Source: Clostridiales bacterium (GTDB lineage Bacteria > Bacillota > Clostridia > TANB77 > SIG350). From it: a stretch of DNA of 64,000 bases. The DNA lies in the NCBI GenBank assembly GCA_015056545.1, contig SVGE01000004.1, positions 36,721-100,720 on the forward strand, in the 5' to 3' direction. Positions within the stretch are counted from its first letter, which is position 1. Each line of letters begins with the position of its first letter. Below the pieces are notes generated by a model. It saw only the letters and a list, made by a program, of their open reading frames with translations. It made no database searches and was not told the origin of the DNA. Made by a program: the position numbers and the translations under genes. This document shows, piece by piece, positions 1-64,000 of the stretch.

Positions 1-156
1 TGTTTTAACAACTGTACATACACCTCTTTTTTGTGGTCCACCTGCATTTGTAGTTCTTTTTCTTTTTGTATCATATCCTTTTAATAATGCTGGGGCTTTT
101 GCTTTTTTAACTGTAGCTTTTCTTCCTTTTCTTACTAATTGGTTAACTGTTGGCAT
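1..156 (-). CDS. rpsL: 30S ribosomal protein S12, N-terminal 52 aa (gene continues beyond window start)
   Basis: Reverse-strand translation from ATG at 156-154 gives [48 protein letters not shown], which matches the canonical S12 N-terminus. A GGAGGTGAG RBS precedes it. Confidence 0.85.
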
Positions 157-390
157 TTACTCACCTCCCTTCAATATTGTAGCTGCTGCTACTTTAACTT
201 GAACTTTAAACATATTACCTAATTTTTTCATAGATTCAATATATTTAATTTCAATATTCATGTTTTTACACATTTGTTCTAATTCTTGAATTACTATTTT
301 ATCAGCATCTTCTGCAATATATACACATTTAGCATTATTCTTTTTTACTTCTCTTATAGATTGATTAACACCTACTACTTTATCTTGCAA
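157..390 (-). CDS. L7Ae-family ribosomal protein (YbxF/RplGB-like), immediately upstream of rpsL
   Basis: 77 aa. Its position just 5' of rpsL fits the Firmicutes ybxF-rpsL arrangement. It has the VYIAEDAD and KYIESMKKLG motifs typical of the L7Ae/L30e fold, and a GGAGGTG RBS. Confidence 0.7.
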   Translation of the reverse strand: MQDKVVGVNQSIREVKKNNAKCVYIAEDADKIVIQELEQMCKNMNIEIKYIESMKKLGNMFKVQVKVAAATILKGGE

Positions 391-534
391 AATAACACCT
401 CCATAAAATTAATCATAGAACAGTATAAATCATACCATTTATTAGAAGAAATGTCAATAAAAACATGCAAAAAAGTTAGGGAAATAACTATTTTCCCCAA
501 CTTTTTATTCTTTTAATAAAATTAATTAATATTT

Positions 535-1233
535 TTACTGTTTTTTATCAATAAATTGCTTATTTCCGTTATAATATTTATTAAATTCATCCTCTATTAT
601 TCTTAAATAATTTTTATGAACTTGCATTTTAAATCTTTCATTAAAATATGAAGTTTTTACTTCTAATTCATAATATGGACTAATAAACCAAGGTTCACAT
701 AGAATAATGCTAATTATTTCAAAATCACCATCTCCGTAGTTTTCATTCAAATAATCAATTACATATTCTTTTATCTCATTTTGTTTTATTAATTCATTCT
801 TTTCTTGAATATAATGTCTTTGTTTTATAATTAATGTATCAATTCCTATAAATAATATAAATATAACTAATGTAACTAAAAAATATTTAATTATTCTATT
901 TCTCATTGCTTTTTTATCTATTCTTTGTAATACAATATTTTGTTTTTTCAAATTTCTACTTCTAATTATTTTGCATACAATAGTTATTAATAACATAACA
1001 GCATATATGCATATTGGAATAAAAGCAAAAAACATATATATAAATATCCACCAACCGATTTCTAAGCTTAGAAAATTCAAAAAATATCCAAATCCAATAA
1101 ATACATATCCAACAGATATTATTATTGAAGCAATTAATCCTGAAAATGTATTATTTTCTTTATTTCTCATAATTTTAATTAACATATACATTTGAAGTAA
1201 AAATAATAAAACATAATATATAAAAATTAACAT
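535..1233 (-). CDS. hypothetical multi-pass membrane protein
   Basis: 232 aa ORF with several hydrophobic segments and no recognisable motif. It abuts the downstream gene on the same strand. Confidence 0.5.
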   Translation of the reverse strand: MLIFIYYVLLFLLQMYMLIKIMRNKENNTFSGLIASIIISVGYVFIGFGYFLNFLSLEIGWWIFIYMFFAFIPICIYAVMLLITIVCKIIRSRNLKKQNIVLQRIDKKAMRNRIIKYFLVTLVIFILFIGIDTLIIKQRHYIQEKNELIKQNEIKEYVIDYLNENYGDGDFEIISIILCEPWFISPYYELEVKTSYFNERFKMQVHKNYLRIIEDEFNKYYNGNKQFIDKKQ

Positions 1234-1234
1234 A

Positions 1235-2110
1235 TTATATTACTCCTCTCTTAATTTTTACACCATATAAATCTTTTTTCGAGCAGCCAGCTCTTCCTCC
1301 TCCTGCACAGGCACACGCACAAGCGCAACTGCTCGCACAGGCACAACTACTTACGCAACTACTATGATAATGATGATGTCTATCATATCTATCATCATAA
1401 AAACCACTATGACTTGAATAAGGTGTAACTATAACAAATATCGCTACAAATATTATTATTCCAATTGGTATTAATAACATTAAATTATCAATTTGATTTT
1501 GCACCGAATTTGTCTGTTTTAAATCTTTAAAAGCTGTTTTTGCATAATACACTTCTGCTGTCATTTTTTCACTATAATCAAGATTTTGTTTATACCAAAC
1601 TAAATAATTATCAACAACTTTTGTAGCATTTGAATTTTTTATACTGTTGTTATTCCATTTAATAATCATTTCACCTATTTTACATTCATTAAACCACCCT
1701 GGTGTAAATTTAAAATTACAGTTACTTCCGCTTAATGTATAAATATTAGATTGATGCAAAGAAAAGGAAAATTTAATTGTTTCTCCTTGATAGTAATTTC
1801 TATCAAAATAAACTGCTACATAAGACCCGTTATATTTTTCAATTTTCTTTATATTATTTGTTAATGGTTTTAATTCATCAACACTTTTATTAGCAACCCC
1901 TATTTTTACCCAACTAAGTGGTCCTTCACTTGTAGAATCAAGAACAGTCCATTCTAGGTCATACCTAATATCTAATGTCCCATTTATTCTAGGATTAACA
2001 GTTACAATATACTTATTTATATAATCTAAATCTTTTGCATATGTATTAATACCAAATAGAGCTACTAAAAAGGTAACTAGTAAAATAATTTTTATTAAAC
2101 ATTTTTTCAT
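1235..2110 (-). CDS. signal-peptide membrane-anchored protein with a His/Cys/Ala-rich cytoplasmic tail
   Basis: AAAGGAGG RBS and ATG at 2110 (MKKCLIKIILLVTFLVALFG signal peptide). About 200 aa ectodomain, one C-terminal TM, then tail DRHHHYHSSCVSSCACASSCACACACAGGGRAGCS. The start overlaps the stop of the upstream rSAM gene (ATGA). Confidence 0.6.
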   Translation of the reverse strand: MKKCLIKIILLVTFLVALFGINTYAKDLDYINKYIVTVNPRINGTLDIRYDLEWTVLDSTSEGPLSWVKIGVANKSVDELKPLTNNIKKIEKYNGSYVAVYFDRNYYQGETIKFSFSLHQSNIYTLSGSNCNFKFTPGWFNECKIGEMIIKWNNNSIKNSNATKVVDNYLVWYKQNLDYSEKMTAEVYYAKTAFKDLKQTNSVQNQIDNLMLLIPIGIIIFVAIFVIVTPYSSHSGFYDDRYDRHHHYHSSCVSSCACASSCACACACAGGGRAGCSKKDLYGVKIKRGVI

Positions 2111-3495
2111 TTCGTAGCCTCCTTTAATGGACATTTATTAATATTTTTGCAAGAATAGATACGTATCTTTTTACATTTTTCTGAATTCCAAACTTTTTCC
2201 CATTTATCTTGTAACATATTACCTAGTCCCGCTTCATTATTAAGCCAACTTTGGCATGGAACAATCTGTCCATCTGGTGCAATTGCCATATTACTTAAAC
2301 ATGCTCCACAAGAAGGAATATTCATTCCTAATTTTTTAAGTTCATACCCTTGTACCCAACCTGGTGATGTAAAGTCTATTTCCATTAAATTCTCATCTGT
2401 ATATTTTTTGGCTTTAATTAATATTTCTAATAATTCATTTTCTTTTAATTGTGTATCTTTTGACTCTTTATTTAAAGCATTCCCAGTTACTATTAATCCA
2501 GAACAAGTCACATATTTAATACCTAATTCATTTGCAAATTTTAAAGTTTCTTCATAATCTGAATTTAGTTTACAAAGTGGTGTATTAATACTAACATTTA
2601 AATTAGCTTTTACTGCATTTTTAATTCCTTCAACCGTTTTTTCAAAATTATTAGCACCAACTAGCTTGTTATGTATTTCTGGAATATTTGAATATAGAGT
2701 AACTTGAACACTATCTAAACTCGCATCATATAATTTTCTGCAAAGTTCTTCTGTTAATAATACTCCATTTGTATTAAGTCTAGTTATAAACCATTTAGAA
2801 TAATCTATTAATTCAACTAAATCTTCTCTTTTTGTAGGTTCTCCACCTGTAAATGTTAATTGTGGAATATAACTTACTTTGCATTTATCTATTACTTTTT
2901 TCCACTCTTCTGTAGACAACTCTTTCGTTTCAGCATAAACTTGACCTGCAGCATAACAATGTATACATTTTTGATTACAATTCCATATTCCATCCTTTTG
3001 CATAGAACTTATCATTAAATCCATTCTATGTGGTGCCAACATATTTTTAGAATATTTGCTTATAGATAATTGCCCTATATTTACTTTTACTTCTCTTCCT
3101 AGAGCAACATCAGATAATGTTCCAATTAAAATATCCAAATCTATAATAAATCTTTTCTTTTTTGTAAAACAATATATTTTAGACATTCTTATTGATATTT
3201 CTTTTTTTATTTTTTCTATCTCTTCTTGTGTAATTTCTTTTCCTTCATATTCATTAATTTTTTCAATGAACATTGAAAGCATAATAGTCCATGCTAAATT
3301 TATAGGAATAATGTCTTTTCCATTTAATATAACTAAACTAGGTTTAGTTTTTAATAAATTCAATTTAGCAGGAATTAAATGAATTCTTACAACACCTGGC
3401 TCATATGGATTTAATGTTGTATGTAATACTTTATTAAGATTTTTTCTACAATATAAATATTCACTAAGAGTCATATTCTTTCTCCTTTTCGACAT
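2107..3495 (-). CDS. radical SAM protein with C-terminal SPASM/twitch-type Cys cluster and ~170-aa N-terminal extension
   Basis: CNQKCIHC (CxxxCxxC) at about residue 175, GGEP motif (LTFTGGEPTK), and C-terminal CGAC...PC cysteine cluster. Confidence 0.75.
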   Translation of the reverse strand: MSKRRKNMTLSEYLYCRKNLNKVLHTTLNPYEPGVVRIHLIPAKLNLLKTKPSLVILNGKDIIPINLAWTIMLSMFIEKINEYEGKEITQEEIEKIKKEISIRMSKIYCFTKKKRFIIDLDILIGTLSDVALGREVKVNIGQLSISKYSKNMLAPHRMDLMISSMQKDGIWNCNQKCIHCYAAGQVYAETKELSTEEWKKVIDKCKVSYIPQLTFTGGEPTKREDLVELIDYSKWFITRLNTNGVLLTEELCRKLYDASLDSVQVTLYSNIPEIHNKLVGANNFEKTVEGIKNAVKANLNVSINTPLCKLNSDYEETLKFANELGIKYVTCSGLIVTGNALNKESKDTQLKENELLEILIKAKKYTDENLMEIDFTSPGWVQGYELKKLGMNIPSCGACLSNMAIAPDGQIVPCQSWLNNEAGLGNMLQDKWEKVWNSEKCKKIRIYSCKNINKCPLKEATK

Positions 3496-3638
3496 TAATT
3501 TTCATTTTGAGTATATAATAACTATTTCAACATATCAATAAAAATTTATTTAATTCTAAATTTTGTTATAACACTTGAAAATATATCAAATATAATATAT
3601 TTTAATAATATATGAAATAATCATACATGGAGGTTAAA

Positions 3639-5033
3639 ATGAATTTAAAAATAAAAGATATTATAAAGTGTACAAATGGAATATTACTAACTGGAAACGA
3701 AAACTTTGAATGCGTAGACTTTTCTAAAGATACAAGAACAATAAAAAGTGGTGATACATACATTGGAATTAAAGGTGAAAAGTTTGATGGTAATCTATTT
3801 TGGGAAGATGCATTAAATAAAGGTGCAAGTACAGTAATTATAAATAAAATAGATATTCCTAAAGATAAAATAAATAAATACTCAAACAAAAATATTATTC
3901 AAGTAAATGATACTAAAAAAGCATTACTTCAAATAGCAACTGCTAAAAGAAATTTATATAAAGACTTAATAGTTGTCGGTGTAACTGGAAGTGTTGGTAA
4001 AACAAGTACAAAAGATATTATTGCTTCTGTTTTAAGTCAAAAATATACCACATTAAAAACAGAAGGAAATAATAATAATGATATAGGTCTTCCATTTACA
4101 ATTTTAAGATTAAAAGATGAACAAGTTGCTGTAATTGAAATGGGTATGAACCATTTAGGCGAAATAAGTGTACTTACTAAAGTAGCTAAACCAACTATTT
4201 CAGTAATAACTAATATAGGGACTTCACATATAGGGAACTTAGGATCTCGTGAAAATATTTTAAAAGCAAAATTAGAAATTTTAGAAGGAATGGAAAAAAC
4301 AAATTTAGTAATAAATAATGATAATGACCTTCTACATAATTGGTATATAGAAAATAAAGATAAATTAAACATACATACATTTGGAATTAATGAAATATCC
4401 AATTGTATGGCTAATAATATAATAAAAAATGAAAATGCAAGTACTTTTGAATGTAATATTGATGGCATGAAATTTGAAGAAACTGTTCCAATTGGTGGTG
4501 ATGTCTTTATATTAAATGCTTTATGTGCTAGCCTTATAGGTAATATACTTAACTTAAGCAATGAAGAAATTCAAAAAGGTATTTCAACTATTGAACTTAC
4601 TAAAAAAAGAATGGAAATTATTAAATTAAATAATGGTGTAACATTAATTAATGATTCATATAATGCAAGTTTTGAGTCTATAAAAGCTTCTCTTGAATAT
4701 TTATCTAATACAAATGCTAATAGAAAAATTGCTGTTTTAGGTGATATATTTGAATTAGGTGAATTTGCAGAAGAAATGCATAAAAAAGTTGGAAAAGAAG
4801 TTGCAAATAATAATATAGACTTATTATTTGTCATTGGTGAAAATTCTAAATATATTGTAGAAGAAGCAATAAATAATGGCATGAACGAACAAAATATTTA
4901 CTATGCAAAAAATAAAGAAGATTTAATCCAAAAACTAAAAAAAGAAATGTCTGATGGTGACTGTATATTATTTAAAGCTTCAAATGGAATGAAACTTTTT
5001 GATATAGTTGAAAAATTAAAACAAGAAATATAA
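3639..5033 (+). CDS. murF: UDP-N-acetylmuramoyl-tripeptide--D-alanyl-D-alanine ligase
   Basis: GGAGG RBS then ATG at 3639. P-loop VVGVTGSVGKTSTKD and Mur ligase domain order are present. Confidence 0.85.
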   Translation: MNLKIKDIIKCTNGILLTGNENFECVDFSKDTRTIKSGDTYIGIKGEKFDGNLFWEDALNKGASTVIINKIDIPKDKINKYSNKNIIQVNDTKKALLQIATAKRNLYKDLIVVGVTGSVGKTSTKDIIASVLSQKYTTLKTEGNNNNDIGLPFTILRLKDEQVAVIEMGMNHLGEISVLTKVAKPTISVITNIGTSHIGNLGSRENILKAKLEILEGMEKTNLVINNDNDLLHNWYIENKDKLNIHTFGINEISNCMANNIIKNENASTFECNIDGMKFEETVPIGGDVFILNALCASLIGNILNLSNEEIQKGISTIELTKKRMEIIKLNNGVTLINDSYNASFESIKASLEYLSNTNANRKIAVLGDIFELGEFAEEMHKKVGKEVANNNIDLLFVIGENSKYIVEEAINNGMNEQNIYYAKNKEDLIQKLKKEMSDGDCILFKASNGMKLFDIVEKLKQEI

Positions 5034-5111
5034 CAAGAAAATGCACAATAATATATATTTTTATCTTGACTTTTCTCAAAAAAGATATATAATATATGTG
5101 CATTTATTTAT

Positions 5112-5187
5112 GCGCCATTAGCTCAGTTGGTAGAGCAACTGACTCTTAATCAGTGGGTCCGGAGTTCGAGTCTCCGATGGCGCACCA
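5112..5187 (+). tRNA. tRNA-Lys (anticodon CTT)
   Basis: Cloverleaf folded by hand: acceptor gcgccat/atggcgc, anticodon loop cuCUUaa, T-loop ttcgagt, 3' CCA encoded. Confidence 0.85.
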
Positions 5188-5232
5188 AAAAAACACGCTA
5201 TTTTCAAATAAAAAATAGCGTGTTTTTATTAC
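5188..5232 (+). terminator. rho-independent terminator after tRNA-Lys (near-palindromic, may work bidirectionally)
   Basis: aaaaacacgctatttt / aaaatagcgtgttttt inverted repeat followed by a T-run. Confidence 0.7.
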
Positions 5233-5233
5233 A

Positions 5234-5971
5234 TTATCTTAAATATATTGGAACCCACCAACCACCTGCTGTTTTCTCCATTTTTTCATATTCCTTCAAA
5301 CCTTCTATTGCTATCAATAATTCTTCATCTGTTGGCCTTGTTGTAAATAACATTTGCATAATAATTGTTAACACCTTAGGCCTATCAATAAGATATAGTA
5401 TCGTAAGTATACCAATTATAGCAATATGAATTAAAATATCTAAATCAAAAGTTAATTCAATACATAACAATAATTCAAAAAAAATAAACCTAAGAGTATG
5501 CTTTTTCTCCACATCTTTATAAAAAAGCGAATATTGATTTGTTTCTTCTAAAGTAGGAATTCTTCCTAAATCATTATATGCATTCAAAACTATATTTCTT
5601 GCTCCAATAAGTTTTCCGATTTTTTTATCTTTGCCAAACTTAACTTTATATGATACATTAAGTAAATTCAAAAAATCAGTAGATACAAACAGTGCAAAGA
5701 TAAGTGTTGATGCAACAATAGCAGAATTTTTAATAAAATATACACCAATAAACATGCTAAGTACTACTAGCAATATATCGATCAGAACAATTGTCTTCTG
5801 TTTTACTTTTGGCATATATAAGTCATCTTTAATAGATGCTTCTTCAACCTGCTTGCTTTGTATCTTTCCTGAACTATCCAAAAATGTTTGTGAGCATAAA
5901 TTAGGATGTTTGTTAGAATAAAAAACTATTCCGTCCTTTTTTATCCGAGTTCGAATATTACATTCTTTCAT
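5234..5971 (-). CDS. hypothetical membrane protein
   Basis: 245 aa ORF with central TM segments and no recognisable motif. Confidence 0.45.
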   Translation of the reverse strand: MKECNIRTRIKKDGIVFYSNKHPNLCSQTFLDSSGKIQSKQVEEASIKDDLYMPKVKQKTIVLIDILLVVLSMFIGVYFIKNSAIVASTLIFALFVSTDFLNLLNVSYKVKFGKDKKIGKLIGARNIVLNAYNDLGRIPTLEETNQYSLFYKDVEKKHTLRFIFFELLLCIELTFDLDILIHIAIIGILTILYLIDRPKVLTIIMQMLFTTRPTDEELLIAIEGLKEYEKMEKTAGGWWVPIYLR

Positions 5972-6071
5972 ATCTTTTAACTCCTTCTATATTAAAATTT
6001 TCTATTCCATTATACAACATTTTATTTATTTATTCAAGAACAATAGTTCTAAAAATCTTATCCGAAGTAAT

Positions 6072-7040
6072 TTACATCTCAAAATATTCTTTTAATACTT
6101 TATATATCTCATCAATATTTTCTAATGAATTAATTATATTTTTCATATTAGAATTATTTTTCATTCCTTTTATATACCATGCAATATGTTTTCTCATTTC
6201 CCTTATAGCCGTATATTCTCCCTTATTTTTTATACATAATTCATAATGTTTTAATATCATTTCATATTTTTCTTTATCTGATATTTCAATATCTATATTA
6301 TTCAAATCTTTTTCAATAATTTTATTAAATACCCAAGGATTTCCTAAACTAGCTCTTCCTATCATAATTCCATCTACATTAGTATAATCAAACATCTTTT
6401 TAGCAGACTCATAATCTTCTATATCACCATTTCCTATAACAGGAATACTTACACTTTCTTTAACTTGTCTAATTATATCTAAATCACATGTTCCTGAATA
6501 AAATTCTTGTCTAGTTCTTCCATGAATAGTTATAAGGCTAGCCCCAGCTTCTTCAATAATCTTTGCTACTTCACTTGCATTCACTTGTGTGTCATCCCAA
6601 CCTTTTCTTATCTTCACAGTTATAGGTTTATTAGTTGAACTAACAGCACTTCTTACTATATCTCCTATTAATTTAGGTTCTTTAAGTAGAGAACTGCCTT
6701 CACCATTACTTGTTACTTTAGGTGCTGGACATCCCATATTTATATCTATAATATCCGCATTATCTTCTATTTTCCTTATTGCTTCACTAATAATATATGG
6801 GTCATTACCAAAAATCTGCACTGCCCTAGGCATTCCTTCAATATCTGTATCCATTAATTCTATTGTTTTTTTATCATTATAATAAATTCCTTTAGAACTA
6901 ATCATTTCTGTATACACTAATCCAGCATTTTGCTCAGCACAAATTTTTCTAAAAGCTTTATCTGTTATTCCAGCCATTGGAGCTAAAAATATATTATTTT
7001 TTATTTCTACATTTCCTATTTTTATCTTTTTTATATACAT
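6072..7040 (-). CDS. dusB: tRNA-dihydrouridine synthase
   Basis: LAPMAGITDKAFR N-terminal motif and the TIM-barrel Dus family signature. Confidence 0.85.
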   Translation of the reverse strand: MYIKKIKIGNVEIKNNIFLAPMAGITDKAFRKICAEQNAGLVYTEMISSKGIYYNDKKTIELMDTDIEGMPRAVQIFGNDPYIISEAIRKIEDNADIIDINMGCPAPKVTSNGEGSSLLKEPKLIGDIVRSAVSSTNKPITVKIRKGWDDTQVNASEVAKIIEEAGASLITIHGRTRQEFYSGTCDLDIIRQVKESVSIPVIGNGDIEDYESAKKMFDYTNVDGIMIGRASLGNPWVFNKIIEKDLNNIDIEISDKEKYEMILKHYELCIKNKGEYTAIREMRKHIAWYIKGMKNNSNMKNIINSLENIDEIYKVLKEYFEM

Positions 7041-7044
7041 TTTA

Positions 7045-8157
7045 TCATCCCATTAAAATTACTTTTTGTCTTTGTCCACTAATATTTAATAATATTCCTA
7101 TTGCTACCATATTAGAAAGCATTGAACTACCACCATAACTTACAAAAGGTAAAGGTACACCTGTTATTGGTAATAATCCCATTGTCATCCCTATATTTTC
7201 TGTTGCATAAAATATAAACATCCCTGCTATTCCTAATGCAACTAATGCACCAAAATTATCTTTTGCACTTCTAGATATATATATACAACGTAAAATTAAA
7301 GCCATAAATAAAACTATTACTGGTCCAGCAACTATAAATCCCATTTCTTCTGCAATTACAGCATAAATAAAATCTGTTGTTTTAGGACTTAAATACCCTA
7401 ATTGAGTTTGATTTCCTTCACCAAGGCCCATACCCGCAAGTTTTCCAGAACCAATAGCTAATTTTGATTGTGTAACATTATATCCAATTCCTAATGGATC
7501 AAGAGATGGATCTAAAAATACTTTTATCCTATTTTTAGCATGTGTTGGCAAAACAAACATATATAATAATGGCACTATTATTACTACTGCTAATATCGCA
7601 CCAGCTATATATTTTTTACTTAAATTAGACACAAATAACATAAGAACAGTAAATACCAAAAATACCATAGCTGTTCCATAGTCTGGTTGCATAGCAATAA
7701 GTACAACCGGAACCATAACTAATATACCTACTAATAATAAGTTTTTTACTTTATTTATTTCATCATCACTTTTTTTATTAATTTTTGTAATAACCGCAGA
7801 TAATGAAATAATTGTAAATAACTTAGCTACTTCTGATGGTTGAAATTGCATAAATCCTAAATTAAACCAACTTGTAGCACCATTAATAGGGTTTGTAAAT
7901 AATACTGCAATAAGTAGTAAAATAGCTATTCCATATAAGACATACCATATTTTTTCATAAAACTCATAATTTATAAAAGTAACTACTACCATAACAACAA
8001 AGCCAATTCCTGCCCACATTATTTGTTTATTTAATTCAGAAACACCACTTACATCTTTGGTTGCACTCCATAATGCAATACAACCAATACAAATAAGTAT
8101 TCCAATTATTACTATTAATTTATAATCTAGATTTTTTAGTAATTTTTTATTCATCAT
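7045..8157 (-). CDS. rodA: SEDS-family peptidoglycan glycosyltransferase (RodA/FtsW/SpoVE)
   Basis: About 10 TM segments, and SEDS motifs MQFQPSE and GVPLPFVSYGGSS. Confidence 0.8.
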   Translation of the reverse strand: MMNKKLLKNLDYKLIVIIGILICIGCIALWSATKDVSGVSELNKQIMWAGIGFVVMVVVTFINYEFYEKIWYVLYGIAILLLIAVLFTNPINGATSWFNLGFMQFQPSEVAKLFTIISLSAVITKINKKSDDEINKVKNLLLVGILVMVPVVLIAMQPDYGTAMVFLVFTVLMLFVSNLSKKYIAGAILAVVIIVPLLYMFVLPTHAKNRIKVFLDPSLDPLGIGYNVTQSKLAIGSGKLAGMGLGEGNQTQLGYLSPKTTDFIYAVIAEEMGFIVAGPVIVLFMALILRCIYISRSAKDNFGALVALGIAGMFIFYATENIGMTMGLLPITGVPLPFVSYGGSSMLSNMVAIGILLNISGQRQKVILMG

Positions 8158-8324
8158 TTCACTCCTTAGGTAAATATATTACCACAAAATTAAATAAAAG
8201 TATATACAAAAAAAAGAAAAAATAGGCAAAAGTTCTCAAGTAAAATTGAGCAATTATTCTCATATAAAAAATAAAAAAATAAAAACACCTTTTTATGAAA
8301 AAAGTCCCGATCACCCACCCCAAA

Positions 8325-8348
8325 TAGTAAATACGGTACAGCTCTAAC
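8325..8348. repeat. 9-bp-stem hairpin at the module boundary (acggtacag-ctctaa-ctgtaccgt); paralogous copy at 21040-21060
   Basis: Perfect inverted repeat overlapping the stop codon of the small ORF. A near-identical hairpin and G-rich flank are present at the second module. Confidence 0.6.
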
Positions 8349-8736
8349 TGTACCGTATCCTCTCTTTCATTAAATATCCATATATTTCATTTATTTTATT
8401 TCGTTTAGTTATATATCTATTTGCTATATTATATATTTCATTATATTTATTTTTATAATTTTCTTCTAATTCTATATTATATTTATTACTTCTATCAATT
8501 ACCTTATAATTTATACATTTAGCTTCTAATCTACTAATTACCTTATTTAATGCTACTTCTGGAAAACCACAACTATTTATATTTCCTTCTACTTTTTTAA
8601 TCTGATAATTATACATATATGAAATTATCTGACTAGCATCTTTTCCATATACATTTAAGAATTTACCTACCCTTATCATTACTATATCTTCTTTATGTAA
8701 TTCTTTAATTATTCTTACTATATTTATTATTCCCAT
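8344..8736 (-). CDS. small protein resembling MutS mismatch-recognition domain I (stand-alone), encoded at the Avd-like position 3' of a DGR-target-like gene
   Basis: 130 aa. The stretch IVMIRVGKFLNVYGKDASQI...NSCGFPEVALNKVISRLEAKCINYKVI aligns with the GxFYE...DA...GxP...L core of MutS domain I. This is recalled from memory, not searched. Confidence 0.5.
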   Translation of the reverse strand: MGIINIVRIIKELHKEDIVMIRVGKFLNVYGKDASQIISYMYNYQIKKVEGNINSCGFPEVALNKVISRLEAKCINYKVIDRSNKYNIELEENYKNKYNEIYNIANRYITKRNKINEIYGYLMKERIRYS

Positions 8737-8926
8737 ATCTTCTCCCCATCTAGCTTCCCAAAAAAGAACAGTTTAGAGAGTTGACTTGGGCTTCGTGGGC
8801 GGAAAATATTCTCCTCCCACGAGCTTAAATCCTTTATTATTTCAATATTTTTATTTTAATTTTTTCTATATTACTATTTCCAGCGCCTCGCAAGGTGACA
8901 AAAAGCCCCCTTGCGCGCAATGCTAG

Positions 8927-10195
8927 CTACTTTAATTCCCATGCTTTTTCTTCTGTTGTGCCTCCATCTGGTTCATCTATTACTTGGATATCAGAGCTTA
9001 GAGTAACTACTGGGCGCAAACCATACGCGCCTTCATTATCGTAGCCACTAGAAGTGAATACTTGGGTCCAGTTCAAGCCGCCTAAGTCCACACAGCGCAC
9101 AGCAAAGCAAGCCACATCACAGTCGAACCATATATCCACACAAGAAGAAGACAGCCAGTATTCACTGTTTCCAAAGTTTCCAAAGATTAAGTCCTTTTCT
9201 GTATCTGTCGCTACTGTTGCATCTGTTAAACTTGATTCTACATAACCATAAGAATTTGGAGCATATTCTCCTAGTTCTTTTCCTTCTTCTGGTACTTTTC
9301 TATTTGCTATTGTACTTACTCCTGTCGCTCCACTTGCTTCTAACTCTGCTATTGTTCTTACCCCTGCTGGTACATTATGACCTTCTTCATCTGTTCCAAA
9401 ATAGTCCCAGTTTATTTCGTTATCGCCCCATGTTCTGTCATCTTTTAATAGTTCATTTACATCTTCTATTTTTAAGTTTCTTCCTCCATATACTACTCTA
9501 CATATTTCATCTAATCTATCTGGACCGTATGCATATCCATTTGCTCCGCTTAGATATATATTCTCTACTGGTTCTGCACTTACTAATGTTACTGTATTTT
9601 CATCTTTTTTTAATACTCTCCACATTATATCTTGGTATCCTATTTCATAGCTTGCTGTAGAATAAAGCTTTTTATATATCCATTCTCTTTCATCTTCTGA
9701 TACTGTATATGTTCCTTGTTTCTCTTCTGGTATATTATAATTCACATAATGTCCTACTTGTAACTTTTTTACTACTGAATTTTCTGGTATTGCTCCTTTT
9801 CCTATTCCTAATTCTGCTAACCATATGTTATATGGGTCTTCAGTTCTTGTTCCTAATACTATCTCTCCATTACTTATTGCTATTAAGTCTTTATATTCTT
9901 CTTTTAATTCGGGGATTATTTCTTTTATTTTTTCATATTCTGTTTCATTATATAATCCACCTTCTCCATTTCCGGTTGCTAATTCTATTTGTTTTTCTGC
10001 ATTCTTTACTGCTAGTATTTCTTGATATGTTCGTATATCGCTTTTAAATACTGCTTCTTTTGCCTTCTCTATTATTCCACCTTCCATAAAAGTTACAATA
10101 ACTGCTGCTGTTAATATTATTAGCACAATTATTGTTACGATTAAAGCAACTAGCGATATACCTGATGTTTTTTTACTATTCTTTAAATTTTTCAT
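8927..10195 (-). CDS. pilin-like N-terminally anchored protein with C-terminal CLec-fold-like hypervariable region (putative DGR target), copy 1
   Basis: AGGAGG RBS. N-terminus MKNLKNSKKTSG-ISLVALIVTIIVLIIL (basic leader, Gly, hydrophobic helix). YWLSSS, then a ~117-nt variable segment, then YGLRPVVTLSS. The first 115 aa are 95% identical to the paralog at 21524-22747. Confidence 0.7.
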   Translation of the reverse strand: MKNLKNSKKTSGISLVALIVTIIVLIILTAAVIVTFMEGGIIEKAKEAVFKSDIRTYQEILAVKNAEKQIELATGNGEGGLYNETEYEKIKEIIPELKEEYKDLIAISNGEIVLGTRTEDPYNIWLAELGIGKGAIPENSVVKKLQVGHYVNYNIPEEKQGTYTVSEDEREWIYKKLYSTASYEIGYQDIMWRVLKKDENTVTLVSAEPVENIYLSGANGYAYGPDRLDEICRVVYGGRNLKIEDVNELLKDDRTWGDNEINWDYFGTDEEGHNVPAGVRTIAELEASGATGVSTIANRKVPEEGKELGEYAPNSYGYVESSLTDATVATDTEKDLIFGNFGNSEYWLSSSCVDIWFDCDVACFAVRCVDLGGLNWTQVFTSSGYDNEGAYGLRPVVTLSSDIQVIDEPDGGTTEEKAWELK

Positions 10196-10467
10196 AATCT
10201 CTTCTCCTCCTTAAAATTTAATCTTTTGTTATTACACAATTTTATTGTATAACACTTTCAGTTTTACTTTAACTGTTTCGTTGTAGTTTTTTGTTTTTTA
10301 TTACCTCCTTCCTCGGCTCTTTTTATTTTATTATTACCAAAATATATTTTTATATAATTTGGCAAACTAAAAGAACCTAAGACTACATTACGTTTTCTCG
10401 TAATATATTCTTAAGTTCTTTGCAAAAATTGGCATGTCAATTAAAGATGTTTTTATACTATAAACAT

Positions 10468-10477
10468 CCCCCCCCCC
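10468..10477. repeat. homopolymeric C10 tract (G10 on the coding strand) upstream of the copy-1 target gene
   Basis: Counted directly. The paralogous position in copy 2 has C8. It lies ~25 bp upstream of a TTGACA hexamer on the gene strand. Confidence 0.8.
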
Positions 10478-10654
10478 TAGTATTTAGCACTTTATGGCAT
10501 ATTGCTTTGGTTTTATTTGACATTTTCTTACACCTCTTTTCTTGTTTGTATACTATCATAGGCGTTTTAAAATTTCAATTGTTTTTTTGAAAAAAGGCTA
10601 AAAAATAATTAGAATACATTTTGTACTCTAATTATTTTCTTTATATATTTTTAC

Positions 10655-11410
10655 CTATTTAATTTTTTCAAAATAAATGTGTATATTAGACAATACTCCA
10701 TCATTAAAATAGAATTTTAACTCACTTCCATCTTCTCCATCAATATATGATGTTCCATATATTTTTTTAATTTCTTCTTCTGTTGTTACACCTACATGAA
10801 TATTACCTAATGAAGTACCTTCTGTTACATATACATTATGATAATATACTATATCACAATCATATATATTTTTAGGAGTATTTGAATTATTTTTTATTGC
10901 ACCATACCCAAAAGATAAATTAAAATTACAGTCAATAACAGTATTAGGCTCTACTATAATATTTTCTATTGCTTTTTCTTCTACGATATCTATAGTTTCA
11001 TATCCTAATAAATCTATATATTCTTGAGTATCTCTAACCAAACCAGATATTTCATCATTATTTATTTGATCTTTAATTGTTTGGTAATCTTTAACATCTA
11101 TCTCTTTTACTTCATTAAGTCTGCTAATACTTATTCCTAATTCTCTTGGTGTTTTTGTTAAGTCATAATCTACACCATCAATTGTAATAACACTAATATC
11201 TTTTTTACTTATTTTTTTATATTTATTTTCTTCTTCCAAAAATTCTTCATCTTCTAAATAATATCCATCATCATTTACATCATAATCATAATCATTATTA
11301 TCTTTATCATTATTGTTTGTTACAGCTTTAATAATACAAGCTACAACAAGAATTGCAAATATTGCTATCAATATTAATACTAACATTGTTATTCCATTTT
11401 TCTTTTTCAT
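10655..11410 (-). CDS. hypothetical membrane-anchored acidic protein
   Basis: N-terminal TM (ITMLVLILIAIFAILVVACII) followed by a D/E/N-rich region. Confidence 0.5.
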   Translation of the reverse strand: MKKKNGITMLVLILIAIFAILVVACIIKAVTNNNDKDNNDYDYDVNDDGYYLEDEEFLEEENKYKKISKKDISVITIDGVDYDLTKTPRELGISISRLNEVKEIDVKDYQTIKDQINNDEISGLVRDTQEYIDLLGYETIDIVEEKAIENIIVEPNTVIDCNFNLSFGYGAIKNNSNTPKNIYDCDIVYYHNVYVTEGTSLGNIHVGVTTEEEIKKIYGTSYIDGEDGSELKFYFNDGVLSNIHIYFEKIK

Positions 11411-11434
11411 ATCTTTTCTCCTTTTATATTAAAT

Positions 11435-12826
11435 TTATTTTTTCAAAAACTCTTTGTATCCTTTATATGCCATATAACAGTCATGTTTACTTGTAACTTC
11501 ATATGGTGAATGCATAGATAATACTGGAACACCACAGTCTATAACATCTGCACCTTTATCTGCAACTATATATGCGATAGTTCCGCCACCACCTTCATCA
11601 ACTTTTCCAAGTTCACCTGATTGGTATCTAACATTATTATCTTCAAATATTTTTCTAACATATGCAACATATTCTGCACATGCTTCACTTGAACCAGATT
11701 TTCCTCTAGCACCTGTATATTTTAATAAACAAATACCTTTTCCAATAAATGAACTATTTTTAGGATCTGATACTCCTGCAAATGTAGGGTCAAATGCAGC
11801 ATCTACATCTGATGATAACATTTTTGTATTTATATATAGCTTATTTAATAAATTATAACTTTCTTGTTTTAATTTAACAGCCATTTCCATTAACATGAAA
11901 TCTAATGTATTTGAACACATCCCAGTATTACCCATACTTCCTATTTCTTCTTTATCCATTAACATTGCAACACATGTTTTGTTTGGAATTTCAGTTAAAT
12001 CCATAATAGCTTTTGCTGAAGCAAATGAACATACCCTATCATCTTGACCATAACCAGCTATCATACTTTTATCAAAACCAACAAGTTTTGCTTCAAAGTT
12101 TGGTACTAATTCAAGTTCTGAACTTATGAAATCAGCTTCTGTTATTCCATATTTTTCATTTAATATTTTTAATATATTGTATTTTACTTTTTCATTAGCC
12201 TCTTTATCTTCACTTGGAATATTACCAACTAAAATATTTAAGTCTTCTCCTTCTATTCCTTCAGATAATTTCTTTTCCATTTGTCTTCTAGCTAAATGTG
12301 GTAATAAATCTGTTATAACAAAGATTGGATCATCTTTATCTTTACCAATAGATATTTCTACTTTTTCACCATTAGTTTTAATAATAACACCTCTTATTTC
12401 TAATGGAATAGTTACCCATTGATATTTTTTAATTCCACCATAATAGTGTGTTTTAAATAAAGCAAACCCTTCTGATTCATATAATGGATTTGGTTTTAAA
12501 TCTATTCTTGGTGAATCAATATGTGAACCTATTAAATTAATTCCTTTTTCTAATTGTTCATTACCGATAACTGCTAATAAAATATTTTTATCTCTGTTAA
12601 TATAATATACTTTATCACCTGGTTTTAAAGTTTTACATTTATCTAATTCTTTAAATCCTTGTTTTTTAGCTAATTTTTCAACATATTTAACACATTCTCT
12701 TTCTGTTTTACATTCATTTAAAAAATCAATATATTCGTTTGTATATCCATCTAATGTTTTCATTTCTTTTTTATTTAATGTATCCCAACCGCTTTTTCTA
12801 TTTAATAATAACTCGTCTTTTTTCAT
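11435..12826 (-). CDS. M18-family aminopeptidase
   Basis: 463 aa. GSHIDSPRIDLKPNP and the conserved metal-binding Asp/Glu/His pattern of M18/M42 peptidases. Confidence 0.75.
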   Translation of the reverse strand: MKKDELLLNRKSGWDTLNKKEMKTLDGYTNEYIDFLNECKTERECVKYVEKLAKKQGFKELDKCKTLKPGDKVYYINRDKNILLAVIGNEQLEKGINLIGSHIDSPRIDLKPNPLYESEGFALFKTHYYGGIKKYQWVTIPLEIRGVIIKTNGEKVEISIGKDKDDPIFVITDLLPHLARRQMEKKLSEGIEGEDLNILVGNIPSEDKEANEKVKYNILKILNEKYGITEADFISSELELVPNFEAKLVGFDKSMIAGYGQDDRVCSFASAKAIMDLTEIPNKTCVAMLMDKEEIGSMGNTGMCSNTLDFMLMEMAVKLKQESYNLLNKLYINTKMLSSDVDAAFDPTFAGVSDPKNSSFIGKGICLLKYTGARGKSGSSEACAEYVAYVRKIFEDNNVRYQSGELGKVDEGGGGTIAYIVADKGADVIDCGVPVLSMHSPYEVTSKHDCYMAYKGYKEFLKK

Positions 12827-13136
12827 TAAAAACTCTCCTCCTTAATACATATTATTTACAATACACTTACATTATATGTTTAATATTTTTAAAAGTCAAT
12901 TTTTATTTATTAAATTACATTTTCTTTATATAATTTTTTATTAATTTATGTCAATATTTACATTTTTTCCTTATGTATTTTTGTTGTTTTTGACATTTTT
13001 TAATATTTTTTTATTATTTATAAATTTAGAAATGTTACAGAATTATTACAAATATACTTTTTTACCATTTTCTCTTATCAAATGCAATTTTATGTGATAT
13101 AATGTCGATGGAAAATATATTTTAGGAGGTTTTTTT

Positions 13137-13388
13137 ATGAATAGATGTTCACGTTGCGGATGTTTTTTTGTAGGAAATGATACAGTTTGCTATAACTGTG
13201 TACCATATGATAATAATGATAGAGCTAAGTTAACTGATTTTTGTCAAGGCAATGAAGAAGTTACTTATGAAAATATATTATATAAAACTGGCATTGCACC
13301 TTCTAACTTATCAAGATTTCTAGAAATGCCAGATTATGCAAAAATAGCAAAAATAGTAGACAAAAAGGGAGTGGAATTTTATGAATAA
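13137..13388 (+). CDS. small zinc-ribbon protein (CxxC...CxxC), overlapping tyrS start
   Basis: Extended -10 TGTGATATAAT at ~13094, AGGAGG RBS, ATG at 13137. [11 protein letters not shown]...CYNC cysteine pairs. 8-nt overlap with tyrS. Confidence 0.55.
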
Positions 13389-14604
13389 TGTTTGGGACAT
13401 ACTTGAAGAAAGAGATTACATCGAACAAGCTACTTTTGGTGATGAATTAAAAGAATGGTTAGGAAAAGAAAAAACTACATTCTATATTGGTTTTGATCCA
13501 ACTGCAGATAGCTTACATGTTGGACATTTTATCTCTTTAATGGTTGCTTCACATATGCAAAAAGCTGGTCATACACCAATACTTTTAATTGGTGGTGGTA
13601 CTGCAATGATAGGCGATCCAAGTGGTAAAACAGATATGAGAAAAATGCTTACTAAAGAAGAAATTAATCATAATGTTGAATGTTTTAAAGTTCAAATGTC
13701 TAAATTTTTAAGCTTTGAAGGTGAAAACAAAGCTAGAATAGTAAATAATGCTGATTGGTTATTAGACTTAAATTATGTTGAATTCATTCGTGATATAGGT
13801 GTTCATTTCTCTGTAAATAGAATGCTTACTGCTGAATGTTTTAAACAAAGATTAGAAAGAGGTTTATCTTTCTTAGAATTCAACTATATGTTAATGCAAT
13901 CTTATGACTTTTTAGAATTATTTAATAATTATGGTTGTAGATTAGAACTAGGTGGAAATGACCAATGGTCAAATATTTTAGGTGGTGTTGAATTAATTAG
14001 AAAAGTAAAACAAACACCTGCATTTGGTCTAACATTTAAATTATTAACAAATTCAGAAGGAAAGAAAATGGGTAAAACAGTATCTGGAGCTTTATGGCTA
14101 GATCCTAATAAAACATCTCCATATGAATTTTATCAATATTGGATGAATATTAATGATGCTGATGTTAAAAAAGTTCTTTCTTTACTTACATTCTTACCAA
14201 TGGATGAAGTAAATAGATTATCTAGTTTAGAAGGTAGTGAAATTAACCAAGCTAAAAAAGTAGCTGCATATGAAATTACTAAAATTGTTCATGGTGAAGA
14301 TGAAGCTAATAAGGCAAAAGAAGCTGCAGAAGCATTATTTGGGCAAGGTGGAGATATTTCAAATATGCCAACTACTCAAATAAATAAAGCAGACTTTACA
14401 GGAAATATTTTAGATGTTTTAGTTATAACAAACTTAGCTCCATCAAAAAGTCAAGCAAGAACACTAATTGCTCAAGGTGGTATTAGTGTTAATGATATTA
14501 AAATAACAGATATTAATCACATAATATCTGAAGATGATTTTACTGATGGATATGTAATTGTTAAAAAAGGTAAAAAAGTATTCCATAAAGTTGAATTAAT
14601 ATAG
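13381..14604 (+). CDS. tyrS: tyrosine--tRNA ligase
   Basis: HIGH motif (LHVGHF), KMSKS motif (KMGKT), and C-terminal S4 domain. Confidence 0.9.
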
Positions 14605-14607
14605 TTT

Positions 14608-14640
14608 TTAAAGTACTGAAATTTATCAGTACTTTTTTTT
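14608..14640 (+). terminator. rho-independent terminator after tyrS
   Basis: agtactga-aattt-tcagtact hairpin followed by T8. Confidence 0.75.
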
Positions 14641-14705
14641 ATAAAAATATTGAAAATATCTTTTTACGTGATATAATTATACCAAAAGTAAAGGAGGTTT
14701 TTTTT

Positions 14706-15350
14706 ATGGATAAATTACAAGTATTATCTAAACTAAAAGAAGAAAAATTAGTTGCTGTTGTTAGAGCTGAAAGCAAAGAACAAGGCGAAAAAATTATTGA
14801 TGCAATTGTTAAAGGTGGAATTAATTTCATAGAAATTACTATGACAGTTCCTGGTGCAATTGATGTTATTAAAGAATTATCTAATAAATATAAAGATAAT
14901 AAAGATATTGTTATAGGTGCTGGTACAGTATTAGATGCTGAAACAGCTAGAATGGCTATTCTTGCTGGAGCTAAGTATGTTGTTAGCCCATCATTAAGTG
15001 TTGATACTATAAAAATGTGTAACAGATATAGAGTCGCTGTTATGCCAGGTGTAATGACTGTTAAAGAAGCTGTTGAAGCTTTAGAAATGGGTGTAGACAT
15101 ATTAAAAGTATTCCCTGGTAATGCATTTGGTCCAGACATAATAAAAGCATTTAAAGGTCCACTTCCACAAGCTAACTTTATGCCAACTGGTGGTGTATCA
15201 ATAGATAATGTAGATAAATGGCTTGCTGCTGGTGCTGTTGCACTTGGAACAGGAAGTAATTTAACAGCTGGTGCTAAAACAGGTGATTATGATTTAGTTA
15301 CTAAAACTGCTGCTGAATTTGTAGCTGCTGTTAGAAATTATAAAAAATAG
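14706..15350 (+). CDS. eda: 2-dehydro-3-deoxyphosphogluconate / KHG aldolase
   Basis: 214 aa. KDPG aldolase family pattern (VAVVRAE, EITMTVPGA, GAGTVLD). Confidence 0.8.
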   Translation: MDKLQVLSKLKEEKLVAVVRAESKEQGEKIIDAIVKGGINFIEITMTVPGAIDVIKELSNKYKDNKDIVIGAGTVLDAETARMAILAGAKYVVSPSLSVDTIKMCNRYRVAVMPGVMTVKEAVEALEMGVDILKVFPGNAFGPDIIKAFKGPLPQANFMPTGGVSIDNVDKWLAAGAVALGTGSNLTAGAKTGDYDLVTKTAAEFVAAVRNYKK

Positions 15351-15365
15351 TAAAGGAGTTTTGTT

Positions 15366-16460
15366 ATGTTAAATATTAAAGATAAAAAAGACTGTAAATA
15401 TGATGAAGTTTCACTTGGTGAAATAATGTTAAGACTTGATCCAGGTGAAGGAAGAATAAGATGTGCAAGAGAGTTCAAAGCTTGGGAAGGTGGCGGAGAA
15501 TATAATGTTGCTCGTGGTTTAAAAAAATGTTTCAAATTAGATACTGGTGTAATTACTGCATTTGCTGAAAATGAAATTGGTTATTTGTTAGAAGATTTCA
15601 TAATGCAAGGTGGTGTTGATACATCTTTAATAAAATGGATGAAATATGATGGTATTGGTAGAAGTGTAAGAAATGGTATTAACTTTACTGAAAGAGGATA
15701 TGGTGTTCGTGGTGCTGTAGGTACATCAGACAGAGCTAATACTGCTATTTCAAAAGCAACTGCAGAAGATTTCGATTTTGAATATATTTTTGGAACTTTA
15801 GGTGTAAGATGGTTGCATACAGGTGGTATATATGCTGCACTTTCTGAAGAAACTTCTAAAACAGTAATTGAAGCTATTAAAACAGCTAAAAAATATGGAA
15901 CAATTGTATCTTATGACTTAAACTACAGACCATCTCTTTGGAATGGTATTGGTGGAAAAGAAAAAGCTATTGAAGTAAATAAAGAAATAGCAAAATATGT
16001 TGATGTTATGATAGGAAATGAAGAAGATTTTACAGCTTGCTTAGGTTTTGAAATTGAAGGAAATGATGAAAACTTAAAAGAATTAAACATAGATGGATAC
16101 AAAAAAATGATAGATAATGTTGTAAAAGAATATCCAAACTTAAAAGTAGTTGCAACAACATTAAGAGAAGTAAAAACAGCAACTGTAAATGATTGGAGTG
16201 CATTATGCTGGGCAGAAGGTAAAATATATAAAGCTAATGACTATAAAGGATTAGAAATATTAGATAGAGTTGGTGGTGGAGATAGCTTCGCATCTGGTTT
16301 AATCTATGGATTAATGACATATCAAGATGCTGAAAAAGCTGTTAATTATGGTGCTGCACATGGTGCTCTTGCTATGACTACTCCAGGTGATACAACTATG
16401 GCTAATTTAAAAGAAGTAGAAAATTTAATGAAAGGTGCTTCTGCTAGAGTACAAAGATAG
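15366..16460 (+). CDS. kdgK: 2-dehydro-3-deoxygluconokinase (PfkB family sugar kinase)
   Basis: PfkB signature GGGDSFASGLIYGL. Immediately follows eda (KDG/KDPG pathway pair). Confidence 0.75.
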   Translation: MLNIKDKKDCKYDEVSLGEIMLRLDPGEGRIRCAREFKAWEGGGEYNVARGLKKCFKLDTGVITAFAENEIGYLLEDFIMQGGVDTSLIKWMKYDGIGRSVRNGINFTERGYGVRGAVGTSDRANTAISKATAEDFDFEYIFGTLGVRWLHTGGIYAALSEETSKTVIEAIKTAKKYGTIVSYDLNYRPSLWNGIGGKEKAIEVNKEIAKYVDVMIGNEEDFTACLGFEIEGNDENLKELNIDGYKKMIDNVVKEYPNLKVVATTLREVKTATVNDWSALCWAEGKIYKANDYKGLEILDRVGGGDSFASGLIYGLMTYQDAEKAVNYGAAHGALAMTTPGDTTMANLKEVENLMKGASARVQR

Positions 16461-16482
16461 TATTATTAGAAAGGTAAACTAT

Positions 16483-16674
16483 ATGGAAAATAATAAAATT
16501 GTAACTGTTATAGGAATTATACTAATTGCCATTTTAGGATGGATTTTAGTATCAAATATATTTTTCGCTGAAATGGGAAGACAAGTCCACAAAGAAGCAA
16601 ATGACGTTATTAATAATACAGCTGATGATATAAAAAAGTTAGAAGAGAATTTAAAAAATCTAGAAAATAATTAA
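16483..16674 (+). CDS. small single-TM protein
   Basis: Start moved to internal ATG (MENNKIVTVIGIILIAILGWILV) to avoid overlap with kdgK. A bidirectional terminator follows at ~16685-16730. Confidence 0.4.
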   Translation: MENNKIVTVIGIILIAILGWILVSNIFFAEMGRQVHKEANDVINNTADDIKKLEENLKNLENN

Positions 16675-16744
16675 CTATAATAACCAATAAAAAATGAAGT
16701 AAGTTTTTTAGCTTGCTTCATTTTTTTATTGATTATATTATGCT

Positions 16745-17404
16745 CTATAATATTTTATTTCCATTTATCACTAATTCAAATCTAGCTCCTAAAAAATTAG
16801 CTGCTTTTTTTGAAAGTAACATCCTATAAGTAAATATTTCAAAATATTCCATTATTTGAGTTATCTTAGTATCAATTACTAAATCTAACGTTATTGTTTT
16901 TGTTTCTTTATTTGGTATTATTTTAGATTTTTGAACAGAATAATTAACTCTATCATGTATATCAAAATTAGTTTTATTTGGATTACGTACTCTACTTTTA
17001 TGAACATCTGATTTATCTGCTAATATTAACGCAGCAGTTATAGGACTTACTGGTGTTCCTGTTCCTTCATCATGATTTCCTATTGCCATCATAATTTCAG
17101 CCGCTTCTGTATTATCCAATCCAATTTCTAAAAGTGTATAATATGCAAGTATTGCTCCTAAATGAGCATGGTCATTTCTATTTACAGCATTACCAATATC
17201 ATGAAGGTATCCTGCGATTTTACCAAGTTCAATTGTTCTTTCATCATATCCAAATTCTTTTAAAATATTTCCTGTTAATGTTGCTACAAATTTTGCATGT
17301 CTTGTTGAATGTTCTGTATATCCTAATTCATCTAATTGTCTTTGACAATTAATTATAAATGTTTTTATTTTTTCATTATTTTCAATATCTTTTAATTCTA
17401 TCAC
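16745..17404 (-). CDS. HD-domain phosphohydrolase
   Basis: H...HD motif (STRHAKFVATL...GYLHDIGN). Confidence 0.75.
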   Translation of the reverse strand: MIELKDIENNEKIKTFIINCQRQLDELGYTEHSTRHAKFVATLTGNILKEFGYDERTIELGKIAGYLHDIGNAVNRNDHAHLGAILAYYTLLEIGLDNTEAAEIMMAIGNHDEGTGTPVSPITAALILADKSDVHKSRVRNPNKTNFDIHDRVNYSVQKSKIIPNKETKTITLDLVIDTKITQIMEYFEIFTYRMLLSKKAANFLGARFELVINGNKIL

Positions 17405-17406
17405 TT

Positions 17407-17859
17407 TTATCTCCTCACATTACTAAAATTTACACCTATAATACCACCAATAATACCTGATAGCATAGCTGTTATTATCATTATAATTGAATATTTATCT
17501 AAAGTAAAGCCTACTTTTGTTAAACTACTAATTAAATAAACTAATCCTATATATATTGTAGAAATAATTACACCATTAACTAAACCATTACTTCCAATTT
17601 GTCTACAAAATATTAAGGTTGATAAAAATATAGAAAACATGGTTATTCCAATTACTACTGTTGGTATTGTACTATCTGGAACATTAGTATATGCTAAAAC
17701 AAATGAATATATTACTACTAATAAATATGTAAATGCAAATGTAAAAAAACATGCTTTAATAATACTCTTAATCTTATTATTTTCTCGTATTTCTTTAACT
17801 TCTTTATTCAAAAAAATCACCTCATAATATATGTATGAGGCAACCTTTATTTTATTCAT
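17407..17859 (-). CDS. small multi-pass membrane protein
   Basis: 150 aa with four hydrophobic segments. Confidence 0.5.
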   Translation of the reverse strand: MNKIKVASYIYYEVIFLNKEVKEIRENNKIKSIIKACFFTFAFTYLLVVIYSFVLAYTNVPDSTIPTVVIGITMFSIFLSTLIFCRQIGSNGLVNGVIISTIYIGLVYLISSLTKVGFTLDKYSIIMIITAMLSGIIGGIIGVNFSNVRR

Positions 17860-18541
17860 TTAATATTAAATTTGTTCTTATTATCTGATAATCATATATT
17901 GCAAGACCATTTTTTTCAATCGCTTGAATTATATAATCTGGCCTTAAATTATCCTTACTACCAGCTTTTGCTTTCATTTTAATACAAATATCATATTCAT
18001 CATTATCCACATATTTTTCCACATATACATTAATAATAAATGATTTAATATCTATATCTACTTTTGGCTTATCTGGTTTTACTTTTTTATCTACTAATAT
18101 TTCATTTGAATTAAATATATCTATTACTTTTTCAGCTAATTCATCTTTATTATTCTCATGTTCAAATTTAATATATACTTCATATTCAGACTCAATAACT
18201 TTTGCCATTAAGCTTTTATTATCTGTAACATAATTTGCTGTAATTATGTTAAAACCATTTGGTAAATTATTATTTAATCTTTCAATTAATTTATTTTCCT
18301 CCACATCTTCTTCAAGTTCAATTTCAATAATTTCAGATTTACTTATTAATCCTGAACCTGATGGAAGTGCAAATACTATATTAGGTTTTGGATTAAAACC
18401 TTGTGAAAACTTTAATTTAATGTCTGCTCTTCTAAATGTTCTATCAAACATAGTCATTGTATCTAAATGTCCTAAATATTTAACTTCATCATTTTTTTCA
18501 TATATTAGCCTATATTTACTCAAAGCAAACACCTCCTCCAA
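17852..18541 (-). CDS. radical-SAM-associated protein (DUF2344/TIGR03936-like)
   Basis: Translationally overlapped with the upstream TIGR03960-type radical SAM gene, a conserved gene pair. Confidence 0.6.
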   Translation of the reverse strand: MEEVFALSKYRLIYEKNDEVKYLGHLDTMTMFDRTFRRADIKLKFSQGFNPKPNIVFALPSGSGLISKSEIIEIELEEDVEENKLIERLNNNLPNGFNIITANYVTDNKSLMAKVIESEYEVYIKFEHENNKDELAEKVIDIFNSNEILVDKKVKPDKPKVDIDIKSFIINVYVEKYVDNDEYDICIKMKAKAGSKDNLRPDYIIQAIEKNGLAIYDYQIIRTNLILNE

Positions 18542-20363
18542 ATGATGCTATGCCACACCCTGAGCAGCTCTGTCTACAATTAGGAGTTACTTCGCCCTTT
18601 AAGGCTTTATCTAATTCTTTTTCAAAAAATTTTCTACTAACACCCATATTAATAAATTCCCATGGAAGTATTTCATCAAGTCTTCTTACTCTTTGTGCAT
18701 AAAACTCTTTACTTAAGCCACTTATTTCAAATGCTTTATTCCATTTTTGAATATCGAAATGTTCATCCCAACCATCAAATTTAGCACCTTGTTTCCATGC
18801 TTCATATATTAATTTAGATACTTTTCTATCACCTCTTGCAATAACCGCTTCCATAATACTTACATCTGGGTTATTCCAATTAAATGATACATTTCTATTC
18901 TTAGTAGCATTTTGCAAAAATTCTATTTTTTCTTGTATTAGTTTTTTGTCATTTTGACCAGCCCATTGAAAAGTTGTAAATGGTTTAGGAACAAATGTAG
19001 ATACACTAACTGTTACTTTTACATTTCTGCCTCTTTCATTTTTAGGTATTTTAAAAAACATATCTACAATTTTATTAGCTAAATCTGCTATTCCCTGCAA
19101 ATCTTCAAATGTTTCTGTTGGAAGTCCCATCATAAAATACAATTTAACAACTGTCCAACCTTTTCTAAATGCAATATCACAAGCTTTAAATATTTCCTCT
19201 TCATTAACATTTTTATTAATAACATTTCTAAGTCTTTGAGTACCTGCTTCAGGTGCTAATGTTAAACCAGATTTTCTTACACTATTCATTTTATCTAATA
19301 ATTTATCATCTATTGAATCTATTCTAAGTGATGGAAGTGATAAATTAATCTTCTTCTCTTTTGTCATATCTATAAGGTTGCTAGCTAATTCATGAAATTT
19401 TGTATAATCACTAGTACTTAATGATACAAGTGACATTTCTTCATAACCAGTACTATCTATACTTTCCTTTGCTATTTCAAGCAATCTATCTACACTTTTT
19501 TCTCTAACAGGCCTATATATATATCCTGCTTGACAAAATCTGCAACCACGAATACATCCTCTAAAAATTTCTAACATTGTTCTATCGTGTATAACACTAC
19601 TATATGGAACTATAGTTTTTGTAGGGAAAAACACTTTATCCAAATCTTTAATAATTCTTTTAGTAATATTTATTTTCTCATTATCTTTTCTTTTAAATTC
19701 AGAAATTGTTCCATCTTCATTGTATTTAGTTTCATATAGACATGGTACATATACACCTTGCACTTTGTCTACTTTTTCTAAAAATTCTTTTCTTGTCCCT
19801 TTACCATCTTTCCATTTAGCATATACATCCATTATCTCATTTATTACTTCTTCACCTTCACCTATAACAAAAAAGTCAATAAAATCTGCTAATGGTTCTG
19901 GATTACATGCACATGGCCCACCTGCTATAACAAATGGCATTCCTTCTTCTCTATCTTTTGCATATATTGGAATATTAGCTAAATCAAGCATATTTAATAT
20001 ATTTGTATATGTTAATTCATATTGAAGTGTAAATCCTACAAAATCAAAAGTCTTTATACTGTCTTTTGTCTCTAGTCCATATAATTCAATATTGTTTTTT
20101 CTCATCAAATTTTCCATTTCTATTGAAGGTGCAAATACTCTTTCACAATATGTATCTTCTCTATTATTCAAAAGATAATATAATATTTTCATACCTAAAT
20201 ATGACATACCTATTTCGTATACTTCTGGGAAACAAAAAGCAAACCTGATTTTTACATCATCAGGCTTTTTTATTACTTGATTTAATTCATTTCCAGTATA
20301 TATAATTGGATTTTGCACTGTAAGTAATTGCTTATTTGTTAATTTATTCATTTTCTGCCTCAC
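18516..20363 (-). CDS. B12-binding-domain radical SAM protein (TIGR03960-like)
   Basis: CIRGCRFCQAGY CxxxCxxC motif and an N-terminal B12-binding-like domain. 615 aa. Confidence 0.75.
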   Translation of the reverse strand: MRQKMNKLTNKQLLTVQNPIIYTGNELNQVIKKPDDVKIRFAFCFPEVYEIGMSYLGMKILYYLLNNREDTYCERVFAPSIEMENLMRKNNIELYGLETKDSIKTFDFVGFTLQYELTYTNILNMLDLANIPIYAKDREEGMPFVIAGGPCACNPEPLADFIDFFVIGEGEEVINEIMDVYAKWKDGKGTRKEFLEKVDKVQGVYVPCLYETKYNEDGTISEFKRKDNEKINITKRIIKDLDKVFFPTKTIVPYSSVIHDRTMLEIFRGCIRGCRFCQAGYIYRPVREKSVDRLLEIAKESIDSTGYEEMSLVSLSTSDYTKFHELASNLIDMTKEKKINLSLPSLRIDSIDDKLLDKMNSVRKSGLTLAPEAGTQRLRNVINKNVNEEEIFKACDIAFRKGWTVVKLYFMMGLPTETFEDLQGIADLANKIVDMFFKIPKNERGRNVKVTVSVSTFVPKPFTTFQWAGQNDKKLIQEKIEFLQNATKNRNVSFNWNNPDVSIMEAVIARGDRKVSKLIYEAWKQGAKFDGWDEHFDIQKWNKAFEISGLSKEFYAQRVRRLDEILPWEFINMGVSRKFFEKELDKALKGEVTPNCRQSCSGCGIASFGGGVCFE

Positions 20364-20868
20364 TTATTATTTTTCTTATTTGAGCAACAACTTGTTCTGG
20401 ATTTTCCACATAAGGAATTTTAATTCCTGCACTAATTTCAACATTAGTTTTAATATGAATATTTCCTACATTCATAGCTCTTCCCCATACATGTTGGTCT
20501 GTTGTTACTTCTGTTATATTTTTATATAAAATTTCTTTAGAATTTTTATTAAAGAAATTATCTTCAAATCTTACAAAATCTTTATAGAACTTATATGATA
20601 TTTTTCCTGTATGCATATACATTACAAATGTTCTATATAAATATAATATAGGGATTAAAACAACTGCTATAATTCTTAAAGCACCCATAAACATATTTAC
20701 TAGAGGTTCCATTTCTGGTAAAGTATTAATTCCTATAGCTCCAAATATAAATGTTAGTATAAAAAAAACAACTGCTACACCTAACATCCATATATTCCAT
20801 TTTAAATAATCTATAATTCTTACTTTTGGCTCAATTTTTAATAATACTTGATTTTCCATAATCTTCAC
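20344..20868 (-). CDS. membrane-flanked PH-domain (bPH_2/YdbS-like) protein
   Basis: Two N-terminal TMs followed by a ~100 aa soluble domain. Confidence 0.5.
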   Translation of the reverse strand: MKIMENQVLLKIEPKVRIIDYLKWNIWMLGVAVVFFILTFIFGAIGINTLPEMEPLVNMFMGALRIIAVVLIPILYLYRTFVMYMHTGKISYKFYKDFVRFEDNFFNKNSKEILYKNITEVTTDQHVWGRAMNVGNIHIKTNVEISAGIKIPYVENPEQVVAQIRKIISEAENE

Positions 20869-21089
20869 TCCTTACAAAAATATTATACTATTAATATATA
20901 TTTTTTGCAAGTAGGAAAATATACTGTAACATTCACTTCATATATGTAAATTTTTAAAATATGAGTAAATATTGTAAACAAACAATTTACACGCTCAAAT
21001 TTTAAAAATCCCGACCACCCACCTCAGACATGTAATAAGGTACAGCTCTCACTGTACCTTATTCTCCCATGATAATTTTTTTTACCTGT

Positions 21090-21480
21090 TTAATTATTTT
21101 AAATTTTTCAGATTTCATATACTATTTTTTCTATTTCTACTATTTTACCATTGATTTCATCATTAGTTAGGTTTTCCAGCAAATATCCATATATTTCATT
21201 TACCTTATTTCGTTTTGTTATATATTTGTTTGCTACATTATATATTTCTTCATATTTATTTTTATAATCTTCGTCTATTTCTACATTATATTCATTACTT
21301 CTATCAATTACCCTATAATTTATTTTTTTATCTTCTATTCTACTAATTACCTTATTTAATACTGTTTCTGGTAAAACCTTTAGCTTTTACATTACCTTCA
21401 ATTTTTTTAATCTGCTTAAATTTACATATATGAAATTATCTGACTAGCATCTTTTCCATATACATATATAAATTTAACTC
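21090..21480 (-). pseudogene. decayed paralog of the MutS-domain-I-like small ORF (copy 2)
   Basis: DNA is ~80% similar to 8344-8736, with indels, a missing N-terminal segment and no ORF of at least 60 aa. Confidence 0.6.
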
Positions 21481-21523
21481 CTCTTACCTTTACTACGTCC
21501 GACGCCCCCCACGCGCTTTCGTC

Positions 21524-22747
21524 CTATTTTATTTCCCAGGCTGTTTCTTGTGTATCTCCTCCTGCTTCTTTATCTACTACTTGGATGCTAGAGCTTAGAG
21601 TAACTACAGGGCGCAAACCATACACGCCGTCGTTCTCGCCACCAATCGAAGTGTACAAGTAGTACGCGCCCACGCGGTCGCCGCCCACATTGCGCACATC
21701 GAAGTCCGCAACGTCGTCGTAGAAACGAACATAAGCGCAAGACGAAGACAGCCAGTAGTACTTATCTCTAAATATCATGTCTTTTGCTTTTTCACTCGCT
21801 TCTGTACATTCTGATTTATTATAGTAGTAATATAACTCTAATTCTTCATAATTGTCGGGTTTGCTCCAACCACTTACATCATATTCTTCCTCTGCTATTG
21901 CGTCTCCAAATGTAAACCCTATTTCTTTATTTACTTGATTATACTCTTCGTCATCATAACATGGCTCTGGTTCATATTTTAATACTTCATTTACATCTTC
22001 TACTCTTAAGTTCCTTCCTCCATATACTTCTGCACATATTGCATCTAATGCTCCTGGTCCTTTTGTAAATCCTTCTTCTCCATATAGGTATATATTTTCC
22101 ACTGGGTCTGCACTTACTAATGTTACTGTGCTGCCATTATTTTTTAGTACTCTCCACTTTATTTCTTCGTTATATCCTATTACTTCTTCTCCTTCAGTAT
22201 ATGACCAACTTTCATCTCCATCATTATATATCCAATTTGTTGCTTCTGCTCCCAGTTTTTCGGTTATATTATATGTCTTTCTTTCTCCTTCCGGTATACT
22301 ATATTTTACATAGTCTCCTTCTTCTAATAATCCTATATCTGATGTTTCTCCTTCTCCTATCCCTAATTCTGCTAACCATTCACTATATGGGTCATCAGTT
22401 CTTGTTCCTAATACTATTTCTCCATTACTTATTGCTATTAAATCCTTATATTCTTCTTTAAATTCGGGGATTATTTCTTTGATTTTTTCATATTCTGTTT
22501 CATTATATAATCCGCCTTCTCCATTTCCGGTTGCTAATTCTATTTGTTTTTCTGCATTCTTTACTGCTAGTATTTCTTGATATGTTCTTATATCACTTTT
22601 AAATACCGCTTCTTTTGCCTTCTCTATTATTCCACCTTCCATAAAAGTTACAATAACTGCTGCTGTTAATATTATTAATACAATTATTGTTACTATTAGT
22701 GCAACTAAGCTTATACCTGATGTTCTACTATTTCTTAAATTCTTCAT
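21524..22747 (-). CDS. pilin-like N-terminally anchored protein with C-terminal hypervariable region (putative DGR target), copy 2
   Basis: Paralog of 8927-10195. N-terminal 115 aa and C-terminal 30 aa are conserved. The variable segment 21624-21741 is ~58% GC and encodes DDVADFDVRNVGGDRVGA using NNC codons. Confidence 0.7.
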   Translation of the reverse strand: MKNLRNSRTSGISLVALIVTIIVLIILTAAVIVTFMEGGIIEKAKEAVFKSDIRTYQEILAVKNAEKQIELATGNGEGGLYNETEYEKIKEIIPEFKEEYKDLIAISNGEIVLGTRTDDPYSEWLAELGIGEGETSDIGLLEEGDYVKYSIPEGERKTYNITEKLGAEATNWIYNDGDESWSYTEGEEVIGYNEEIKWRVLKNNGSTVTLVSADPVENIYLYGEEGFTKGPGALDAICAEVYGGRNLRVEDVNEVLKYEPEPCYDDEEYNQVNKEIGFTFGDAIAEEEYDVSGWSKPDNYEELELYYYYNKSECTEASEKAKDMIFRDKYYWLSSSCAYVRFYDDVADFDVRNVGGDRVGAYYLYTSIGGENDGVYGLRPVVTLSSSIQVVDKEAGGDTQETAWEIK

Positions 22748-23020
22748 AATTTTTTCCTCCTTTGAATTTTAAATTTGTTATTACACAATTTTATTGTGTA
22801 ACACTTTTGGTTTAATTTCAACTGTTTTGTTGTAGTTTTTTTATTTTTCTTTTTACTACCTCCTTCCTCGGCTCTTTATTTTATTATTGCCAAAATATAT
22901 TTTTATATAATTGGGCAAAACAAAAGAACCTAAGACTACATTACGTTTTCTCGTAATATATTCTTAAGTTCTCTATATTTTTTGGCATGTCAATTAAAGA
23001 TGTCCTTATTCTATAGAACA

Positions 23021-23028
23021 CCCCCCCC
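23021..23028. repeat. homopolymeric C8 tract upstream of the copy-2 target gene
   Basis: Counted directly. The paralogous tract in copy 1 is C10. Confidence 0.8.
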
Positions 23029-23233
23029 TAGTATTTAGCACTTTCTGGCACTTTACTCTGGTTTTATTTGACATTTTCTTACACCTACTTTCTTGTTTGT
23101 AATATATCATAGGCATTTCATCTTTTCAATAGTTTAAATACAAATATATCTTTTATTTATCATATTTTTTCTTTACTATATGAATTATTCATGTTAAAAT
23201 TTTCTTGATAGAAAATATAAAGGAGGAAACTTT

Positions 23234-23893
23234 ATGAATATAAATATACTAAATGATTTATCTTATGGAATGTATATTATTTCTACTAAATATATGAATA
23301 AAAATGTTGGTTGTTTTGTTAATACTGTTAGTCAAATAACTTCTGAAAACCCAATAATATCTGTAAGCATAAATAAAAGCAACTATACTAATGAAGCTTT
23401 AAATATTGGGAATAAATTTGCTATATCTATATTATCTGAAAAAACAGATTCTCAATTAATTGGTAAATTTGGATTTTTTTCTTCAAAAGATACGGATAAA
23501 TTTGATGGAATTGAATATTCAGAAATTTGTGGCATTCCTGTTGTAACAAATAATATATGTGGATATTTAATTTGTGAAGTTATTAATATAATTGACTGTG
23601 AAACACATAATATAGTATTAGCAAGAGTTATTGATGGAGAGAAATTAACAGATAATATACCAATGACATATAAATATTATCATGAAGTTATAAAAGGAAA
23701 AGTTCCAAAAACTGCTCCTACATATAAAAAAGAAAAAGTGGAGGTGAAAAATATGGGTAAATATGTTTGCAAAATTTGTGGTTATGTTTATGATAACTCA
23801 AAAGAAGAAATAAAATTTGAAGATTTACCAGATAGCTGGGTATGTCCATTATGTGGTGTTCCAAAAAACATGTTTGAAAAAGTTGAAGAATAA
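23234..23893 (+). CDS. flavin reductase-like domain fused to C-terminal rubredoxin (high-molecular-weight rubredoxin)
   Basis: AAGGAGG RBS. N-terminal FMN-binding split-barrel-like region. C-terminal CKICGYVYD...[10 protein letters not shown] rubredoxin motif. Confidence 0.7.
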
Positions 23894-23933
23894 TTTTGTT
23901 TTTTTAATTTTCTAGATGGGAAGTTACTCCCAT

Positions 23934-24131
23934 CTATTTTTTCATTAAATTTTGTATCCCACAATATATTTTTCCAATATCACAAGCCTTAGATATCCCA
24001 TTTAACATACATCCTGTTTGATATAACCTACAATATATTTTATTAATTTTAAATTCTAAATTATTTAATTTATTACAATTATAGCAATTTTTTAGATAAT
24101 ATTTTTTATAATATTTACAATTTCTATTCAC
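23934..24131 (-). CDS. small Cys-rich hypothetical protein
   Basis: 65 aa ORF with 8 Cys and no RBS checked. It could be spurious. Confidence 0.25.
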   Translation of the reverse strand: MNRNCKYYKKYYLKNCYNCNKLNNLEFKINKIYCRLYQTGCMLNGISKACDIGKIYCGIQNLMKK

Positions 24132-24183
24132 AAAATCATCTCCTTATGATATATTATGTAAAATAGAATTTATAGGTGAGAAC

Positions 24184-24912
24184 ATGAAAAATAGAATAGA
24201 TGACTTAGAAATTAATAATTTAAAAATTAAACAAAATACTGATTACTTTTGTTTTGGTATTGATGCTGTATTACTTTCAGATTTTGCTAAAGAAATTAAA
24301 AATAATAGTATTGTTTTAGATATTGGAACAGGTAATGGAATTTTACCTTTACTTTTATCTGCTAAAACTAAAGCAAAAAAAATATATGGTTTAGAGATTC
24401 AAAAAGAATTATATTCTCTAGCTACTGAAAATATTACTATGAATAATTTAAATGAATTAATTGAAATAGTAAATGGAGATATTAAAAATGCTAAACAAAT
24501 TTTTTCTGAAAATATGTTTGACACAATAGTTACAAATCCACCATATAAAAAAATAGGAAGTGGTATAGTAAATGATAATGAATTTGTAAAAATAGCTAAA
24601 CATGAAATATTATGTACTTTAGAAGATATTATTAAAAATGCTAGCTTTGTACTTAAAAACAATGGTAATATTTTTATGGTTCATAGACCAGATAGACTAG
24701 TAGATATACTTTGCCTAATGCGACAATATCATATTGAACCCAAAAATATTAGATTTGTACATTCTAAAATAGGAAGTGAACCTGTTTTAGTTTTAATAAA
24801 AGGAATTAAAAATGCAAAACCATTTTTGAAAATAGATAAACCATTATATATTTATGAGAATAATGGAGAATATACTGACGAAATATATGAAATTTATGGA
24901 AAGGAAAAATAA
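24184..24912 (+). CDS. N6-adenine methyltransferase, TrmN6/YfiC-like (tRNA m6A37)
   Basis: NPPY motif (VTNPPYKK) and SAM-binding LDIGTGNG. Sits upstream of rsmI as in the Bacillus yabB-yabC arrangement. Confidence 0.7.
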   Translation: MKNRIDDLEINNLKIKQNTDYFCFGIDAVLLSDFAKEIKNNSIVLDIGTGNGILPLLLSAKTKAKKIYGLEIQKELYSLATENITMNNLNELIEIVNGDIKNAKQIFSENMFDTIVTNPPYKKIGSGIVNDNEFVKIAKHEILCTLEDIIKNASFVLKNNGNIFMVHRPDRLVDILCLMRQYHIEPKNIRFVHSKIGSEPVLVLIKGIKNAKPFLKIDKPLYIYENNGEYTDEIYEIYGKEK

Positions 24913-24918
24913 AATATT

Positions 24919-25767
24919 ATGAAGAAAGGTAAATTATATATTATAGCTACACCAATTGGGAACTTAGATGATATCTCTTTTAGAGCTATTGAAACTTTAA
25001 AAACTGTAGACCTAATTATTGCTGAAGATACTAGACATACATTAAAATTGCTAAATCATTTTAATATTCAAAAATCTTTATCTAGTTATCATAAATTTAA
25101 TGAACAAACTAAATCTGAAAATATAATAAATAAGCTATTGAATGGATTAAATATTGGACTAGTTTCAGATGCTGGAACCCCAGGAATATGTGACCCAGGA
25201 AATATAATTATTAATGAATGTATAAAAAATAATATTGATGTAATCCCAGTTCCAGGCGCTTGTGCTTTTCTGCAAGCTTTAATTTGTTCTGGTTTTACTA
25301 CAAATAATTTTTCTTTTTTTGGTTTTTTATCTGTAAATAAAAAGGAAAGAAAAAAACAACTTGAGAACATGTCTAATTCAACAACTGACTTAAGTATAAT
25401 ATATGAGGCACCTCATAAGTTATTGACGACTTTGCAAGATTTATTAGAAGTTTTAGGAGATAGAAATATTTGTATAAGTAAAGAAATTACAAAAATTCAT
25501 GAAACACACTATAGAGATACATTATCTAATTCAATTAATTATTTTTCTGAAAATACTCCTAAAGGTGAATATGTTATAATAATTGAAAACTGTAAAAAAA
25601 ATGATATTATATATTCTATGGATAGTAAAGAAACATTAGAGTTATTAAAAGATTTTTATATACTTAATAAAGACTTGAATTCATTAAAAGATATATCTAA
25701 ACTTTTAGCAGATAAATATAATTTATCTAAAAAAGAGATTTATAATTACTTATTAAAAATTAAATAA
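24919..25767 (+). CDS. rsmI: 16S rRNA (cytidine1402-2'-O)-methyltransferase
   Basis: N-terminus LYIIATPIGNLDDISFRAIETLK...AEDTRHT, typical of RsmI. Confidence 0.85.
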   Translation: MKKGKLYIIATPIGNLDDISFRAIETLKTVDLIIAEDTRHTLKLLNHFNIQKSLSSYHKFNEQTKSENIINKLLNGLNIGLVSDAGTPGICDPGNIIINECIKNNIDVIPVPGACAFLQALICSGFTTNNFSFFGFLSVNKKERKKQLENMSNSTTDLSIIYEAPHKLLTTLQDLLEVLGDRNICISKEITKIHETHYRDTLSNSINYFSENTPKGEYVIIIENCKKNDIIYSMDSKETLELLKDFYILNKDLNSLKDISKLLADKYNLSKKEIYNYLLKIK

Positions 25768-25818
25768 TCAAAAAAATAAAAGAAATGAAGTTATGAAAAA
25801 CTTCATTTCTTTTTGCTA

Positions 25819-26058
25819 TTATTTATTTAATGCTTTAATACATTTTGGACAAACATTTTTTCCTTTATATCTTCTAATATCTTTACTTTGTCCACAGAAA
25901 ATACAGCTATCACTGTATTTTTTTAATACAATAGAATCATTTTCTACATAGATTTCGATTGGATCTTTTTCTTCAATATTTAATACCCTTCTTAATTCTA
26001 TTGGAATAACTATTCTTCCTAATTCGTCTATCTTTCTTACTACTCCTGTTGATTTCAT
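25819..26058 (-). CDS. abrB: AbrB/SpoVT-family transition-state regulator with C-terminal Cys4 extension
   Basis: MKSTGVVRKIDELGRIVIPIELRR swapped-hairpin N-domain. C-terminus CIFCGQ...CPKC. Confidence 0.8.
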   Translation of the reverse strand: MKSTGVVRKIDELGRIVIPIELRRVLNIEEKDPIEIYVENDSIVLKKYSDSCIFCGQSKDIRRYKGKNVCPKCIKALNK

Positions 26059-26187
26059 AAAACAACCCTCCTAAAATAAATTTTACAAATATATAATACT
26101 ATAATACGTTTAAGTTTTCAACATATTTTTACATTTTTTTACGTAAAATTACATTTTTAGTTTTAGAGTATAATTAGTACTTTGAAT

Positions 26188-27252
26188 TTATTCACCAGAC
26201 TGTAATTTCAAAGCCATATCTTGTGTATTTAAAGCATCTATCATTTCATCTAAATCACCATTTAAAAAGTTTTCCATTTGATAAATACTTAAATTAATTC
26301 TATGGTCAGTTATTCTACCTTGTGGGAAATTATATGTTCTAATTTTTTCACTTCTATCTCCACTACCTACTTGTGTTTTTCTATCTTGTGCTACTTGTGC
26401 TGTTTGTTCTTGTACTTTTTGTTCATATAGTTTTGCTCTCAACATTTTTAAAGCAGTTTCTTTATTTTGAAGTTGTGATCTTTCATTTTGACATTCAACA
26501 ACTAATCCTGTTGGAAGATATGTTATTCTAATAGCTGATTCTGTTTTGTTAACATGTTGCCCACCTGCACCTGATGCTCTAAATGTATCAATTCTCATAT
26601 CTTCATTTCTAATTTCAAAATCTATATCTACATCATCAAGTTCTGGAAGCACTGCTACTGTAACTGTTGATGTATGTATCCTTCCACTTGATTCTGTATC
26701 AGGTACTCTTTGAACTCTATGTACGCCACTTTCGAATTTAAGTTTACTGTATGCACCTTTACCACTAATTAAAAATGATACTTCTTTTATTCCACCTATT
26801 CCAGTTTCATTTATATTTAATATTTCAACTTTCCATCTTTTTCTTTCAGCAAACATTGAATACATTCTAAATAAATCGTGTGCAAATAATGCAGCTTCAT
26901 CACCACCAGCACCACCACGTATTTCAATAATAACATTTTTATCATCATTTGGATCTTTTGGAAGAAGTAATATTTTTAATTCTTCTTCTATTTGTGGAAG
27001 TTTTGATTTATTTTCATCAAGCTCCATTTGTGCAAGTTCAGCTAATTCTGGATCATTTAACATTTGTTTAGCCTCTTCAATATTATTTTTTGTTTGTTTA
27101 TATTCTCTATATTTATTTACAACATCAGTTATATCTGAATGTTCTTTCATGTATTTTCTCCATACTTCATTATTAGCAATTACTTCTGGATCACTTATTT
27201 GCTCATTTAAGAATTCATATCTTTTTTCAACTTCATCTAATTTTTGAAACAT
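26188..27252 (-). CDS. prfA: peptide chain release factor 1
   Basis: GGQ motif ([14 protein letters not shown]) and PxT-type tripeptide region (RVPDTE), which marks RF1 rather than the RF2 SPF motif. Confidence 0.85.
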
Positions 27253-27262
27253 ATTTTCACTC

Positions 27263-28018
27263 CTATTCTTCTATATATTCAAATTTTATATTTGAAACAT
27301 CCACATTTTCATTTAAACCAAAACCACCTGTTATATCAGCACATGGTAGTACTAAACTAACTTTTGCAACATACTTGTTATTTGCTTCTGTTATAATTAC
27401 TATATCAAAAGATTCTGTAAATACAATTTCATTTGCATCTATTTGTGCTATATTTATAAGTGTCCCATCAAATTTAACTTCTTCATCAGATATTTCAATA
27501 TTTTTAATATTATTATTAACTACTGAAAAACATATTTGCCCATTATTTTTATTTACTTGTTTTTTATATGGACTAGCATCTTTCTCTACTACTTCAAAGT
27601 TTAACTTATTTTCAAATCTATATGTATCATTAAATTCAAATAATTTGTTTTCATCATCAGATAATTTATACATACTAATTGAACTACCTAATATTGGTCC
27701 TTGTGAATTAGTAAAATTTTCAACATATATTTCTTTTATTCTTGAATTTTTTTTACTAATTTTTTCACTATCTTGAACACCTGCAAATTCAATGTATATA
27801 TCATTATTTTGATATATATTTAAATTCCATTTTTTTGAAGGCTCACTATTATTTGAATTAGCATTAGCGTTTGAAGTTATAGTAATATTAGTTATTTGAA
27901 ATGGAATAATTTCAGTTTCATTATTTCCAGATATTATAGCTATAACTATCATTATCAAAATAACTAATATAACAATTGCTATTTCTTTTTTTCTTTTTAA
28001 GATTTCTTTAATTTCCAT
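27263..28018 (-). CDS. hypothetical N-terminally anchored protein
   Basis: N-terminal TM then a ~220 aa domain with no recognisable motif. Confidence 0.45.
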
Positions 28019-28150
28019 AAAAATTCCTTTCTGTTAAATCAATTAAATTGCTTATCTTTATTATTTTGCTATAATATATTACTATATTTTCTCATTTTTT
28101 TCAATACTTAAAGTAAAACTAGCTTTTGCTTTTTCAAATTCATTTAAATT

Positions 28151-29110
28151 TTATATCAATTCAAAATCTATTAATTTAATTTTATTTGAAATATATTTAT
28201 CATTTTCTTCTATTGGTTCAGAAAGTTTTGTTGATAAATATTTTTTATTATCATCTGGAAAAACAGTTCCAACTTTAATATTATCTTTGTTTATTAATAC
28301 ACTTGCTAAAAAATTAGCCCCACTTGAAATACCTACACCTATACCTAATTCTTTTGCTATTTTTTTTGACATATTTATTGCATCTTTATCATCTATCAAT
28401 ACAATATCATCTATAATATTTCTATTAACTATACTAGGAACAAAATCATCTCCTATTCCTTCTATCATATGCTCACCCTCGCTCATCCCCATTTTAAGTA
28501 TAGATAGTGTACTTGGTTCTAATGCATATATTTTTACATTGTTATTATTATCTTTTAATTTTTTAGCAATTCCCATTAATGTTCCACCTGTACCAATGCC
28601 TGATACAAATGCTTCTATATCTGGCACACTTTCTAATATTTCCTTACCAGTAGTCTCATAATGTGTTTCAATATTTAAAATATTATCGAACTGTTTAGGT
28701 CTATATGCATTTATCTCTTTTGCAAATTCATCAGCTAGTTTAAGAGCTTTTTTAAATCCACCTTCTTGCTTTGATACTAAATGAACTTTTGCTCCATACA
28801 TTTCAATTATTTTTCTTCTTTCAATACTTACCCAATCTGGCATAAATATATGAACTTCATGACCATAAAATGCTCCTATTGCACTAAATGCTATTCCAGT
28901 ATTACCACTAGTTACTTCTACTATTGGTTGTTTATCTTTTAAATTTCCATTTTCTTTTTCCTTTTTAATTATATATAAAGCTAATCTATCTTTTATACTT
29001 CCTGTGAAGTTATATGCTTCAAGTTTTGTATATACACTTTTTTTCTTTCCTATATATTCATAATTAATTTTTATCATTGGTGTATTTCCAATTAATTTTT
29101 CAATATTCAT
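28151..29110 (-). CDS. cysK: cysteine synthase / PLP-dependent CysK-CysM family enzyme
   Basis: PLP-lysine region (FTGSIKDR) and TSGNTGIAFSAIGA glycine loop. Confidence 0.75.
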   Translation of the reverse strand: MNIEKLIGNTPMIKINYEYIGKKKSVYTKLEAYNFTGSIKDRLALYIIKKEKENGNLKDKQPIVEVTSGNTGIAFSAIGAFYGHEVHIFMPDWVSIERRKIIEMYGAKVHLVSKQEGGFKKALKLADEFAKEINAYRPKQFDNILNIETHYETTGKEILESVPDIEAFVSGIGTGGTLMGIAKKLKDNNNNVKIYALEPSTLSILKMGMSEGEHMIEGIGDDFVPSIVNRNIIDDIVLIDDKDAINMSKKIAKELGIGVGISSGANFLASVLINKDNIKVGTVFPDDNKKYLSTKLSEPIEENDKYISNKIKLIDFELI

Positions 29111-29164
29111 ATTAATTCCCCCTATCTTAAATTATTCCTTTTAATATTTTTGGTTACAAAAAAG

Positions 29165-29210
29165 ATAACTATACCTTGCTCTGTATAGTTATCTTAAAAA
29201 TATCTATCTC
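29165..29210 (-). terminator. intrinsic terminator-like hairpin inside the cysK-family 5' leader / downstream of the Uma2 genes
   Basis: agataactata-ccttgctctg-tatagttatct 11-bp stem followed by T6 on the minus strand, ~70 nt upstream of the cysK start. Alternative hairpins lie further upstream (29215-29290). Confidence 0.6.
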
Positions 29211-29368
29211 AGATGCAAGCAAACATACACTTGCATCAATTATGCAAGTGCTATTATTTGCAACAGCATCTTTTATTTAATTTACTAATTATATTTTTAT
29301 TCATAATTATCACTTCCATAATTAGTATATTATTTTTATTTAAAATGGTCAATAGTTTTAGTATAATT

Positions 29369-30571
29369 TTATATATCCTTTAGACTTACTTCTAAATTTT
29401 CAAATATATGTGACTTTATATTTTCACCAAAACTATATTGCTGTTTTAATTCATATTTATTTTTTTCATTTAAAACAAATATGTCTGTTATTCTCGTTAC
29501 AGGATCTACTATCCAATATTCTTTTACTCCATATTTTTCATATATCTTATATTTTCTTATTCTATCATGTGTAACATTACTAGATAATATTTCTACTACT
29601 AGTGTTGGTGCTCCATATATTCCATCAGATTTTATCTTTTCCATATCACATACTATCATTATATCTGGCTGAACCACAACTGATGTATTTTCTTTTTCTT
29701 CCCCATCCAAAAATACATCAAATGGTTCAACATATGATTTGCATTTTTTCCCCTTTAAGAATCTTTTAAACTCAAACGAGATTTCACCTAATATATCTTG
29801 ATGAATTTCTTTTGGACTTGCAAATAAAAATATTTCGCCATATATTAACTCATACCTTTTATCTCCAAATATTGCTTCTGCCTCCTCATATGTATAATTG
29901 TTTATTCTATATGCTTCTCTTGGCTCTTGTAACATAGATATATTTTTATTTTCTTTTTTTATTTCATAATCTTCATTATAATATTCTTTTAAATTTACTT
30001 GCAAATTTTCAAATATATATGATTTTATATTTTCATCAAAACTATATTGCTGTTTTAATTCATATTTATTTTTTTCATTTAAAACAAATATATCTGTTAT
30101 TCTCGTTACAGGATCTACTATCCAATATTCTTTTACTCCATATTTTTCATATATCTTATATTTTCTTATTCTATCATGTGTAACATTACTAGATAATATT
30201 TCTACTACTAGTGTTGGTACTCCATATATTCCATCAGATTTTATCTTTTCCATATCACATACTATCATTATATCTGGCTGAACCACTATTTCTCTATCTT
30301 CTTTTTCTTTTCCATCTAAAAAAACATCAAATGGTGCTATATATGATTTGCATTTTTTTTGTTCAAAAAAATTGCCAAATACTCTTGAAATCTTTCCTAA
30401 TATATCTTGATGAATTTCTTTTGGACTTGCAAATAAAAATATTTCCCCATATATTAACTCATACCTTTTATCCCCAAATATTGCTTCTGCCTCCTCATAT
30501 GTATAATTGTTTATTTTATATGCTTCTCTTGGCTCTTGTAACATAGATATATTATCTTTTTCATTTTCCAT
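29369..30571 (-). CDS. tandem double Uma2-family (DUF820, PD-(D/E)xK) endonuclease fusion
   Basis: Two ~200-aa repeats (NISMLQEPREAY...IVDPVTR) encoded by ~600-bp DNA repeats about 97% identical (29400-29990 vs 30000-30590). RBS-supported start at MENEKD. Confidence 0.7.
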   Translation of the reverse strand: MENEKDNISMLQEPREAYKINNYTYEEAEAIFGDKRYELIYGEIFLFASPKEIHQDILGKISRVFGNFFEQKKCKSYIAPFDVFLDGKEKEDREIVVQPDIMIVCDMEKIKSDGIYGVPTLVVEILSSNVTHDRIRKYKIYEKYGVKEYWIVDPVTRITDIFVLNEKNKYELKQQYSFDENIKSYIFENLQVNLKEYYNEDYEIKKENKNISMLQEPREAYRINNYTYEEAEAIFGDKRYELIYGEIFLFASPKEIHQDILGEISFEFKRFLKGKKCKSYVEPFDVFLDGEEKENTSVVVQPDIMIVCDMEKIKSDGIYGAPTLVVEILSSNVTHDRIRKYKIYEKYGVKEYWIVDPVTRITDIFVLNEKNKYELKQQYSFGENIKSHIFENLEVSLKDI

Positions 30572-30597
30572 TTTATATTTCTCCTTTCTATCTCTAT

Positions 30598-31188
30598 TTA
30601 ACAAGATATTCTAAATTTATTATTGTCAATATTTTTTAAATCTACTTCTAAACCATTAAAGATTTTTGATTTAACTATTCCATTAAATAAAATTTTACTT
30701 ATTAATTCATATTTATTTAGATTATCTAATACATATATTTTTACTAATCTTTTATTTATATCAACTATCCAATATTCCTTTACTCCATATTTTCCATATA
30801 GCTTCATCTTCTTTTTATTATAATTAGTAGCATTAACTTCTATTTCAACTATTAATACTGGTACACCATATATTCCATCTTCTTTAATATATTCTTCTTT
30901 TTGTATTACCATAATATCTGGTTTTATTATATATTTTGCTATTTCTTTATTATCACTATCTAATATTAAATCAATTTGTCCCAAAAATGGCTCATAATTC
31001 TTATTCTTAAAATATTTTCTAAAGGTTTCAAATATTTCATACAATATTCGTTGGTGAGTTAATCTTCTGTTTGATATTAAATATTTTTCTCCATTTATTA
31101 CTTTAAATCTATTATCTGATATATTTTCTATCTTATCCATTCTCATCACCTCTGGATATATTGTACAACAATTTTCTTTATTTGTCAA
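30598..31188 (-). CDS. Uma2-family (DUF820) putative endonuclease
   Basis: 196 aa, with the same family motifs (D...EVDL / VKEYWIVD) as the adjacent duplicated gene. Confidence 0.65.
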   Translation of the reverse strand: MTNKENCCTIYPEVMRMDKIENISDNRFKVINGEKYLISNRRLTHQRILYEIFETFRKYFKNKNYEPFLGQIDLILDSDNKEIAKYIIKPDIMVIQKEEYIKEDGIYGVPVLIVEIEVNATNYNKKKMKLYGKYGVKEYWIVDINKRLVKIYVLDNLNKYELISKILFNGIVKSKIFNGLEVDLKNIDNNKFRISC

Positions 31189-31196
31189 TTTGGCAT

Positions 31197-31613
31197 TTAT
31201 ATATTTTCTAATTCATATATTTTTTCAAAGGTAATATTTTTCTCTCTTAATGTACTAGTATCATAAACTATTGAAAAGCATTGATAATACTTAGCAATAG
31301 CAATATGCAAAGCATCATTATATCTGCTTTTTTCAATAATATTATTATCTACATATCTTTTTGCAATTTTTAATATAATATTATTTATTTTTAAAATTTT
31401 AACATTTTCAATTCTTTTTAGCATATCTTTATAAGATATCTCTTGTTCATACATACAATAACTTTTTAATTCCAATAGTGTTAATTCAGATATATATAAA
31501 TCCATTTTCATTTTACTAAAAGTTTCTTCAAAATATGGATTTACTAAGCAAGATATATCTAAGTACGCCCTCCTTATTCTACTAATTCCTCTTAAAACCG
31601 CTTCATTTTCCAT
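31197..31613 (-). CDS. PIN-domain protein (VapC-like nuclease fold)
   Basis: AYLDISCLV N-terminal acidic motif and DALHIAIA distal acidic motif. 138 aa. Last gene of the Tad/VirB4-like operon. Confidence 0.55.
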   Translation of the reverse strand: MENEAVLRGISRIRRAYLDISCLVNPYFEETFSKMKMDLYISELTLLELKSYCMYEQEISYKDMLKRIENVKILKINNIILKIAKRYVDNNIIEKSRYNDALHIAIAKYYQCFSIVYDTSTLREKNITFEKIYELENI

Positions 31614-31616
31614 TAT

Positions 31617-32237
31617 TTAACCTACCTTTCTACATAATTCTCTTTCCATTTCTGTTAATGTATAGTCTTTATTTTCAATTTTGTATTTTACTAACTCATT
31701 TATATTTTTTAATTCATTTACTTTTTCTATAGCTTTAACTGTTGGTAATAATTTTTGGTATTGTTTTTCAATTTGTGTATATATCTTATCCATTGATTTA
31801 ACATCACCATCTTTAAAAGCTTTTTCCCACTTATTATATTTTTCATCTATCTTTTGTAATATTTTTTCTTGTCCTTCAAACCTATTTTTAGTTTCATCAC
31901 TTATTAATTTATCTATTATTATATCTTTGCAATCAGATAACTTATCTGCTATATTTTTATCTACATCTTTCAATGTATTAATTGCATTAGTTACTGTATC
32001 TGATATACTTCCAATAAATCCTTTTTCTTCAATTATATTTTTAACATCTTGCACATCTGAAACACTTCTATTTTTATCAAAAATATTGTCAAAAACATTT
32101 TTTATTTTATTTTGCACTACATCATTTGTTAAAATATTCTTAGCTGTTATAACTATTGTTTCTGTGCTTTTCCTTAATGGTAATGCTTTTACCACATTAT
32201 CAAAAGTTTTATCAAAAACTTGTGCATTTAATTCCAT
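31617..32237 (-). CDS. hypothetical soluble, predicted helical protein
   Basis: 206 aa, K/D/E-rich, no TM. Confidence 0.45.
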   Translation of the reverse strand: MELNAQVFDKTFDNVVKALPLRKSTETIVITAKNILTNDVVQNKIKNVFDNIFDKNRSVSDVQDVKNIIEEKGFIGSISDTVTNAINTLKDVDKNIADKLSDCKDIIIDKLISDETKNRFEGQEKILQKIDEKYNKWEKAFKDGDVKSMDKIYTQIEKQYQKLLPTVKAIEKVNELKNINELVKYKIENKDYTLTEMERELCRKVG

Positions 32238-32249
32238 ACTTATTCCTCC

Positions 32250-33194
32250 TTAATTATCAACTTTTTTAACATAAATAATTAAAAATACCATAATCCATAT
32301 ACTAATAAAATTCCAATAAATAATTATTCTCCCTATAAAATCATTAACCATAATATTATAATTTTCTGTATTAGAATTTATAAAATTAAAATAAACAAAA
32401 AGTGACATCCCTATTAAAATTATTAAAACAATTCTTGCAGACATCGTTTGTTCATTCCTATTAACTTTTTCTCTATAAACTTTCATATATATGTTTTGTG
32501 TTTTATCTAATAAATCATAAAAACTTCCCCCATTTATATAACAACTTTCTAAATTTGTTATTAATTGCTTAAATCTATCAATATTTATTTTATTTTTTAG
32601 ATTATCAAAAGCTTGAGCGATATTTACTCCATTATTAACCTCAAATATAAATATTTTTATATATGTTTCTAATGGTTTTCCTGCATATTTAGCAGTATTT
32701 TTAAAAGCTAAGATTATATCATTATATGTTCTTACTTGATTTTTTAATTGGATAATATATGTTATAAGATTTTTTTCTAATTTTTCTTCATAGACATCTG
32801 CAAGAATTAATAATGCAAATATTGGAATAAAAGAAATGCAACCGCTTAATATTAATGTTGCAATTTTCAATTTAAGAATACTAATTAAAAGAATATATGA
32901 TATGAAGAATAGTATAATACATAATAATATTATTGTCTCTGGGATAAACCACCATAATAATTTATTTTCTGTAATTCCTGTTTTTATTAATAACAAATAT
33001 ATCTTATCTCTTAAATTATATTTTTCATTTATATATTTTTTATTTTTTCTATATACCATTTTTTGTATATATTTTTCATTTTCATTTAAAAGCTTTTGCT
33101 TTATTTTTTTATGTACATTTTTTTCATATAAAATATTTAAACAAAAATATATAAATATACTAATTGTAATAAACAATAAAATTTTAATTGCCAT
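32250..33194 (-). CDS. TadB/TadC-like (T2SSF-domain) inner-membrane platform protein
   Basis: N-terminal TM, cytoplasmic helical domain (...NQVRTYNDIILAFKNTAKYAGKPLETY...GVNIAQAFDNL), then two C-terminal TMs. Confidence 0.6.
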   Translation of the reverse strand: MAIKILLFITISIFIYFCLNILYEKNVHKKIKQKLLNENEKYIQKMVYRKNKKYINEKYNLRDKIYLLLIKTGITENKLLWWFIPETIILLCIILFFISYILLISILKLKIATLILSGCISFIPIFALLILADVYEEKLEKNLITYIIQLKNQVRTYNDIILAFKNTAKYAGKPLETYIKIFIFEVNNGVNIAQAFDNLKNKINIDRFKQLITNLESCYINGGSFYDLLDKTQNIYMKVYREKVNRNEQTMSARIVLIILIGMSLFVYFNFINSNTENYNIMVNDFIGRIIIYWNFISIWIMVFLIIYVKKVDN

Positions 33195-34512
33195 TTTCCT
33201 CCTCCATTATTCTTTTTATTTCTAATTCATTAATATCAAATTTATTTTTAACAATATATTTAGGATCATTTATCTTTTTAAAATATCCTTGAACTTTTCC
33301 ATCAATTATTTTATCTATAACAAATTCAAATAATTTATTATAAATTATTTCTTGCTTTTTTATATCATAATATACTTCTGTTATTTCTTTTACTTTAAAA
33401 TTTTGCATATATATTATTAATTCAATACTTGTCCCTAATATTTGCTCTAAATATTTATTTGTATATTGAATCGCCCTATTATCTCTTTTCATTAAAGTAA
33501 TTAGTCTGTTAATTGTATTTGTTGAACTATTAGAATGAACTGTTGCATATCCACTATGTCCTGTTGAAATACCATCAACAAAAGTCATTGCTTCTGCTCC
33601 TTTTAATTCACCAACAACAATTGCATCATTTGACATTAAAAGTGCTTGTTTAGATAGTTTTTCTAATGTTATATTTTTGTCCTCTGTTCTGTTTTGCACC
33701 ATTTCTCTTTGAATAATATTATCATGTTTGCAAAAAAGCTCTGCTGTTTCTTCATTAGAAGTAATAGCAACTGTTTCTGGAATTTTATTAATAATTGCTC
33801 TAAGTAAAGTAGTTTTTCCACTCGCACCTTTGCCACTAATTATTATATTAATACCAGAAATAGCACATTTTATTAAAAAAATATATATTTGGGGATTTAT
33901 CATACCACTACCAGAAAGTAGTAGAGTTTCAAGATTTTTTAAATTATTAGGTCTATGAATTCTAATAACCAAATTGGGACTAATAATATTTACAGGTTCA
34001 ATTCCCGCTTCTATTCTTAAATTATTTTGTTTATCACTAACAACTGTAACTGGAATTTCATTATTAATTTTTCCACCGTTTTTAAGAATACAATATCTAA
34101 CAAAATTTGAATATTCTTTTTCATCTTCAAATTCATCTATTGCTTTTAACCATTTACCATTTTTCTTTATATATATTTTATTAAACTCAATTGCTCGAAT
34201 ATCTGAAACTTCTTCATCTTCTATATACTTTTGCAATATATAGTAACCAAAGAAACGATCCATAACATTTTTAACAATTTTATTAATATCTATATCTCTA
34301 TTTGAATAACTATTAACAACTTTTTCTTTAACTAAATTTTCAATACTCTTTTTGTTTTTCTCACTAGAAATATTACTAAGCATTTCTGAATGTTTATCTA
34401 ATAAAAAATCTATAATATTATTTACAATCTTATCATTATTGGCCTCATATATCATTTTATCTTCTTGCACAATACTTTGGTTACTGCTGTCTTGCAAAGG
34501 ATTAATTAACAC
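33184..34512 (-). CDS. TadA/CpaF/VirB11-family secretion ATPase
   Basis: Walker A ISGKGASGKTT, Asp/Glu box IVVGELKGAEA, and His box GHSGYATVHSNS. Confidence 0.8.
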   Translation of the reverse strand: MLINPLQDSSNQSIVQEDKMIYEANNDKIVNNIIDFLLDKHSEMLSNISSEKNKKSIENLVKEKVVNSYSNRDIDINKIVKNVMDRFFGYYILQKYIEDEEVSDIRAIEFNKIYIKKNGKWLKAIDEFEDEKEYSNFVRYCILKNGGKINNEIPVTVVSDKQNNLRIEAGIEPVNIISPNLVIRIHRPNNLKNLETLLLSGSGMINPQIYIFLIKCAISGINIIISGKGASGKTTLLRAIINKIPETVAITSNEETAELFCKHDNIIQREMVQNRTEDKNITLEKLSKQALLMSNDAIVVGELKGAEAMTFVDGISTGHSGYATVHSNSSTNTINRLITLMKRDNRAIQYTNKYLEQILGTSIELIIYMQNFKVKEITEVYYDIKKQEIIYNKLFEFVIDKIIDGKVQGYFKKINDPKYIVKNKFDINELEIKRIMEEENGN

Positions 34513-35786
34513 TAAAACACCTCCTTAATAGCCCTACTTAGCTTTGAAAAAATAGGTTTCTTATCATATATACCTAATAATTCTTGATATTTTTGTTTTT
34601 CAATAATATCTGTAAAAACAATTGGAACATTATTATTAATACTTTCTATATATTTATCTTTATAATCAAAAACTTGAACAATCTCTAAATCTTTTTCAAT
34701 ATCATTTATACTTTGCCTATTTAAACTAAATCTAGTTTGTTTATTTAAAATAAATTTAATTTTATTAAATAATACATTCCATGCTTTTGTATAAATATAT
34801 AAAATGTTTTTCATATTAGATATATCTGTATAATTACCTTGAAAAATATAATAAATTAAATCTGCATTTTCCAATGCCCATTTAGTAGAATCTAAAAATA
34901 AGCTACTATTAGTATCAATAACAATATAATCATAAAGTTGCTTTGCTTTATTTAGTATTTGATTATAGTAATTATCACATAAAATACTTTGACAAACGAA
35001 CATTGAATTATTTCCTGTAATAATTGATACATTTTTTTCTTTTGGATATGTAATAACACTTTTTTCAAAAATATCATAATCTAAATTATCTTTTTGTATA
35101 CAATCAACCATATAGTTTAATACACATCTTTTATCATTATCTAAATTGCAAATAATTTCTTTATTCAATTTATTAACACCAAGAATTTTATCAATATTTG
35201 CTGTTGTTGTATCTAAATCAATAATAAGTACTTTTTTATTATATTCTTTTGCAATAGTAATAGCTAAATTACTTACAAATGTACTTTTTCCACTTCCAGA
35301 TAATCCATTTACAGTTATTATCTTTTTGTCTAAAACATTTCTAATAGTTACACTATTTAGATTCTTTGTATTATTAAGTTTTTCTTTTAAATCAATTATT
35401 TGATTATATAATTTTTTCTCATTAGGATTTTCAATTTCATTATCTATATTTTTACATAATAGTTCTAATGTTATTTCTTCTGAATTTATTATTTTAAATA
35501 TTCCTTTAGATATTAAAAAATTAATAAACTCTTTATTCTCTTTATCTAGTATAATAATAATATCTATATTTTGTTTTGTATCTATAATAGCTTCAATAAA
35601 CTCTTTTTTATCAAGTTCACCATCAAGTTCATCATATATTACTAATTTATCTATATTATTTTTAGAAATGACATCCAAAACTGCCTCTTGATAAGCAATA
35701 TCACCAAATAATATGTTATATTTTTCTAATTTTCTTAATTCATTATTAATATTTTCATTTCCAATACCAGTTATAATATTATACAT
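34512..35786 (-). CDS. TadZ/CpaE-like ATPase (N-terminal receiver-like domain plus ParA/MinD-type NTPase)
   Basis: P-loop NGLSGSGKST, A' box KKVLIIDLD, Walker B YDYIVIDTNSS, and ~110-aa N-terminal alpha/beta domain. Confidence 0.6.
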   Translation of the reverse strand: MYNIITGIGNENINNELRKLEKYNILFGDIAYQEAVLDVISKNNIDKLVIYDELDGELDKKEFIEAIIDTKQNIDIIIILDKENKEFINFLISKGIFKIINSEEITLELLCKNIDNEIENPNEKKLYNQIIDLKEKLNNTKNLNSVTIRNVLDKKIITVNGLSGSGKSTFVSNLAITIAKEYNKKVLIIDLDTTTANIDKILGVNKLNKEIICNLDNDKRCVLNYMVDCIQKDNLDYDIFEKSVITYPKEKNVSIITGNNSMFVCQSILCDNYYNQILNKAKQLYDYIVIDTNSSLFLDSTKWALENADLIYYIFQGNYTDISNMKNILYIYTKAWNVLFNKIKFILNKQTRFSLNRQSINDIEKDLEIVQVFDYKDKYIESINNNVPIVFTDIIEKQKYQELLGIYDKKPIFSKLSRAIKEVF

Positions 35787-37596
35787 AATCTATCCTTTCT
35801 AAATTATCTTTATTTTCAATTATATCTTTTTCAAATTCACTGCTAGATACATTTAATAAAATATTATTTTTATTAATAATTAGCAAGCATTCTCCTCTTA
35901 ATAAATTTAATATTCTGTCTTTTTCATTTTCTGAAATATATATTAAATTTTTAAGTTCAGATATATTTTCTTCATTTAATTTAAAAATTGCTTTTATACT
36001 AGAATTATTTATAATAGCTTTTCCATAAACATTTTGATTAATAATTAAATCAGAGATATCTTGAGTTATGGCTGTTGCTCCACCCTTATATTTTCTAATA
36101 GTTTTAAATATTTGTATAACAAAGTTAGCACATAAATCATTTTCTTTTGATGAAATTAGTCTCCATATTTCATCAATATATATAATCTTTTTTTGCAGAT
36201 TATCTTGTTTAACTATATTCCAGAAAAATTCTATTATTACAAATAAAGATAAATTCATATATTCATCTTTAACATCACTTGTATCAATAAAAATCGAATT
36301 ATTTTCTTTATCTACATTTGTATAATTGTTAAAATACTGCAAACTACCAAATATAAAAGGTTTAAGTAAATATATTAAATTAGGATATGTATTTTCTTTT
36401 AGAATAACATCATACAAATCCTGAATTCTAGGCATCTTATCATATGACTTAAATTTAGGTTTAATAATTAGTCTATTACTATTTTGTCTTTCATATAAAC
36501 TTTTATTATCAAAAGTTATTCCTTTATCTTGATATATTTGAATAATCTTTTCTTCTAAGTAATTTTTACTTTCTATATCTAAATCGGGAAAAACTATAGA
36601 AAAGAAAATATTTAAATTTTGTATTTTTTCTTGTAAATAACCAATATTTTCATTATTAATATTTGAATGTTCATATATATCAAAAATATTAATATATGTA
36701 TTAGTATTATTGCCAAGCTTAATATATGTTCCATTAAGTTTTTTGCAAATATTTTTATACTCCCCTTCTGGATCTATAACAAATTGCTTAGTATTAAGCA
36801 AACTGTTTCTAATTACTTGCAATTTAGTGAAATATGATTTTCCACTTCCACTAGCTCCAAACACACAAATATTAGAATTAATATATTTTTCGCTATCAAA
36901 CCTATCTATAATTATTAATGATTTATTTTGAATATTATATCCATAAAGAATTCCTTTCATATCTGATACACTACATGAAATAAATGGATAAAAACTTGAT
37001 ACAGTTTTAGATATCATGTTTCTTTTAGAATTATATTTAATTTCTTTTGAATTTATATTAAATGGTAAGCAAGATTTATATAAATATATATGTCTAAAAT
37101 ATGGTACTTTTCCAATTAATCCATAACTATATAATATTGACTGAATCTTATTAATACTATCTTTTAGCTTATCTAAACTATCTTCATAAATACTAATATA
37201 CATATACACATTGTATATTTTTTCATTATTTATTTGAAGCTCTTTTCTTATTTCTTTAGCATCATTATATGTTATATTTAATACTTCATAATCTTGTTTA
37301 TTACCAGAACTCATTTTCATATCTGTATTAACATTTCCAATATGATAGGTTAGTTTTTTAATAACTTCATAGCTATTAATTTTTTCTAAAAACATTGAAA
37401 ACTGAATGTTACTATCTAAATATAATAATTTTTCAAGCAAACCTATTTCAATAATTCTTGGATAATCTACAATTATCATACCTGAATAATATAGACCATC
37501 AACAAGTAAATAAGCAGGATTTCTATTATCTAATAAGCTGGGCATAATTCTATCTATAACTTCATTTTTAAAATTGAACTTATTTAATGTTTTCAT
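35779..37596 (-). CDS. VirB4/TraC-family (HerA-FtsK superfamily) ATPase, C-terminal 605-aa portion
   Basis: Walker A GASGSGKS, DPEGEY, Walker B IYIDEIWRL, and RKYKGGATAITQD (RK...TQ) motif. Confidence 0.65.
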   Translation of the reverse strand: MKTLNKFNFKNEVIDRIMPSLLDNRNPAYLLVDGLYYSGMIIVDYPRIIEIGLLEKLLYLDSNIQFSMFLEKINSYEVIKKLTYHIGNVNTDMKMSSGNKQDYEVLNITYNDAKEIRKELQINNEKIYNVYMYISIYEDSLDKLKDSINKIQSILYSYGLIGKVPYFRHIYLYKSCLPFNINSKEIKYNSKRNMISKTVSSFYPFISCSVSDMKGILYGYNIQNKSLIIIDRFDSEKYINSNICVFGASGSGKSYFTKLQVIRNSLLNTKQFVIDPEGEYKNICKKLNGTYIKLGNNTNTYINIFDIYEHSNINNENIGYLQEKIQNLNIFFSIVFPDLDIESKNYLEEKIIQIYQDKGITFDNKSLYERQNSNRLIIKPKFKSYDKMPRIQDLYDVILKENTYPNLIYLLKPFIFGSLQYFNNYTNVDKENNSIFIDTSDVKDEYMNLSLFVIIEFFWNIVKQDNLQKKIIYIDEIWRLISSKENDLCANFVIQIFKTIRKYKGGATAITQDISDLIINQNVYGKAIINNSSIKAIFKLNEENISELKNLIYISENEKDRILNLLRGECLLIINKNNILLNVSSSEFEKDIIENKDNLERIDYV

Positions 37597-38158
37597 AACT
37601 ATTTTCCCTTTCGTTTAATATTTGTGATACTTTTTTTATTAAATACTCATCATCATAATCAGAAAAATCTGTAACTATATTCCCACATTTAATTAAATTT
37701 TCTTTTATAACTAAATACATATCATTTAAAATATTTATTATTTCATTTATTGGATTATTATTAAGATTTTTAATTGAGAAAACAATATAGAATTCTTTTG
37801 AATAAATATAATTTGAATTTGTTAGATTTAAGATATATTCAATATATTTATATGAAATTTCATTTTTGTTATTAATTGAATTAATATAATTAATATGATT
37901 TTCTACATTTTCTTTTTTAGTTTTAATAAATATTTGAAAATCAAATGAACAAATTTTTAAGAATTGATTATATTGGTTTAAAATTTGCCTTTTCTCAGTT
38001 TCAGATTTTAAACTAAAATTAATTGGATATACTTGAACTATTTTTGCATATATATTATTTTTTAAAACTAGTACATTTTTTTGAATATCAATAATATCTA
38101 ATAAAGCTTTTATATTTTTTATTTTCATCACCAAATACATTTTACTATAGTTTACCAT
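37580..38158 (-). CDS. N-terminal fragment of the same VirB4-family protein (frameshift-split)
   Basis: 192-aa ORF that overlaps the next ORF by 17 nt in another frame. Together they restore a ~790-aa VirB4-like architecture with the P-loop at about residue 435. Confidence 0.5.
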   Translation of the reverse strand: MVNYSKMYLVMKIKNIKALLDIIDIQKNVLVLKNNIYAKIVQVYPINFSLKSETEKRQILNQYNQFLKICSFDFQIFIKTKKENVENHINYINSINNKNEISYKYIEYILNLTNSNYIYSKEFYIVFSIKNLNNNPINEIINILNDMYLVIKENLIKCGNIVTDFSDYDDEYLIKKVSQILNERENSYENIK

Positions 38159-38287
38159 TATTTGTCAATAAAAATCGTTCGACCAAATATGACAAACCAG
38201 CTTGAAAATAGCTTGTTTACACCATTACATGTTTTTATTTTTTTAATATTTTTATTTAATTTAACATATATTTAATTGGTGATATTT

Positions 38288-38857
38288 ATGATGAACTATA
38301 TTTGGTCTTTTATGATAATACTCTCTCTTATATATTCGATTATTTTTAATAAATTAGATATTGCTACAAATGCAATGTTTGATGGGGCTAATGATGCTGT
38401 AGATCTTACAATATTAATGTTTGGACTAATAACTTTATGGAATGGTATTATGAATATTTTATCGAATACAAGTATTATGCATTGGATATCTAAATTAATA
38501 ACCCCTATAATCTCTAAAATATTTTCTGGTTTAGATAAAAATTCTAAAGCATATAATTATATTTGTTTAAATTTCACAGCAAATTTATTAGGTCTGGGGA
38601 ATGCTTCTACACCACTTGGATTAAGTGCTGTCAAAGAATTAGAAAAGGAAATAGACGGTAAAAAACATATTTTAAAATTAATATTAATAAATACTGCTGC
38701 ACTTCAATTAATTCCATCTACTGTAATCGGACTAAGAAGCATGCTTGGAAGCGAAAATCCAAATTCAATTATATTGCATATATGGATATGTTCACTTATT
38801 TCAATTACAACAGCTTTATTTAGCTATAATTTATTATTAAGGAGAAAAAAATTATGA
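38288..38857 (+). CDS. spmA: spore maturation protein A (nucleoside-recognition domain)
   Basis: Gate/nucleoside recognition family pattern. Paired with spmB. Confidence 0.7.
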   Translation: MMNYIWSFMIILSLIYSIIFNKLDIATNAMFDGANDAVDLTILMFGLITLWNGIMNILSNTSIMHWISKLITPIISKIFSGLDKNSKAYNYICLNFTANLLGLGNASTPLGLSAVKELEKEIDGKKHILKLILINTAALQLIPSTVIGLRSMLGSENPNSIILHIWICSLISITTALFSYNLLLRRKKL

Positions 38858-39378
38858 ATATTATAAATTACATTACATCGTTAATAATTCCACTTTTTGT
38901 ATTAATCACTATATTTATTGGAATAAAAGAAAAAAAGCCAGTATTTGACCTTTTTATAGATGGTGCTAAAAGTGGTGTAGATACTGTTATAAAAATATTT
39001 CCTAATTTAATAGCTCTATTTTTAGCAATAAATATTTTTCAAGCTTCAGGATTATTAGATTTTATAACTAATTTACTAAATCCAATAACTTCACTTATTG
39101 GTATTCCACAAGAAATTTTGCCACTTGGTATACTGCGTCCTATTTCTGGAAGTGGTTCAATGGCACTTCTTCAAAAAAATTTAGAAATATTTGGTGTAGA
39201 TTCATATTTAGGGAAAGTAGCTGCAACTATTATGGGAGCTGGTGAGACTACATTTTTTACAATTGCTATATATTGTAGTGTTACTAAAATAAAAATACCT
39301 AAAAAACTTATAATTTCTGCTCTAGCAGCTGATAGCATGGTTATTCTTTCAAGCATATATATTTATAAGTTTTTCTAG
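38854..39378 (+). CDS. spmB: spore maturation protein B
   Basis: Start overlaps the spmA stop (ATGA). Same family. Confidence 0.7.
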   Translation: MNIINYITSLIIPLFVLITIFIGIKEKKPVFDLFIDGAKSGVDTVIKIFPNLIALFLAINIFQASGLLDFITNLLNPITSLIGIPQEILPLGILRPISGSGSMALLQKNLEIFGVDSYLGKVAATIMGAGETTFFTIAIYCSVTKIKIPKKLIISALAADSMVILSSIYIYKFF

Positions 39379-39387
39379 GTATATATA

Positions 39388-40014
39388 TTATTCAAAAAAT
39401 TTACCTAATAGCCCATCTAATATGAAATTAGATGATACAAACTCTTTAATTAAATTTCTAGTATAAGGTATCTTAATTATTGCAAATAATATTCCTATCA
39501 TTATTATTATTGTTAATACTTTTGCAAGCCAATCCCTAAAATCTTGTTTCTTGTCCCTGATATAACCATTTCTATATAAATATTGGTTATATAATTCATC
39601 ATAATAAACCTGTGCTTGTCTACGTATCTCTTCATCTGTTACATTAAATGGACTACCTTGCTCTTGTTTTTGTGTTACAACTTCTGTATATTCATTTTGA
39701 TTATTTTTACCATTATTTATATTTTGTTTAGTCTCCTGCTTAAACTTTCCGCTTCTTTTCATTTCTTCTATTATTTCTTGCATCCTAAATTCTTTTAATT
39801 CATTATCATATTGCTGTTTTTTTACAGGATCAGTTAAAACTTCATAAGCTTCATTTATTAATTTCATTTGCTCTTCTGCTTCTTTTTTATTTTCTTCAGG
39901 TTGCAAATCTGGATGATATTTCTTTATAAGTAATTTATGAACTTTTTCAATTGTTTCTTTTGAAGCACTTTCATTTATTTCTAATACACTATAATAATCT
40001 ATCATATTTTTCAC
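39388..40014 (-). CDS. DnaJ (J-domain) protein with C-terminal TM
   Basis: DYYSVLEI...KKYHPDLQ contains the HPD motif. There is a C-terminal hydrophobic helix. Confidence 0.7.
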   Translation of the reverse strand: MKNMIDYYSVLEINESASKETIEKVHKLLIKKYHPDLQPEENKKEAEEQMKLINEAYEVLTDPVKKQQYDNELKEFRMQEIIEEMKRSGKFKQETKQNINNGKNNQNEYTEVVTQKQEQGSPFNVTDEEIRRQAQVYYDELYNQYLYRNGYIRDKKQDFRDWLAKVLTIIIMIGILFAIIKIPYTRNLIKEFVSSNFILDGLLGKFFE

Positions 40015-40460
40015 CTATTTCTTATTTTTTTAAAAAAATCTTTTAATATTTTAGAACATTCTTCTTCCATTATTCCTACTTCATATTCTACTTTATGATT
40101 AAATTTTAAATCATCAAATCCTTTTAATTTAGATATAACTGCACCTGTTTTTATATCTAATGCACCTATATATATTTTATTTATTCTTGATTGAATAATT
40201 GCCCCTGCACACATCATACATGGTTCTAATGTTACATACATTTCACATTCTTCTAATCTCCAGTCATTTATCTTTTTACATGCTTTTTGTATTGCTAATA
40301 TTTCAGCATGACCACATGGATTATTAGTGCTTTCCTTTATATTATGAGCTCTAGCAATTATTTTATTATCTTTAACTATAACAGCTCCTATTGGAACTTC
40401 TTCTTTTTCATATGCTTTTTTAGCTTCATTTAAAGCCTGTTGCATATATTTTTCTTTCAT
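40011..40460 (-). CDS. tadA: tRNA-specific adenosine deaminase
   Basis: HAEILAI and PCMMCAGAI zinc-binding motifs. AAGGTGA RBS with ATG at 40460. Confidence 0.85.
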   Translation of the reverse strand: MKEKYMQQALNEAKKAYEKEEVPIGAVIVKDNKIIARAHNIKESTNNPCGHAEILAIQKACKKINDWRLEECEMYVTLEPCMMCAGAIIQSRINKIYIGALDIKTGAVISKLKGFDDLKFNHKVEYEVGIMEEECSKILKDFFKKIRNR

Positions 40461-40533
40461 AAAAATCACCTTACACTTTATTTACAACCTCATTTTACTA
40501 TTAAATAACCAAAATATCAATATGTATATGTAT

Positions 40534-40570
40534 TTTTATTTGACAGTTAACATAATAAATGCTATAATAT
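40534..40570 (+). promoter_or_regulatory. consensus sigma-A promoter (TTGACA-17 bp-TATAAT) driving a short non-coding transcript
   Basis: tttatTTGACAgttaacataataaatgcTATAATataac. Confidence 0.6.
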
Positions 40571-40574
40571 AACT

Positions 40575-40735
40575 AGGTAAATATTTTTTTATTTGGGGCA
40601 TTCAATTTTTGGAAGAATGGTTATATATGTTAATTGGTCGCGTTCCGACACCATGTCATATGTAACATCCCATTATATGAAGGTATTCCAACCTTCAGAA
40701 GGAGACATTATGTAAAATTTTTTTGTCTAAAATAA
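40575..40735 (+). ncRNA. candidate small RNA (~130-160 nt) of unknown family
   Basis: Sits between the consensus promoter and a T7 run at ~40718-40726, with no plausible ORF. Contains the GC-rich hairpin GGUCGCGUUCCGACACC. Its identity was not established. Confidence 0.3.
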
Positions 40736-40829
40736 GGATTGAGTATACTCAATCCTTTCTCTTTATAAATAAAACGCCTAAATACTAGTAAAATCTTAGT
40801 ATTTAGGCATTTCTTATAATTATTTATAT

Positions 40830-40906
40830 TGGTGTACCTAGCTGGATTCGAACCAGCGGCCTCTCCCTTAGGAGGGGAGCGCTCTATCCTACTGAGCTAT
40901 AGATAC
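40830..40906 (-). tRNA. tRNA-Arg (anticodon CCT)
   Basis: Cloverleaf folded by hand on the minus strand, with anticodon loop cuCCUaa and T-loop ttcgaat. Followed by hairpin aggattgagtatactcaatcct and a T-run (terminator at 40733-40770). Confidence 0.8.
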
Positions 40907-40914
40907 ATTTTATA

Positions 40915-41796
40915 TTAATCTATGCTTTGTAATAATTCATTTAGTTTATTTACATCAAATGTATATTTTTTATTACAAAAATGACATTCTAAATCAATAT
41001 CTTTACCTTCTGAAATGATATCTTTTAATTCATCTTTTCCTAAACTAATTAGACCTTTAGTCATTCTATCTTCACTGCAATCACATATATATTCATTACT
41101 AATTTCACCTAACATAGTTAATAAATATTCATCACCTGTTATAGTTTTGGCAATATCATATAAAGAAATATTATCACTTAACATTTGAGTAATGCTTGGT
41201 ACATTTGATATTATTTTTTCTAATTTATCTATAATTTCTTCTGTTGCATCTGGCATTAGTTGAAGTAAATAACCACCTGCTTTTTTTACTTCATTATTAT
41301 CATCAAAACAAACTCCTAATGCTAATACAGTTGGTATTTGTTCTGATGTTGCATAATAATTAGCAAAATCTTCTGCAATTTCACCAGATACTATTTCAGA
41401 TATCCCTACATATGGCTCTTTTAAGCCAATATCTTTTATTATATAAATATATCCTTCATTTCCTACAATACCTTGTACATCAAGTTTCCCATTTTCTTTT
41501 GGTTTAACTTCTATCTCAGGATTTGTTACACATCCTTTAACTTTTGCTCCTTTTTTAGTAACAACTGTCATACTTCCTATAGGTCCATTTCCTTTAACTT
41601 GAAGTGTTACATTATCTGTATCTTCTTTTAAATCAGCACCAATAATAACCCCCATAGTTAATAATCTTCCTAATGCAGCTGTTGCTGTTTTAGATAAATT
41701 ATGAATTTCTTTTGCTTTTCTTACAACTTCTGTTGTATCAACACATGTAATTTTAGCCATACCTTCATATGCTAAAAACTTTTCTACATTACTCAT
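40915..41796 (-). CDS. hslO: redox-regulated chaperone Hsp33
   Basis: C-terminal zinc centre CDC...CHFC (CxC...CxxC) and Hsp33 N-domain. Confidence 0.85.
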   Translation of the reverse strand: MSNVEKFLAYEGMAKITCVDTTEVVRKAKEIHNLSKTATAALGRLLTMGVIIGADLKEDTDNVTLQVKGNGPIGSMTVVTKKGAKVKGCVTNPEIEVKPKENGKLDVQGIVGNEGYIYIIKDIGLKEPYVGISEIVSGEIAEDFANYYATSEQIPTVLALGVCFDDNNEVKKAGGYLLQLMPDATEEIIDKLEKIISNVPSITQMLSDNISLYDIAKTITGDEYLLTMLGEISNEYICDCSEDRMTKGLISLGKDELKDIISEGKDIDLECHFCNKKYTFDVNKLNELLQSID

Positions 41797-41857
41797 TTTT
41801 CCTCCTAAATATTTTTAAAAGCTCAGCAATAATAGAAGCTGAGCTTTCATTAACTTA

Positions 41858-42061
41858 TTAAAGTACTACTGTTACATTTGATGCTTGTGGTCCTTTTTCT
41901 CCATCTATTACATCAAAAGTTACTGTTGCTCCTTCATCTAATGTTTTATATCCATCTATATTAATTGCACTATAATGTACAAATACATCTTTACCTTCAC
42001 TTCTTTCGATAAATCCTATTCCTCTTTCTGGACTAAACCATTTAACTGTACCTTTTTCCAT
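41858..42061 (-). CDS. cold-shock protein (CspA family)
   Basis: MEKGTVKWF and RNP1-like GIGFI motifs, with VFVHYS (RNP2). A hairpin terminator follows at 41815-41850. Confidence 0.85.
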
Positions 42062-42261
42062 TATTATTTCCTCCTTTGCATTATTTAAATATTATGATAC
42101 TTTCAACCATCTTGTTTTAAATCTATTATAAATACCCACTTTTATTAATAATCAAAACTGTATAAGTTATATCATATTCTAAGTTTAAATTCAATACTAA
42201 AATGGATTAATTTTGTTTTTTATATAAACAAAATTAGTAAAAGGAATCAGATTGATTCCTT

Positions 42262-42645
42262 TTACTTGTTACTTTCTTTCATTTTTTGTTCCAACTTCAT
42301 ACATACTGCAGATATAATAAAAAATAAAATAAGTGATGTGATTGCAATAGGATAAGGCGTTGCTATTTTCATTAAACCTTTCTCTTTGGCAACAATTGAA
42401 GAAAATGATAATATAAGTATAATACCATTTATTCCTTCTAATGTAAGCCATATATTTAGTTTCACATTTTTCTTTTTTATTATATCATAACTCGATGTAA
42501 ATATTACCGCAAACATAACAAATATAAATAATACAAATAAAAACATTCCGCCATGTAATTGTATATGTTTTGATAATCCATACATCATTAATAATGTACA
42601 TATTACAGACAATACTAGTGATATAACTGCTTTCTTCCAATTCAT
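42262..42645 (-). CDS. hypothetical membrane protein
   Basis: 127 aa with four hydrophobic segments. Confidence 0.45.
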   Translation of the reverse strand: MNWKKAVISLVLSVICTLLMMYGLSKHIQLHGGMFLFVLFIFVMFAVIFTSSYDIIKKKNVKLNIWLTLEGINGIILILSFSSIVAKEKGLMKIATPYPIAITSLILFFIISAVCMKLEQKMKESNK

Positions 42646-42766
42646 ATAATACGTCCTCCTTAAAAATAACTTTTAATTTTGATTTATATTTTTTAATTTT
42701 TCACAATTATATCATAAAATTAAAATTATGTAAATAAAAAACATCAAACTATAAGTTTGATGTTTT

Positions 42767-42843
42767 TGGTAGCGGCAGTTAGAATCGAACTAACGACACT
42801 ACGGGTATGAACCGTATGCTCTAGCCAACTGAGCTATGCCGCC
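42767..42843 (-). tRNA. tRNA-Met (anticodon CAT; probably elongator or tRNA-Ile2, not initiator)
   Basis: Cloverleaf folded by hand. The anticodon stem lacks the three G-C pairs of an initiator. A terminator hairpin with T-run lies at 42738-42766. Confidence 0.75.
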
Positions 42844-42916
42844 ATATTTAAATGCTAATTAATAATAACAAATTAATTAGCATTTGTCAATAACTTAATT
42901 TATATTTTGATAAAAA

Positions 42917-44173
42917 TTAATAAATTTGTGGTTGATTTAACATCATAAAATTACTAAATAGCTCATTTGCAGATTTAACATTACCCAAATTAACACTTTC
43001 TTCTTCATGTTTAAACGATAGTTTTTCATCAAATGTTATAACAATTTTTGTTGTTTGATTTAGATTAAAACCAATATTCCCTTTTCCTTCTATTTCACCT
43101 TCATTATTTTCTTCTCCTGTAAATTGAGCAAACATTTTATATTCTCCATATTCAGCATTAATAGAAAAATTGTAATTTTCAATATTAAATTTAAAGTTAA
43201 AATTCCCTGCTGATATAGTTAAGCTATACATATCATTATTTTTAGTTAATGATAAATTTATCTTTTGATTGTTTTTTTCTAAATCAATACTTACACCGTT
43301 TTCATTTATATACATATTAGCTGTAAATTTAATAATTGATTTTTCTGTTCTTGTTATTACTATTTTATCTGTTTTAGAATTTAATAAACCAGATGTGTAT
43401 ATATCTAATTTTGTAACATTACTATCTAATGCTTCAATTTCTTTAATATTTTTTATATCTTCTTCTACATTTTTTACTACTTTATCTTTTTCTATATCGT
43501 TAAGATTTGAATATAATTCAATAAACTCTTCATTTTCTTTTAATACATTTAATGTATCAATTATTATTTCTTTTACTCTTTTATCTGTTAATGATATACC
43601 TATTTTAGTTTGTTTTGTTGTATCATCTGTTAATCTATAAAAATCTAAATCTTTTAATTGCTTTTTTGCAGTTTTGTATATTAAGTTATACATTTGTTGT
43701 ATATCTTTTATATTATAATTTTCATTTACTTCAATTTTTTCATCATTTAACTGATATGTTTGATTATTTAAATTAATATATATTATACCTTCTTTTTCAT
43801 ATAATCCTGCATTAATATTTTGCCCTTGCATTTCAGAAGATAATTTAATTATATTATATTCATTTTCCTTGCTTAAATTTGTATGTATAGTTCCTGTTAT
43901 TAACTCAGTAGATACTTTTTCATTTTCAATGTTTTGTTCCATATTTGCTTTAAAAGTAACATCTTCAACTATATTTTCTTTATCATATTCACTAATAATA
44001 TCAAACCCATTATTTACAGCTATATCAAATATTTTATCTACTCTTGACATAACAGCTAACTTATCATTAGATGTATAAAATATTAATCCACCTATAACAC
44101 CTACAAAAACTATTAAAAAAATTAATATAGCAACAATTTTTTTGTTTTGTTCATCATTAAACCTATATTCCAT
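42917..44173 (-). CDS. hypothetical N-terminally anchored protein
   Basis: 418 aa with an N-terminal TM and no recognisable motif. Confidence 0.45.
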   Translation of the reverse strand: MEYRFNDEQNKKIVAILIFLIVFVGVIGGLIFYTSNDKLAVMSRVDKIFDIAVNNGFDIISEYDKENIVEDVTFKANMEQNIENEKVSTELITGTIHTNLSKENEYNIIKLSSEMQGQNINAGLYEKEGIIYINLNNQTYQLNDEKIEVNENYNIKDIQQMYNLIYKTAKKQLKDLDFYRLTDDTTKQTKIGISLTDKRVKEIIIDTLNVLKENEEFIELYSNLNDIEKDKVVKNVEEDIKNIKEIEALDSNVTKLDIYTSGLLNSKTDKIVITRTEKSIIKFTANMYINENGVSIDLEKNNQKINLSLTKNNDMYSLTISAGNFNFKFNIENYNFSINAEYGEYKMFAQFTGEENNEGEIEGKGNIGFNLNQTTKIVITFDEKLSFKHEEESVNLGNVKSANELFSNFMMLNQPQIY

Positions 44174-44232
44174 CTTTTTATCCTCCGTTCTTTTTTTCTT
44201 TATACTATCATAAGTAAATTAACATTTCAATA

Positions 44233-45108
44233 TTAATTTTTACTAAATCCATTTCCTAAAACTTCTTTTGCTTCATTAATTATTACAAATGCATTTGTAT
44301 CTATATTCTTAACTATTTCTTTTAAATCAGATAATTGATATTTATTTACAACACAATAAATAACTTGTTTTTTGTTTTTTGTATAATATCCTTCAGAATT
44401 TAATAAAGTAACTCCTCTACTTAACTTTTGTATAATAATATCTGCTATTTCATTTGTTTTATTTGAAATAATATATACAGCTTTTGCATAATTTATACCT
44501 TCAACTATAATATCTATTGCTTTTTTAGAAATGAATATTGCTATAATTGAATATAGTCCAACATCAATATTTTTAAATACAAAAATAAATAATCCTATAA
44601 TGATAATATCAAAAATAACTATTACTTCCGTTAAGCCTACTTTCTTAAAATAATGATTACTAATTTTTGCAATAAGCTCGCTTCCTCCAGTTGTTGAATT
44701 AGCTATTAAATTAAGTCCTATCCCTGTTCCAGATAATATTCCACCACAAACACTTGCTAAAAGTAAATCATTAGTTACAACAAACTTATCTTGTAATAAA
44801 TTTGAAAATAGACCATAAATTAATATAGATATTGTTGTTCTAAAAATAAATTTAAAACCAAATAAATATGCTGAATAGATTATAAATATTATATTTAATC
44901 CAATTATAATTGTACCAACTTTTATATCTAAAAAATAATTAATAATTGTAGCTAAACCAGAAAATCCACCAGTAGATAATTGATTTGGCAATAAAAAAAT
45001 ACTAACACTTGTTGCTAATAATAAATCTCCTAATATTATTAAAATATAATCTTTCAATGTTTTCATAAAATTCACTCCAAAAATAAAAATACAAAAAATA
45101 AATATCAC
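44233..45108 (-). CDS. YitT-family (DUF161/DUF2179) membrane protein
   Basis: N-terminus LIILGDLLLATSVSIFLLPNQLSTGGFSGLA, typical of YitT. Confidence 0.65.
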   Translation of the reverse strand: MIFIFCIFIFGVNFMKTLKDYILIILGDLLLATSVSIFLLPNQLSTGGFSGLATIINYFLDIKVGTIIIGLNIIFIIYSAYLFGFKFIFRTTISILIYGLFSNLLQDKFVVTNDLLLASVCGGILSGTGIGLNLIANSTTGGSELIAKISNHYFKKVGLTEVIVIFDIIIIGLFIFVFKNIDVGLYSIIAIFISKKAIDIIVEGINYAKAVYIISNKTNEIADIIIQKLSRGVTLLNSEGYYTKNKKQVIYCVVNKYQLSDLKEIVKNIDTNAFVIINEAKEVLGNGFSKN

Positions 45109-45150
45109 TATCTATTTTTTGTATAATATGTTATTTTATTCATTTTTAAT

Positions 45151-45894
45151 TTATTTACTCTCTTTTTTTCCTTTAAATAATACAACCAATAAAAATTTTG
45201 GTAATACCATCATTCTTCCAATTCTTGATGGCTGTTTTAATAATCTATAAAACCACTCAAGCCCTAGCTTTTGGAATATTTTTGGAGCTCTTTTTACAGT
45301 TCCAGCAAAAACATCTATTGTGCCACCACAGCCAATTGCAATTTTTACATTTAACTTATCTTTATTATCATATATAAATTTTTCTTGTTTCTCCATACCT
45401 AAGCCTACAAGTAAAATATTGGCACCAGATAAGTTTATATTTTCAATTATTTCTGGAATAGCGTCTTGATTAAAATATCCATCTTGAAGGCCAACAACTT
45501 TTAAATTATATTTTTCTTCAAGTTTTTGTTTAGCTATCTGAGCAACACCAGGTTTTGCACCTAAAATATATACTTTTTTTTCTACACTACTTTCAGTATT
45601 TTCAAATAAATTACAAATTAAATCAAAACCCGCTACTCTTTCTTTAAGAGGTGTTTTTAATATTTTACTTCCATAAATAACTCCTATCCCATCTGGAATA
45701 ACTAACTCAGAATTATTGATAATGTTTTTGAACTCTTCATTTTTTCTTGCATGCATTACTATCTCAGGATTTGGAGTTATTATCATATTAAGTTTATCTG
45801 ATAATAGAAATTCATTGCATTTATTAACAGCATCTTGCATTTTAACATTATTAAAATTAATACCTAAAACATTAATCTTATTTACATTTTCCAT
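45151..45894 (-). CDS. tagA: WecB/TagA/CpsF-family glycosyltransferase
   Basis: INVLGINFN...ITPNPEIVM...GVIYGSK family pattern. Confidence 0.75.
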   Translation of the reverse strand: MENVNKINVLGINFNNVKMQDAVNKCNEFLLSDKLNMIITPNPEIVMHARKNEEFKNIINNSELVIPDGIGVIYGSKILKTPLKERVAGFDLICNLFENTESSVEKKVYILGAKPGVAQIAKQKLEEKYNLKVVGLQDGYFNQDAIPEIIENINLSGANILLVGLGMEKQEKFIYDNKDKLNVKIAIGCGGTIDVFAGTVKRAPKIFQKLGLEWFYRLLKQPSRIGRMMVLPKFLLVVLFKGKKESK

Positions 45895-46960
45895 CTAAAA
45901 TATCTCCCATAATTTCATTTATAATTTTCTTTCTACTATCTGTATTTTCAAAAACTTTTTTATCATATTTATCGTTAAATATCTTACCTACTTCTTTCAA
46001 AATAGCCTCTTCATTAAGTTTAGAATAATCTGAAACTGCTTTCATTCCTATATCTTGTAAAAATCCATCTATTTTTGGGTCATAACTAATTCCTATTGTT
46101 GGAACATTTGCAATAGTTGAAAATACTAATGAGTGTAATCTTACACCAATATTTAAACTCATTAAAGACATTAATCCAGCTACTTGAGATGGCAAAAATT
46201 CTCCATAAATCAAATGATTTTTTGTTTCCATTTTTTCTATTACTTTAACTGTAAAAGCATAATCTTGTGATTTATGAAATGGTATAAATACTATTTCTGC
46301 ATTATGTTCATTAGCTATTTTATCTAATACTCTAGCAAAGTTAACTTCATTTCTAATATTTTTCCATGGTCTTAAAGAAACTCCGATATATGTCTTTTCA
46401 TTTGAATAATTTTGAATATATTTTTTTATTAATTGAGTATTTTCTTTTTCTTCTGGTACTTTAAGTCCAAATATTAAATCTGTTGCAACTATAGTTCTAG
46501 AAATATCAAACTCTAATCTTTTCATTTCTTCTAAAGATTTATTATCTCTTAAAACAATATAGTTTACTTTGGATAATATTTTTCTAGTAAGCCATATATT
46601 AAACTTATTATTTATAGGACCCATTCCTTGAAATAATATATATGTTTCTTTCTTTAAAAATATTCCTAATAATATTATGAATAAATAATACCAAATACTC
46701 GCAACTGTTGTTATATCTTGAAGCAAAGTTCCTCCTCCACTTATTAATATATCTGATTTTTTAATCTCAGACATAATCTTAAAAGGGTTACTTCTATCAA
46801 TTGCATTAATATTAAATTGTTTTTTTGTTTTATCTGGGTTTTTAGATAATACAGTTACATCTAATTCTTTATTTTTTAATATGGTTGAAAATGTTTCAAC
46901 CATTGCATCATCACCAACATTATCAAAACCATAATAACCTGAAATTACTACTTTTTTCAT
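45878..46960 (-). CDS. csaB: polysaccharide pyruvyl transferase CsaB
   Basis: ISGYYGFDNVGDDAM N-terminal motif. Confidence 0.75.
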   Translation of the reverse strand: MKKVVISGYYGFDNVGDDAMVETFSTILKNKELDVTVLSKNPDKTKKQFNINAIDRSNPFKIMSEIKKSDILISGGGTLLQDITTVASIWYYLFIILLGIFLKKETYILFQGMGPINNKFNIWLTRKILSKVNYIVLRDNKSLEEMKRLEFDISRTIVATDLIFGLKVPEEKENTQLIKKYIQNYSNEKTYIGVSLRPWKNIRNEVNFARVLDKIANEHNAEIVFIPFHKSQDYAFTVKVIEKMETKNHLIYGEFLPSQVAGLMSLMSLNIGVRLHSLVFSTIANVPTIGISYDPKIDGFLQDIGMKAVSDYSKLNEEAILKEVGKIFNDKYDKKVFENTDSRKKIINEIMGDILDGKCK

Positions 46961-46961
46961 A

Positions 46962-47984
46962 TTACTCCTTATTCTCTATAATATATTGATTCTCTCCAAT
47001 GTTATTATCTATTTGTACCTTAACATTAATATCATATCTGCTTTTTATTTTCAATATATTTTCTTTCTTATTTCCAATTATTTTACTAATTTCTTTATTA
47101 TTACATTTAATAATTAAATCTTTACTTCTTAAATCGTTATTTTTTATATATTCTTCTATTTCTAAAAAACGAATATATTGACTAACTAGCTCCCCAAATG
47201 CCGGATGGAACGGTCCAGCTACAACATCTCTACCTTCATTTATATTATCTGTTGTTTGAAGTCCCATTCTTATAACAATAATATTTTCTTTTTCAAACAT
47301 TTGAAATAGCTTTGCACTAATTTTTATAGCTTTTTCTAAATCACATGCTTGATAGATTCCATTATAATACTCTTCCTCAAGTGGTGTATCTTTTATTACT
47401 AAAACAGGATAAATTCTAACACAATATGGTTTTAATTTTATAAACTCTTTTGCTGTTTGAATTTCTTTTTCTTCATTACTTTCTGGAAGACCTACCATCA
47501 TTTGAAGTCCTAGTAATATACCATTTTTTTTAATAAGCTTGCTAGCATTAATTACATCTTGACTTGTATGTCCCCTAAGAGCTCTATTTAATACTTCATT
47601 ATTCATTGACTGAACACCAAGTTCAATTAATCTAACACCATATTTTTTTAAATAATCTAATATTTCTTGATTAATATAATCTGGTCTTGTAGATAATCTA
47701 ATACTATTAATCTTTTTATTCTTTATATATTCATTTGCAACTTTTAAAAGCTCTATTTGTTTTTCATATTCAATTCCTGTAAAACTTCCACCATAAAAAG
47801 CTACTTCTATATTAGAATAATCTATATTATTATTAATTTCCAAATACTCATCTATTATTTTTCTAACATCGTCTGTTGTAAGATCTTTAATTTGACCACT
47901 TATTTTTTTTTGATTACAAAAAATACATTGATTTGGACACCCTTTATGTGGAACAAATATTGGAATAATATAATTATGCTTCAT
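46962..47984 (-). CDS. radical SAM protein (TIGR01212/ELP3-like)
   Basis: CPNQCIFCNQ CxxxCxxC near the N-terminus. Confidence 0.7.
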   Translation of the reverse strand: MKHNYIIPIFVPHKGCPNQCIFCNQKKISGQIKDLTTDDVRKIIDEYLEINNNIDYSNIEVAFYGGSFTGIEYEKQIELLKVANEYIKNKKINSIRLSTRPDYINQEILDYLKKYGVRLIELGVQSMNNEVLNRALRGHTSQDVINASKLIKKNGILLGLQMMVGLPESNEEKEIQTAKEFIKLKPYCVRIYPVLVIKDTPLEEEYYNGIYQACDLEKAIKISAKLFQMFEKENIIVIRMGLQTTDNINEGRDVVAGPFHPAFGELVSQYIRFLEIEEYIKNNDLRSKDLIIKCNNKEISKIIGNKKENILKIKSRYDINVKVQIDNNIGENQYIIENKE

Positions 47985-48660
47985 ATTTCATCCTTTCTAT
48001 CGCCATCTTTGCAGCCATTTGTTCAGCTTCTTTTTTAGTTTTTCCAATTCCATTTCCTATTTGTACATTATCACATAATGCTTTCATATAAAATGTTTTA
48101 TCATGTTCAGGTCCTTCTGCTCTAATAAGTACATATTCTAATTTTCTTGTAGGGTCTCTTTGTATAATTTCTTGAAGTGTTGTCTTATAATCTTTTACTC
48201 CTAACCCTTTAATAGACTCAGCTACATATTCTGCTAAATTATTTAAAATAAATTTTTGAGACTCAATATATCCTCCATCTAAATATATTGCTCCAATAAC
48301 AGCTTCAACACAATCAGCAAGCATTGAAGGTCTTCTTTTTCCATTATTTCCAATATGTTCACTTCTACTTACTAATAAGAAATTACTAAAATTATGCTTT
48401 GTTGCGACTTTAACTAATGTTTTTTCACAAACAACACTAGCTCTAACTTTAGTCATTTCTCCCTCTGGTAATTCCGGAAAATTTTTAAATAAATATTCAC
48501 TTATTGTTAATTCTAAAACCGCATCACCTAAAAATTCTAATCTTTCGTTATTTTCTATCTTGTTTTGTTTTTCATGTGAATATGATCTATGTACAAAAGC
48601 TGTTTCTAATAATTTTACATTTTTGAATTGATATCCTATCTCTATATCTATTTTTCTCAT
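47974..48660 (-). CDS. rnc: ribonuclease III
   Basis: ERLEFLGDAVLEL signature and C-terminal dsRBD. Confidence 0.9.
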   Translation of the reverse strand: MRKIDIEIGYQFKNVKLLETAFVHRSYSHEKQNKIENNERLEFLGDAVLELTISEYLFKNFPELPEGEMTKVRASVVCEKTLVKVATKHNFSNFLLVSRSEHIGNNGKRRPSMLADCVEAVIGAIYLDGGYIESQKFILNNLAEYVAESIKGLGVKDYKTTLQEIIQRDPTRKLEYVLIRAEGPEHDKTFYMKALCDNVQIGNGIGKTKKEAEQMAAKMAIERMKYEA

Positions 48661-48761
48661 CTTTACCTCCTAAAAATAAACACTTCCAACCTAGCTTAAA
48701 TTATATTATATATTTAGCTAAATTGGAAGTATATTTTAATAATTTAGTATAAGAATTGTCT

Positions 48762-49079
48762 TTAAAATAAATCTAAAAATTTTTCAAGCGTTATTTCATT
48801 CCACTCTTTACCATTCCATCTTAAAACTACCACACCATCAAGTTTAGGATCTAATAATAAATCCAACCATTCTTCAGTTATCTGACTGTCTGTTGCAATA
48901 TAGTCTGAATGTTTTGCGATAGTTTTCATTACACCATTTATATTAGTTATGCCATCTTTATAACAAGTATTACTAATTTGTAACTCAAACGAACCTACCT
49001 TTTCCCGCAACTTTAAATCAATAACACCTATTTCTTTATAAATTGTTTTACCTGCCCACAAAATTTTCTTAGACATATT
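48762..49079 (-). CDS. hypothetical protein
   Basis: AGGAGG RBS supports start at MSKKILWAG. 105 aa. Confidence 0.45.
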   Translation of the reverse strand, partial: NMSKKILWAGKTIYKEIGVIDLKLREKVGSFELQISNTCYKDGITNINGVMKTIAKHSDYIATDSQITEEWLDLLLDPKLDGVVVLRWNGKEWNEITLEKFLDLF

Positions 49080-49250
49080 ATTCCTCCTAAAAAATTCATC
49101 TACTTTTGACATAACGTCAAATAGCTTAACATGTTTTTTATACATTTTAAATTATACCACACTTTACATAATGTTGCAATTGTATATTTTTCATTTAGTT
49201 CCGAGAAAAAAATGCTAGAACTCTTTGTTCCAGCATTTTTATTTATTATT

Positions 49251-51632
49251 CTATTTTCTAATAATAGCTCCATTAGATTCAAAATGATTTATTAATGTAT
49301 CTTTAGCTACTGTTATTTCTTCACTAGTTAATGTATGGTCATTTGCACCAAATGTGAATTTAATAGTAACAGATTTTTTATCACCCATTTTTTCTTTATC
49401 TTCAAATATGTCTACTAATGAATAACTATTCATGTTTTCTATACTGCATGTAGCTATATATTCCTCAATTTGTGAATACTTAACATCTTTATCTACAACT
49501 AAACTTAAATCTAATGTAACTGTTTGATATTTAGAAATATCTGCATATACTTTATCTTGTTTATCTATTTTATTTAATTCATCTAATTTAATTTCAATAA
49601 TTACACTATTTAATTTTTTATCTATAGCATCTTTAATCTTAACATTTAAAACTGAAATATTACCTAATTCTTTATTGTTATATGTAATAATTCCACAATT
49701 TATTGGATTAATCCAACTATATTTTCTTTCAGTATCATCTATTATTTTAGGTAATATATTTTTAGTTAATTTTAAAATATTTGTAACTATTTCTTTACCT
49801 TTTAATAATAATTCTTCTTCAGATTTATTCTTACTAGCTAAAACAATTCCTAAGTTTTTATTTTCAATAGATGGTTTTCCATCAAAATGATATTCCCATA
49901 CTTTACCTATTTCAAAAATATTTACATCAGCAAAATTTTTTACATTTTTATGTAACATATTAATTAAAGTAGGCATCATAGAAGCTCTTAAAACATTATT
50001 ATCTGCATTTAAACTATTAATTGTTTTTATATTATCTTCAGTTTCAATTTTTAATTCTTTATTTAATTTTTTATCATACCAAACATAACTATGAACTTCA
50101 GATAAAGCATATTTTTGAGATAAAACATCTTTAATTATATAGTCTACTGTTTGCTCTTTTTCTTGTCTTACAATTTGAAGTGGTCCCATCGTTGTTTTTG
50201 GTACAATATTATCATAACCATAAATTCTAGCAACTTCTTCAACTAAATCTGCTTTAATTGAAACATCTTTTGTTGCTCTATAACTTGGCACTAAGACTTG
50301 CATTTCATCTCCATTTACTGTAACTCCAAATCCTAGTGATGACAATACATCCGCAATTTCTTTTGTTTCAAGTTCTATTCCTATAAGTCTATTAATATAT
50401 TCTTTTGTTATATTTATTGTTATCTCAGGATATTTTTTTACATAAACATCTGTAACAGATGATACAATTTTAATATCTTTGTCTACATTTTTTAATAACT
50501 TAACATATCTTCCAATAGCTTGAATTGTCATTTCTGGGTCTAAAGTTTTTTCATATCTTGCACTAGCATCTGTTCTTAAACCTAATTTAATTGCAGATTT
50601 TCTTACACTTACACCATCAAATGTTGCTGATTCTAAGAATAAGCTATTTGTAGTATCTTTAATTTCTGTATTTTCACCACCCATAATACCTGCAATAGCA
50701 ACTGGATTATTATCTTGGCATATCATTAAAGTATCTTCATAAATAGTTCTTTCTTCTCCATCTAATGTTTTAAATGTTTGCTCTTTTCCTAATGTTGTAA
50801 TATTAACATGGTCAACTAATGATTTATCAAAAGCATGCATAGGTTGCCCTAATTCCATCATAATATAATTTGTTATATCTGCTAATAAATTTATTGCTCT
50901 TGAACCACAATAATATAATCTAATTCTCATATTAATATCTGATACTTTTTTAGTTATATTTTCTATTGCAATACTTGAATATCTAAAACATTTTTCCCTA
51001 TCTTGAACATCTATATTTAATTTAGGTAAATTATTATATACTTCTAAATCTTCTACATCTAATGGTTTTAACTCTCTATGTGTAATTGCTGCAATTTCTC
51101 TTGCAATACCATAATGTCCCCATAAGTCTGGTCTATGTGTTAAAGATTTATTATCCACTTCAAATATTACATCTTCAATATCCATTATATCTTTAATATC
51201 TGTTCCAATAACAGTATCTTCTGGAAGTATCATTAACCCAGAGTGGTCATCACTTATTCCTAATTCTTTTTCAGATAAACAAACAGCTTCACTTAATTCA
51301 CCAGCTATTTTTGTTTCTTTAACTTTCATACCTTGCACCATACTACCTATTGGAGCAACTGGTACAATTATTCCTGGCTCAACATTTGGTGCACCACAAA
51401 GTGATTGAACAACTTTTCCTCCGATGTCTATTTTAGTTATTTTTAATTTATCTGACTGAGGATGTTTTTCAGTAGATAATACTTTACCTGCAACTACACC
51501 AATAGTGTCAAATCCTTTTTTCTCAATACCTTCAACTTCAGCTGTTGCTAATGTAAAACGATTAATTAAATTATCTATATCTATTCCATCAAGATTTACA
51601 AAATCTTTTATCCAATTTATTGATATATACAT
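49251..51632 (-). CDS. pheT: phenylalanine--tRNA ligase beta subunit
   Basis: 793 aa. tRNA-binding, B3/B4, B5 and FDX-ACB domain order. Downstream of pheS. Confidence 0.9.
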   Translation of the reverse strand: MYISINWIKDFVNLDGIDIDNLINRFTLATAEVEGIEKKGFDTIGVVAGKVLSTEKHPQSDKLKITKIDIGGKVVQSLCGAPNVEPGIIVPVAPIGSMVQGMKVKETKIAGELSEAVCLSEKELGISDDHSGLMILPEDTVIGTDIKDIMDIEDVIFEVDNKSLTHRPDLWGHYGIAREIAAITHRELKPLDVEDLEVYNNLPKLNIDVQDREKCFRYSSIAIENITKKVSDINMRIRLYYCGSRAINLLADITNYIMMELGQPMHAFDKSLVDHVNITTLGKEQTFKTLDGEERTIYEDTLMICQDNNPVAIAGIMGGENTEIKDTTNSLFLESATFDGVSVRKSAIKLGLRTDASARYEKTLDPEMTIQAIGRYVKLLKNVDKDIKIVSSVTDVYVKKYPEITINITKEYINRLIGIELETKEIADVLSSLGFGVTVNGDEMQVLVPSYRATKDVSIKADLVEEVARIYGYDNIVPKTTMGPLQIVRQEKEQTVDYIIKDVLSQKYALSEVHSYVWYDKKLNKELKIETEDNIKTINSLNADNNVLRASMMPTLINMLHKNVKNFADVNIFEIGKVWEYHFDGKPSIENKNLGIVLASKNKSEEELLLKGKEIVTNILKLTKNILPKIIDDTERKYSWINPINCGIITYNNKELGNISVLNVKIKDAIDKKLNSVIIEIKLDELNKIDKQDKVYADISKYQTVTLDLSLVVDKDVKYSQIEEYIATCSIENMNSYSLVDIFEDKEKMGDKKSVTIKFTFGANDHTLTSEEITVAKDTLINHFESNGAIIRK

Positions 51633-51644
51633 ATTTCTACCTCC

Positions 51645-52673
51645 TTAATTTAACCCTATTGGTTTTAAGAATCTTAAATCACCTGAATTTAATAATCTTA
51701 TATCTGTAATAGAGTATTTCATCATAGCAAGTCTAGCTAATCCTAAACCAAATGCAAATCCTGAATATTCATCTGGATTAATTCCACCCATTTCTAAAAC
51801 TTTGGGATGTATTAAACCACAAGGACAAAGTTCAATCCAACCTGAATTTTTACAAACCTTGCATCCTTTTCCTCCACAATACATACAGCTTGCATCTAAT
51901 TCAAATCCAGGTTCAACAAATGGGAAATAACCAGGTCTTAATCTAACATTAACTTCTTTTCCAAAAACTTCAGATAGCATAATTTTCATGAAATATATTA
52001 AATTAGATACTGAAATATCTTTATCTATCATCATTCCTTCTAATTGGAAGAAAGTATTTTCATGTGAAGCATCTAAATCTTCATTTCTAAAACATCTTCC
52101 AGGAAATATTGCTTTTAATGGTCCATTATATTTTCTCATAATTCTATTTTGAGCTGCTGATGTATGTGTTTTTAACAATTCACCATTTTCAAGCCAGAAT
52201 GTATCTTGCATATCTCTTGCTGGATGATATTTAGGTACATTAACAGCTTCGAAATTATTATATTCACTTTCTACTTCAAAACCTTCTTCAACAGTAAATC
52301 CCATTGATTTAAATATTTCTTCAATTTCTCTTTGAACAACTGTTATTGGATGAAGTGAACCCAAAGTATCCTCTGCTGGAATTGAGAAATCTATTTTTTT
52401 AGCATTTTCTAAACTTTTTAAAATAGCTTCTTCTTCTAATTTAGCTTTTTTAGTAGTTAATTCTTTTTCAATTTCTTCTCTTGTTTCATTAACCATTTTT
52501 CCTATTAATGGTCTTTCTTCAGCTGAAACATTTCCCATGTTTCTTAATATTAAAGTAAGTTCACCTTTTTTCCCTAGGTATTTTACTCTTACTTCTTCTA
52601 AACCATTTACTTCCCTAGCATTTTCGATTTCTTGCACACATGCTAATTTAATTTTGTTTAATTCTTCTTTCAT
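51645..52673 (-). CDS. pheS: phenylalanine--tRNA ligase alpha subunit
   Basis: Class II motifs (FPFVEPG, GLGLARLAM). Confidence 0.9.
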   Translation of the reverse strand: MKEELNKIKLACVQEIENAREVNGLEEVRVKYLGKKGELTLILRNMGNVSAEERPLIGKMVNETREEIEKELTTKKAKLEEEAILKSLENAKKIDFSIPAEDTLGSLHPITVVQREIEEIFKSMGFTVEEGFEVESEYNNFEAVNVPKYHPARDMQDTFWLENGELLKTHTSAAQNRIMRKYNGPLKAIFPGRCFRNEDLDASHENTFFQLEGMMIDKDISVSNLIYFMKIMLSEVFGKEVNVRLRPGYFPFVEPGFELDASCMYCGGKGCKVCKNSGWIELCPCGLIHPKVLEMGGINPDEYSGFAFGLGLARLAMMKYSITDIRLLNSGDLRFLKPIGLN

Positions 52674-52687
52674 CTTTTACCTCCTAA

Positions 52688-52960
52688 AAAAACAAAATAG
52701 CTATACTTAAGTCCTACATAGGACGAAGTATAGCTCCGCGTTACCACCTAAATTTATATTAAATACACTTCCGTATTTATATACACTCAAAACTTTTAAC
52801 GCAAGTTAAACGATATTTCCTACTTAATTCAAAAATACATCTCAAAAGTGAAATTTCAATAAAGGTATATTAGTAGGCTCACAGCTTAATAACCTACATT
52901 CTCTCAAATATATTGTCTTTATCTACTTTGCTTTGTCATCGACTTTACTTTAATATATTA
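52688..52960 (-). promoter_or_regulatory. T-box riboswitch leader of pheST
   Basis: Minus-strand AAATTTAGGTGGTAACGCGG matches the T-box consensus (52736-52755). The overlapping terminator hairpin agctatacttcgtcctatgtaggacttaagtatagct plus T-run lies at 52688-52736. Confidence 0.8.
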
Positions 52961-53055
52961 ACATAAGTAAAAAAAAATAGCAAGAGGAAAATGAAATATT
53001 TATAAAATACTACGGAAAAGAGGTATTGAATTAATCAATACCTCTTAAAATAAAC

Positions 53056-54213
53056 TTAAATTAATCTATCTAATGCAAATTTAGGTCCATGTATACATTG
53101 TCTAGCACAATTAAAACTTGGGAATGTACATCTTGCCCCTTTTGAATATGGAAGCAAATATTCATAAATTTCTGGTTTTGAATCTTTTGTATTATCCAAA
53201 AACATATTCATTGTTTGTTTTGTTTGGTCAGCTATTTCAAGCTGAGCTACTCCACATAATCTTTCTGTGCATTTTAAAACAAAATTTTCAACAGTTCCTC
53301 TTTCATTAATCTGTACAAGCATTCCTTGTGGGAAACAATCTGCTAATGAAGAAATATCTTTTAACCATTCATCTTCATATTTTGTACCACGTATACATTT
53401 AGGAACATAAAACTTCGGCTCATCAAGTAACATCATTTCATAACTTAATGTTCTATGTCTATGTGCTTGTGCAAGCTCGGCAAATGTTCCCAAATATGTT
53501 ACACAATAATTTTCACCAAATTCATTTTCTCTCTTTCTTTTAGCAAATATAGAAAATCCTCTTTCCTTAACTTTTGTATTTAACTCTGGAACATATAAGT
53601 CTTTTAAAACTGGCTGATTTATAAAATCATTAAGAACTTCTTTTAATTTAATTGCAAAATTACTTTCATCTGAGTTCTCAATATATTCTTTTGCCCAATT
53701 TATTATATAATTAAGCTGTCCAAAAGATAAAGTATGTTCCATTATTGTTGCCGGTGTGAATACACTTATTAAATATCTTGCATTTTCCTGTGCTAATTTC
53801 ATTGCATCTTTTTCAGGCATATCTGGATAAATTTTTAATATTTGGTTAAAATATATATCTATCCATTTTTCGTAAAGCTCTTTTTCCCTAAGTGAAGGTT
53901 CCATTTTTGTATATCTAGCAGATTTTTCAGAAGTGTTATATGCCTTCTCATTATTTAAAACCATTGCTAATATTTTAGGAATACCTTCAAAACTTAGATT
54001 ATATGTTGGATGCCCATATACACTATGATGTCCTGATACTAATGTCCCCTTTGCACGTTTTTCTGTTTTTTCCTTAGGTTCATTAAATAGAGTTTCTAAT
54101 GTATCTGGCATGTAACAAATGCCTGCTGATTTACCAGATAACATTATTGCCTCTTCTTTAGATAACTCATAACCTACTTTTGTTGAACCAATAATTCCTA
54201 CCTTCATGTTCAC
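53056..54213 (-). CDS. thyX: ThyX-family (flavin-dependent thymidylate synthase-like) protein, long form
   Basis: SAGICY, GHHSVYGHPTYNLSF and AHRHRTLS (RHR motif). 385 aa, longer than typical ThyX. Confidence 0.55.
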   Translation of the reverse strand: MNMKVGIIGSTKVGYELSKEEAIMLSGKSAGICYMPDTLETLFNEPKEKTEKRAKGTLVSGHHSVYGHPTYNLSFEGIPKILAMVLNNEKAYNTSEKSARYTKMEPSLREKELYEKWIDIYFNQILKIYPDMPEKDAMKLAQENARYLISVFTPATIMEHTLSFGQLNYIINWAKEYIENSDESNFAIKLKEVLNDFINQPVLKDLYVPELNTKVKERGFSIFAKRKRENEFGENYCVTYLGTFAELAQAHRHRTLSYEMMLLDEPKFYVPKCIRGTKYEDEWLKDISSLADCFPQGMLVQINERGTVENFVLKCTERLCGVAQLEIADQTKQTMNMFLDNTKDSKPEIYEYLLPYSKGARCTFPSFNCARQCIHGPKFALDRLI

Positions 54214-54372
54214 ATCTCCTTTAAAATATTTTTATCAATTGCCATACTATTTTTTTTGCATATTATATCACAGTAAAACACATATTGCATTAATATGTAT
54301 AAAAATTTTTTTAAATTTTTTTCAATTTTTGTATTGACATGCCTAAAATATTATGTTATTATATATTCACTT

Positions 54373-54461
54373 GCAGGAGTGGCGGAACAGGCAGACGCAC
54401 AGGACTTAAAATCCTGCGGGAGTTAAATCCCGTACCGGTTCGATTCCGGTTTCCTGCACCA
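54373..54461 (+). tRNA. tRNA-Leu (anticodon TAA)
   Basis: Anticodon loop cuUAAaa, long variable arm, CCA encoded. TTGACA promoter at ~54336 and terminator at ~54462-54510. Confidence 0.85.
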
Positions 54462-54736
54462 TAAAGTATCAGTACTTTGAGATATCATTGTATTGGTGCT
54501 TTTTTTATTTTATAAATTCAAATAATATCTTACTATACTAGTGCAGTTAATAACTGCACATTTTTATTCTTTTATATTGATATTAGCATTTGATAAATTA
54601 TGCAAGATATTCTTGCACAATTAAATTTATTATAAAACTTACATGATTTTCCTTTTATTGTTGACAAACATTTGTTCGTATTATATAATAAAAACAGTTA
54701 AATATTCTTAAAAATTTTTTTAAAGGAGGTACATCT

Positions 54737-55570
54737 ATGAAAGAAAAAAATGAGTTAATGGTCGAAACACAAAAAACGTTTGAAGATATTAAACATATTG
54801 ATGAAAATGGTATTGAGTTTTGGTATGCTAGAGAGCTTATGGTTAGTTTAGGTTATTCTAAATGGGGAAATTTTGAAAAAGTAATAAATAAAGCAAAAGA
54901 GTCTTGCAATAATAGTAATTTTAATATTTCTGACCATTTTGCCGACGTCGGGAAAATGGTCGAAATAGGCTCTAGTGCTGTAAAACAAATCTTAGATTTA
55001 AAGCTAACAAGATATGCTTGTTACTTAATTGCACAAAATGGAGATTCAAGAAAGAAAACTATTGCACTTGCACAAACATATTTTGCAGTTCAAACACGAA
55101 AACAAGAATTAAGTATAGATGAATATAAACAATTATCTGAAGATGAAAAAAGATTATATACTAGGAAAAATGTTAAAGATAAAAACAAATATTTATTTAA
55201 TACAGCTAAACAAGCTGGTGTAACAAATTATGGTAAATTTAATAACTATGGATATAAAGGCCTATATAATGGTGAAACTGCAAAAGATATTGCTAAAAGA
55301 AAAGGTATAAAAGATAAAGAAGATATTTTAGATTATATGTGTAGTACTGAATTAGCTGCTAATTTGTTTAGAATAACACAAACAGATGAAGTATTAAAAA
55401 ATAAAAATATAACTAATGAAAATGATGCCTGTATAACACATCATAGTGTTGGACAAGCAGTAAGACAAACTATAAAGAAAATAGGTGGAACAATGCCTGA
55501 AGACTTACCTACTCCCGAAAAAAGCATAAAAGAATTAGATGATAAAGATACTAACTTATTATCCGAATAA
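54737..55570 (+). CDS. RhuM / DinD-family protein
   Basis: IEFWYARELMVSLGYSKWGNFEKVINKAK is the family N-terminal signature. Confidence 0.65.
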   Translation: MKEKNELMVETQKTFEDIKHIDENGIEFWYARELMVSLGYSKWGNFEKVINKAKESCNNSNFNISDHFADVGKMVEIGSSAVKQILDLKLTRYACYLIAQNGDSRKKTIALAQTYFAVQTRKQELSIDEYKQLSEDEKRLYTRKNVKDKNKYLFNTAKQAGVTNYGKFNNYGYKGLYNGETAKDIAKRKGIKDKEDILDYMCSTELAANLFRITQTDEVLKNKNITNENDACITHHSVGQAVRQTIKKIGGTMPEDLPTPEKSIKELDDKDTNLLSE

Positions 55571-55617
55571 AGTCAAAAGAAGAAACTAAAATTTTCTTAG
55601 TTTCTTCTTTTATTTTC

Positions 55618-56277
55618 TTATTCTTCTTTATTATTCTTTTTTGCTAAAACAAATGCATATATAGTTATAATTATTGATACTAAAATCACTAAAACTAATA
55701 CTATTACTGTAAATATTGGTTTAAAAAATAATGAAATTATCATTAATATACCAGATATCATAAATGTATAACCAGTAAGTCTAGCTATTTTTCTATAATT
55801 TTTTTCATCTAATTTAGCTAGATATATATCATGTAAATGAATTCCTGTTCTAAAAGCAACCTTTTGGTCAGTTTTAGGAAAATAATTTCCAATTAATATA
55901 AATACTAAACCTACACATAAACATGATACTCTTCTAATATCAATATTATATCCTAATGCAAAACCTATTGTTGTTATATATATTACAATTGTTATAATAG
56001 GTATTATCCATTTACTTACTGCTATTAATTTATATTTTTTTTGTTCTTTATTACCTATATCACAAACAACACAGCAAAATATTTGTACTACTACCATAAT
56101 AATTGGCAATCCAAATATTGCAAATTCTTTTGACCCATAATTATCTGGTTCATTATTTATATTAAAATGTATAGGAACTTCATTTGGTAATGCATCATAA
56201 TAATACACCCCTACTAAAATTGGTAATAAACACAAAATACTTGTAATAATTAATACTTTCCAGTTAATTTTTTTCAT
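55618..56277 (-). CDS. SdpI/YhfL-family membrane protein
   Basis: DUF1648-like N-terminus (ITSILCLLPILVGVYYYDALPNEVPIHF) plus multiple TMs. Overlaps the upstream ArsR gene. Confidence 0.6.
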   Translation of the reverse strand: MKKINWKVLIITSILCLLPILVGVYYYDALPNEVPIHFNINNEPDNYGSKEFAIFGLPIIMVVVQIFCCVVCDIGNKEQKKYKLIAVSKWIIPIITIVIYITTIGFALGYNIDIRRVSCLCVGLVFILIGNYFPKTDQKVAFRTGIHLHDIYLAKLDEKNYRKIARLTGYTFMISGILMIISLFFKPIFTVIVLVLVILVSIIITIYAFVLAKKNNKEE

Positions 56278-56542
56278 TTTCCCTACCTCCTAACTGATAA
56301 ATCCAAATTAATACTTCCTCAAAAACAGATACATTCAAGTGATAATAAATAAAGTTTTTATATTTTGTTTCACCTACTAAATCAGCTTTTTTCAGTTGTG
56401 ATAAATGATAAGATACTGTTGCATTTGTTAAATTAAATTTTTCAGCTATTTCTCCAGCTGACTTCTTATCTTCTTTAAGCATTTCTAGTATATCTCTTCT
56501 TACAGGATCAGATATAGCTTTTAAAGTTTCCGAAATTCCCAT
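56264..56542 (-). CDS. ArsR/SdpR-family transcriptional regulator
   Basis: LKAISDPVRRDILEML...ATVSYHLSQLKKADLV winged-HTH. Confidence 0.8.
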   Translation of the reverse strand: MGISETLKAISDPVRRDILEMLKEDKKSAGEIAEKFNLTNATVSYHLSQLKKADLVGETKYKNFIYYHLNVSVFEEVLIWIYQLGGRENEKN

Positions 56543-56651
56543 ATAACATCACCTCTTAATCTATTTAGATATTTTTCTAAATAGATTATACTATATTTTT
56601 CTATATAAAGCAAGACCTATTTAGATTTTTTTCTAAATAGGTCTATTATCT

Positions 56652-57467
56652 TTATTTTATTTCAATATCTATTACATCAATTTGAGCAGGATATGTTTCC
56701 ATTATATAGCCTGAATATGTTATTTTTACATTTGTTCCAACAATATATAGTGCATCATTGTTTTTGCCTAAACTAATTCTAAATTTATCTGATGATTTTC
56801 TTTCTGCTTCATTTTCATTAGGTTCAACAATTATATATGATGATTCACTTTCTATAACTTTTCCGAAAAATGATTTAGTTTGCTCATTTTCTTCATCCGC
56901 TTCTTTTAAATATGAACATATAAGTATTTCTTTAAAATCTGATGTAATTTGATATAAAGATAATTCATTAAAAACTAATTTAACATGTATATAATTCCCT
57001 TCTTGTATTTTCTTAATATCATATAAATCATGTTGGTATTTAGATTTAGTTATTTTTCTATCATCTTTACCTGCAAATCTATCTCTTGTATTATCTATTG
57101 TTAATTCATACCCTTCATTTTCTATATATTTTAAATCATTAATAATTTCATCTCCTTCAATAGTATATGAAATTAATCTAACCGAATCATTTATTCTTTT
57201 CTTAGCAAAAGCACTTGTATTTGCAATAAATTCATTTAATCTTTTCAAATTCTTCACTTCACCATGCATTAATATAACTGCATTATCTTTATCTACTTCT
57301 TCATTATTATTTGCTTGCTCTAATGGTGGTGCATAACTATATCCCCATGTACTAAATATAACTGGAAGATTATTTTTCATTCTATCTCTATCTATTAAAA
57401 ATACTATAACTAAACAGATTATACATATTAATATTATTCCTAATATTATAAATTTTAATTTTTTCAT
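56652..57467 (-). CDS. hypothetical N-terminally anchored protein
   Basis: 271 aa with an N-terminal TM. Confidence 0.45.
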   Translation of the reverse strand: MKKLKFIILGIILICIICLVIVFLIDRDRMKNNLPVIFSTWGYSYAPPLEQANNNEEVDKDNAVILMHGEVKNLKRLNEFIANTSAFAKKRINDSVRLISYTIEGDEIINDLKYIENEGYELTIDNTRDRFAGKDDRKITKSKYQHDLYDIKKIQEGNYIHVKLVFNELSLYQITSDFKEILICSYLKEADEENEQTKSFFGKVIESESSYIIVEPNENEAERKSSDKFRISLGKNNDALYIVGTNVKITYSGYIMETYPAQIDVIDIEIK

Positions 57468-57656
57468 AAAATCATCTCCTCATATATTAGACACTATTTT
57501 TGTAAAAAAGTTTCAGTTAAAATTACTTTTTCCAATTATATAATAACATTATCTTTTCAGCAAGTTTTAATTATTAGTATTCATAAAACATATATATTGA
57601 AAAAAAATAACAGAAATGATATATTATTTTTATAATTATTAATTTGGAGGATAAAA

Positions 57657-58487
57657 ATGAATAATATTAACCTACCTGAAAATAATTTAAAAATAATAGA
57701 AATAATTTTAAACAAATTTAACGAAAAATATGTAGACCACAAATATTTTACAGATGGTGCATATAGCAAAGTTTTATTACTTAATAATAAATATTTAATT
57801 AAACAAAGTAATAAATTAGCTTTAAAAGCAGAAGTTGAATTTTTAGAATTAAATAAAAATGAATATATGCAAAAAGTTTTATTTGTTGATAAAAATTATG
57901 ATTTTGTTGCATATGAATTTATACATGGAGATATTATGAAGGATTTATCTGATATTTCTTTAAACAAATTAACTAAAACATTAGTTGAAATAGTATCAAA
58001 ATATCCAAACTATAATAGTAATACATTTGGATATTTTGATGATCCTGTTAATTCTTGGCCAGATTTTTTAATAAGTGAAGTAAACTATTCAAGTCAAAAT
58101 ATAACTCAATATATTCCTAATAATGAAATAGTTTTTAAAGTAATAAAAGAACTAGAAAATTATCCTTTTGAAACAAAATTATTACATGGAGATTTTGGAA
58201 CACATAATTTTGTAAAAAAAGATGGTAAATTTATTGGAATAATTGATCCTATGTCAGTAATAGGTGACCCCTTATATGATATTTTATTTGCTTTTGCTTC
58301 AAATATAAATATTATATATAACATATCTTTAGAACACATATATTCTTTAATTAACGAAGATAATAGAAAGATATTATTAATGTTAATTGTTGTTATGTAC
58401 TCAAGAATATCTAGATGTTTAAAATATCATAAACAAGATATAGATAAATATATGGAAATTTGGAACAAATTAATAGAGCAAGTTTAA
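57657..58487 (+). CDS. aminoglycoside/choline-kinase-type phosphotransferase family protein
   Basis: Catalytic loop LLHGDFGTHNFV and Mg-binding IIDP. Confidence 0.65.
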   Translation: MNNINLPENNLKIIEIILNKFNEKYVDHKYFTDGAYSKVLLLNNKYLIKQSNKLALKAEVEFLELNKNEYMQKVLFVDKNYDFVAYEFIHGDIMKDLSDISLNKLTKTLVEIVSKYPNYNSNTFGYFDDPVNSWPDFLISEVNYSSQNITQYIPNNEIVFKVIKELENYPFETKLLHGDFGTHNFVKKDGKFIGIIDPMSVIGDPLYDILFAFASNINIIYNISLEHIYSLINEDNRKILLMLIVVMYSRISRCLKYHKQDIDKYMEIWNKLIEQV

Positions 58488-58512
58488 AACTTGCTCTATT
58501 GTGTTTTTATTT

Positions 58513-58893
58513 TTATTCAACATCAGTTTTCCATAAACCATGTTTGTTACAATATGCATACACTGATGCACCTTTTACATATTTAAAACGCGTTTCTGCA
58601 TTTTGTTCTGGATATAATTGTTGCATATATTTTTTATCTTCTGTTACCATACATATCCATTCAATAAAATGTTCTTTTTCCATTACATGATTTACTTTTA
58701 CAAATATTTCATCTTCTACTCTTTCAACAACTGGAATATGTTTTTCAATACTTGCTTCTACTGTATTTGGAACTAAACTTTCCATTTTTTCTTCGCAACA
58801 CATAATTCCACAATTTTCACAAGTGCAATCTTCAATTATTAAAGCAGTAGCACCACATTTTTTACATTGTCTTATAACTAATTTTTCTTTCAA
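58513..58893 (-). CDS. dfx: desulfoferrodoxin (superoxide reductase)
   Basis: N-terminal desulforedoxin Cys cluster (CKKC...CENCGIMCC) and SOR centre KHIPV...H...EWIC. Confidence 0.75.
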   Translation of the reverse strand: MKEKLVIRQCKKCGATALIIEDCTCENCGIMCCEEKMESLVPNTVEASIEKHIPVVERVEDEIFVKVNHVMEKEHFIEWICMVTEDKKYMQQLYPEQNAETRFKYVKGASVYAYCNKHGLWKTDVE

Positions 58894-58913
58894 ACTAAAT
58901 CATCCTTTCAAAA

Positions 58914-59345
58914 TTAATCTAAAACTTTTTTATCTGTATAGTTTTTTACTTTTTCTATTCCATATTTAATAGCTTTGCATGTAGCTATTACTAAAACATT
59001 AATTCCTACAAATCTAATATTAAATAATATACCATCACCAATATATTGCAAGATATTTTGTCCAAATGTTAATTTAGGAAACATGAAATAACAAATAGTA
59101 TCTATTACTATACTCCATATTAATATTGATATTACAGATGCTAATAAATTTAATTTTTTATTATTAATTTTTCTAACTCCAAAAACAACTGCTCCAAAAA
59201 CTAATATATTTACTACTGGGAATGCTATTCCTAAACTTAAATTTGCACCTATTAACATATATGCTACCCATGCTATACATGCAACTACTGCTACCTTTCT
59301 ATTTTTAATATATGAACTTGCTAACATTAAAATTGAATTTATCAT
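58914..59345 (-). CDS. hypothetical membrane protein
   Basis: 143 aa with four TMs. Confidence 0.45.
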   Translation of the reverse strand: MINSILMLASSYIKNRKVAVVACIAWVAYMLIGANLSLGIAFPVVNILVFGAVVFGVRKINNKKLNLLASVISILIWSIVIDTICYFMFPKLTFGQNILQYIGDGILFNIRFVGINVLVIATCKAIKYGIEKVKNYTDKKVLD

Positions 59346-59368
59346 TTTTCTTCCTCCTTATATTTTTA

Positions 59369-59806
59369 TTAATACTTTTCTATTTTAAAATCATATACTA
59401 TATTATCTCCTATTACACAACTTGAAATTCCTTCTGTTGCATAATTACCATTAATATAATATGACCAATAGTACCCATCGCCTTGCTCTATATCCATAAT
59501 TGAAGTAATATATGCTCCATATGGTCCATCTTCAACAACTATTTTAGCTTCTGGAATCTCTTCAATTATATCAACTAAATATCCTTTTTCTGTTTTAATT
59601 TCTTTATTAAATATTATACCTATATCATCTTTTCCATAAATGTTAACAGATATGTTTTTTTCTATTCCAACAGCTGGATAACTTCTAGATTCTTCTACTA
59701 CCTTGCCTTCATTAATTAAATTATATCCAAGTATTGTTAAGCCAAATACAATTATTACTACTATAATTGATATAATAATTCTTTTTTTGTTTTTCATATA
59801 TCTCAC
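59369..59806 (-). CDS. hypothetical secreted/anchored protein
   Basis: N-terminal TM/signal peptide. 145 aa. Confidence 0.4.
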   Translation of the reverse strand: MRYMKNKKRIIISIIVVIIVFGLTILGYNLINEGKVVEESRSYPAVGIEKNISVNIYGKDDIGIIFNKEIKTEKGYLVDIIEEIPEAKIVVEDGPYGAYITSIMDIEQGDGYYWSYYINGNYATEGISSCVIGDNIVYDFKIEKY

Positions 59807-60238
59807 CTACTTTACTCTACTATTTATTACTTTCCTCATTATATCTTTTGAAGATTCATAATTAATTCTTTCAACTGCTTCTTCTAATTCAAACCACTGA
59901 ATTGTTTCAATTTCTTCTTTTTGTGGTATTATTTCACCACCTATTTTTTCAGCTACAAAGAAAATAACCTGCTTCCAAACATTTTCTTTTGGTGAATATT
60001 CCACTATATATTTATCTTTATTGTTTGGAATTATTACATCAATATTAGTTTCTTCTTTTACTTCTCTTATTGCTGTTTCAATCTCTGTTTCCCCTAATTC
60101 CATATGCCCTTTAGGGAAATCCCAATGGCCTACATTATGTTTAACTAATAAAACTTTGTTATTATCTAAAACTATACACCCACAAGATTTTTCGTTATAT
60201 TCCACAAATATTCTCCTTTCTGCAATGAATTTTATCAT
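59807..60238 (-). CDS. NUDIX hydrolase
   Basis: Nudix box GHMELGETEIETAIREVKEETNI. Confidence 0.85.
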   Translation of the reverse strand: MIKFIAERRIFVEYNEKSCGCIVLDNNKVLLVKHNVGHWDFPKGHMELGETEIETAIREVKEETNIDVIIPNNKDKYIVEYSPKENVWKQVIFFVAEKIGGEIIPQKEEIETIQWFELEEAVERINYESSKDIMRKVINSRVK

Positions 60239-60280
60239 ATTTTTGTTCTAATTAAAATAGTTTTTCAAATTTTATATACA

Positions 60281-60757
60281 TTAATTTATTTCATCTACAA
60301 CAATTGTTTGAAAATGATTTGATTTAATTAGATCCTTTAATTGAACTGGTAGAATTTTTATATTATCTAATTTATCTATATCTATCCATGTATATGTGCT
60401 TTTTCCAGAATCTTTATTTATGAAATTATTTTTTTGTGCAATTATATTATCATCATCTAATTTTATTCTAAAAACATAATATAATTCATGATATTTCGTT
60501 TCATCCATTGTGAAGAAATTTTCTATTATACTTATAAAATCTATTTTTTCTTTACTAATATCTATTTCTAATTCTTCATGTATTTCTCTAATAAGTGCTT
60601 GTTTTACTGTTTCTAATGTTTGTACTCTTCCACCTGGTATTACTGAGAAATCTATATTATATCCTCTTTCTAATAAAACTCTACCCTTATTTTCAAAAAT
60701 TACACCAACTCTAAAATTAAACTTCACTCCATCAATCATTACTGAAATATCTTTCAT
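60281..60757 (-). CDS. NUDIX hydrolase
   Basis: Nudix box GGRVQTLETVKQALIREIHEELEI. Confidence 0.8.
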   Translation of the reverse strand: MKDISVMIDGVKFNFRVGVIFENKGRVLLERGYNIDFSVIPGGRVQTLETVKQALIREIHEELEIDISKEKIDFISIIENFFTMDETKYHELYYVFRIKLDDDNIIAQKNNFINKDSGKSTYTWIDIDKLDNIKILPVQLKDLIKSNHFQTIVVDEIN

Positions 60758-60787
60758 AAAAATCTACCTCCCATACAATATTAATTA

Positions 60788-60958
60788 AATATACTATCAA
60801 AATCATTATTTTTTTCTTACTAAACTTAATTTTTCTAATACTTTATTGGTATTATTAAAATATCCAGTATATAAGGTATTATAATGAATAGATAATGTTT
60901 CACTGCAATAATATGGTTCAAGTGCATTAACTGAATATGGTAACTCAATCTTATTTTT
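60788..60958 (-). pseudogene. truncated Fe/Mn superoxide dismutase N-terminal fragment
   Basis: The 57-codon ORF MKNKIELPYSVNALEPYYCSETLSIHYNTLYTGYFNNTNKVLEK matches the SOD N-terminus (ELPY..ALEP...HH.KHH), but the metal-ligand His residues are replaced and it stops early. Confidence 0.6.
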
Positions 60959-61069
60959 CATAAAATCACCTCAAATATATTATCACATAAATAAGTAATT
61001 AGCAAATAGTAATCACCTTTTTAAGAAAAAAATAATGCTAACCTATTCTAGATTAACATTATCTCTATA

Positions 61070-61726
61070 TTATTCAAAATTCAAAGTATCTTCTTGATTT
61101 ATCTTTTCTATACTCTCCATATTGTAATATGTTGAAGGAACATCACCAATAATTACTACTTCACCAACTAAAATACTATTGCATGCAGTAGATTCTACTT
61201 GTTTTATAGGAGTAATTATTGTTATATATGCATTGATAACAATATATATCTTATGTATTGTTTGATTAATACCATTTTCAACAAACTCACTTTCAAAATC
61301 TATTTTAAAATCTGCAACTGGTAAAATATTTATTTTTATTTTAGGCCCAATATTAGCTAAAATATCACTTCCAAACATACTTCCTATTGGAAGATATACA
61401 TATTCTTCTGTCATATTATTCATTTTTTCTTGTAGAGAATTAGAAATATCATCTAACAATTCATTCATAATTGCAGTATCTACTTGTACCAATTTTATCA
61501 TTCCATTTTGGTCATTTTCTACATTAACTATATCTGTATATTTAATATCATCCATTTTATCATTAACAGCATCATTAGATATATTTATAGCAATTGTCTT
61601 TGCTTTATTTTCTAATAATGCATTAAATGTTGTTGATATATTTCTAGTTACTAAATACATAATTATTATTCCTATTATTATACATACAACTCCTATTATT
61701 TGTTTTAATTCAAATGTATTATTCAT
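61070..61726 (-). CDS. yunB: sporulation protein YunB
   Basis: N-terminal TM plus YLPIGSMFGSDILANIGPKIKI family motif. Confidence 0.7.
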   Translation of the reverse strand: MNNTFELKQIIGVVCIIIGIIIMYLVTRNISTTFNALLENKAKTIAINISNDAVNDKMDDIKYTDIVNVENDQNGMIKLVQVDTAIMNELLDDISNSLQEKMNNMTEEYVYLPIGSMFGSDILANIGPKIKINILPVADFKIDFESEFVENGINQTIHKIYIVINAYITIITPIKQVESTACNSILVGEVVIIGDVPSTYYNMESIEKINQEDTLNFE

Positions 61727-61813
61727 ATTATTATAATTTAGTTTTTTAATACTATATTTTCTTCTATGTGATACTTGAATTATTTTTTTTTTAGCGGAAA
61801 TCTCTCCATATTA

Positions 61814-63349
61814 TCACACTACTTTTTTAATAGCTTTTTTAGGAATAAACAATTGCTCACCTACTTTTAATTCATAACTATCTATATTAAATTCATTGTA
61901 CTTAGCAATTTCATCAATTGTTGTTAAAAATCTTTTTGCTATTTTCCATAATGTATCTCCTTGTTTTACATAGTAGATTGTAATACTATCTGTTTTCTTA
62001 TTTATTTCTTCTTGTTTAACAATATTAGTAATTGCGTTAAATTCACAATTTTGCTTAGCTATAATTTTAAAACATATATATACATTAAGCTCTAATTTAT
62101 TATTATTTAAATTATATTTACAATTTTGAACACTAGGTATAATTGTAAATGAATTAGAATTTCTAATTTGTTCATCTTCAAAAATATGTGTAAATGGAAC
62201 TGAGTAATTTTTTACAAATATTTTATTCATATTTTTACTCATTAATTCTACTTTTATTTCACCTTCAATATGAAGTTTATCATTTACTTTTTTATATTCA
62301 CATTTTACTACACTTGGCATAACTGAATATACTTCGCAATCAATATCTTCTAAAACAATGCATTCATTTACACATTCATTAAAATGTTTAGACATTGCTA
62401 TTTTATCTATACCAACTGTATTTTTGTCAAAAGAAATACCTCTTGTTAAACTATACATATCCTCAATAATGTCTATATTACTATTTTCAAAATTTTTAAC
62501 TAAAACAGAAACTTCGATATTTACACTTACATACTTATCATCACCATTTGTAATTAATTTAATATTTTTATTTAATATATTGTATTTTATATCTAATATA
62601 CTATTTTCTGTTATCCCTTGCATATCTATAAAACCTGTAAGAGGAATAGTTATGTTTTTTGTACAAATATTATTATTATTTGTTATTAATATTAGTGAAA
62701 TATTTGCATCAGCTTTTACTAATATTTTATTATAGCTTAACTTATATTCTTGATTAACTATTTTTACATTACTTTCTAAAAGCTCACAAACATCTTCTAT
62801 ATCTAAACATATTTCTTCATTTACAGATATTGTTTGTATTTCATTTCCTAGCATATTAGAAATTGGAATATTTCTATTTAAATATTGCATATCTGTTTCA
62901 TTTCTTACTCCTCCTACATAACTTATTTCTTGATTTGACTCTAATTCAATATTGCATTCTCCCATTAAAGTAATCATTACTTTTCTTTCATTAACAACTC
63001 TACATTCTATACTTTTTACACTAGGTTCAACATATTCTAATACATGTGAATATTCACTTGGTATTTCTACAGACTCATTTATTTCAATTTCAGTATTTAA
63101 TCCACGTATATCATTTGTTTCATTATCTGCCATATACATAATTTCAACATCTGCTGTACCATTTATTTTTAATATATTATTACTAATATTAGTTCTATTT
63201 ATATATATATTTGCATTTCTATGTAATACCTCCAAAATATCTGGCTTTATATCTGGCACAATTATATCTTGATTTAAAACAAACTCAAATTTATTAGAAT
63301 ATACCTTTCTGTTTACTTTAAAACTTTTATATTCAAAATCTCCTCCCAT
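61814..63349 (-). CDS. DUF3794-domain spore morphogenetic protein with C-terminal LysM (SipL/SpoVID-like)
   Basis: C-terminal LysM YYVKQGDTLWKIAKRF. 511 aa with repeated DUF3794-like segments. Confidence 0.6.
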   Translation of the reverse strand: MGGDFEYKSFKVNRKVYSNKFEFVLNQDIIVPDIKPDILEVLHRNANIYINRTNISNNILKINGTADVEIMYMADNETNDIRGLNTEIEINESVEIPSEYSHVLEYVEPSVKSIECRVVNERKVMITLMGECNIELESNQEISYVGGVRNETDMQYLNRNIPISNMLGNEIQTISVNEEICLDIEDVCELLESNVKIVNQEYKLSYNKILVKADANISLILITNNNNICTKNITIPLTGFIDMQGITENSILDIKYNILNKNIKLITNGDDKYVSVNIEVSVLVKNFENSNIDIIEDMYSLTRGISFDKNTVGIDKIAMSKHFNECVNECIVLEDIDCEVYSVMPSVVKCEYKKVNDKLHIEGEIKVELMSKNMNKIFVKNYSVPFTHIFEDEQIRNSNSFTIIPSVQNCKYNLNNNKLELNVYICFKIIAKQNCEFNAITNIVKQEEINKKTDSITIYYVKQGDTLWKIAKRFLTTIDEIAKYNEFNIDSYELKVGEQLFIPKKAIKKVV

Positions 63350-63437
63350 AATTATCCTCCTTTCAACTTATTTAATGTATATTCAATAAAACAAAAAAAA
63401 TTCCTTAATTTCTTAAGGAATTTAATAATTACTATAT

Positions 63438-63719
63438 TTAAAATATGTTTGCTGTATCTTGACCAAATAAATTATGATATTTATCTCCATCTGATACAGA
63501 TATTTCTACTGATTTAATTAATACATCAGTATAACTATAAGTAGCCTTTCTTGCTCCCTCTTCGTATTGGACAACAAAAAGATTTGGATAGGTATTAACT
63601 AGAGTTGCTTCTTGCTCAACAATTCTATTTCTTCCCAAATTACTTTTTAACATTATTTTTTGTCCTAAACAAGTTTCAATGTCCTTTTTTACTTGTGAAA
63701 CATCATTTTTATCAAACAT
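63438..63719 (-). CDS. veg: Veg protein
   Basis: 93 aa. LGQKIMLKSNLGRNRIVEQEATLVNTYPNLFVV matches Veg (DUF1021). Confidence 0.8.
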   Translation of the reverse strand: MFDKNDVSQVKKDIETCLGQKIMLKSNLGRNRIVEQEATLVNTYPNLFVVQYEEGARKATYSYTDVLIKSVEISVSDGDKYHNLFGQDTANIF

Positions 63720-63879
63720 ATGACCACCTCTTATTTACATTATGGCCCTATTATATCATAGCAATTTTCATTTGTCAAAAGAAATAACAAAAAGTCTAAA
63801 AATAAATTATTATGTAAATTGATTAATGATTAGAATAAAAAATAAAGGCAAATAGTTTTCTATTTACCTTCAATTTTTT

Positions 63880-64000
63880 ATTTTATTAAAATTTTAACTA
63901 AATCATTTTTATTAAACACTCTTTGAGTTTTAAATTCTCTTGCATATGCTAACTGTTCTAATTTCTCAGCTTCTCCTTCTAATACTTCAATTACAACATC
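63880..64000 (-). CDS. C-terminal end of an unidentified CDS running off the window
   Basis: Minus-strand ORF ...DVVIEVLEGEAEKLEQLAYAREFKTQRVFNKNDLVKILIK* with no start inside the window. Confidence 0.3.

Follow-up and report, generated by a model that had tools for sequence, protein, structure and literature searches.

A radical SAM gene and a gene for a membrane protein with a conserved Cys-Ala tail form a two-gene unit of gut and rumen anaerobes, probably a new enzyme-substrate pair

Pairs of a radical SAM (rSAM)/SPASM enzyme and its peptide substrate have been a recurrent source of new chemistry and cofactors, as in the cases of PQQ, mycofactocin, the sactipeptides and the ranthipeptides. 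The SPASM subfamily is characterized by a seven-Cys motif, CX9-15GX4C ... CX2CX5CX3C ... C, which binds two auxiliary clusters. The precursor peptide is bound by the RiPP recognition element (RRE), a PqqD-like winged helix with a three-stranded sheet and three helices. Sactisynthases of the SkfB/CteB type form Cys-S-to-C-alpha thioethers in RiPP precursors, and the rSAM thioether systems described so far have short precursor peptides as their substrates and are usually encoded beside proteases or exporters. SuiB, PqqE and MftC, which rely on a PqqD-like RRE, are found in compact enzyme-plus-substrate gene units and make C-C crosslinks on Lys-Trp, Glu-Tyr and Val-Tyr peptides. The SCIFF/ScfB system is a two-gene unit widespread in anaerobic Bacillota, in which an rSAM/SPASM maturase is paired with a Cys-rich, soluble peptide of ~45 aa with CxxxC-type spacing. 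Finally, anSME (the anaerobic sulfatase-maturating enzyme) and QhpD are precedents for rSAM/SPASM enzymes that modify Cys residues within an entire protein, the substrate of QhpD being a small soluble subunit.

The gene pair described here is set apart from these systems by its candidate substrate, a membrane-protein tail, and by a module devoid of export machinery. It lies in a window of 64,000 nt, that is, the whole stretch of DNA analysed, and all coordinates are positions within that window. The locus comprises the following features.

3510-3538, minus strand: promoter-like site TTGATA-17-TATACT upstream of the rSAM gene, from a consensus scan (10/12 matches; a pattern match only)
2107-3474, minus strand: rSAM gene, encoding a radical SAM/SPASM-type enzyme of 455 aa
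2107-2110, minus strand: ATGA start/stop overlap of the rSAM and membrane-protein genes, read from the sequence
1235-2110, minus strand: membrane-protein gene, encoding a type-I protein of 291 aa with a signal peptide, a beta-sandwich ectodomain, one transmembrane (TM) helix and a Cys-rich cytoplasmic tail
535-1233, minus strand: third gene of the local operon, encoding a polytopic membrane protein of 232 aa, outside the conserved module
470-506, minus strand: terminator-like hairpin ending the three-gene operon, with a 15-pair stem followed by a T run

The overlap noted in the original prediction is read directly in the sequence, with the ATG of the membrane-protein gene at 2110-2108 and the TGA of the rSAM gene at 2109-2107; AAAGGAGG at 2118-2125 is the Shine-Dalgarno sequence of the membrane-protein gene, 7 nt 5' of its ATG. 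The longest open reading frame of the rSAM gene spans 2107-3495 (462 aa). Translation most likely begins at M8 (3474), giving 455 aa, because an AAGGAG Shine-Dalgarno sequence lies 9 nt upstream and both the homologues and the JGI gene call have 455 aa. The promoter-like site falls within the 3475-3626 region, divergent from murF. At the other end, the gene for the 232-aa protein begins 1 nt past the membrane-protein stop; no homologue of it was found by tblastn in 83 other loci, and no family matched it in Pfam or NCBIfam profile searches. Carriage of the pair on mobile elements was looked for, with no plasmid match; the lone 'phage' match is an unverified 7.4-kb faecal contig of chromosomal appearance.

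The original prediction had been staked in advance on conservation of the pair, which held in both directions. When loci were anchored on the membrane protein, an rSAM orthologue adjoined it in 77/79 genome loci, with tblastn segments of 46-73% identity; of the other two, one is a contig edge (L083) and one a 5'-truncated gene copy (L025). The loci with the pair belong to Clostridia, Lachnospiraceae, Gemmiger/Faecalibacterium, Bacilli, Acholeplasmatales/Anaeroplasma and Eggerthellaceae. When they were anchored on the rSAM enzyme, the membrane protein lay directly downstream in all 70 metagenome loci with room for it; a further ten rSAM loci had no room, and none with room lacked it. Clustering of neighbouring ORFs in 81 loci found only these two genes conserved, with no transporter, protease or regulator. 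Across 158 loci no small ORF 5' of the rSAM gene was conserved, nor did the clustered neighbouring ORFs include a short precursor peptide, the only conserved neighbour being the membrane protein of 300-530 aa. In three loci (L054, L057 and L066) one rSAM gene sits between two paralogous tail-bearing proteins. No Pfam family, NCBIfam family or literature description was found for the pair, which is a two-gene unit of gut and rumen anaerobes kept together in every testable relative. Its strict co-conservation supports the functional pairing in the enzyme-substrate or maturase relationship first proposed, yet does not tell which partner acts on which.

On sequence grounds the enzyme is a member of the radical SAM superfamily, and two of its domains score above the Pfam cutoffs: PF04055 (Radical_SAM) with E 3.9e-21 and 76 bits against a cutoff of 29.5, and PF13186 (SPASM) with 35 bits against 21.5, over residues 396-455 in the 462-aa numbering. 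PF13353 matched as well. There are 6729 homologues; among the best 120 of them, one is a copy 100% identical to the rSAM gene of the window, whereas the rest share 63-68% identity with it and mostly have 454-458 aa. Three regions of the enzyme can be delimited (455-aa numbering).

3070-3474, minus strand: N-terminal domain, residues 1-135, possibly an RRE-like peptide-recognition domain, from an AF2 model
2956-2979, minus strand: CX3CX2C radical SAM cluster motif (C166, C170 and C173), read from the sequence
2131-2310, minus strand: C-terminal region of the SPASM/twitch auxiliary-cluster type, residues 389-448, from the Pfam SPASM match and conserved Cys residues

The CX3CX2C motif, which in this superfamily binds the SAM-cleaving [4Fe-4S] cluster inside a partial TIM barrel, is invariant in 71/71 orthologues, and the core aligns with those of SkfB, MoaA, viperin and anSME in PDB sequence or fold searches. 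Outside the core there are up to seven conserved Cys residues (462-aa numbering), of which C308, C396 and C414 are invariant in the orthologue alignment and C331, C399, C441 and C455 are shared by at least 90% of orthologues. The CX9GX4C half of the SPASM motif is present (C399...G409...C414). The canonical CX2CX5CX3C was not found in the C-terminal domain, which has C441 and C455, 13 residues apart, instead. Either a twitch-like region with a single cluster or a SPASM domain of non-canonical form would fit.

In the AF2 model of the enzyme, which is of moderate confidence only (mean pLDDT 68.7), the N-terminal domain has strands at residues 17-21, 29-34, 46-50 and 54-58, followed by helices at 60-74, 83-100 and 106-124. 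At that level of confidence, the order of strands followed by three helices resembles that of RiPP recognition elements. The domain also occupies the position of the RRE in SkfB and CteB, with the rSAM core beginning at residue 165 as compared with 118 and 105, respectively, and nine of its residues (H18, T20, P23, P26, G27, P35, N51, G52 and P57) are invariant in 16 diverse orthologues. Searches of PDB and Pfam with a profile of the domain returned neither the PqqD family nor any RRE-containing PDB chain. An RRE assignment by sequence was dropped, the profile having yielded noise only (ATP synthase gamma, MarR, MRG).

The closest solved relatives of the enzyme are SkfB, SuiB, PqqE and CteB. 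SkfB was both the best PDB sequence match (E 7.6e-11), with PqqE and CteB also matched, and the top Foldseek match of the full-length model, followed by SuiB and with PqqE and anSME also matched; GDGT-MAS, a lipid-modifying enzyme, was the second-best PDB sequence match, over the core only. Like SkfB and CteB, the enzyme combines a putative recognition-type N-terminal domain, a CX3CX2C core and a Cys-rich C-terminal domain of the auxiliary-cluster type, and its candidate substrate is rich in Cys. It differs from them in its low identity, only about 18%, and in having as candidate substrate the tail of a 300-530 aa membrane protein, with no short leader-core peptide and no protease or transporter. 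With SuiB, PqqE and MftC it shares a compact gene unit and, in the model, a similar N-terminal arrangement of strands plus three helices, whereas their crosslinks are C-C bonds and no PqqD Pfam match was obtained here. The likeness to SCIFF/ScfB lies in a Cys-rich substrate, here a candidate one, encoded in a two-gene unit with an rSAM/SPASM-type enzyme, but SCIFF has no C-A-C-A-C-A-G-G-G-R-A-G-C tail on a membrane protein. As for anSME, it has no N-terminal RRE-type domain, and its formylglycine motif, C/S-x-P/A-x-R, is absent from the tail as read in the sequence. It had been proposed to class the enzyme by HMM searches, and no curated maturase subfamily could be assigned: no NCBIfam family attained its cutoff, the scores (in bits, versus the cutoff) being 55 versus 300 for SkfB, 55 versus 625 for StsB, 54 versus 855 for the 'ScfB-related' family not_ScfB, 100 versus 650 for WgkB, 85 versus 381 for PqqE and 86 versus 265 for the mycofactocin maturase.

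The partner protein was modelled by AF2 with a signal peptide, a beta-sandwich at residues 29-190 (pLDDT >90), a TM helix at 208-228 and a disordered tail at 229-291. The single TM helix and the cytoplasmic tail claimed in the original prediction agree with this model. The tail is predicted to be cytoplasmic and disordered, and it would therefore be accessible to the enzyme. None of the 2551 homologues of the membrane protein carries a Pfam domain. In Foldseek searches the ectodomain matched beta domains of the OST1/ribophorin type and N-terminal beta domains of M1 aminopeptidases. The overall architecture and beta-sandwich fold are like those of DUF2207 proteins, in which an extracellular N-terminal beta-sandwich is followed by one or more TM segments and a Gly-rich C-terminus of low complexity in the cytoplasm. 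Weak matches to the DUF2207 N-terminal family (PF09972) occur in 9/28 family members (best E 1.9e-4) and in P0257 (15.8 bits versus a gathering threshold of 24.4), but all of them lie beneath the Pfam gathering score, and the window protein gave no match at E <= 0.1. A Cys-Ala tail and an obligatory rSAM partner are not known as features of DUF2207 proteins. Family members range from 300 to 530 aa, the long variants having extra linker sequence and some of them a zinc ribbon in the cytoplasmic region. Matches to NprX, FixS and A2M_recep were all marginal and were discarded. The membrane-proximal and tail features of the window protein are as follows.

1427-1489, minus strand: TM helix, residues 208-228, from the AF2 helix and the hydrophobic stretch LMLLIPIGIIIFVAIFVIV
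1280-1363, minus strand: Cys cluster SSCVSSCACASSCACACACAGGGRAGCS, residues 250-277, a GC-rich tract (58% GC) with 8 Cys
1265-1321, minus strand: family motif CACACAG[GS]GRAGCSxKD[FL]Y, residues 264-282, from the invariant columns of alignment A1

The protein ends in ...SSCVSSCACASSCACACACAGGGRAGCSKKDLY, as had been quoted correctly; its Cys cluster of 28 residues contains 8 Cys, rather than about 9 in 30, and five of the 8 lie in C-A-C arrays. Invariant in alignment A1 are C264, A265, C266, A267, C268, A269, G270, G272, R273, G275, C276, K279, D280 and Y282, so that the motif is near-invariant although the ectodomains of the orthologues are only 30-50% identical. The tail was present in 120/120 homologues among the matches listed, the motif recurs in genome and metagenome loci, and the tail is encoded at nearly all related loci where it would fit. 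That R, K, D and F/Y are among the conserved positions suggests a site recognised by a protein and not just a set of metal ligands. The His-rich segment pointed out at the outset is real in the window protein and is not conserved in homologues, many of which have His-rich runs just upstream of the Cys cluster, such as HHHHHH in P0060-P0087. A phmmer search with the tail only, against 1.84 billion representatives, returned 135 matches and no convincing second architecture. The idea of a modular tail carried by unrelated proteins was discarded, since these matches belong to the family itself, are fragments, or look like chimeras of assembly or gene calling (e.g., P0243, P0273 and P0276).

The reading that we favor, with a probability of roughly 0.55, is that the pair forms a self-contained maturase-substrate module, in which the enzyme docks on the tail and modifies its Cys segment, likely by forming thioethers. 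Direct binding of the enzyme to the tail, the role of the tail as substrate and the type of chemistry are what we infer from the features above. The first gene would provide a cytoplasmic rSAM enzyme with an RRE-like N-terminal domain, a CX3CX2C core and a SPASM/twitch-type domain holding one or two auxiliary Fe-S clusters, and the second, translationally coupled gene would add a type-I membrane protein, its DUF2207-like beta-sandwich facing outwards and its disordered tail lying in the cytoplasm. The enzyme would dock on the invariant motif G-R-A-G-C-S-x-K-D-F-Y and the preceding C-A-C-A-C-A, and a 5'-deoxyadenosyl radical would then modify the Cys/Ala/Ser segment. The likeliest products would be intramolecular Cys-S-to-carbon crosslinks of the sactionine or ranthionine type, as made by SkfB and CteB, and the modified tail would remain on the membrane protein, with neither cleavage nor export. 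By analogy, the modification would probably take the form of thioether crosslinks. Several points count against this reading: the profile of the N-terminal domain showed no sequence likeness to PqqD/RRE families or RRE-containing PDB chains, the model of the enzyme is of moderate confidence, CX2CX5CX3C is missing, which makes the analogy with two-cluster sactisynthases loose, and neither the precursor-peptide context nor the protease or exporter context of the known systems is found here.

The C-x-C repeats beside His-, Gly- and Tyr-rich segments also have the look of a metal-binding tail, which counts against modification and underlies a rival explanation that we consider rather unlikely. According to it, the tail would bind metal or Fe-S clusters in the manner of a metallothionein, as the original prediction also allowed, and stay unmodified; the enzyme would be recruited to the membrane by it, or the tail thiols would ligate a cluster or donate Fe/S while the enzyme acted on another substrate such as a lipid or envelope precursor. 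C-x-C repeats are a hallmark of metal-thiolate proteins, and the density of such arrays in the Cys cluster fits this proposal, as do the His-rich runs upstream of it in many homologues and the zinc ribbon of some long variants. The five to seven conserved C-terminal Cys residues of the enzyme, with no CX2CX5CX3C, fit it too: a thiol of the substrate or partner could complete a cluster, as is reportedly the case for CteB. The rank of the lipid-modifying GDGT-MAS among the PDB matches, over the core only, is compatible with a non-peptide substrate. However, the invariant non-ligand residues G-R-A-G and K-D-F-Y are needless for metal binding and the His-rich part is not conserved, the putative RRE-like domain and the relatives SkfB, SuiB, PqqE and CteB point to peptide modification, and no gene for an alternative substrate is conserved in the 81 loci. 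The two proposals are compatible with each other, in that a modified tail could still bind metal.

Much less probable still is that the membrane protein is a secreted RiPP precursor whose tail is modified, cleaved and exported as a small thioether peptide. The resemblance of the enzyme to RiPP maturases is in line with such a fate, and the TM-plus-tail part of 13/28 family members has weak, sub-threshold matches to the 'YxzE-like putative bacteriocin' Pfam family (best E 1e-3); the latter were set aside, since they score 18 bits against a cutoff of 40 and cover the TM helix and low-complexity sequence. Around the pair, the 81 loci show no conserved protease or exporter, and the tail is cytoplasmic, behind a large and well-conserved ectodomain that would be pointless for a leader.

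The original prediction had also described the DNA of the Cys tract as an imperfect-repeat microsatellite, slippage-prone and liable to vary the number of Cys-Ala repeats. Its GC richness was borne out at slightly lower values, with 60% rather than ~65% in 1291-1350 and 58% for the Cys cluster of 84 nt, in a window of 25.3% rather than ~27% GC. The Cys, Ala and Gly codons alone predict ~50% GC, and the excess is due to rare GCC/GCG Ala codons, which make up 4/7 of the Ala codons in the tract as compared with 6% in the window (P = 4e-4). The repeat itself did not hold up: Tandem Repeats Finder, run on 1200-1500 with a minimum score of 30, found none in the tract, synonymous codons alternate (TGT GCC TGT GCG AGC AGT TGC GCT TGT GCG TGT GCC TGT GCA), and perfect tandem tracts reach no more than 10 nt, with AGGAGGAGGA in the Gly codons, versus a median of 16 nt expected for the longest under local codon usage. 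The Cys cluster was identical in 182/183 closely related pairs, the single differing pair (P0007/P0038, with ectodomains 95% identical) being distinguished by one S-I-S-C-A unit. That difference, the variation between species from one to about five proximal (S/H/R)-S-C-A units and the perfect tandem tracts that reach 31 nt in some orthologues notwithstanding, a coding microsatellite that generates phase or length variation is scarcely credible and the description has been dropped, being largely refuted by the negative search, the alternating codons with their rare GCC/GCG, the identity of close pairs and the invariance of the distal CACACAG[GS]GRAGC across phyla.

The gene pair thus probably marks a new enzyme-substrate pair and not a variable DNA repeat. 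Thousands of sequences carry it, from lineages abundant in gut and rumen (Lachnospiraceae, Faecalibacterium/Gemmiger, uncultured Clostridia and Bacilli), yet no curated family or literature was found for it, and the module is widespread in Bacillota of the human and animal gut and in relatives without a cell wall. A bolder proposal, which we advance tentatively and at somewhat less than even odds, is that the pair represents an unrecognised class of post-translational modification, in which an rSAM enzyme takes a full-length type-I membrane protein and, via the invariant motif in its cytoplasmic tail, remodels that tail permanently. If so, the product would be a crosslinked or cofactor-like structure tethered to the membrane, and possibly a new centre for metal or redox chemistry. 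Should the tail be modified, RiPP-like radical chemistry would extend to integral membrane proteins, and the pair would offer a first functional handle on DUF2207-like proteins.

The genes for the radical SAM/SPASM-type enzyme (rSAM) and the membrane protein belong to a group of three, tightly packed on the minus strand between a promoter-like site and a terminator-like hairpin:

3538-3510, minus strand, promoter-like site
2107-3474, minus strand, rSAM coding sequence (longest ORF, 2107-3495)
2110-2108, minus strand, start ATG of the membrane-protein gene (291 aa)
1233-535, minus strand, third gene, polytopic membrane protein of 232 aa
506-470, minus strand, terminator-like hairpin

The rSAM coding sequence was set to 2107-3474 because an AAGGAG Shine-Dalgarno sequence lies 9 nt 5' of the ATG at 3474 and because a length of ~455 aa is found both in homologues (best 120 of 6729) and in the JGI gene call, where the window is a contig from metagenome sample 3300024269. 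As first noticed, the start of the membrane-protein gene and the stop codon of rSAM share an ATGA; AAAGGAGG is found seven bases before that start. The third gene begins 1 nt past the membrane-protein stop, and the terminator is common to both. This gene adjoins none of the related loci examined and matches no family, and thus appears to be a passenger of the operon confined to this lineage. The module is flanked by murF and by L7Ae-rpsL-rpsG-fusA genes, with L7Ae-like, rpsL, rpsG, fusA and tuf genes directly adjoining on one side (window 157-390 and 1-150, minus strand; locus L001) and murF, dusB and an ftsW/rodA-family gene on the other. fusA is again near the pair in 14 of 81 loci.

The proposal of an enzyme-substrate or maturase relationship called for a check of co-conservation, and the pair proved to be kept in 77 of 79 genome loci and 70 of 70 testable metagenome loci. 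With the membrane protein as anchor (GTDB species genomes), the adjoining rSAM orthologues are 46-73% identical (tblastn segments) and nearly always directly upstream on the same strand; in one locus (L069) the order is reversed, the membrane-protein gene coming first. One of the two loci devoid of rSAM (L083) lies at a contig edge, and the other (L025, 5998-6816) is the only one with room for the enzyme but none present. The latter copy, possibly a decaying remnant, is 5'-truncated and lacks a signal peptide, starting at ~residue 38 immediately past the end of a giant gene for a surface protein (1912 aa); its tail is intact. In the set anchored on rSAM (80 metagenome-contig loci, 49-63% identity), the membrane protein is directly downstream wherever there is room; the contigs of the other 10 loci stop short of this point, and no locus is without the protein despite sufficient length. 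Three loci (L054, L057, L066) harbor the canonical pair and a second, divergently transcribed tail-bearing paralogue, the paralogues being ~425-440 aa each and both having intact CACACAGGGRAGC tails.

All-against-all clustering of neighbouring ORFs from 81 loci yielded no third conserved gene, the remaining large clusters consisting of shadow ORFs antisense to rSAM, within its gene, or of synteny confined to particular lineages (fusA, for example), and no small precursor ORF is conserved upstream of rSAM in 158 loci. The module is chromosomal. No plasmid match was obtained, and the single 'phage' match (L165, MT837216.1, 'UNVERIFIED Bacteriophage sp.') is a GC-rich faecal contig of 7415 bp, with the pair at 2479-3912 and 3912-5087, stop and start overlapping, next to an AAA-ATPase gene, a YitT-like ORF and an ORF that by eye resembles translational GTPases of the EF-G/RF3 type; the contig looks more like an Oscillospiraceae-type chromosomal fragment than a phage. 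A contig assigned by binning to 'Candidatus Saccharibacteria' (L056, CAZPCQ010000004.1) also carries the pair. Since all other carriers are Bacillota-type or Eggerthellaceae gut organisms, a binning error is more likely than a true CPR occurrence.

The membrane protein falls into no Pfam or NCBIfam family. In its AlphaFold2 model, a signal helix at the N-terminus (residues 2-18) precedes a confident β-sandwich (29-190, pLDDT >90), which is followed by a single transmembrane helix (208-228) and a disordered tail (229-291). The ectodomain β-sandwich resembles the OST1/ribophorin-type lumenal domain and the N-terminal domain of M1 aminopeptidases, and one third of members give sub-threshold N-terminal matches to DUF2207. 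Long variants (400-530 aa) have additional cytoplasmic sequence between the transmembrane helix and the tail, including a zinc ribbon in some Lachnospiraceae-type members, which fits a cytoplasmic location of the tail. In four homologues (P0260, P0314, P0288, P0294) this ribbon (CPxCG...CxxCG) is followed by a conserved Y-R-Y-G-x-x-P-N-T-Y-V-R-V-H-V-V-N-V-P segment, and the cytoplasmic part of Lachnospiraceae-type members is therefore more elaborate.

The alignments show a conserved motif in the tail rather than a variable tract. The best 120 of 2551 database homologues (39-52% identical, ~300 aa) all end in ...C-A-C-A-C-A-G-[G/S]-G-R-A-G-C-S-[K/R]-K-D-F-Y-G-T... or a single-residue variant, and C264, A265, C266, A267, C268, A269, G270, G272, R273, G275, C276, K279, D280 and Y282 are invariant in a 28-sequence alignment. 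The motif recurs in Lachnospiraceae, Gemmiger/Faecalibacterium, Anaeroplasma, Acholeplasmatales and Eggerthellaceae loci, where the ectodomains are only ~30-40% identical to the query. The juxtamembrane Gly/Tyr/His/Arg-rich stretch varies between species, so that the His run initially regarded as part of the tail is not a conserved feature; proximal (S/H/R)-S-C-A units likewise differ in number. A tail-only search of 1.84 billion representative proteins returned nothing beyond the same family, fragments, and apparent chimeras. Among the latter, in P0273 (602 aa), P0276, P0344 and P0243 the tail region is attached to the N-terminus of rSAM or of an unrelated DnaJ; these predicted proteins probably reflect deletions or chimeric assembly or gene calls, or may represent a genuine rSAM-tail fusion.

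The tail reads DRHHHYHSSCVSSCACASSCACACACAGGGRAGCSKKDLYGVKIKRGVI, exactly as first reported, although the Cys count is 8 in 28 residues and not ~9 in 30, and its DNA is indeed GC-rich (58-60% versus 25.3% for the window). The notion that it is a microsatellite did not hold: Tandem Repeats Finder detected nothing, Cys and Ala codons switch between synonyms, and the longest perfect tandem tract, 10 nt, sits in Gly codons. When the same peptide was recoded in simulations with the codon usage of the window, the tract already reached 50% GC, and its GC richness is thus mostly due to the Cys, Ala and Gly codons; the simulated longest tandem tract had a median of 16 nt, the real one being less repetitive (P = 0.09). 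Rare GCC/GCG codons account for 4 of 7 Ala in the tract (1280-1363) versus 6% across the window (P = 4e-4). Possible causes of this codon choice and of the low repetitiveness are selection against slippage, slow translation, or a recent horizontal acquisition. Slippage or phase variation as a source of variable repeat number was rejected, because the motif is conserved, the longest perfect tandem tract has a median of 14 nt in 116 distinct orthologous Cys-cluster DNAs, and a repeat-unit difference occurs in only 1 of 183 pairs with ectodomains at least 92% identical.

Classification of the enzyme by HMM succeeded in part: Pfam assigns Radical_SAM (E 3.9e-21), SPASM (35 bits, cutoff 21.5) and Fer4_12 domains, but the 57 matching NCBIfam models all score far below their curated cutoffs (top, NirJ2, 105 bits versus 500). 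All 71 orthologues compared share the CX3CX2C cysteines as well as C308, C396 and C414 (462-aa numbering, that of the longest ORF), and C331, C399, C441 and C455 are each retained in 90% or more. This comparison shows the CX9GX4C hairpin of SPASM/twitch domains but not the canonical CX2CX5CX3C motif; from this cysteine pattern, the C-terminal region may hold one or two auxiliary clusters. Among solved structures, sequence comparison places SkfB (E 7.6e-11), GDGT-MAS (core only), PqqE and CteB nearest, and comparison of the full-length fold SkfB and SuiB, with core-only matches, among them viperin, anSME, MoaA and PqqE, ranking lower. The first ~135 residues are strongly conserved (H-T-T-L-N-P-x-G-P-G-V-V-R-I-H-L-x-P ... 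L-N-G-x-D-I-x-P-x-N-x-x-W) and modeled as four strands followed by three helices, the order found in RiPP recognition elements (RREs), at the position where SkfB and CteB carry theirs. Since their profile matches neither PqqD in Pfam nor RRE-containing PDB chains, the assignment is a structural resemblance of the model, not demonstrated membership.

Taken together, several features suggest that enzyme and tail interact directly and that the tail is the substrate: strict two-way co-conservation, translational coupling, a tail that is invariant, disordered and cytoplasmic and has conserved non-Cys residues, the likeness of rSAM to peptide maturases, the lack of any other conserved candidate, and the few loci in which a single enzyme accompanies two tail-bearing paralogues. 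In the main rival explanation, the tail would bind metal or an Fe-S cluster and act as the enzyme's anchor or ligand donor, a role that is not mutually exclusive with modification. If the tail is the substrate, the enzyme would most likely introduce thioether crosslinks in the Cys segment, by analogy with its nearest relatives, and the product would probably remain on the membrane protein, given that neither a protease nor an exporter is conserved.

Annotation in the source databases goes no further than 'radical SAM protein' or 'radical SAM/SPASM domain-containing protein' for the enzyme, and the membrane protein carries no specific name there ('hypothetical protein' in two JGI entries). No curated Pfam or NCBIfam family covers either protein as such, and a full-text literature search found no description of the tail motif or the pair. 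While maturase-substrate pairs of the radical SAM/SPASM type are already known, what is new here is a putative substrate that, without export genes, is a full-length, membrane-anchored protein with an invariant tail.

Follow-up and report, generated by a model that had tools for sequence, protein, structure and literature searches.

An orphan, C-terminally truncated copy of the MSL accessory gene of DGRs beside a duplicated target gene in a Clostridiales genome

Results

Two paralogous DGR target modules in the window

The window, that is, the whole 64-kb stretch of DNA analysed here, belongs to a Clostridiales bacterium MAG and contains two paralogous modules, which were delimited by repeat finding and alignments at ~8300-10590 (module 1) and ~21004-23135 (module 2). 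Each module consists of a leader of ~360 nt, a gene whose product has 422 or 407 aa, a MutS-I-like stretch and a common terminator-like hairpin. The features are as follows, where "the cassette" is the complete DGR cassette on contig L007 of the same MAG.

8333..8356, minus strand: terminator-like hairpin at the 3′ junction common to both modules (module 2 counterpart, 21039-21058)
8344..8736, minus strand: msl paralog (MutS-like DGR accessory gene), 130 aa, identified by ORF call, Pfam MutS_I match, fold and 79% identity to the cassette MSL
8790..8824, minus strand: GC-rich hairpin between the target stop and the msl start of module 1 (DNA fold -10.9 kcal/mol, z -2.85)
8883..8918, minus strand: second GC-rich hairpin, within a ~95-nt insert unique to module 1 (-11.2 kcal/mol, z -2.0)
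8927..10195, minus strand: DGR target paralog 1, 422 aa, pilin-like and hydrophobic at the N-terminus, with the VR inside the C-terminal domain
9006..9158, minus strand: VR1, a variable-repeat relic, placed by comparison with the TR; invariant among assemblies
10225..10590, minus strand: leader of module 1, upstream of the target and common to module 2 and the cassette by sequence conservation
21064..21118, minus strand: stub of avd in module 2, first ~17 codons (three-way alignment with L007)
~21108..21496, minus strand: msl pseudogene of module 2 (alignment; deletion, frameshifts and stops)
21501..21523, minus strand: 5′ half of the post-target GC hairpin of module 2, the 3′ half having gone in a 119-nt deletion (alignment)
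21524..22747, minus strand: DGR target paralog 2, 407 aa
21603..21755, minus strand: VR2, placed by comparison with the TR; invariant among assemblies
22774..23135, minus strand: leader of module 2 (sequence conservation)

The two target proteins are almost identical over their N-terminal 130 residues and have a hypervariable C-terminal segment bounded by the invariant motifs YWLSSSC and YGLRPVV, with 46-51% GC in a genome of 25% GC (25.3% for the window). This hypervariable and GC-rich segment therefore has the appearance of a DGR variable repeat, and the msl ORF does adjoin a DGR target gene, as the original prediction held, target paralog 1 being the carrier of VR1. By alignment, the hairpin at 8790..8824 is the diverged counterpart of the post-target hairpin of the cassette. 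Within the 64-kb window, no RT was found by searching for YxDD in long ORFs, no TR or third repeat copy by a VR-derived degenerate pattern, and no avd ORF. The TR and RT, which had been taken to be missing, are indeed absent from the window, but both are present on L007 in the same MAG.

A leader of ~250-360 nt precedes all three target paralogs (10225-10590 and 22774-23135 on the minus strand of the window, and ~8330-8640 on the plus strand of L007), and is marked by a run of G8-10 and, at its end, by a terminator-like hairpin and a T-run (AGAACTTAAGA...TCTTAGGTTCTTTT), an arrangement which could exert attenuator or riboswitch-like control over the pilin-like target genes. An Rfam scan of 8000-23400 gave no match, the leaders being without a match at E<0.1, and promoter predictions in the promoter/terminator scan were no better than those on shuffles. 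An exact-protein look-up of the GTG-start ORF at 20344-20868 likewise returned no match.

The ORF at 8344-8736 encodes a stand-alone MutS domain I

The msl ORF has an ATG start with an RBS (GGGGAG) 7 nt upstream, and its product matches the sequence quoted in the original prediction. By protein database search it is P0001, annotated as "hypothetical protein E7311_03785" of a Clostridiales bacterium MAG, and the identical sequence occurs on 23 contigs. It matches Pfam PF01624 (MutS_I) over residues 6-79 with an E-value of 6.3e-9 and 36.5 bits (curated cut-off 20.6), and no further MutS domain was found in the Pfam scan, so that domain I stands alone within 130 aa, just as had been read from the sequence; NCBIfam gave only a weak match, to the MutS N-terminus. 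In a profile of five close homologs, GKF-x-x...DA aligns with the mismatch-recognition motif GKFYE...DA of human MSH6, and in the window protein the Phe of Phe-X-Glu is kept (F26), while the Glu position is occupied by Asn.

From 5 sequences AlphaFold2 modelled the protein poorly (pLDDT 47), but from 35 homologs it reached a pLDDT of 89.1 and a pTM of 0.80, with an alpha/beta core of six strands followed by a long C-terminal helix. In a Foldseek search against the PDB this second model obtained 41 matches at E<=1e-3, and among the matches listed all are MutS, MSH3, MSH6 or "mismatch repair protein" chains, aligned over ~80-95 columns with an rmsd of ~2 Å and a TM(query) of 0.5-0.6, at 12-26% identity to MutS structures. 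Therefore, the Pfam score and the Foldseek matches place the likeness to MutS domain I far beyond chance, and the structural comparison bears out the original assignment. The modelled fold is not a helical bundle, and the bAvd profile PF22296 had no match to the protein at E<=1.

Although the frame is open, the protein is truncated, as a 105-nt deletion took its last ~20 family-conserved codons and fused on a new tail, KERIRYS; full-length members align with the family profile over its whole length, including the C-terminal segment that is absent here. Its pI of 9.48, compared with 7.64 for the cassette MSL and family means of 7.8-8.2 (sd 1.3-1.7), was counted as a sign of decay. The counterpart in module 2 had been called a pseudogene at 21090-21480, and this is confirmed at ~21108-21496, where a 119-nt deletion took the RBS and the first 15 codons, two 1-nt insertions shift the frame, and stops occur in every frame.

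A complete DGR cassette on another contig of the same MAG

The TR and RT were located outside the window through the genomic context of the cassette MSL paralog (P0003, E7311_05620), a protein of 146 aa from the same MAG that is 79% identical to the window msl product. The cassette on L007 is complete and has the order leader, target (VR0), GC hairpin, msl, avd, TR and RT.

L007 8689-9912: cassette target, 407 aa
L007 10001-10441: cassette msl, 146 aa
L007 10431-10775: cassette bAvd, overlapping msl by 11 nt
L007 10802-10954: cassette TR, 153 nt, inside the 395-nt spacer between bAvd and RT
L007 11170-12126: cassette RT, 318 aa, with motifs IGNMTSQ and YQDD

As in DGRs in general, which have an RT with the [I/L]GxxxSQ motif and a TR/VR pair differing at TR adenines, the L007 RT has the motif, and the mismatches of both VR0 and VR2 to the TR are adenine-biased. 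HRDC was not found among the called neighbours of the cassette. Directly 3′ of the RT, at L007 12413-13286, lies a PD-(D/E)XK "transposase" (PDDEXK_2, Rpn-like) together with an HTH_Rpn_C ORF; it may have had a part in the segmental duplications.

Both modules derive from one duplication of the cassette 5′ part

Three-way alignment of the cassette and the two modules showed that each module is a copy of the 5′ part of the cassette, extending from the leader to ~codon 17 of avd. In module 2 the msl stop survives, overlapped by the start of avd, which runs on to ~codon 17 (21064-21118), and both modules have an identical end junction and two in-frame indels in common; therefore, both must have come from one duplication. 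The 105-nt loss in module 1, which took the last ~20 msl codons together with the avd stub, came later. Since the modules were copied with the cassette 5′ part, msl is present in the window by descent and not as a substitute for Avd, and the stub in module 2 indicates that avd was lost because the copied segment ended within it, and not because another gene took its place. The notion that each module was equipped with its own accessory gene accordingly gives way to one of partial cassette duplicates, with an avd stub left in module 2 and static VRs.

The leader-to-avd segment of the cassette was thus duplicated to two other chromosomal sites, the window modules; module 2 then lost half of its hairpin and the msl start, and module 1 kept an open msl frame but lost its 3′ end. 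The window msl is there by hitch-hiking with the duplicated target, and is either a decaying relic or a spare trans-acting copy.

In another uncultured bacterium (L019), an orphan target (1-2049) is followed by a perfect GC hairpin after its stop and by a truncated msl remnant (2131-2304), 3′ of which neither avd nor RT was found; the situation of the window therefore recurs.

The cassette repeat varies among assemblies while the window repeats are static

Compared with the TR, VR0 has 33 mismatches, 31 of which fall at TR adenines, and VR2 has 28, of which 26 are at adenines and 2 at the end positions of the repeat, whereas VR1 has 29 adenine and 28 non-adenine mismatches. That VR1 is served by the L007 TR was rejected on account of these 28 non-adenine mismatches and of its lack of variation among assemblies.

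The cassette locus is present in eight metagenome assemblies, six of which hold the entire VR0, and all six VR0 sequences differ from each other, with all but one of the pairwise differences at TR-adenine positions; outside VR0 there are no differences across 3.2 kb of the cassette, and all eight loci have one and the same TR. Two of the contigs (L032 and L033) begin inside VR0 and a third (L031) just upstream of it, as would be seen if assemblies broke up where the VR differs within a sample. Six loci carry VR1 exactly as it stands in the window; the 422-aa target recurs unchanged on 18 contigs, and the 407-aa target with VR2 on 17. Window and cassette loci come from the same sample series (3300018495 and ERZ27248370, for example, each give both a VR1 locus and a VR0 locus), and VR0 therefore serves as an internal control for the static VRs. 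The cassette DGR is active in nature, and VR1 and VR2 are fixed in the sampled populations while VR0 varies. VR2 is thus a recently frozen copy, still perfectly TR-compatible but with half of its downstream hairpin deleted, and VR1 an older, diverged relic.

Substitution patterns of the window msl

The pairwise dN/dS between the cassette msl and the module 1 msl is 0.35. When the changes were polarised with the three sequences (cassette, module 1 and module 2), with 4.47 nonsynonymous per synonymous change expected at random, the module 1 branch received 10 synonymous and 27 nonsynonymous changes (omega ~0.6, P = 0.12 vs neutrality), the module 2 pseudogene branch 3 and 23 (omega ~1.7), and the remaining branch, made up of the cassette lineage and the shared module ancestor, 3 and 0. 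In simulations, the 123-codon frame stayed open after 37 random substitutions in 11% of cases. None of the 27 nonsynonymous changes hits any of the ~15 invariant or near-invariant family positions, for which the chance was estimated at ~0.03.

MSL proteins form a large family linked to DGRs

An exhaustive profile search recovered 828 representative clusters at E<1e-3 and 230 at E<1e-10, mostly of 140-150 aa. The Phe at the intercalating position is invariant in 49 of 49 members, and the position F+2 is H, N, R, E, K or Y. The linkage to DGR RTs, on which the original prediction turned, was found throughout, as each of the nine full-length homologs examined has an RT no more than 5 kb away and belongs to a cassette with that RT and an Avd gene or domain. 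Among species-representative genomes, four of five loci (L015-L018) have the order target-msl-avd-TR-RT, the fifth being the L019 orphan. Among four distant members (25-33% identity), three (L020-L022) have the order target-TR-avd-RT-three ORFs-msl, and in the fourth (L023) MSL and Avd form one protein of 245 aa, encoded immediately upstream of the RT. Seven loci yielded TR/VR pairs in which adenines account for 89-100% of the mismatches. A rule by which MSL is always directly 3′ of the VR-bearing gene was rejected, because L020 and L021 have their VR and TR before avd-RT, with msl ~3 kb downstream of the RT.

MutS_I and bAvd are fused in several 245-aa proteins (P0185-P0189; L023 4082-4819), which are encoded between the DGR target/TR and the RT. 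Such natural fusions provide Rosetta-stone evidence that MSL and Avd act together.

Discussion

The window msl is an orphan, C-terminally truncated extra copy of MSL, a known DGR accessory family, a reading to which we give a probability of about 0.85. Nothing fundamentally new is thereby added to the inventory of DGRs, as the MSL accessory family has been found again: the class, which the original prediction took to be undescribed, has been in print since 2017, when MSL (MutS-like) was named as one of four DGR accessory classes on the basis of 16 examples of 112-283 aa and pI 7.2 +/- 1.7, always with avd and never with HRDC, in an "Architecture D" that includes the Legionella DGR (Wu et al., NAR 46:11, online 2017; PMC5758913), and Msl has again been noted in Bacteroides DGRs (the Bfr, Bth and Bun elements; bioRxiv 10.1101/2024.11.15.621889). 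What is added by this work is the duplication history, the contrast of static and active VRs, a family census and the MSL-Avd fusions. The locus is a clean natural example of DGR target multiplication, in which the copies have stopped diversifying while the master VR changes between samples.

The cassette paralog agrees with the MSL of Wu et al. in size, MutS-I homology and a DGR cassette with avd and without HRDC, and the pI of the family (7.8-8.2 +/- 1.5 here) is close to the published 7.2 +/- 1.7. The window copy, which is truncated and has a pI of 9.5, is found beside a static duplicated target and not in a cassette. When matched to the published class by its described features, both may be assigned to MSL; the lack of an RT and a TR beside the window msl concerns its location, not its homology, and so makes it an orphan paralog rather than a non-member. 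Bacteroides Msl likewise has homology to the MutS mismatch-recognition domain and shares its DGRs with an Avd-like protein, the surface proteins diversified there being pilus or adhesin-like; the two Msl groups are likened by description, and the Bacteroides copies reside in cassettes of Bacteroidota, while the window belongs to a Clostridia MAG. With domain I of MutS, MSH6 and MSH3 (PF01624), the window msl shares the fold, the G-x-F...DA...GFP core and the intercalating Phe. However, it is without the connector, core, clamp and ATPase domains and cannot signal to MutL, it has Asn in place of the Glu of Phe-X-Glu, a position that varies in the family, and there is an extra long C-terminal helix. 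Avd/bAvd (PF22296) and MSL are both small DGR accessory proteins genetically coupled to the RT, and are fused in some genomes, but their folds are unrelated, Avd being a helical bundle and MSL alpha/beta, and avd is a separate gene in the cassette.

These comparisons bear directly on the position of Avd, in which the original prediction had placed the MutS-I protein. A new accessory factor replacing Avd in self-contained modules without TR and RT might be suspected from the window itself, which has a MutS-I stretch directly 3′ of the target in both modules and no avd ORF. It is very unlikely and is contradicted by several findings: the cassette paralog coexists with bAvd, which it overlaps by 11 nt, module 2 still has avd up to ~codon 17, each of the nine full-length homologs examined is accompanied by an Avd gene or domain, and the family is the already published MSL with its alpha/beta MutS-I fold. 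It is scarcely credible that the window msl is a fragment or remnant of a housekeeping mutS, or a mismatch-repair-related factor unconnected with DGRs; for this speak only the Pfam MutS_I match and weak sequence matches to NCBIfam MutS and PDB MSH6, whereas proteins of ~145 aa that stand alone form a large family whose members are consistently in DGR cassettes, the identity to MutS structures is just 12-26%, and no mutS-derived sequence flanks the ORF.

Whether this orphan MSL copy is still a functional, selectively kept gene, as an extra MSL in trans for the master DGR or locally at target 1, is more evenly balanced, and we put it somewhat below even chances. The intact ORF and RBS, the retention of every family-invariant residue, the ~11% likelihood of an open frame under neutrality, the occurrence of the same sequence on 23 contigs and the pairwise dN/dS of 0.35 to the cassette copy all speak for it, but the omega of ~0.6 on its own branch is not significantly below 1, the conserved C-terminal ~20 residues are gone, its counterpart in module 2 is a pseudogene, and the orphan target of L019 is likewise accompanied by a truncated remnant. 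Local service is further opposed by the static VR1, whose 28 non-adenine mismatches to the TR mean that no local diversification is seen. A more specific proposal is that MSL acts locally with the post-target hairpin and that the truncated module 1 core has been kept because it still works as a mismatch or heteroduplex shield against host MutS for the DGR; it draws on the fact that the sole still-diversifying VR has an intact hairpin and a full-length msl in cis, and we consider it rather improbable. If it were true, msl would be a retroelement-encoded anti-mismatch-repair factor, and the MSL-Avd fusions would place MSL inside the RT-Avd complex.

Regarding the role of MSL in general, the protein appears to be a bare MutS mismatch-binding domain with a C-terminal helix and without the clamp, ATPase or MutL-signalling parts. 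In company with Avd-RT it most likely binds the mismatch-dense cDNA:VR heteroduplex or the primed target, without licensing repair. The mutagenised strand would thereby be fixed more readily in the face of host MutS, which would help adenine-mutagenised cDNA to escape it. The rationale for such an anti-mismatch-repair role is that deletion of host mutS raises retrohoming 5-10 fold in B. ovatus (bioRxiv 10.1101/2024.11.15.621889). Against it stand the Bordetella phage DGR, which according to a citation in PMC5758913 does not require mutS, and an E. coli reconstitution in which mutS deletion was without effect on one reporter. Heteroduplex shielding is what we infer for MSL, since no experimental work on its function was found in the literature searched. 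Leads on this function come from the extent of the family (230 clusters at E<1e-10), from a Phe that never varies while the Glu position does, from the msl-avd overlap and from the MSL-Avd fusions, and they fit the recent finding that host MutS limits mutagenic retrohoming.

Additional features of the MSL loci and the window

Between the RT and msl, the loci of the distant family branch have three conserved ORFs that match no Pfam entry (L020 2174-4997, L021 2008-4924 and L022 1858-4702), with products of ~500-660, 240-320 and 70-85 aa, and these are possibly further DGR-associated genes.

The slot beside the flavin reductase/rubredoxin gene (window 23234-23893) holds other pilin-like paralogs in other strains or samples. 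In L012 (2293-3510, 405 aa) and L013 (2556-3521, 321 aa) these occupy the slot equivalent to window 21524-22747 and have the same N-terminal ~130 residues, with non-DGR C-termini and different downstream genes; module 1 in L003 has a different upstream context. The common N-terminal region of the targets seems to be a hot spot of recombination, or else to give rise to chimeric assemblies.

Elsewhere in the window, tandem 609-nt repeats that are 88-100% identical (29369-31188, minus strand) correspond to three tandem domains of the Uma2 family (PF05685, putative restriction endonuclease), two of them fused in a 411-aa ORF and one in a 196-aa ORF.

Follow-up and report, generated by a model that had tools for sequence, protein, structure and literature searches.

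A template-consistent and a drifted variable region in two remote members of a probably DGR-diversified surface-protein family of an uncultured Clostridiales bacterium

DGRs that carry a MutS-like gene were described by Wu et al. 2018 (PMC5758913) as "Architecture D", in which MSL, avd, template repeat (TR) and reverse transcriptase (RT) follow one another, as in the DGR of Legionella pneumophila. In that work the MSL family is defined by small size (112-283 aa), similarity to MutS domain I and a cassette that also holds avd, and the DGR of Treponema denticola is reported to have seven non-adjacent targets (the TvpA family), with HRDC in place of MSL. MSL-type cassettes and remote targets have thus been described before, and the system presented here is of a known kind. 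According to the established DGR model, the RT and Avd would jointly copy TR RNA and misincorporate bases where the template has adenine, and the resulting cDNA would replace the variable region (VR) of the target. In the present system 46 positions would be randomized in this way, mainly codon positions 1 and 2 of AAC and AAT, and scaffold residues with adenine-free codons would stay unchanged.

The cassette described here shares with that of L. pneumophila a small MutS domain I-like gene with avd, upstream of TR and RT, as well as adenine-specific mutagenesis. However, its host is an uncultured Clostridiales bacterium of 25% GC from goat-gut enrichments, its targets belong to a family that has no Pfam or NCBIfam model and begins with a pilin-like hydrophobic segment, and the target together with the MSL part appears to have been copied to many places on the chromosome. 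As in T. denticola, one RT and TR pair goes with several distant paralogous chromosomal targets, but here with MSL instead of HRDC, and three VRs only are consistent with the TR while about ten appear to be relics. The DGR of Bordetella phage BPP-1 (mtd, avd, TR, brt) is similar in its TR-to-VR adenine mutagenesis, in its Avd, and in a GC-rich sequence that closes the VR, has an identical counterpart in the TR and is followed by VR-specific sequence. Moreover, the alleles of the cassette-adjacent target are equal in their 5' part and differ in their 3' parts, which resembles partial 3'-end conversion. In contrast to BPP-1, the present element is cellular (a tblastn search of phages and plasmids with the VR domain gave no match), its RT carries the motif YQDD, and its TR has 46 adenines as against 23 in the TR of BPP-1.

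The window, i.e. the whole stretch of DNA that was analysed, comprises 64,000 nt with a GC content of 25.3%, and the two genes under study, copy 1 and copy 2, lie on its minus strand (Table 1). We read them as two members of a surface-protein multigene family, with at least 13 full-length paralogs in the MAG, whose C-terminal domain is diversified by a DGR, and we give this reading a probability of about 0.88. Both ORFs were found where the initial annotation had placed them, and so was the adenine-depleted, GC-rich C-terminal segment that it had described. Along the coding strand, A drops from about 45% to 10-13% and G+C climbs from about 30% to 50-65% in 60-nt windows, and the stretch so marked is about 150 nt long in both genes. 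The accompanying figures need some revision. Over the 114 nt from YWLSSSC to YGLRPVV (9026-9139 and 21623-21736), A amounts to 18% in copy 1 and 16% in copy 2, in the direction claimed but above the ∼13% given, whereas the GC contents of 51% and 59% are close to the 48-58% given, and the identity between the copies is 59% instead of ∼50%. An identity of ∼95% had been put forward for both the N-terminal part and the last ∼30 codons; the first 345 nt come near it (93%), but the last 90 nt do not (79%). With 61% identity over the middle 690 nt, divergence is not confined to the C-terminal segment, whereas the adenine-poor composition is. The 5' anchor TACTGGCTGTCTTC(T/G)TCTTG is present at these two copies only within the window, and the GC-rich 3' flank that they had been said to share, GTATGGTTTGCGCCC(A/T)GTAGTTACTCTAAGCTCT, is matched exactly by both and absent from the rest of the window.

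Table 1. Positions of the two genes, their variable regions and associated elements (window coordinates unless contig L077 is named)
Feature	Position	Strand	Description
Copy 1	8927..10195	-	422-aa target-family paralog; NCBI E7311_03790; basis: ORF
VR1	9007..9157	-	TR-homologous, adenine-poor, drifted; best read as a relic
Hairpin of copy 1	8883..8918	-	GC-rich, just after the copy 1 stop; RNA fold -23.4 kcal/mol, z-score -2.2; DNA fold -11.2 kcal/mol
MSL ORF	8344..8736	-	intact, 130 aa, downstream of copy 1; MutS_I E = 6.3e-9; shares 77% of its residues with the cassette MSL; matches L077 11213-11687 at 83.5% nt identity
Region upstream of copy 1	10196..10588	-	conserved; homologous regions precede copy 2 and the cassette-adjacent target; 83% identity to L077 9720-9934; contains short ORFs
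Copy 2	21524..22747	-	407-aa target-family gene; NCBI E7311_03855; basis: ORF; identical to P0138
VR2	21604..21754	-	151 nt, TR-homologous, TGGCTGTCTTC to CGCCCTGTAG
3' flank of VR2, TTACTCTAAGCTCTAGCATCCAAGTAGTAGAT	21572..21603	-	32 nt, same as the flank of the cassette-adjacent VR, unlike the sequence after the TR
GC-rich element, GGACGAAAGCGCGTGGGGGGCGTC	21501..21523	-	right after the copy 2 stop; 5' hairpin arm, rest lost by deletion
Cassette remnant	21058..21500	-	5'-truncated MSL and the initial ∼60 nt of avd; pseudogene; 91% identity to L077 11360-11803 over 449 nt; minus strand free of ORFs ≥25 aa
Region upstream of copy 2	22748..23135	-	common to all paralogs and the cassette-adjacent target; repeats D6, D8, D18; 81% identity to L077 9730-9934; short 36-aa ORF inside; presumed promoter or leader
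RT	L077 12482-13438		318 aa; Pfam RVT_1; motifs IGNMTSQ and YQDD

The window had been described as holding neither an RT nor a template repeat, and our searches of it agree: tblastn with the genome's own RT gave only E > 2, blastn with the whole cassette recovered only remnants of target, MSL and the start of avd with no TR or RT, a pattern search with both conserved VR flanks did not find a TR, and a scan of the window ORFs for YxDD, with a pattern that would not have caught the YQDD of this RT, gave none. The DGR-type RT and the template repeat that were to be sought in the rest of the genome are both present, on another contig (L077) of the same Clostridiales MAG, in the order target, MSL, avd, TR, RT. 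The NCBI record of the RT has the same MAG source set. Two accessory genes, avd and MSL, accompany the TR and RT; Avd matches NF033474 DivGenRetAVD with E = 1.8e-10 and 41 bits, short of the curated cut-off of 80, and the MSL (146 aa, Pfam MutS_I) falls in the size range of its family, as does the ORF in the window, which no longer adjoins avd, TR or RT. Directly downstream of P0141, from the same NCBI MAG, Pfam MutS_I, bAvd (PF22296) and RVT_1 are found. The cassette was reached through members of a 90%-identity cluster, in which one paralog has alleles that differ solely in the VR. Window and cassette are connected by MAG binning, by co-occurrence across samples and by the perfect TR match, with no joining contig. 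A related genome contains the same target-MSL-avd module with an RT of the same clade. A homolog search returned over 2,400 related compact RTs.

The TR is 151 nt long and consists of 46 adenines and 105 non-adenine positions. Its own GC content is 44%, and the idea that the GC-richness of the VRs arose wholly from A-to-N replacement of an AT-rich TR was rejected. The compositional argument of the initial annotation consequently needs to be qualified, insofar that much of the GC-richness belongs to the TR scaffold, whose invariant residues have adenine-free codons in a genome of 25% GC, and not only to A-to-N replacement. The composition nevertheless makes a DGR acceptor recognizable in raw sequence even when the retroelement is out of view.

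The DGR acts on its adjacent target. Two samples differed at 33 of 9,224 aligned bases, and all 33 differences were in the cassette-adjacent VR and at TR adenines, the TRs being identical. Six VR alleles of this target were found on about 20 contigs; they are identical over 407 aa apart from the VR, and all of them can be derived from the TR via adenine substitution. Compared with the TR, the adjacent VR is mismatched at 27/46 adenine and 0/105 non-adenine positions. This documents an active MSL-type DGR in a gut member of the Clostridiales that is uncultured and very low in GC. An account without a retroelement would be that diversifying selection, together with gene conversion between paralogs, has produced a hypervariable loop. 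It could draw on the fact that other parts of the genes are mosaic and divergent too, and that the nine family members examined all lack an RT within 10 kb. However, it is refuted by the match between TR and VR2 (0/105 non-adenine mismatches) and by the between-sample comparison, the same two results that support the DGR reading of the initial annotation. It also has to face the adenine-free scaffold codons and an alignment of six VRs, made before the TR was known, in which none of the 34 invariant columns contained A. We therefore give this account practically no chance.

In copy 2, the 26 mismatches between VR2 and the TR are all at adenines (26/46, and 0/105 elsewhere), and 50/50 codons are derivable from the TR via adenine substitution. 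Outside the VR, the gene and the cassette-adjacent target have diverged by 13.2%; if VR2 had merely diverged along with the gene, the probability of finding 0 of 105 would be about 3.5e-7. The VR of copy 2 has thus been rewritten from the present TR after the 13% divergence, and it follows that copy 2 has served as a remote, in-trans target. Whether this continues is a different matter. The VR-restricted polymorphism that had been anticipated is displayed by the cassette-adjacent target but not by the window copies, for which no VR variation was seen on 18 contigs (copy 1) and about 15 contigs (copy 2, a single allele), in consensus assemblies that hide minority variants. We infer that copy 2 is now rewritten seldom or never. 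It could be argued that copy 2 continues to act as a remote target and that its alleles were missed because of consensus assembly and closely related samples, and its perfect adenine-only fit to the extant TR, the rewriting after gene divergence, the 32 nt of 3' flank shared with the active target and the remote targets documented for other DGRs (PMC5758913) all favor continued activity. On the other hand, the same samples yielded six alleles of the adjacent target on about 20 contigs, as against one of copy 2, and a deletion downstream of copy 2 has removed half of the hairpin found at the active target. Ongoing diversification of copy 2 is accordingly possible but doubtful, and we retain the reading of a former, now largely static target.

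The proposal that the GC-rich flank is an IMH-like element needs correcting. It is shared by both copies, but GGTTTGCGCCC is the same in the TR as in the VR, so that the VR-specific part would lie beyond it. TR/VR homology ends 5 nt past GGTTTGCGCCC, after CCTGTAG, which would place the VR-specific, IMH-type information in TTACTCTAAGCTCT. Past CCTGTAG the adjacent target, copy 2 and copy 1 have a conserved VR flank that is unlike the flank of the TR; by the BPP-1 model (PMC3240598), the copy 2 flank TTACTCTAAGCTCTAGCATCCAAGTAGTAGAT is a candidate IMH-type determinant. A GC hairpin is complete in the cassette-adjacent target and has no comparable fold at copy 2, where the role of the surviving arm is speculative. 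Deletion of the 3' arm after the stop may be one reason for the stasis of copy 2. This explanation is weak, since the hairpin, the only GC hairpin of the adjacent target, sits about 88 nt past the VR, whereas the distance is 4-34 bp in the phage elements that have been examined (PMC3240598), and its fold (-12.4 kcal/mol, z-score -1.0) is not significantly better than that of shuffled sequence.

Copy 1 presents a different picture. Adenine-only correspondence between TR and VR, which holds for copy 2, does not hold for VR1, with mismatches at 29/46 adenine and 26/105 non-adenine positions, and 12/50 codons that cannot be derived from the TR by adenine substitution; as a DGR variable region in this sense, the locus that had headed the initial annotation fails against the extant TR. 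At non-adenine positions VR1 is 24.8% diverged, as much as the remainder of the gene is from the cassette-adjacent target (26.1%), which argues for a relic VR. Judged from these sequences, copy 1 is most readily understood as an old product of the DGR and not as a current target, its VR having probably been written by an older or variant TR and then drifted at the gene-wide rate.

A related possibility is that copy 1 and the paralogs P0003 and P0002 are current targets of a second TR, used by the same or a second RT. The three have 8 non-adenine differences from the TR in common, P0003 and P0002 have 14, and their mutual differences are mostly at TR adenines (30/52, 19/25), which implies that a variant scaffold was used in separate mutagenic events. 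Between P0002 and P0003 there are 24 differences in a 117-nt core and 25 over the 151-nt VR, codon positions 1 and 2 dominating, and the location of 19 of these 25 at TR adenines has p = 3e-7. Moreover, copy 1 retains an intact MSL, and its post-stop GC hairpin is of a sequence type common to P0003 and P0002 and unlike that of the cassette-adjacent target. However, copy 1 has a further 18 private non-adenine differences, and of its 26 in total 18 affect the third base of a codon and 7 introduce an A, a drift-like pattern at the divergence of the whole gene. A second RT with the source signature of the MAG was absent from the best 120 RT homologs, all others of which were at most 73% identical, and no TR-like sequence occurred in the approximately 170 kb of genome inspected. 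The exact protein of copy 1 recurs unchanged on 18 contigs from several samples. We consider a second, currently operating TR improbable, and keep to the reading of copy 1 as a drifted product of earlier mutagenesis. P0010, at one time a candidate for a TR-like copy, was rejected as a frameshifted pseudogene.

Three VRs in all are consistent with the TR, those of the adjacent target, of copy 2 and of P0014 (mismatches at 24/46 adenine and 1/105 non-adenine positions), and about ten paralogs carry drifted relics. A single genome thus displays a graded series of VRs: actively rewritten, TR-consistent but static, and drifted. Such a series offers material on the recruitment and loss of remote targets and on the MutS-like accessory gene, and leaves the workings of DGRs as they are understood.

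We infer that the paralogs stem from repeated duplications in which the target was copied along with the left part of the cassette, from which the intact MSL beside copy 1 and the MSL/avd stump beside copy 2 would follow. The unit copied would be target plus MSL and not the target alone, and the MSL beside copy 1 has stayed intact despite about 26% divergence of its neighbor. As an improbable extension, MSL could have a local function at acceptor sites, such as binding to the mismatched heteroduplex of cDNA and VR. A module of target, hairpin and MSL would then be the working remote acceptor, and loss of the hairpin or of MSL, as at copy 2, would freeze the copy. If true, the MutS-like accessory protein, on which little work exists, would gain a cis role in DGR retrohoming.

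Wider searches added little. An exact-pattern scan of GTDB genomes, a set that does not include the MAG, gave chance matches only, and scans of IMG/VR gave nothing or chance matches. Scans of the JGI metagenome collection returned zero even for a pattern fitting both window VRs; the organism is not represented in that collection, and the scans are therefore uninformative about the TR; the first, TR-specific pattern used there would have fitted the actual TR. A profile search with real VR domains and two synthetic "TR-peptide" sequences, the latter aimed at an ORF called across a TR, recovered only C-terminal fragments of the target family. The supplementary tables of Roux et al. 2021 were uninformative when checked for the sample's contigs, and the method of that study cannot detect remote targets, as the paper itself states. 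No Rfam family matched at or near the two genes.

The acceptor proteins form a large, uncharacterized family that is widespread in gut-type metagenomes and has no Pfam or NCBIfam model. Its VR-bearing C-terminal domain is predicted to be lectin-like. At the N-terminus of copy 1, a Gly is followed by a hydrophobic helix of about 22 residues, reading G-ISLVA with Ala at the Glu5 position; the prepilin motif (G|FxxxE) is lacking, no Pfam or NCBIfam prepilin model is matched, and the likeness to a type IV pilin or type II secretion pseudopilin goes no further than the Gly and the helix. DGR-diversified pilus adhesins are known from Bacteroides type V pili (bioRxiv 10.1101/2024.11.15.621889), and rare VR carriers of the "GspG-type pilin" kind have been reported (PMC11661182). 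The present proteins resemble these in joining a diversified domain to a pilin-type N-terminus, but differ from them in that this N-terminus is without the conserved Glu5 and fits no prepilin model. The PGAP name of the cassette-adjacent target is "type II secretion system protein".

Both window genes, copy 1 and copy 2, carry a single C-terminal stretch in which, on the coding strand, adenine falls from ~45% to 10-13% and G+C rises from ~30% to 50-65%, in a window averaging 25% GC. The 114 nt from YWLSSSC to YGLRPVV are 59% identical between the copies (A 16-18%, GC 51-59%) and the first 345 nt 93% identical; the initial annotation had put the identity of the 3' end too high, the last 90 nt being only 79% identical. 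Within the window, the two conserved flanks of this variable region (VR) are found at these genes only, and the repeat reaches past the gene ends to include ~360 nt upstream and, downstream, a region carrying a MutS domain I-like ORF (Table). In an alignment of six VRs, 34 of 117 core positions are invariant, and adenine occupies none of them, only T, G or C. The scaffold residues are encoded by adenine-free codons (CTG, TCT/TCG, GTG, CGC, TTC) atypical of this genome, and the variable residues lie nearly all within the set reachable from AAY codons. Between P0002 and P0003, related genes from different samples, 22 of 24 core differences are at codon positions 1 and 2.

A reverse transcriptase (RT) was sought within 10 kb of nine family members and none was found. 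The cassette of the diversity-generating retroelement (DGR) was traced by listing members of 90%-identity clusters, which exposed one paralog (P0017/P0141-P0145) whose six alleles, of 407 aa, are identical except within the VR; P0141 is NCBI MBE5822044.1, from the same MAG as the window. The neighbourhood of this adjacent target, on the 204-kb JGI contig L077, holds both the RT and the template repeat (TR) that the initial annotation had suggested looking for elsewhere in the genome, together with a MutS-like accessory gene (MSL) and, directly downstream of the RT, an Rpn-family gene. Window and cassette are linked solely by MAG membership, sample co-occurrence and a perfect TR match. Each VR was compared with the 151-nt TR, mismatches at its 46 adenines and at the 105 other positions being counted separately (Table).

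Table. Features of the window and of the L077 cassette, with mismatches of each VR to the TR
Feature	Position	Strand	Remarks
Copy 1 ORF	window 8927-10195	-	422 aa
Copy 2 ORF	window 21524-22747	-	407 aa
MutS domain I-like ORF	window 8344-8736		downstream of copy 1; Pfam MutS_I, E = 6e-9
T-box leader	window 52716-52948	-	Rfam
Four tRNA genes	window 5112-5184, 40833-40906, 42770-42843, 54373-54458		Rfam
Adjacent target	L077 10001-11224		VR-variable paralog
MutS_I-like gene (MSL)	L077 11313-11753
bAvd	L077 11743-12087		also matches DGR Avd model
TR	L077 12115-12265		151 nt, 46 adenines
RVT_1 gene (RT)	L077 12482-13438		motifs IGNMTSQ and YQDD
Rpn-family recombination-promoting nuclease/putative transposase	L077 13725-14598		PDDEXK_2, TIGR01784
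Copy 2 VR	window 21604-21754		adenines 26/46, other 0/105
Adjacent target VR			adenines 27/46, other 0/105
P0014 VR			adenines 24/46, other 1/105, one-codon deletion
Copy 1 VR	window 9007-9157		adenines 29/46, other 26/105
P0009 VR			adenines 28/46, other 14/105
P0003 VR			adenines 30/46, other 16/105
P0002 VR			adenines 30/46, other 18/105
P0013 VR			adenines 25/46, other 44/105

The expectation that mismatches fall only on TR adenines was borne out for copy 2 and failed for copy 1. The protein sequences give the same picture: the six adjacent-target alleles and copy 2 are wholly reachable from the TR via adenine substitution, and 12 codons of copy 1 are not. TR-adenine positions in the VRs read ~35-43% A, 35-43% G, 13-20% T and 4-11% C. 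Outside the VR, copy 2 has diverged from the adjacent target by 13.2%, yet at non-adenine VR positions they differ at 0/105 (P ~3.5e-7 under co-divergence). The copy 2 VR was therefore rewritten from today's TR once the two genes had split, which amounts to homing in trans.

Copy 1 has diverged from the adjacent target to matching degrees outside the VR (26.1%) and at non-adenine VR positions (24.8%), and thus has not been rewritten from the present TR since the split. Copy 1, P0003 and P0002 depart from the TR in the same way at 8 non-adenine positions, whereas their mutual differences are mainly at TR-adenine positions (30/52 and 19/25, p <= 1e-6). They were therefore written independently of one another, by mutagenesis that used a variant scaffold, be it an ancestral TR or a second one. 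Such separate writing would suit a second TR elsewhere in the genome matching copy 1, but we consider this improbable: among the 26 non-adenine differences of copy 1, 18 affect the third base of a codon and 7 put an A in place of another base, the mark of ordinary drift, and the best 120 of 2,472 RT homologs include no second RT with the source pattern of the MAG. We therefore read copy 1 as a probable relic VR, with 18 private non-adenine changes gained after it was written from the variant scaffold.

Contigs from two samples, aligned along 9,224 bp that span the cassette, show 33 differences, 33/33 of them in the adjacent VR at TR adenines, and identical TRs. This VR-restricted polymorphism, anticipated by the initial annotation, shows that the element is active. 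Four alleles of the active target (P0017, P0141, P0144 and P0145) have the first third of the VR, at its 5' end, in common (CALVGFSGDYADFYVRRV), and all their differences lie 3' of it, the trace that partial conversions starting at the VR 3' end would leave. By contrast, contigs of six samples are 99.98-99.995% identical to the window across 20 kb of it, the copy 1 protein is invariant and copy 2 has one VR allele on ~15 contigs; activity on the window genes was not seen in these consensus assemblies, which hide minority variants.

MSL accessory genes ("Architecture D") and remote targets are already known (Wu et al. 2018, PMC5758913), and our results add one more DGR of this kind. The target-MSL-avd module recurs in a related genome, GCA_052835025.1, alongside an RT of the same clade; the system is therefore a DGR lineage conserved in low-GC Clostridia and not a one-off. 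At 83.5% nt identity, the sequence downstream of copy 1 is homologous to the intergenic region of the cassette and to its MSL gene, and the MSL ORF is intact (protein 77% identical to that of the cassette). Downstream of copy 2, 21058-21500 contains no ORF and matches, at 91% identity, the part of the cassette that begins 47 nt into MSL and extends ~60 nt into avd. The active target has a GC-rich hairpin after its stop codon, and the deletion making this junction also took the 3' arm of that hairpin. Its equivalence to the BPP-1 cruciform (target recognition: Guo et al. 2011, PMC3240598) is doubtful, since it lies ~88 nt past the VR, unlike the 4-34 bp of phage elements, and folds no better than shuffles. 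The hairpin, MSL and the pilin-like N-terminus of the target proteins may have roles in the system. A 78-nt piece of the Rpn-family gene is repeated close to another paralog (L008 5245-5322), and this nuclease/transposase might have a part in how fragments of the cassette spread.

The copy 1 protein occurs unchanged on 18 contigs of several goat-gut enrichment metagenomes and in the NCBI MAG "Clostridiales bacterium" (locus tags E7311_), which has at least 13 full-length paralogs dispersed between housekeeping genes. All share a hydrophobic N-terminal segment and the C-terminal frame YWLSSSC...GLRPVVTLSS, and the protein has no match among the models of Pfam and NCBIfam. Distant homologs (25-30% identity, other organisms of 26-28% GC) have the same frame, the same adenine-poor composition and clear hypervariability among near-identical proteins. 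P0010 (E7311_04245; L072 11026-11264) is a decaying member, its VR region frameshifted and the normal C-terminus (...VVTLTSSTQVADITGDGSSADSAWQLK) resuming in another frame. Elsewhere in the MAG, a second family of ~320 aa (P0030, P0032-P0039) has the same N-terminal 125-aa module and a different hypervariable C-terminus (YWLGS ... GVRPVITISESAVN); because its length varies among paralogs, retroelement-driven variation is disfavoured there. In P0024, P0026-P0029, P0031 and P0040, also outside the window, the module (hydrophobic segment plus ~100 aa, 75-85% identical) is joined to leucine-rich-repeat or other C-terminal domains. The module behaves as a common anchor of several surface-protein families in this genome.

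The conserved region upstream of each window paralog contains a short, conserved ORF of 33-36 aa (10458-10559 and 23006-23116, minus strand; ...YKQE.RCKKMSNKT...KVLNTRGG...), either a coding sequence or perhaps a leader; in the corresponding position of other loci, gene callers annotate ORFs of 44-51 aa. One ENA contig (L003 1-10000, compared with window 10196-20195) has other neighbours upstream of copy 1, namely DnaB, Fic, TilS and FtsH where the window has the genes for the M18 peptidase and radical SAM protein. The switch lies inside the conserved upstream region, where several further contigs stop exactly, which suggests that the repeated sequences of the family cause breaks in assembly or chimeras, or have undergone a real rearrangement. 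The Rfam search of the window gave no match besides the T-box leader and four tRNA genes. Near-perfect direct repeats of 609-nt period lie inside minus-strand ORFs at 29369-31188 (29376-29675 and 29985-30284, 97% identity; a third, more diverged, near 30760); they reflect either one gene with internal repeats or paralogs in tandem, with no relation to the DGR.

Follow-up and report, generated by a model that had tools for sequence, protein, structure and literature searches.

The two paralogous pilin-like genes of the window, by which we mean the whole 64-kb stretch of DNA analysed, are each preceded by a leader in which a poly-G tract lies inside a short upstream open reading frame (uORF), and the length of the tract sets the frame in which this uORF approaches a terminator-like hairpin. 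The anatomy of the module, its conservation and the polymorphism of the tract between samples are directly visible in the sequences we compared. We propose, with moderate confidence, that a poly-G frameshift in the leader peptide decides whether a ribosome blocks an intrinsic terminator, which would combine attenuation of the pyrBI type with slipped-strand mispairing.

Length-variable poly-G tracts in a repeated leader

Gene A (8927–10195) encodes a protein of 422 aa whose hydrophobic N-terminus is pilin-like and whose C-terminus is GC-rich and VR-like, and gene B (21524–22747; 407 aa) is its paralog; both genes, and all leader features given below, are on the minus strand. Upstream of them the plus strand carries C10 at 10468–10477 (copy A) and C8 at 23021–23028 (copy B), which read G10 and G8 on the gene strand, exactly where the original prediction had placed them. 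These are the only G/C runs longer than 6 nt in the window, the next longest being a C6. The GC content of the window is 25.3% (pC 0.156, pG 0.097), and its base frequencies give a chance expectation of about 0.02 for runs of 8 nt or more. The two tracts occupy homologous positions in leaders A and B. Homology between the leaders had been put at ~360 bp and ~90% identity; it is real, and reaches from the two start codons to positions ~10581 and ~23132, or ~390 nt, at 86% identity with gaps excluded. On the gene strand a TTGACA hexamer (10440–10435 in A, 22993–22988 in B) follows each tract at a measured distance of 27 nt, in agreement with the ~25 bp first given.

We aligned 12 distinct leaders from 12 different genomic neighbourhoods. 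Every one of them carries an uninterrupted tract of G8 to G12, a length adequate for slippage (a homopolymer was taken as slippage-competent when uninterrupted over about 7 nt or more), and in all 12 the module stands directly upstream of, and co-oriented with, a gene of the family.

Tract length was compared at homologous loci taken from other public assemblies, the lengths being those of consensus sequences. The leader of the P0003 locus has G9 in JGI sample 3300018495 (L007) and G10 in samples 3300018878 and 3300018493 (L008 and L009); over 5287 nt the G9 form differs from the G10 forms by 0 mismatches and a sole gap of 1 nt, inside the tract. At another locus, G12 (L013) and G9 (L024) forms agree over 5138 nt with 0 mismatches, and the sole gap, of 3 nt, again falls inside the tract. 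The leader of locus A itself has G9 in a 97%-identical strain (L012, P0114). The called peptides P0107 and P0124 are exact G9 translations of leaders that our comparison shows with G10, and P0117 and P0119 represent a single leader with G9 and with G12. In all, three loci beyond the first two show G9 versus G10 or G12 at the level of DNA or called peptides. Nine same-locus pairs, 44,970 nt in total, contain 1 SNP and 2 tract indels, a tally that is not an unbiased rate because some of the pairs were displayed for the very reason that they differ. Differences of 1 and 3 nt between the consensus sequences of long contigs that are identical elsewhere are unlikely to be sequencing noise. The idea of phase variation has therefore gained ground: tract length is not invariant across samples (G9 versus G10, G9 versus G12), and two loci with ~5 kb of identical DNA differ in the tract and nowhere else. 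The comparison supports the tract as a candidate slippage-type, length-variable (phase-variation) switch.

An upstream reading frame and a terminator-like hairpin

A TTGAAA-17-TGnTAtatT element is the sole promoter-like site conserved in 12/12 leaders, and it is found ~75 nt upstream of the tract. The promoter scan places it at 10550–10578 in copy A (TTGAAA, 17 nt, TAGTAT) and at 23101–23129 in copy B (TTGAAA, 17 nt, TATATT), in both cases with a TG before the −10. Across the 12 leaders this site marks the 5' boundary of homology, with hexamers kept and the spacer variable, and it directly follows the terminators of upstream genes. Because the site is upstream of the tract, the tract is most likely transcribed, and most likely sits ~70 nt inside the transcript.

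The uORF starts with the invariant sequence ATGTCAAAT in 12/12 leaders, and GAGGTG or AAGGTG sits 6–7 nt before it, a spacing retained despite a 5–6 nt indel just upstream in three leaders. The ribosome-binding site of copy A is AAGAGGTG (10531–10538), 7 nt before the ATG, and that of copy B is at 23082–23088. No indels occur among the 12 leaders in the portion of the uORF that precedes the tract, and the tract is entered in the register AGG GGG GGG, which continues as AGG GGG GGG GG. in the G10 tract of copy A. Such codons are probably uncommon at a genomic GC content of 25% and might delay the ribosome, a point against the mechanism proposed below.

Beyond the tract, the extent of the uORF follows tract length modulo 3. 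With G(3n) the uORF has 44–47 codons and ends in the loop or the 3' arm of a 22-bp hairpin in 12/12 leaders; with G(3n+1) it has 21 codons and with G(3n+2) 22–23 codons. The rule is also true of five leaders found without a called uORF. Copy A at G10 is out of frame and has 21 codons (MSNKTKAICHKVLNTRGGGCL; 10458–10523), with a TAG stop at 10458–10460, whereas at G9 or G12 it would continue for 44–45 codons to a TAA at 10388–10390, in the 3' strand of the hairpin. Copy B at G8 is also out of frame, with 22 codons (MSNKTRVKCQKVLNTRGGCSIE; 23006–23074) and a TAA stop at 23006–23008, and at G9 or G12 its stop would be at 22941–22943, inside the hairpin. The short-frame stops are 31–36 nt before the hairpin (36 nt for G10 in A, 31 nt for G8 in B).

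Two leaders alter the reading frame downstream of the tract, one by a 1-nt insertion before the hairpin (L019) and the other by a 1-nt insertion in the loop (L020). In both, the C-terminus of the peptide is rewritten and the stop is still inside the hairpin, which argues that the position of the stop is conserved and not the peptide. The argument, from L019 in particular, is of moderate weight, since the 5' arm of the hairpin can be read without a stop in two of its three frames. Among shuffled sequences, 6% also have an open frame of 26 codons after the tract. Substitutions after the tract keep the pairing of the hairpin, not the amino acids.

Public assemblies contain 21 called in-frame variants of the peptide, alike in sequence. 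A small number of leaders have the long frame in the majority of assemblies (P0108 on 10 contigs, P0123 on 13, P0120 on 8), and the loci identified via their downstream protein (A, B, P0003, P0007, L002) are for the most part out of frame; this population pattern fits a contingency family, with the ascertainment bias that the in-frame leaders were located through called genes.

The 22-bp hairpin and the U run that follows it span 10364–10421 in copy A (ΔG −23.8 kcal/mol, z −7.7) and 22917–22974 in copy B (ΔG −23.9 kcal/mol, z −8.2). For A, 0 of 200 shuffles were as stable, and since three of the pairs are G-U, the opposite strand gets no lower than −16.3 kcal/mol. The hairpin is paired in 11/11 leaders, with U-A/U-G swaps, and a U run follows it in every leader (UUUU(N)UUU, with up to 7 U's in L010). 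By its predicted fold the element looks like an intrinsic terminator. A simple terminator scan did not flag it in A or B, probably because of its internal mismatch and long stem, and covariation support is thin (2 of 52 pairs with double changes), given how little the leaders differ from one another. The gene of L010 begins 70 nt past the hairpin with no promoter-like sequence in between, and transcription must therefore run through the hairpin.

The leader contains several smaller elements. Directly after the tract, a small hairpin (10446–10468; GAUGUUU...AAACAUC) holds the out-of-frame stops TAG and TAA in its loop and shows a U-A to C-G compensatory change among paralogs. Downstream of the terminator-like hairpin lie a second hairpin (10334–10365; UUGCCAAAU...AUUUUGGUAA) with G-C/G-U variation, a purine-rich SD-like box (10303–10319; GAGCCGAGGAAGGAGGT) with no start codon after it, and a third hairpin (10231–10253), ~35 nt before the start codon of the gene, that covaries among leaders. 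In Rfam, neither a search of the whole window at gathering thresholds nor one of 10100–10700 with E up to 10 returned anything relevant, the top match having 25 bits against a threshold of 48. We also considered a helix between the uORF start ATGTCAA and TTGACAT, its exact complement. This helix is present in the minimum-energy and consensus folds, yet both of its sides are invariant; the 90-nt domain that encloses it is no better than shuffles (z −0.57), and we left the match as an unexplained coincidence.

Proposed mechanism and competing explanations

In the mechanism that we favour, transcription would start at the TTGAAA-17-TGnTAtatT site and produce a leader RNA carrying the uORF with its GAGGTG ribosome-binding site, the tract being read as AGG GGG GGG. 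At G9 or G12 (3n) the ribosome would read 44–47 codons, through the 5' arm and the loop, and stop within the hairpin; the hairpin would be blocked, and RNA polymerase would read into the pilin-like gene (ON). At 3n+1 or 3n+2 (G8, G10, G11) the ribosome would be released after 21–23 codons, 31–36 nt before the hairpin, the terminator would form, and transcription would be attenuated (OFF or low). By this frame rule both copies in the window (G10 and G8) would be OFF. We infer the transcription start, the activity of the terminator, the effect of the ribosome, its coupling to RNA polymerase and the ON/OFF polarity from the anatomy, and the choice of the ON state is an assumption made by analogy. 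The leaders have the components of a pyrBI-type attenuator: a leader ORF with a ribosome-binding site and the entry of this ORF into the hairpin with 3n tracts only, both in 12/12 leaders, and a predicted terminator. In E. coli, a one-G insertion that brought a stop closer to a terminator, at 5 bp instead of 28 bp before it, lowered termination from ~90% to <10%, and full termination in a synthetic E. coli system needs more than 27 nt from stop to terminator (PMC4824070). The occlusion model demands that the ribosome closely follow RNA polymerase. For the most part, transcription runs ahead of translation in Bacillus subtilis, and uncoupling of this type counts against the model.

The original prediction tied the tract to the TTGACA box. 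In a promoter model with TTGACA as the −35 box, tract length would alter the strength of the TTGACA promoter or the phasing of an upstream activator site, as in T. pallidum tpr, Neisseria porA/opc and Bordetella fim, and switches built on a poly-G tract in the promoter are well established (PMC7864442). The TTGACA hexamer is a perfect match to a −35 box, invariant in 12/12 leaders and close to the tract. However, the promoter scan found no −10-like hexamer 16–18 nt downstream of it, and reported no promoter there, in either copy A or copy B, and we rejected it as a −35 box. In copy A the sequence (TTGACAT, 10434–10440) is made up of in-frame codons of the conserved uORF, ATT GAC ATG, with no usable −10 downstream. 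The better promoter, conserved in position, is the predicted one upstream of the tract at the edge of homology, and relative to it the tract is neither between nor beside the −35 and −10, the arrangement found in promoter-type poly-G/C switches. The promoter model also leaves the strict 3n relation between tract and uORF length without a role, and we regard it as very unlikely. The other extreme, that the tract has no regulatory role at all, is hardly credible to us. Homopolymers are error-prone, the leaders are repeated, and contigs of different assemblies end or join at different places inside them; mistakes in sequencing or assembly, or else neutral slippage within a repeat homogenised by gene conversion, might be invoked on these grounds. 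Such an account would have to accommodate the 1- and 3-nt differences in long, otherwise identical contigs, the uninterrupted G8–G12 at all 12 or more leaders of a 25%-GC genome, the occurrence of a single G7 across 229 kb around 80 distant relatives, and the precise frame relation of the tract to the stops and the hairpin.

Two further explanations take the uORF as translated. It might be a stand-alone small gene whose product is the basic 44-aa peptide and whose own terminator is the hairpin, with the pilin-like gene expressed from a separate promoter. The 21 similar in-frame variants in public assemblies agree with this, as does a further, weaker promoter-like site that copy B has close to the gene (TTGAAA-17-CACAAT, 9 of 12), which could drive expression independently of the leader terminator. 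But few parts of the leader are less conserved than the putative downstream −35, and L010 has neither room nor signal for a second promoter. A stand-alone gene is also hard to reconcile with the L019 peptide, whose C-terminus is wholly changed with its stop position retained, with post-tract substitutions that spare pairing and not amino acids, and with a module that is always upstream of and co-oriented with a family gene; we consider this reading improbable. Alternatively, translation of the uORF through the duplex might act post-transcriptionally, on RNA processing (for example by a double-strand-specific RNase) or on the stability of the leader mRNA. A near-perfect duplex of 22 bp is long enough for a double-strand RNase, and the leader has an SD-like box without a start codon, a type of element that resembles known 5' stabilisers. 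The U run after the hairpin in every leader is a terminator signature, however, and is not needed for processing, which makes this explanation unlikely in our estimation, if a little less so than a stand-alone gene.

The gene family, known systems and significance

A metagenome-assembled Clostridiales bacterium (locus tags E7311_*) has a hypothetical protein of the same sequence as protein A. Its genome encodes more than 10 full-length paralogs of A and a larger group of proteins, several of them with leucine-rich repeats, that have just the first ~130 residues in common. The N-terminus, MKNLKNSKKTSG-ISLVALIVTIIVLIIL, resembles a pilin signal and helix, a weakly supported likeness: in a prepilin signal a hydrophobic helix comes after a G, and position +5 is as a rule Glu, and here, where TSG precedes ISLVALIVTIIVLIIL, position +5 is Ala, not Glu. 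A profile of the family gave weak matches only to the N-termini of pilins in the PDB (E 0.024–0.36), and Pfam and NCBIfam contain no family for the cargo proteins.

Genes A and B and the P0003 gene have GC-rich, VR-like C-terminal segments (YWLSSSC...GLRPVV) that are ~70% identical and gapless and are followed by GC-rich hairpins. Segments and hairpins of this kind would be expected of DGR variable regions. In other paralogs the same position is AT-rich, and the leader also precedes LRR-type and other members without VR-like C-termini; the module is found before at least 20 pilin-like genes, only some of which resemble DGR targets. Neither the window nor 24 related loci yielded a DGR template repeat (TR), and a reverse transcriptase (RT) was likewise absent from the window and from the loci taken from other assemblies: no ORF of the window contains YxDD, and a Pfam scan showed no RT among the 10 neighbouring ORFs near genes A and B. 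The VR-bearing proteins are identical across 17–20 assemblies. On these grounds a DGR context is plausible only, and not for every family member. The suggestion that switching acts on top of DGR-type diversification is right in part only: it does not carry over to members that have the same leader and no VR.

The tract module was not found outside the source lineage among the collections searched. An invariant 21-mer adjoining the tract had no match in the scanned metagenome contigs, and a search of genome contigs with protein A returned one distant locus (L004), without a G/C run of 6 nt or more. A metagenome search with the family alignment yielded 80 distant relatives in 229 kb, none with the leader motifs, and the single G7 run among them is unrelated. 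The in-frame peptides are confined to assemblies that contain the source organism.

Phase variation by repeat slippage is textbook biology, and to our knowledge it has been described as acting either in the promoter or in the coding sequence that is regulated. Slipped-strand homopolymer tracts in coding regions are known from Neisseria pilC and lgt and from the poly-G genes of Campylobacter, and multigene families with one repeat per member from Neisseria opa and Mycoplasma gallisepticum vlhA. The module resembles these coding-region contingency loci in its uninterrupted G8–12, in changes of ±1 and ±3 nt, in that the frame decides, and in the large family of surface proteins that it accompanies. 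It differs from them in that the tract is in a separate uORF of 21 to 47 codons, ~280 nt before the gene, so that the pilin-like protein is never frameshifted, and in that the host is an uncultured gut Clostridiales bacterium and not a classical pathogen. In the lex2 system of Haemophilus influenzae, the frame of an upstream ORF governs expression of the downstream gene. There lex2A carries tetranucleotide repeats and lex2B is a glycosyltransferase (PMC3116884). A repeat tract in a small upstream ORF is common to both systems, but in lex2 the two cistrons adjoin or overlap, with polarity or coupling between them, whereas the uORF here stops ~190 nt short of the gene and overlaps a terminator-like hairpin.

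Poly-G/C switches in promoters have been described for T. pallidum tprE/G/J/L and tp0126 and for N. meningitidis porA and opc (PMC7864442). Like these, the present module has a variable poly-G of 8–10 nt upstream of the gene for a surface protein, within a gene family. Those tracts are in or beside a mapped promoter and act through spacing; here the predicted promoter is upstream of the tract and length modulo 3 would be what matters. The proposed mechanism is closer to ribosome-occlusion attenuation at E. coli pyrBI (Roland et al. 1988, as cited in PMC5021804): as that operon is summarised there, a leader ORF with its own ribosome-binding site enters an intrinsic terminator hairpin and the following ribosome prevents termination. 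The input at pyrBI is physiological (UTP-dependent pausing), whereas the input proposed here is a heritable, reversible frameshift; the host here is moreover a Firmicute, in which coupling is uncertain. Among Clostridia, the surface protein gene cwpV of Clostridioides difficile has its promoter upstream of the switch, and in the OFF state its leader is proposed to contain an intrinsic terminator (PMC2784873). Both cases concern a surface protein and, for the present module by proposal, switching after initiation. At cwpV the switch is a DNA inversion mediated by a recombinase; our module has no invertible segment, and the terminator sequence would stay constant while the reach of the ribosome varies. 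In the full-text literature that we searched, no repeat tract within a leader peptide or uORF was described in connection with a terminator.

If the mechanism is correct, slippage would have a third route to phase variation, in which the frame of a mini-ORF gates a terminator, and slipped-strand mispairing would be joined to ribosome-occlusion attenuation. It would also imply close coupling of transcription and translation in a Clostridial lineage, an open question for Firmicutes. In practical terms, homopolymers upstream of genes should be compared with small ORFs and terminators before a promoter switch is named. For the organism, the finding points to a commensal known from gut metagenomes with a contingency-gene family of at least 20 pilin-like surface proteins, the cargo protein of which would be intact in both ON and OFF states. 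Since each of these genes has its own copy of the module, cells could express different subsets of the family. We are evenly divided on the complete picture, a phase-variable attenuator that never frameshifts its cargo and switches at least 20 genes ON and OFF in combination, with a subset layered on DGR-type C-termini. Some of the family proteins may be DGR-diversified, in which case both the protein displayed and its tip could be variable.

Elements flanking and within the leader

The leader also carries two elements between its terminator-like hairpin and the start codon. A conserved, purine-rich, Shine-Dalgarno-like box, GAGCCGAGGAAGGAGGT (10303–10319 and 22858–22874, minus strand), lies 110–125 nt upstream of the start codon of the gene, has no start codon downstream of it, and resembles the STAB-SD elements of Firmicutes, which act as 5' mRNA stabilisers. 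About 35 nt upstream of the start codon is a 10-bp hairpin or palindrome, GTTAyACAAT-AAA-ATTGTrTAAT (10231–10253 and 22780–22802, minus strand), whose stem shows covariation across leaders (U-A/U-G/C-G together with A-U/G-C). In copy B, the leader of gene B, a weak promoter-like site (TTGAAA-17-CACAAT) overlaps this hairpin.

Immediately upstream of the predicted copy A promoter, an inverted repeat followed by a T run (10602–10638) lies between the promoter and a 251-aa gene (10655–11410, minus strand). It sits just 3' of that gene and is probably its terminator. Two loci from other public assemblies share this layout: the equivalent position relative to the leader is taken by the ftsH terminator in L002 and, in L010, likewise by a terminator.

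VR-like C-termini and an ORF with a MutS domain I match

GC-rich, VR-like C-terminal segments are present at 8986–9160 and 21583–21757 (minus strand) and at 3054–3228 of the fetched locus L007. They are ~70% identical without gaps and are followed by GC-rich hairpins. Only part of the family has such a C-terminus, the remaining members being AT-rich there. The VR-bearing proteins are identical across 17–20 assemblies, so the data show no sign of diversification still under way.

Directly 3' of gene A is a 130-aa ORF (8344–8736, minus strand) with a Pfam match to MutS domain I (E 6e-9), and a degraded copy with 86% identity, disrupted, lies downstream of gene B (about 21181–21495, minus strand). 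Downstream of both copies come the motif GGGTGGGTGrTCGGGA and a hairpin, GGTACAG..CTGTACC, that is conserved between them (about 8305–8350 and 21015–21060). This ORF might be part of a diversification system instead of mismatch repair.

Possible cassette exchange and assembly breaks

Across assemblies, one upstream context and leader can precede different family genes (L001 versus L002; L014 versus L015 and L016), and in a 97%-identical strain (L012, compared with 9803–11494) an LRR-type C-terminus is fused onto the locus A leader and N-terminus. These differing leader–gene combinations reflect either recombination among family members over the common ~600-nt block of leader and N-terminal coding sequence or assembly chimeras. 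In L010, a 133-nt direct repeat, 92% identical (1581–1713 and 3325–3456), flanks the leader-plus-gene cassette of the paralog P0007, which hints at insertion or duplication of the whole cassette in one piece.

Assemblies are broken by the repeated leader: several long contigs (L003, L006) stop within its terminator-like hairpin, and tract lengths will consequently be masked in many public assemblies.
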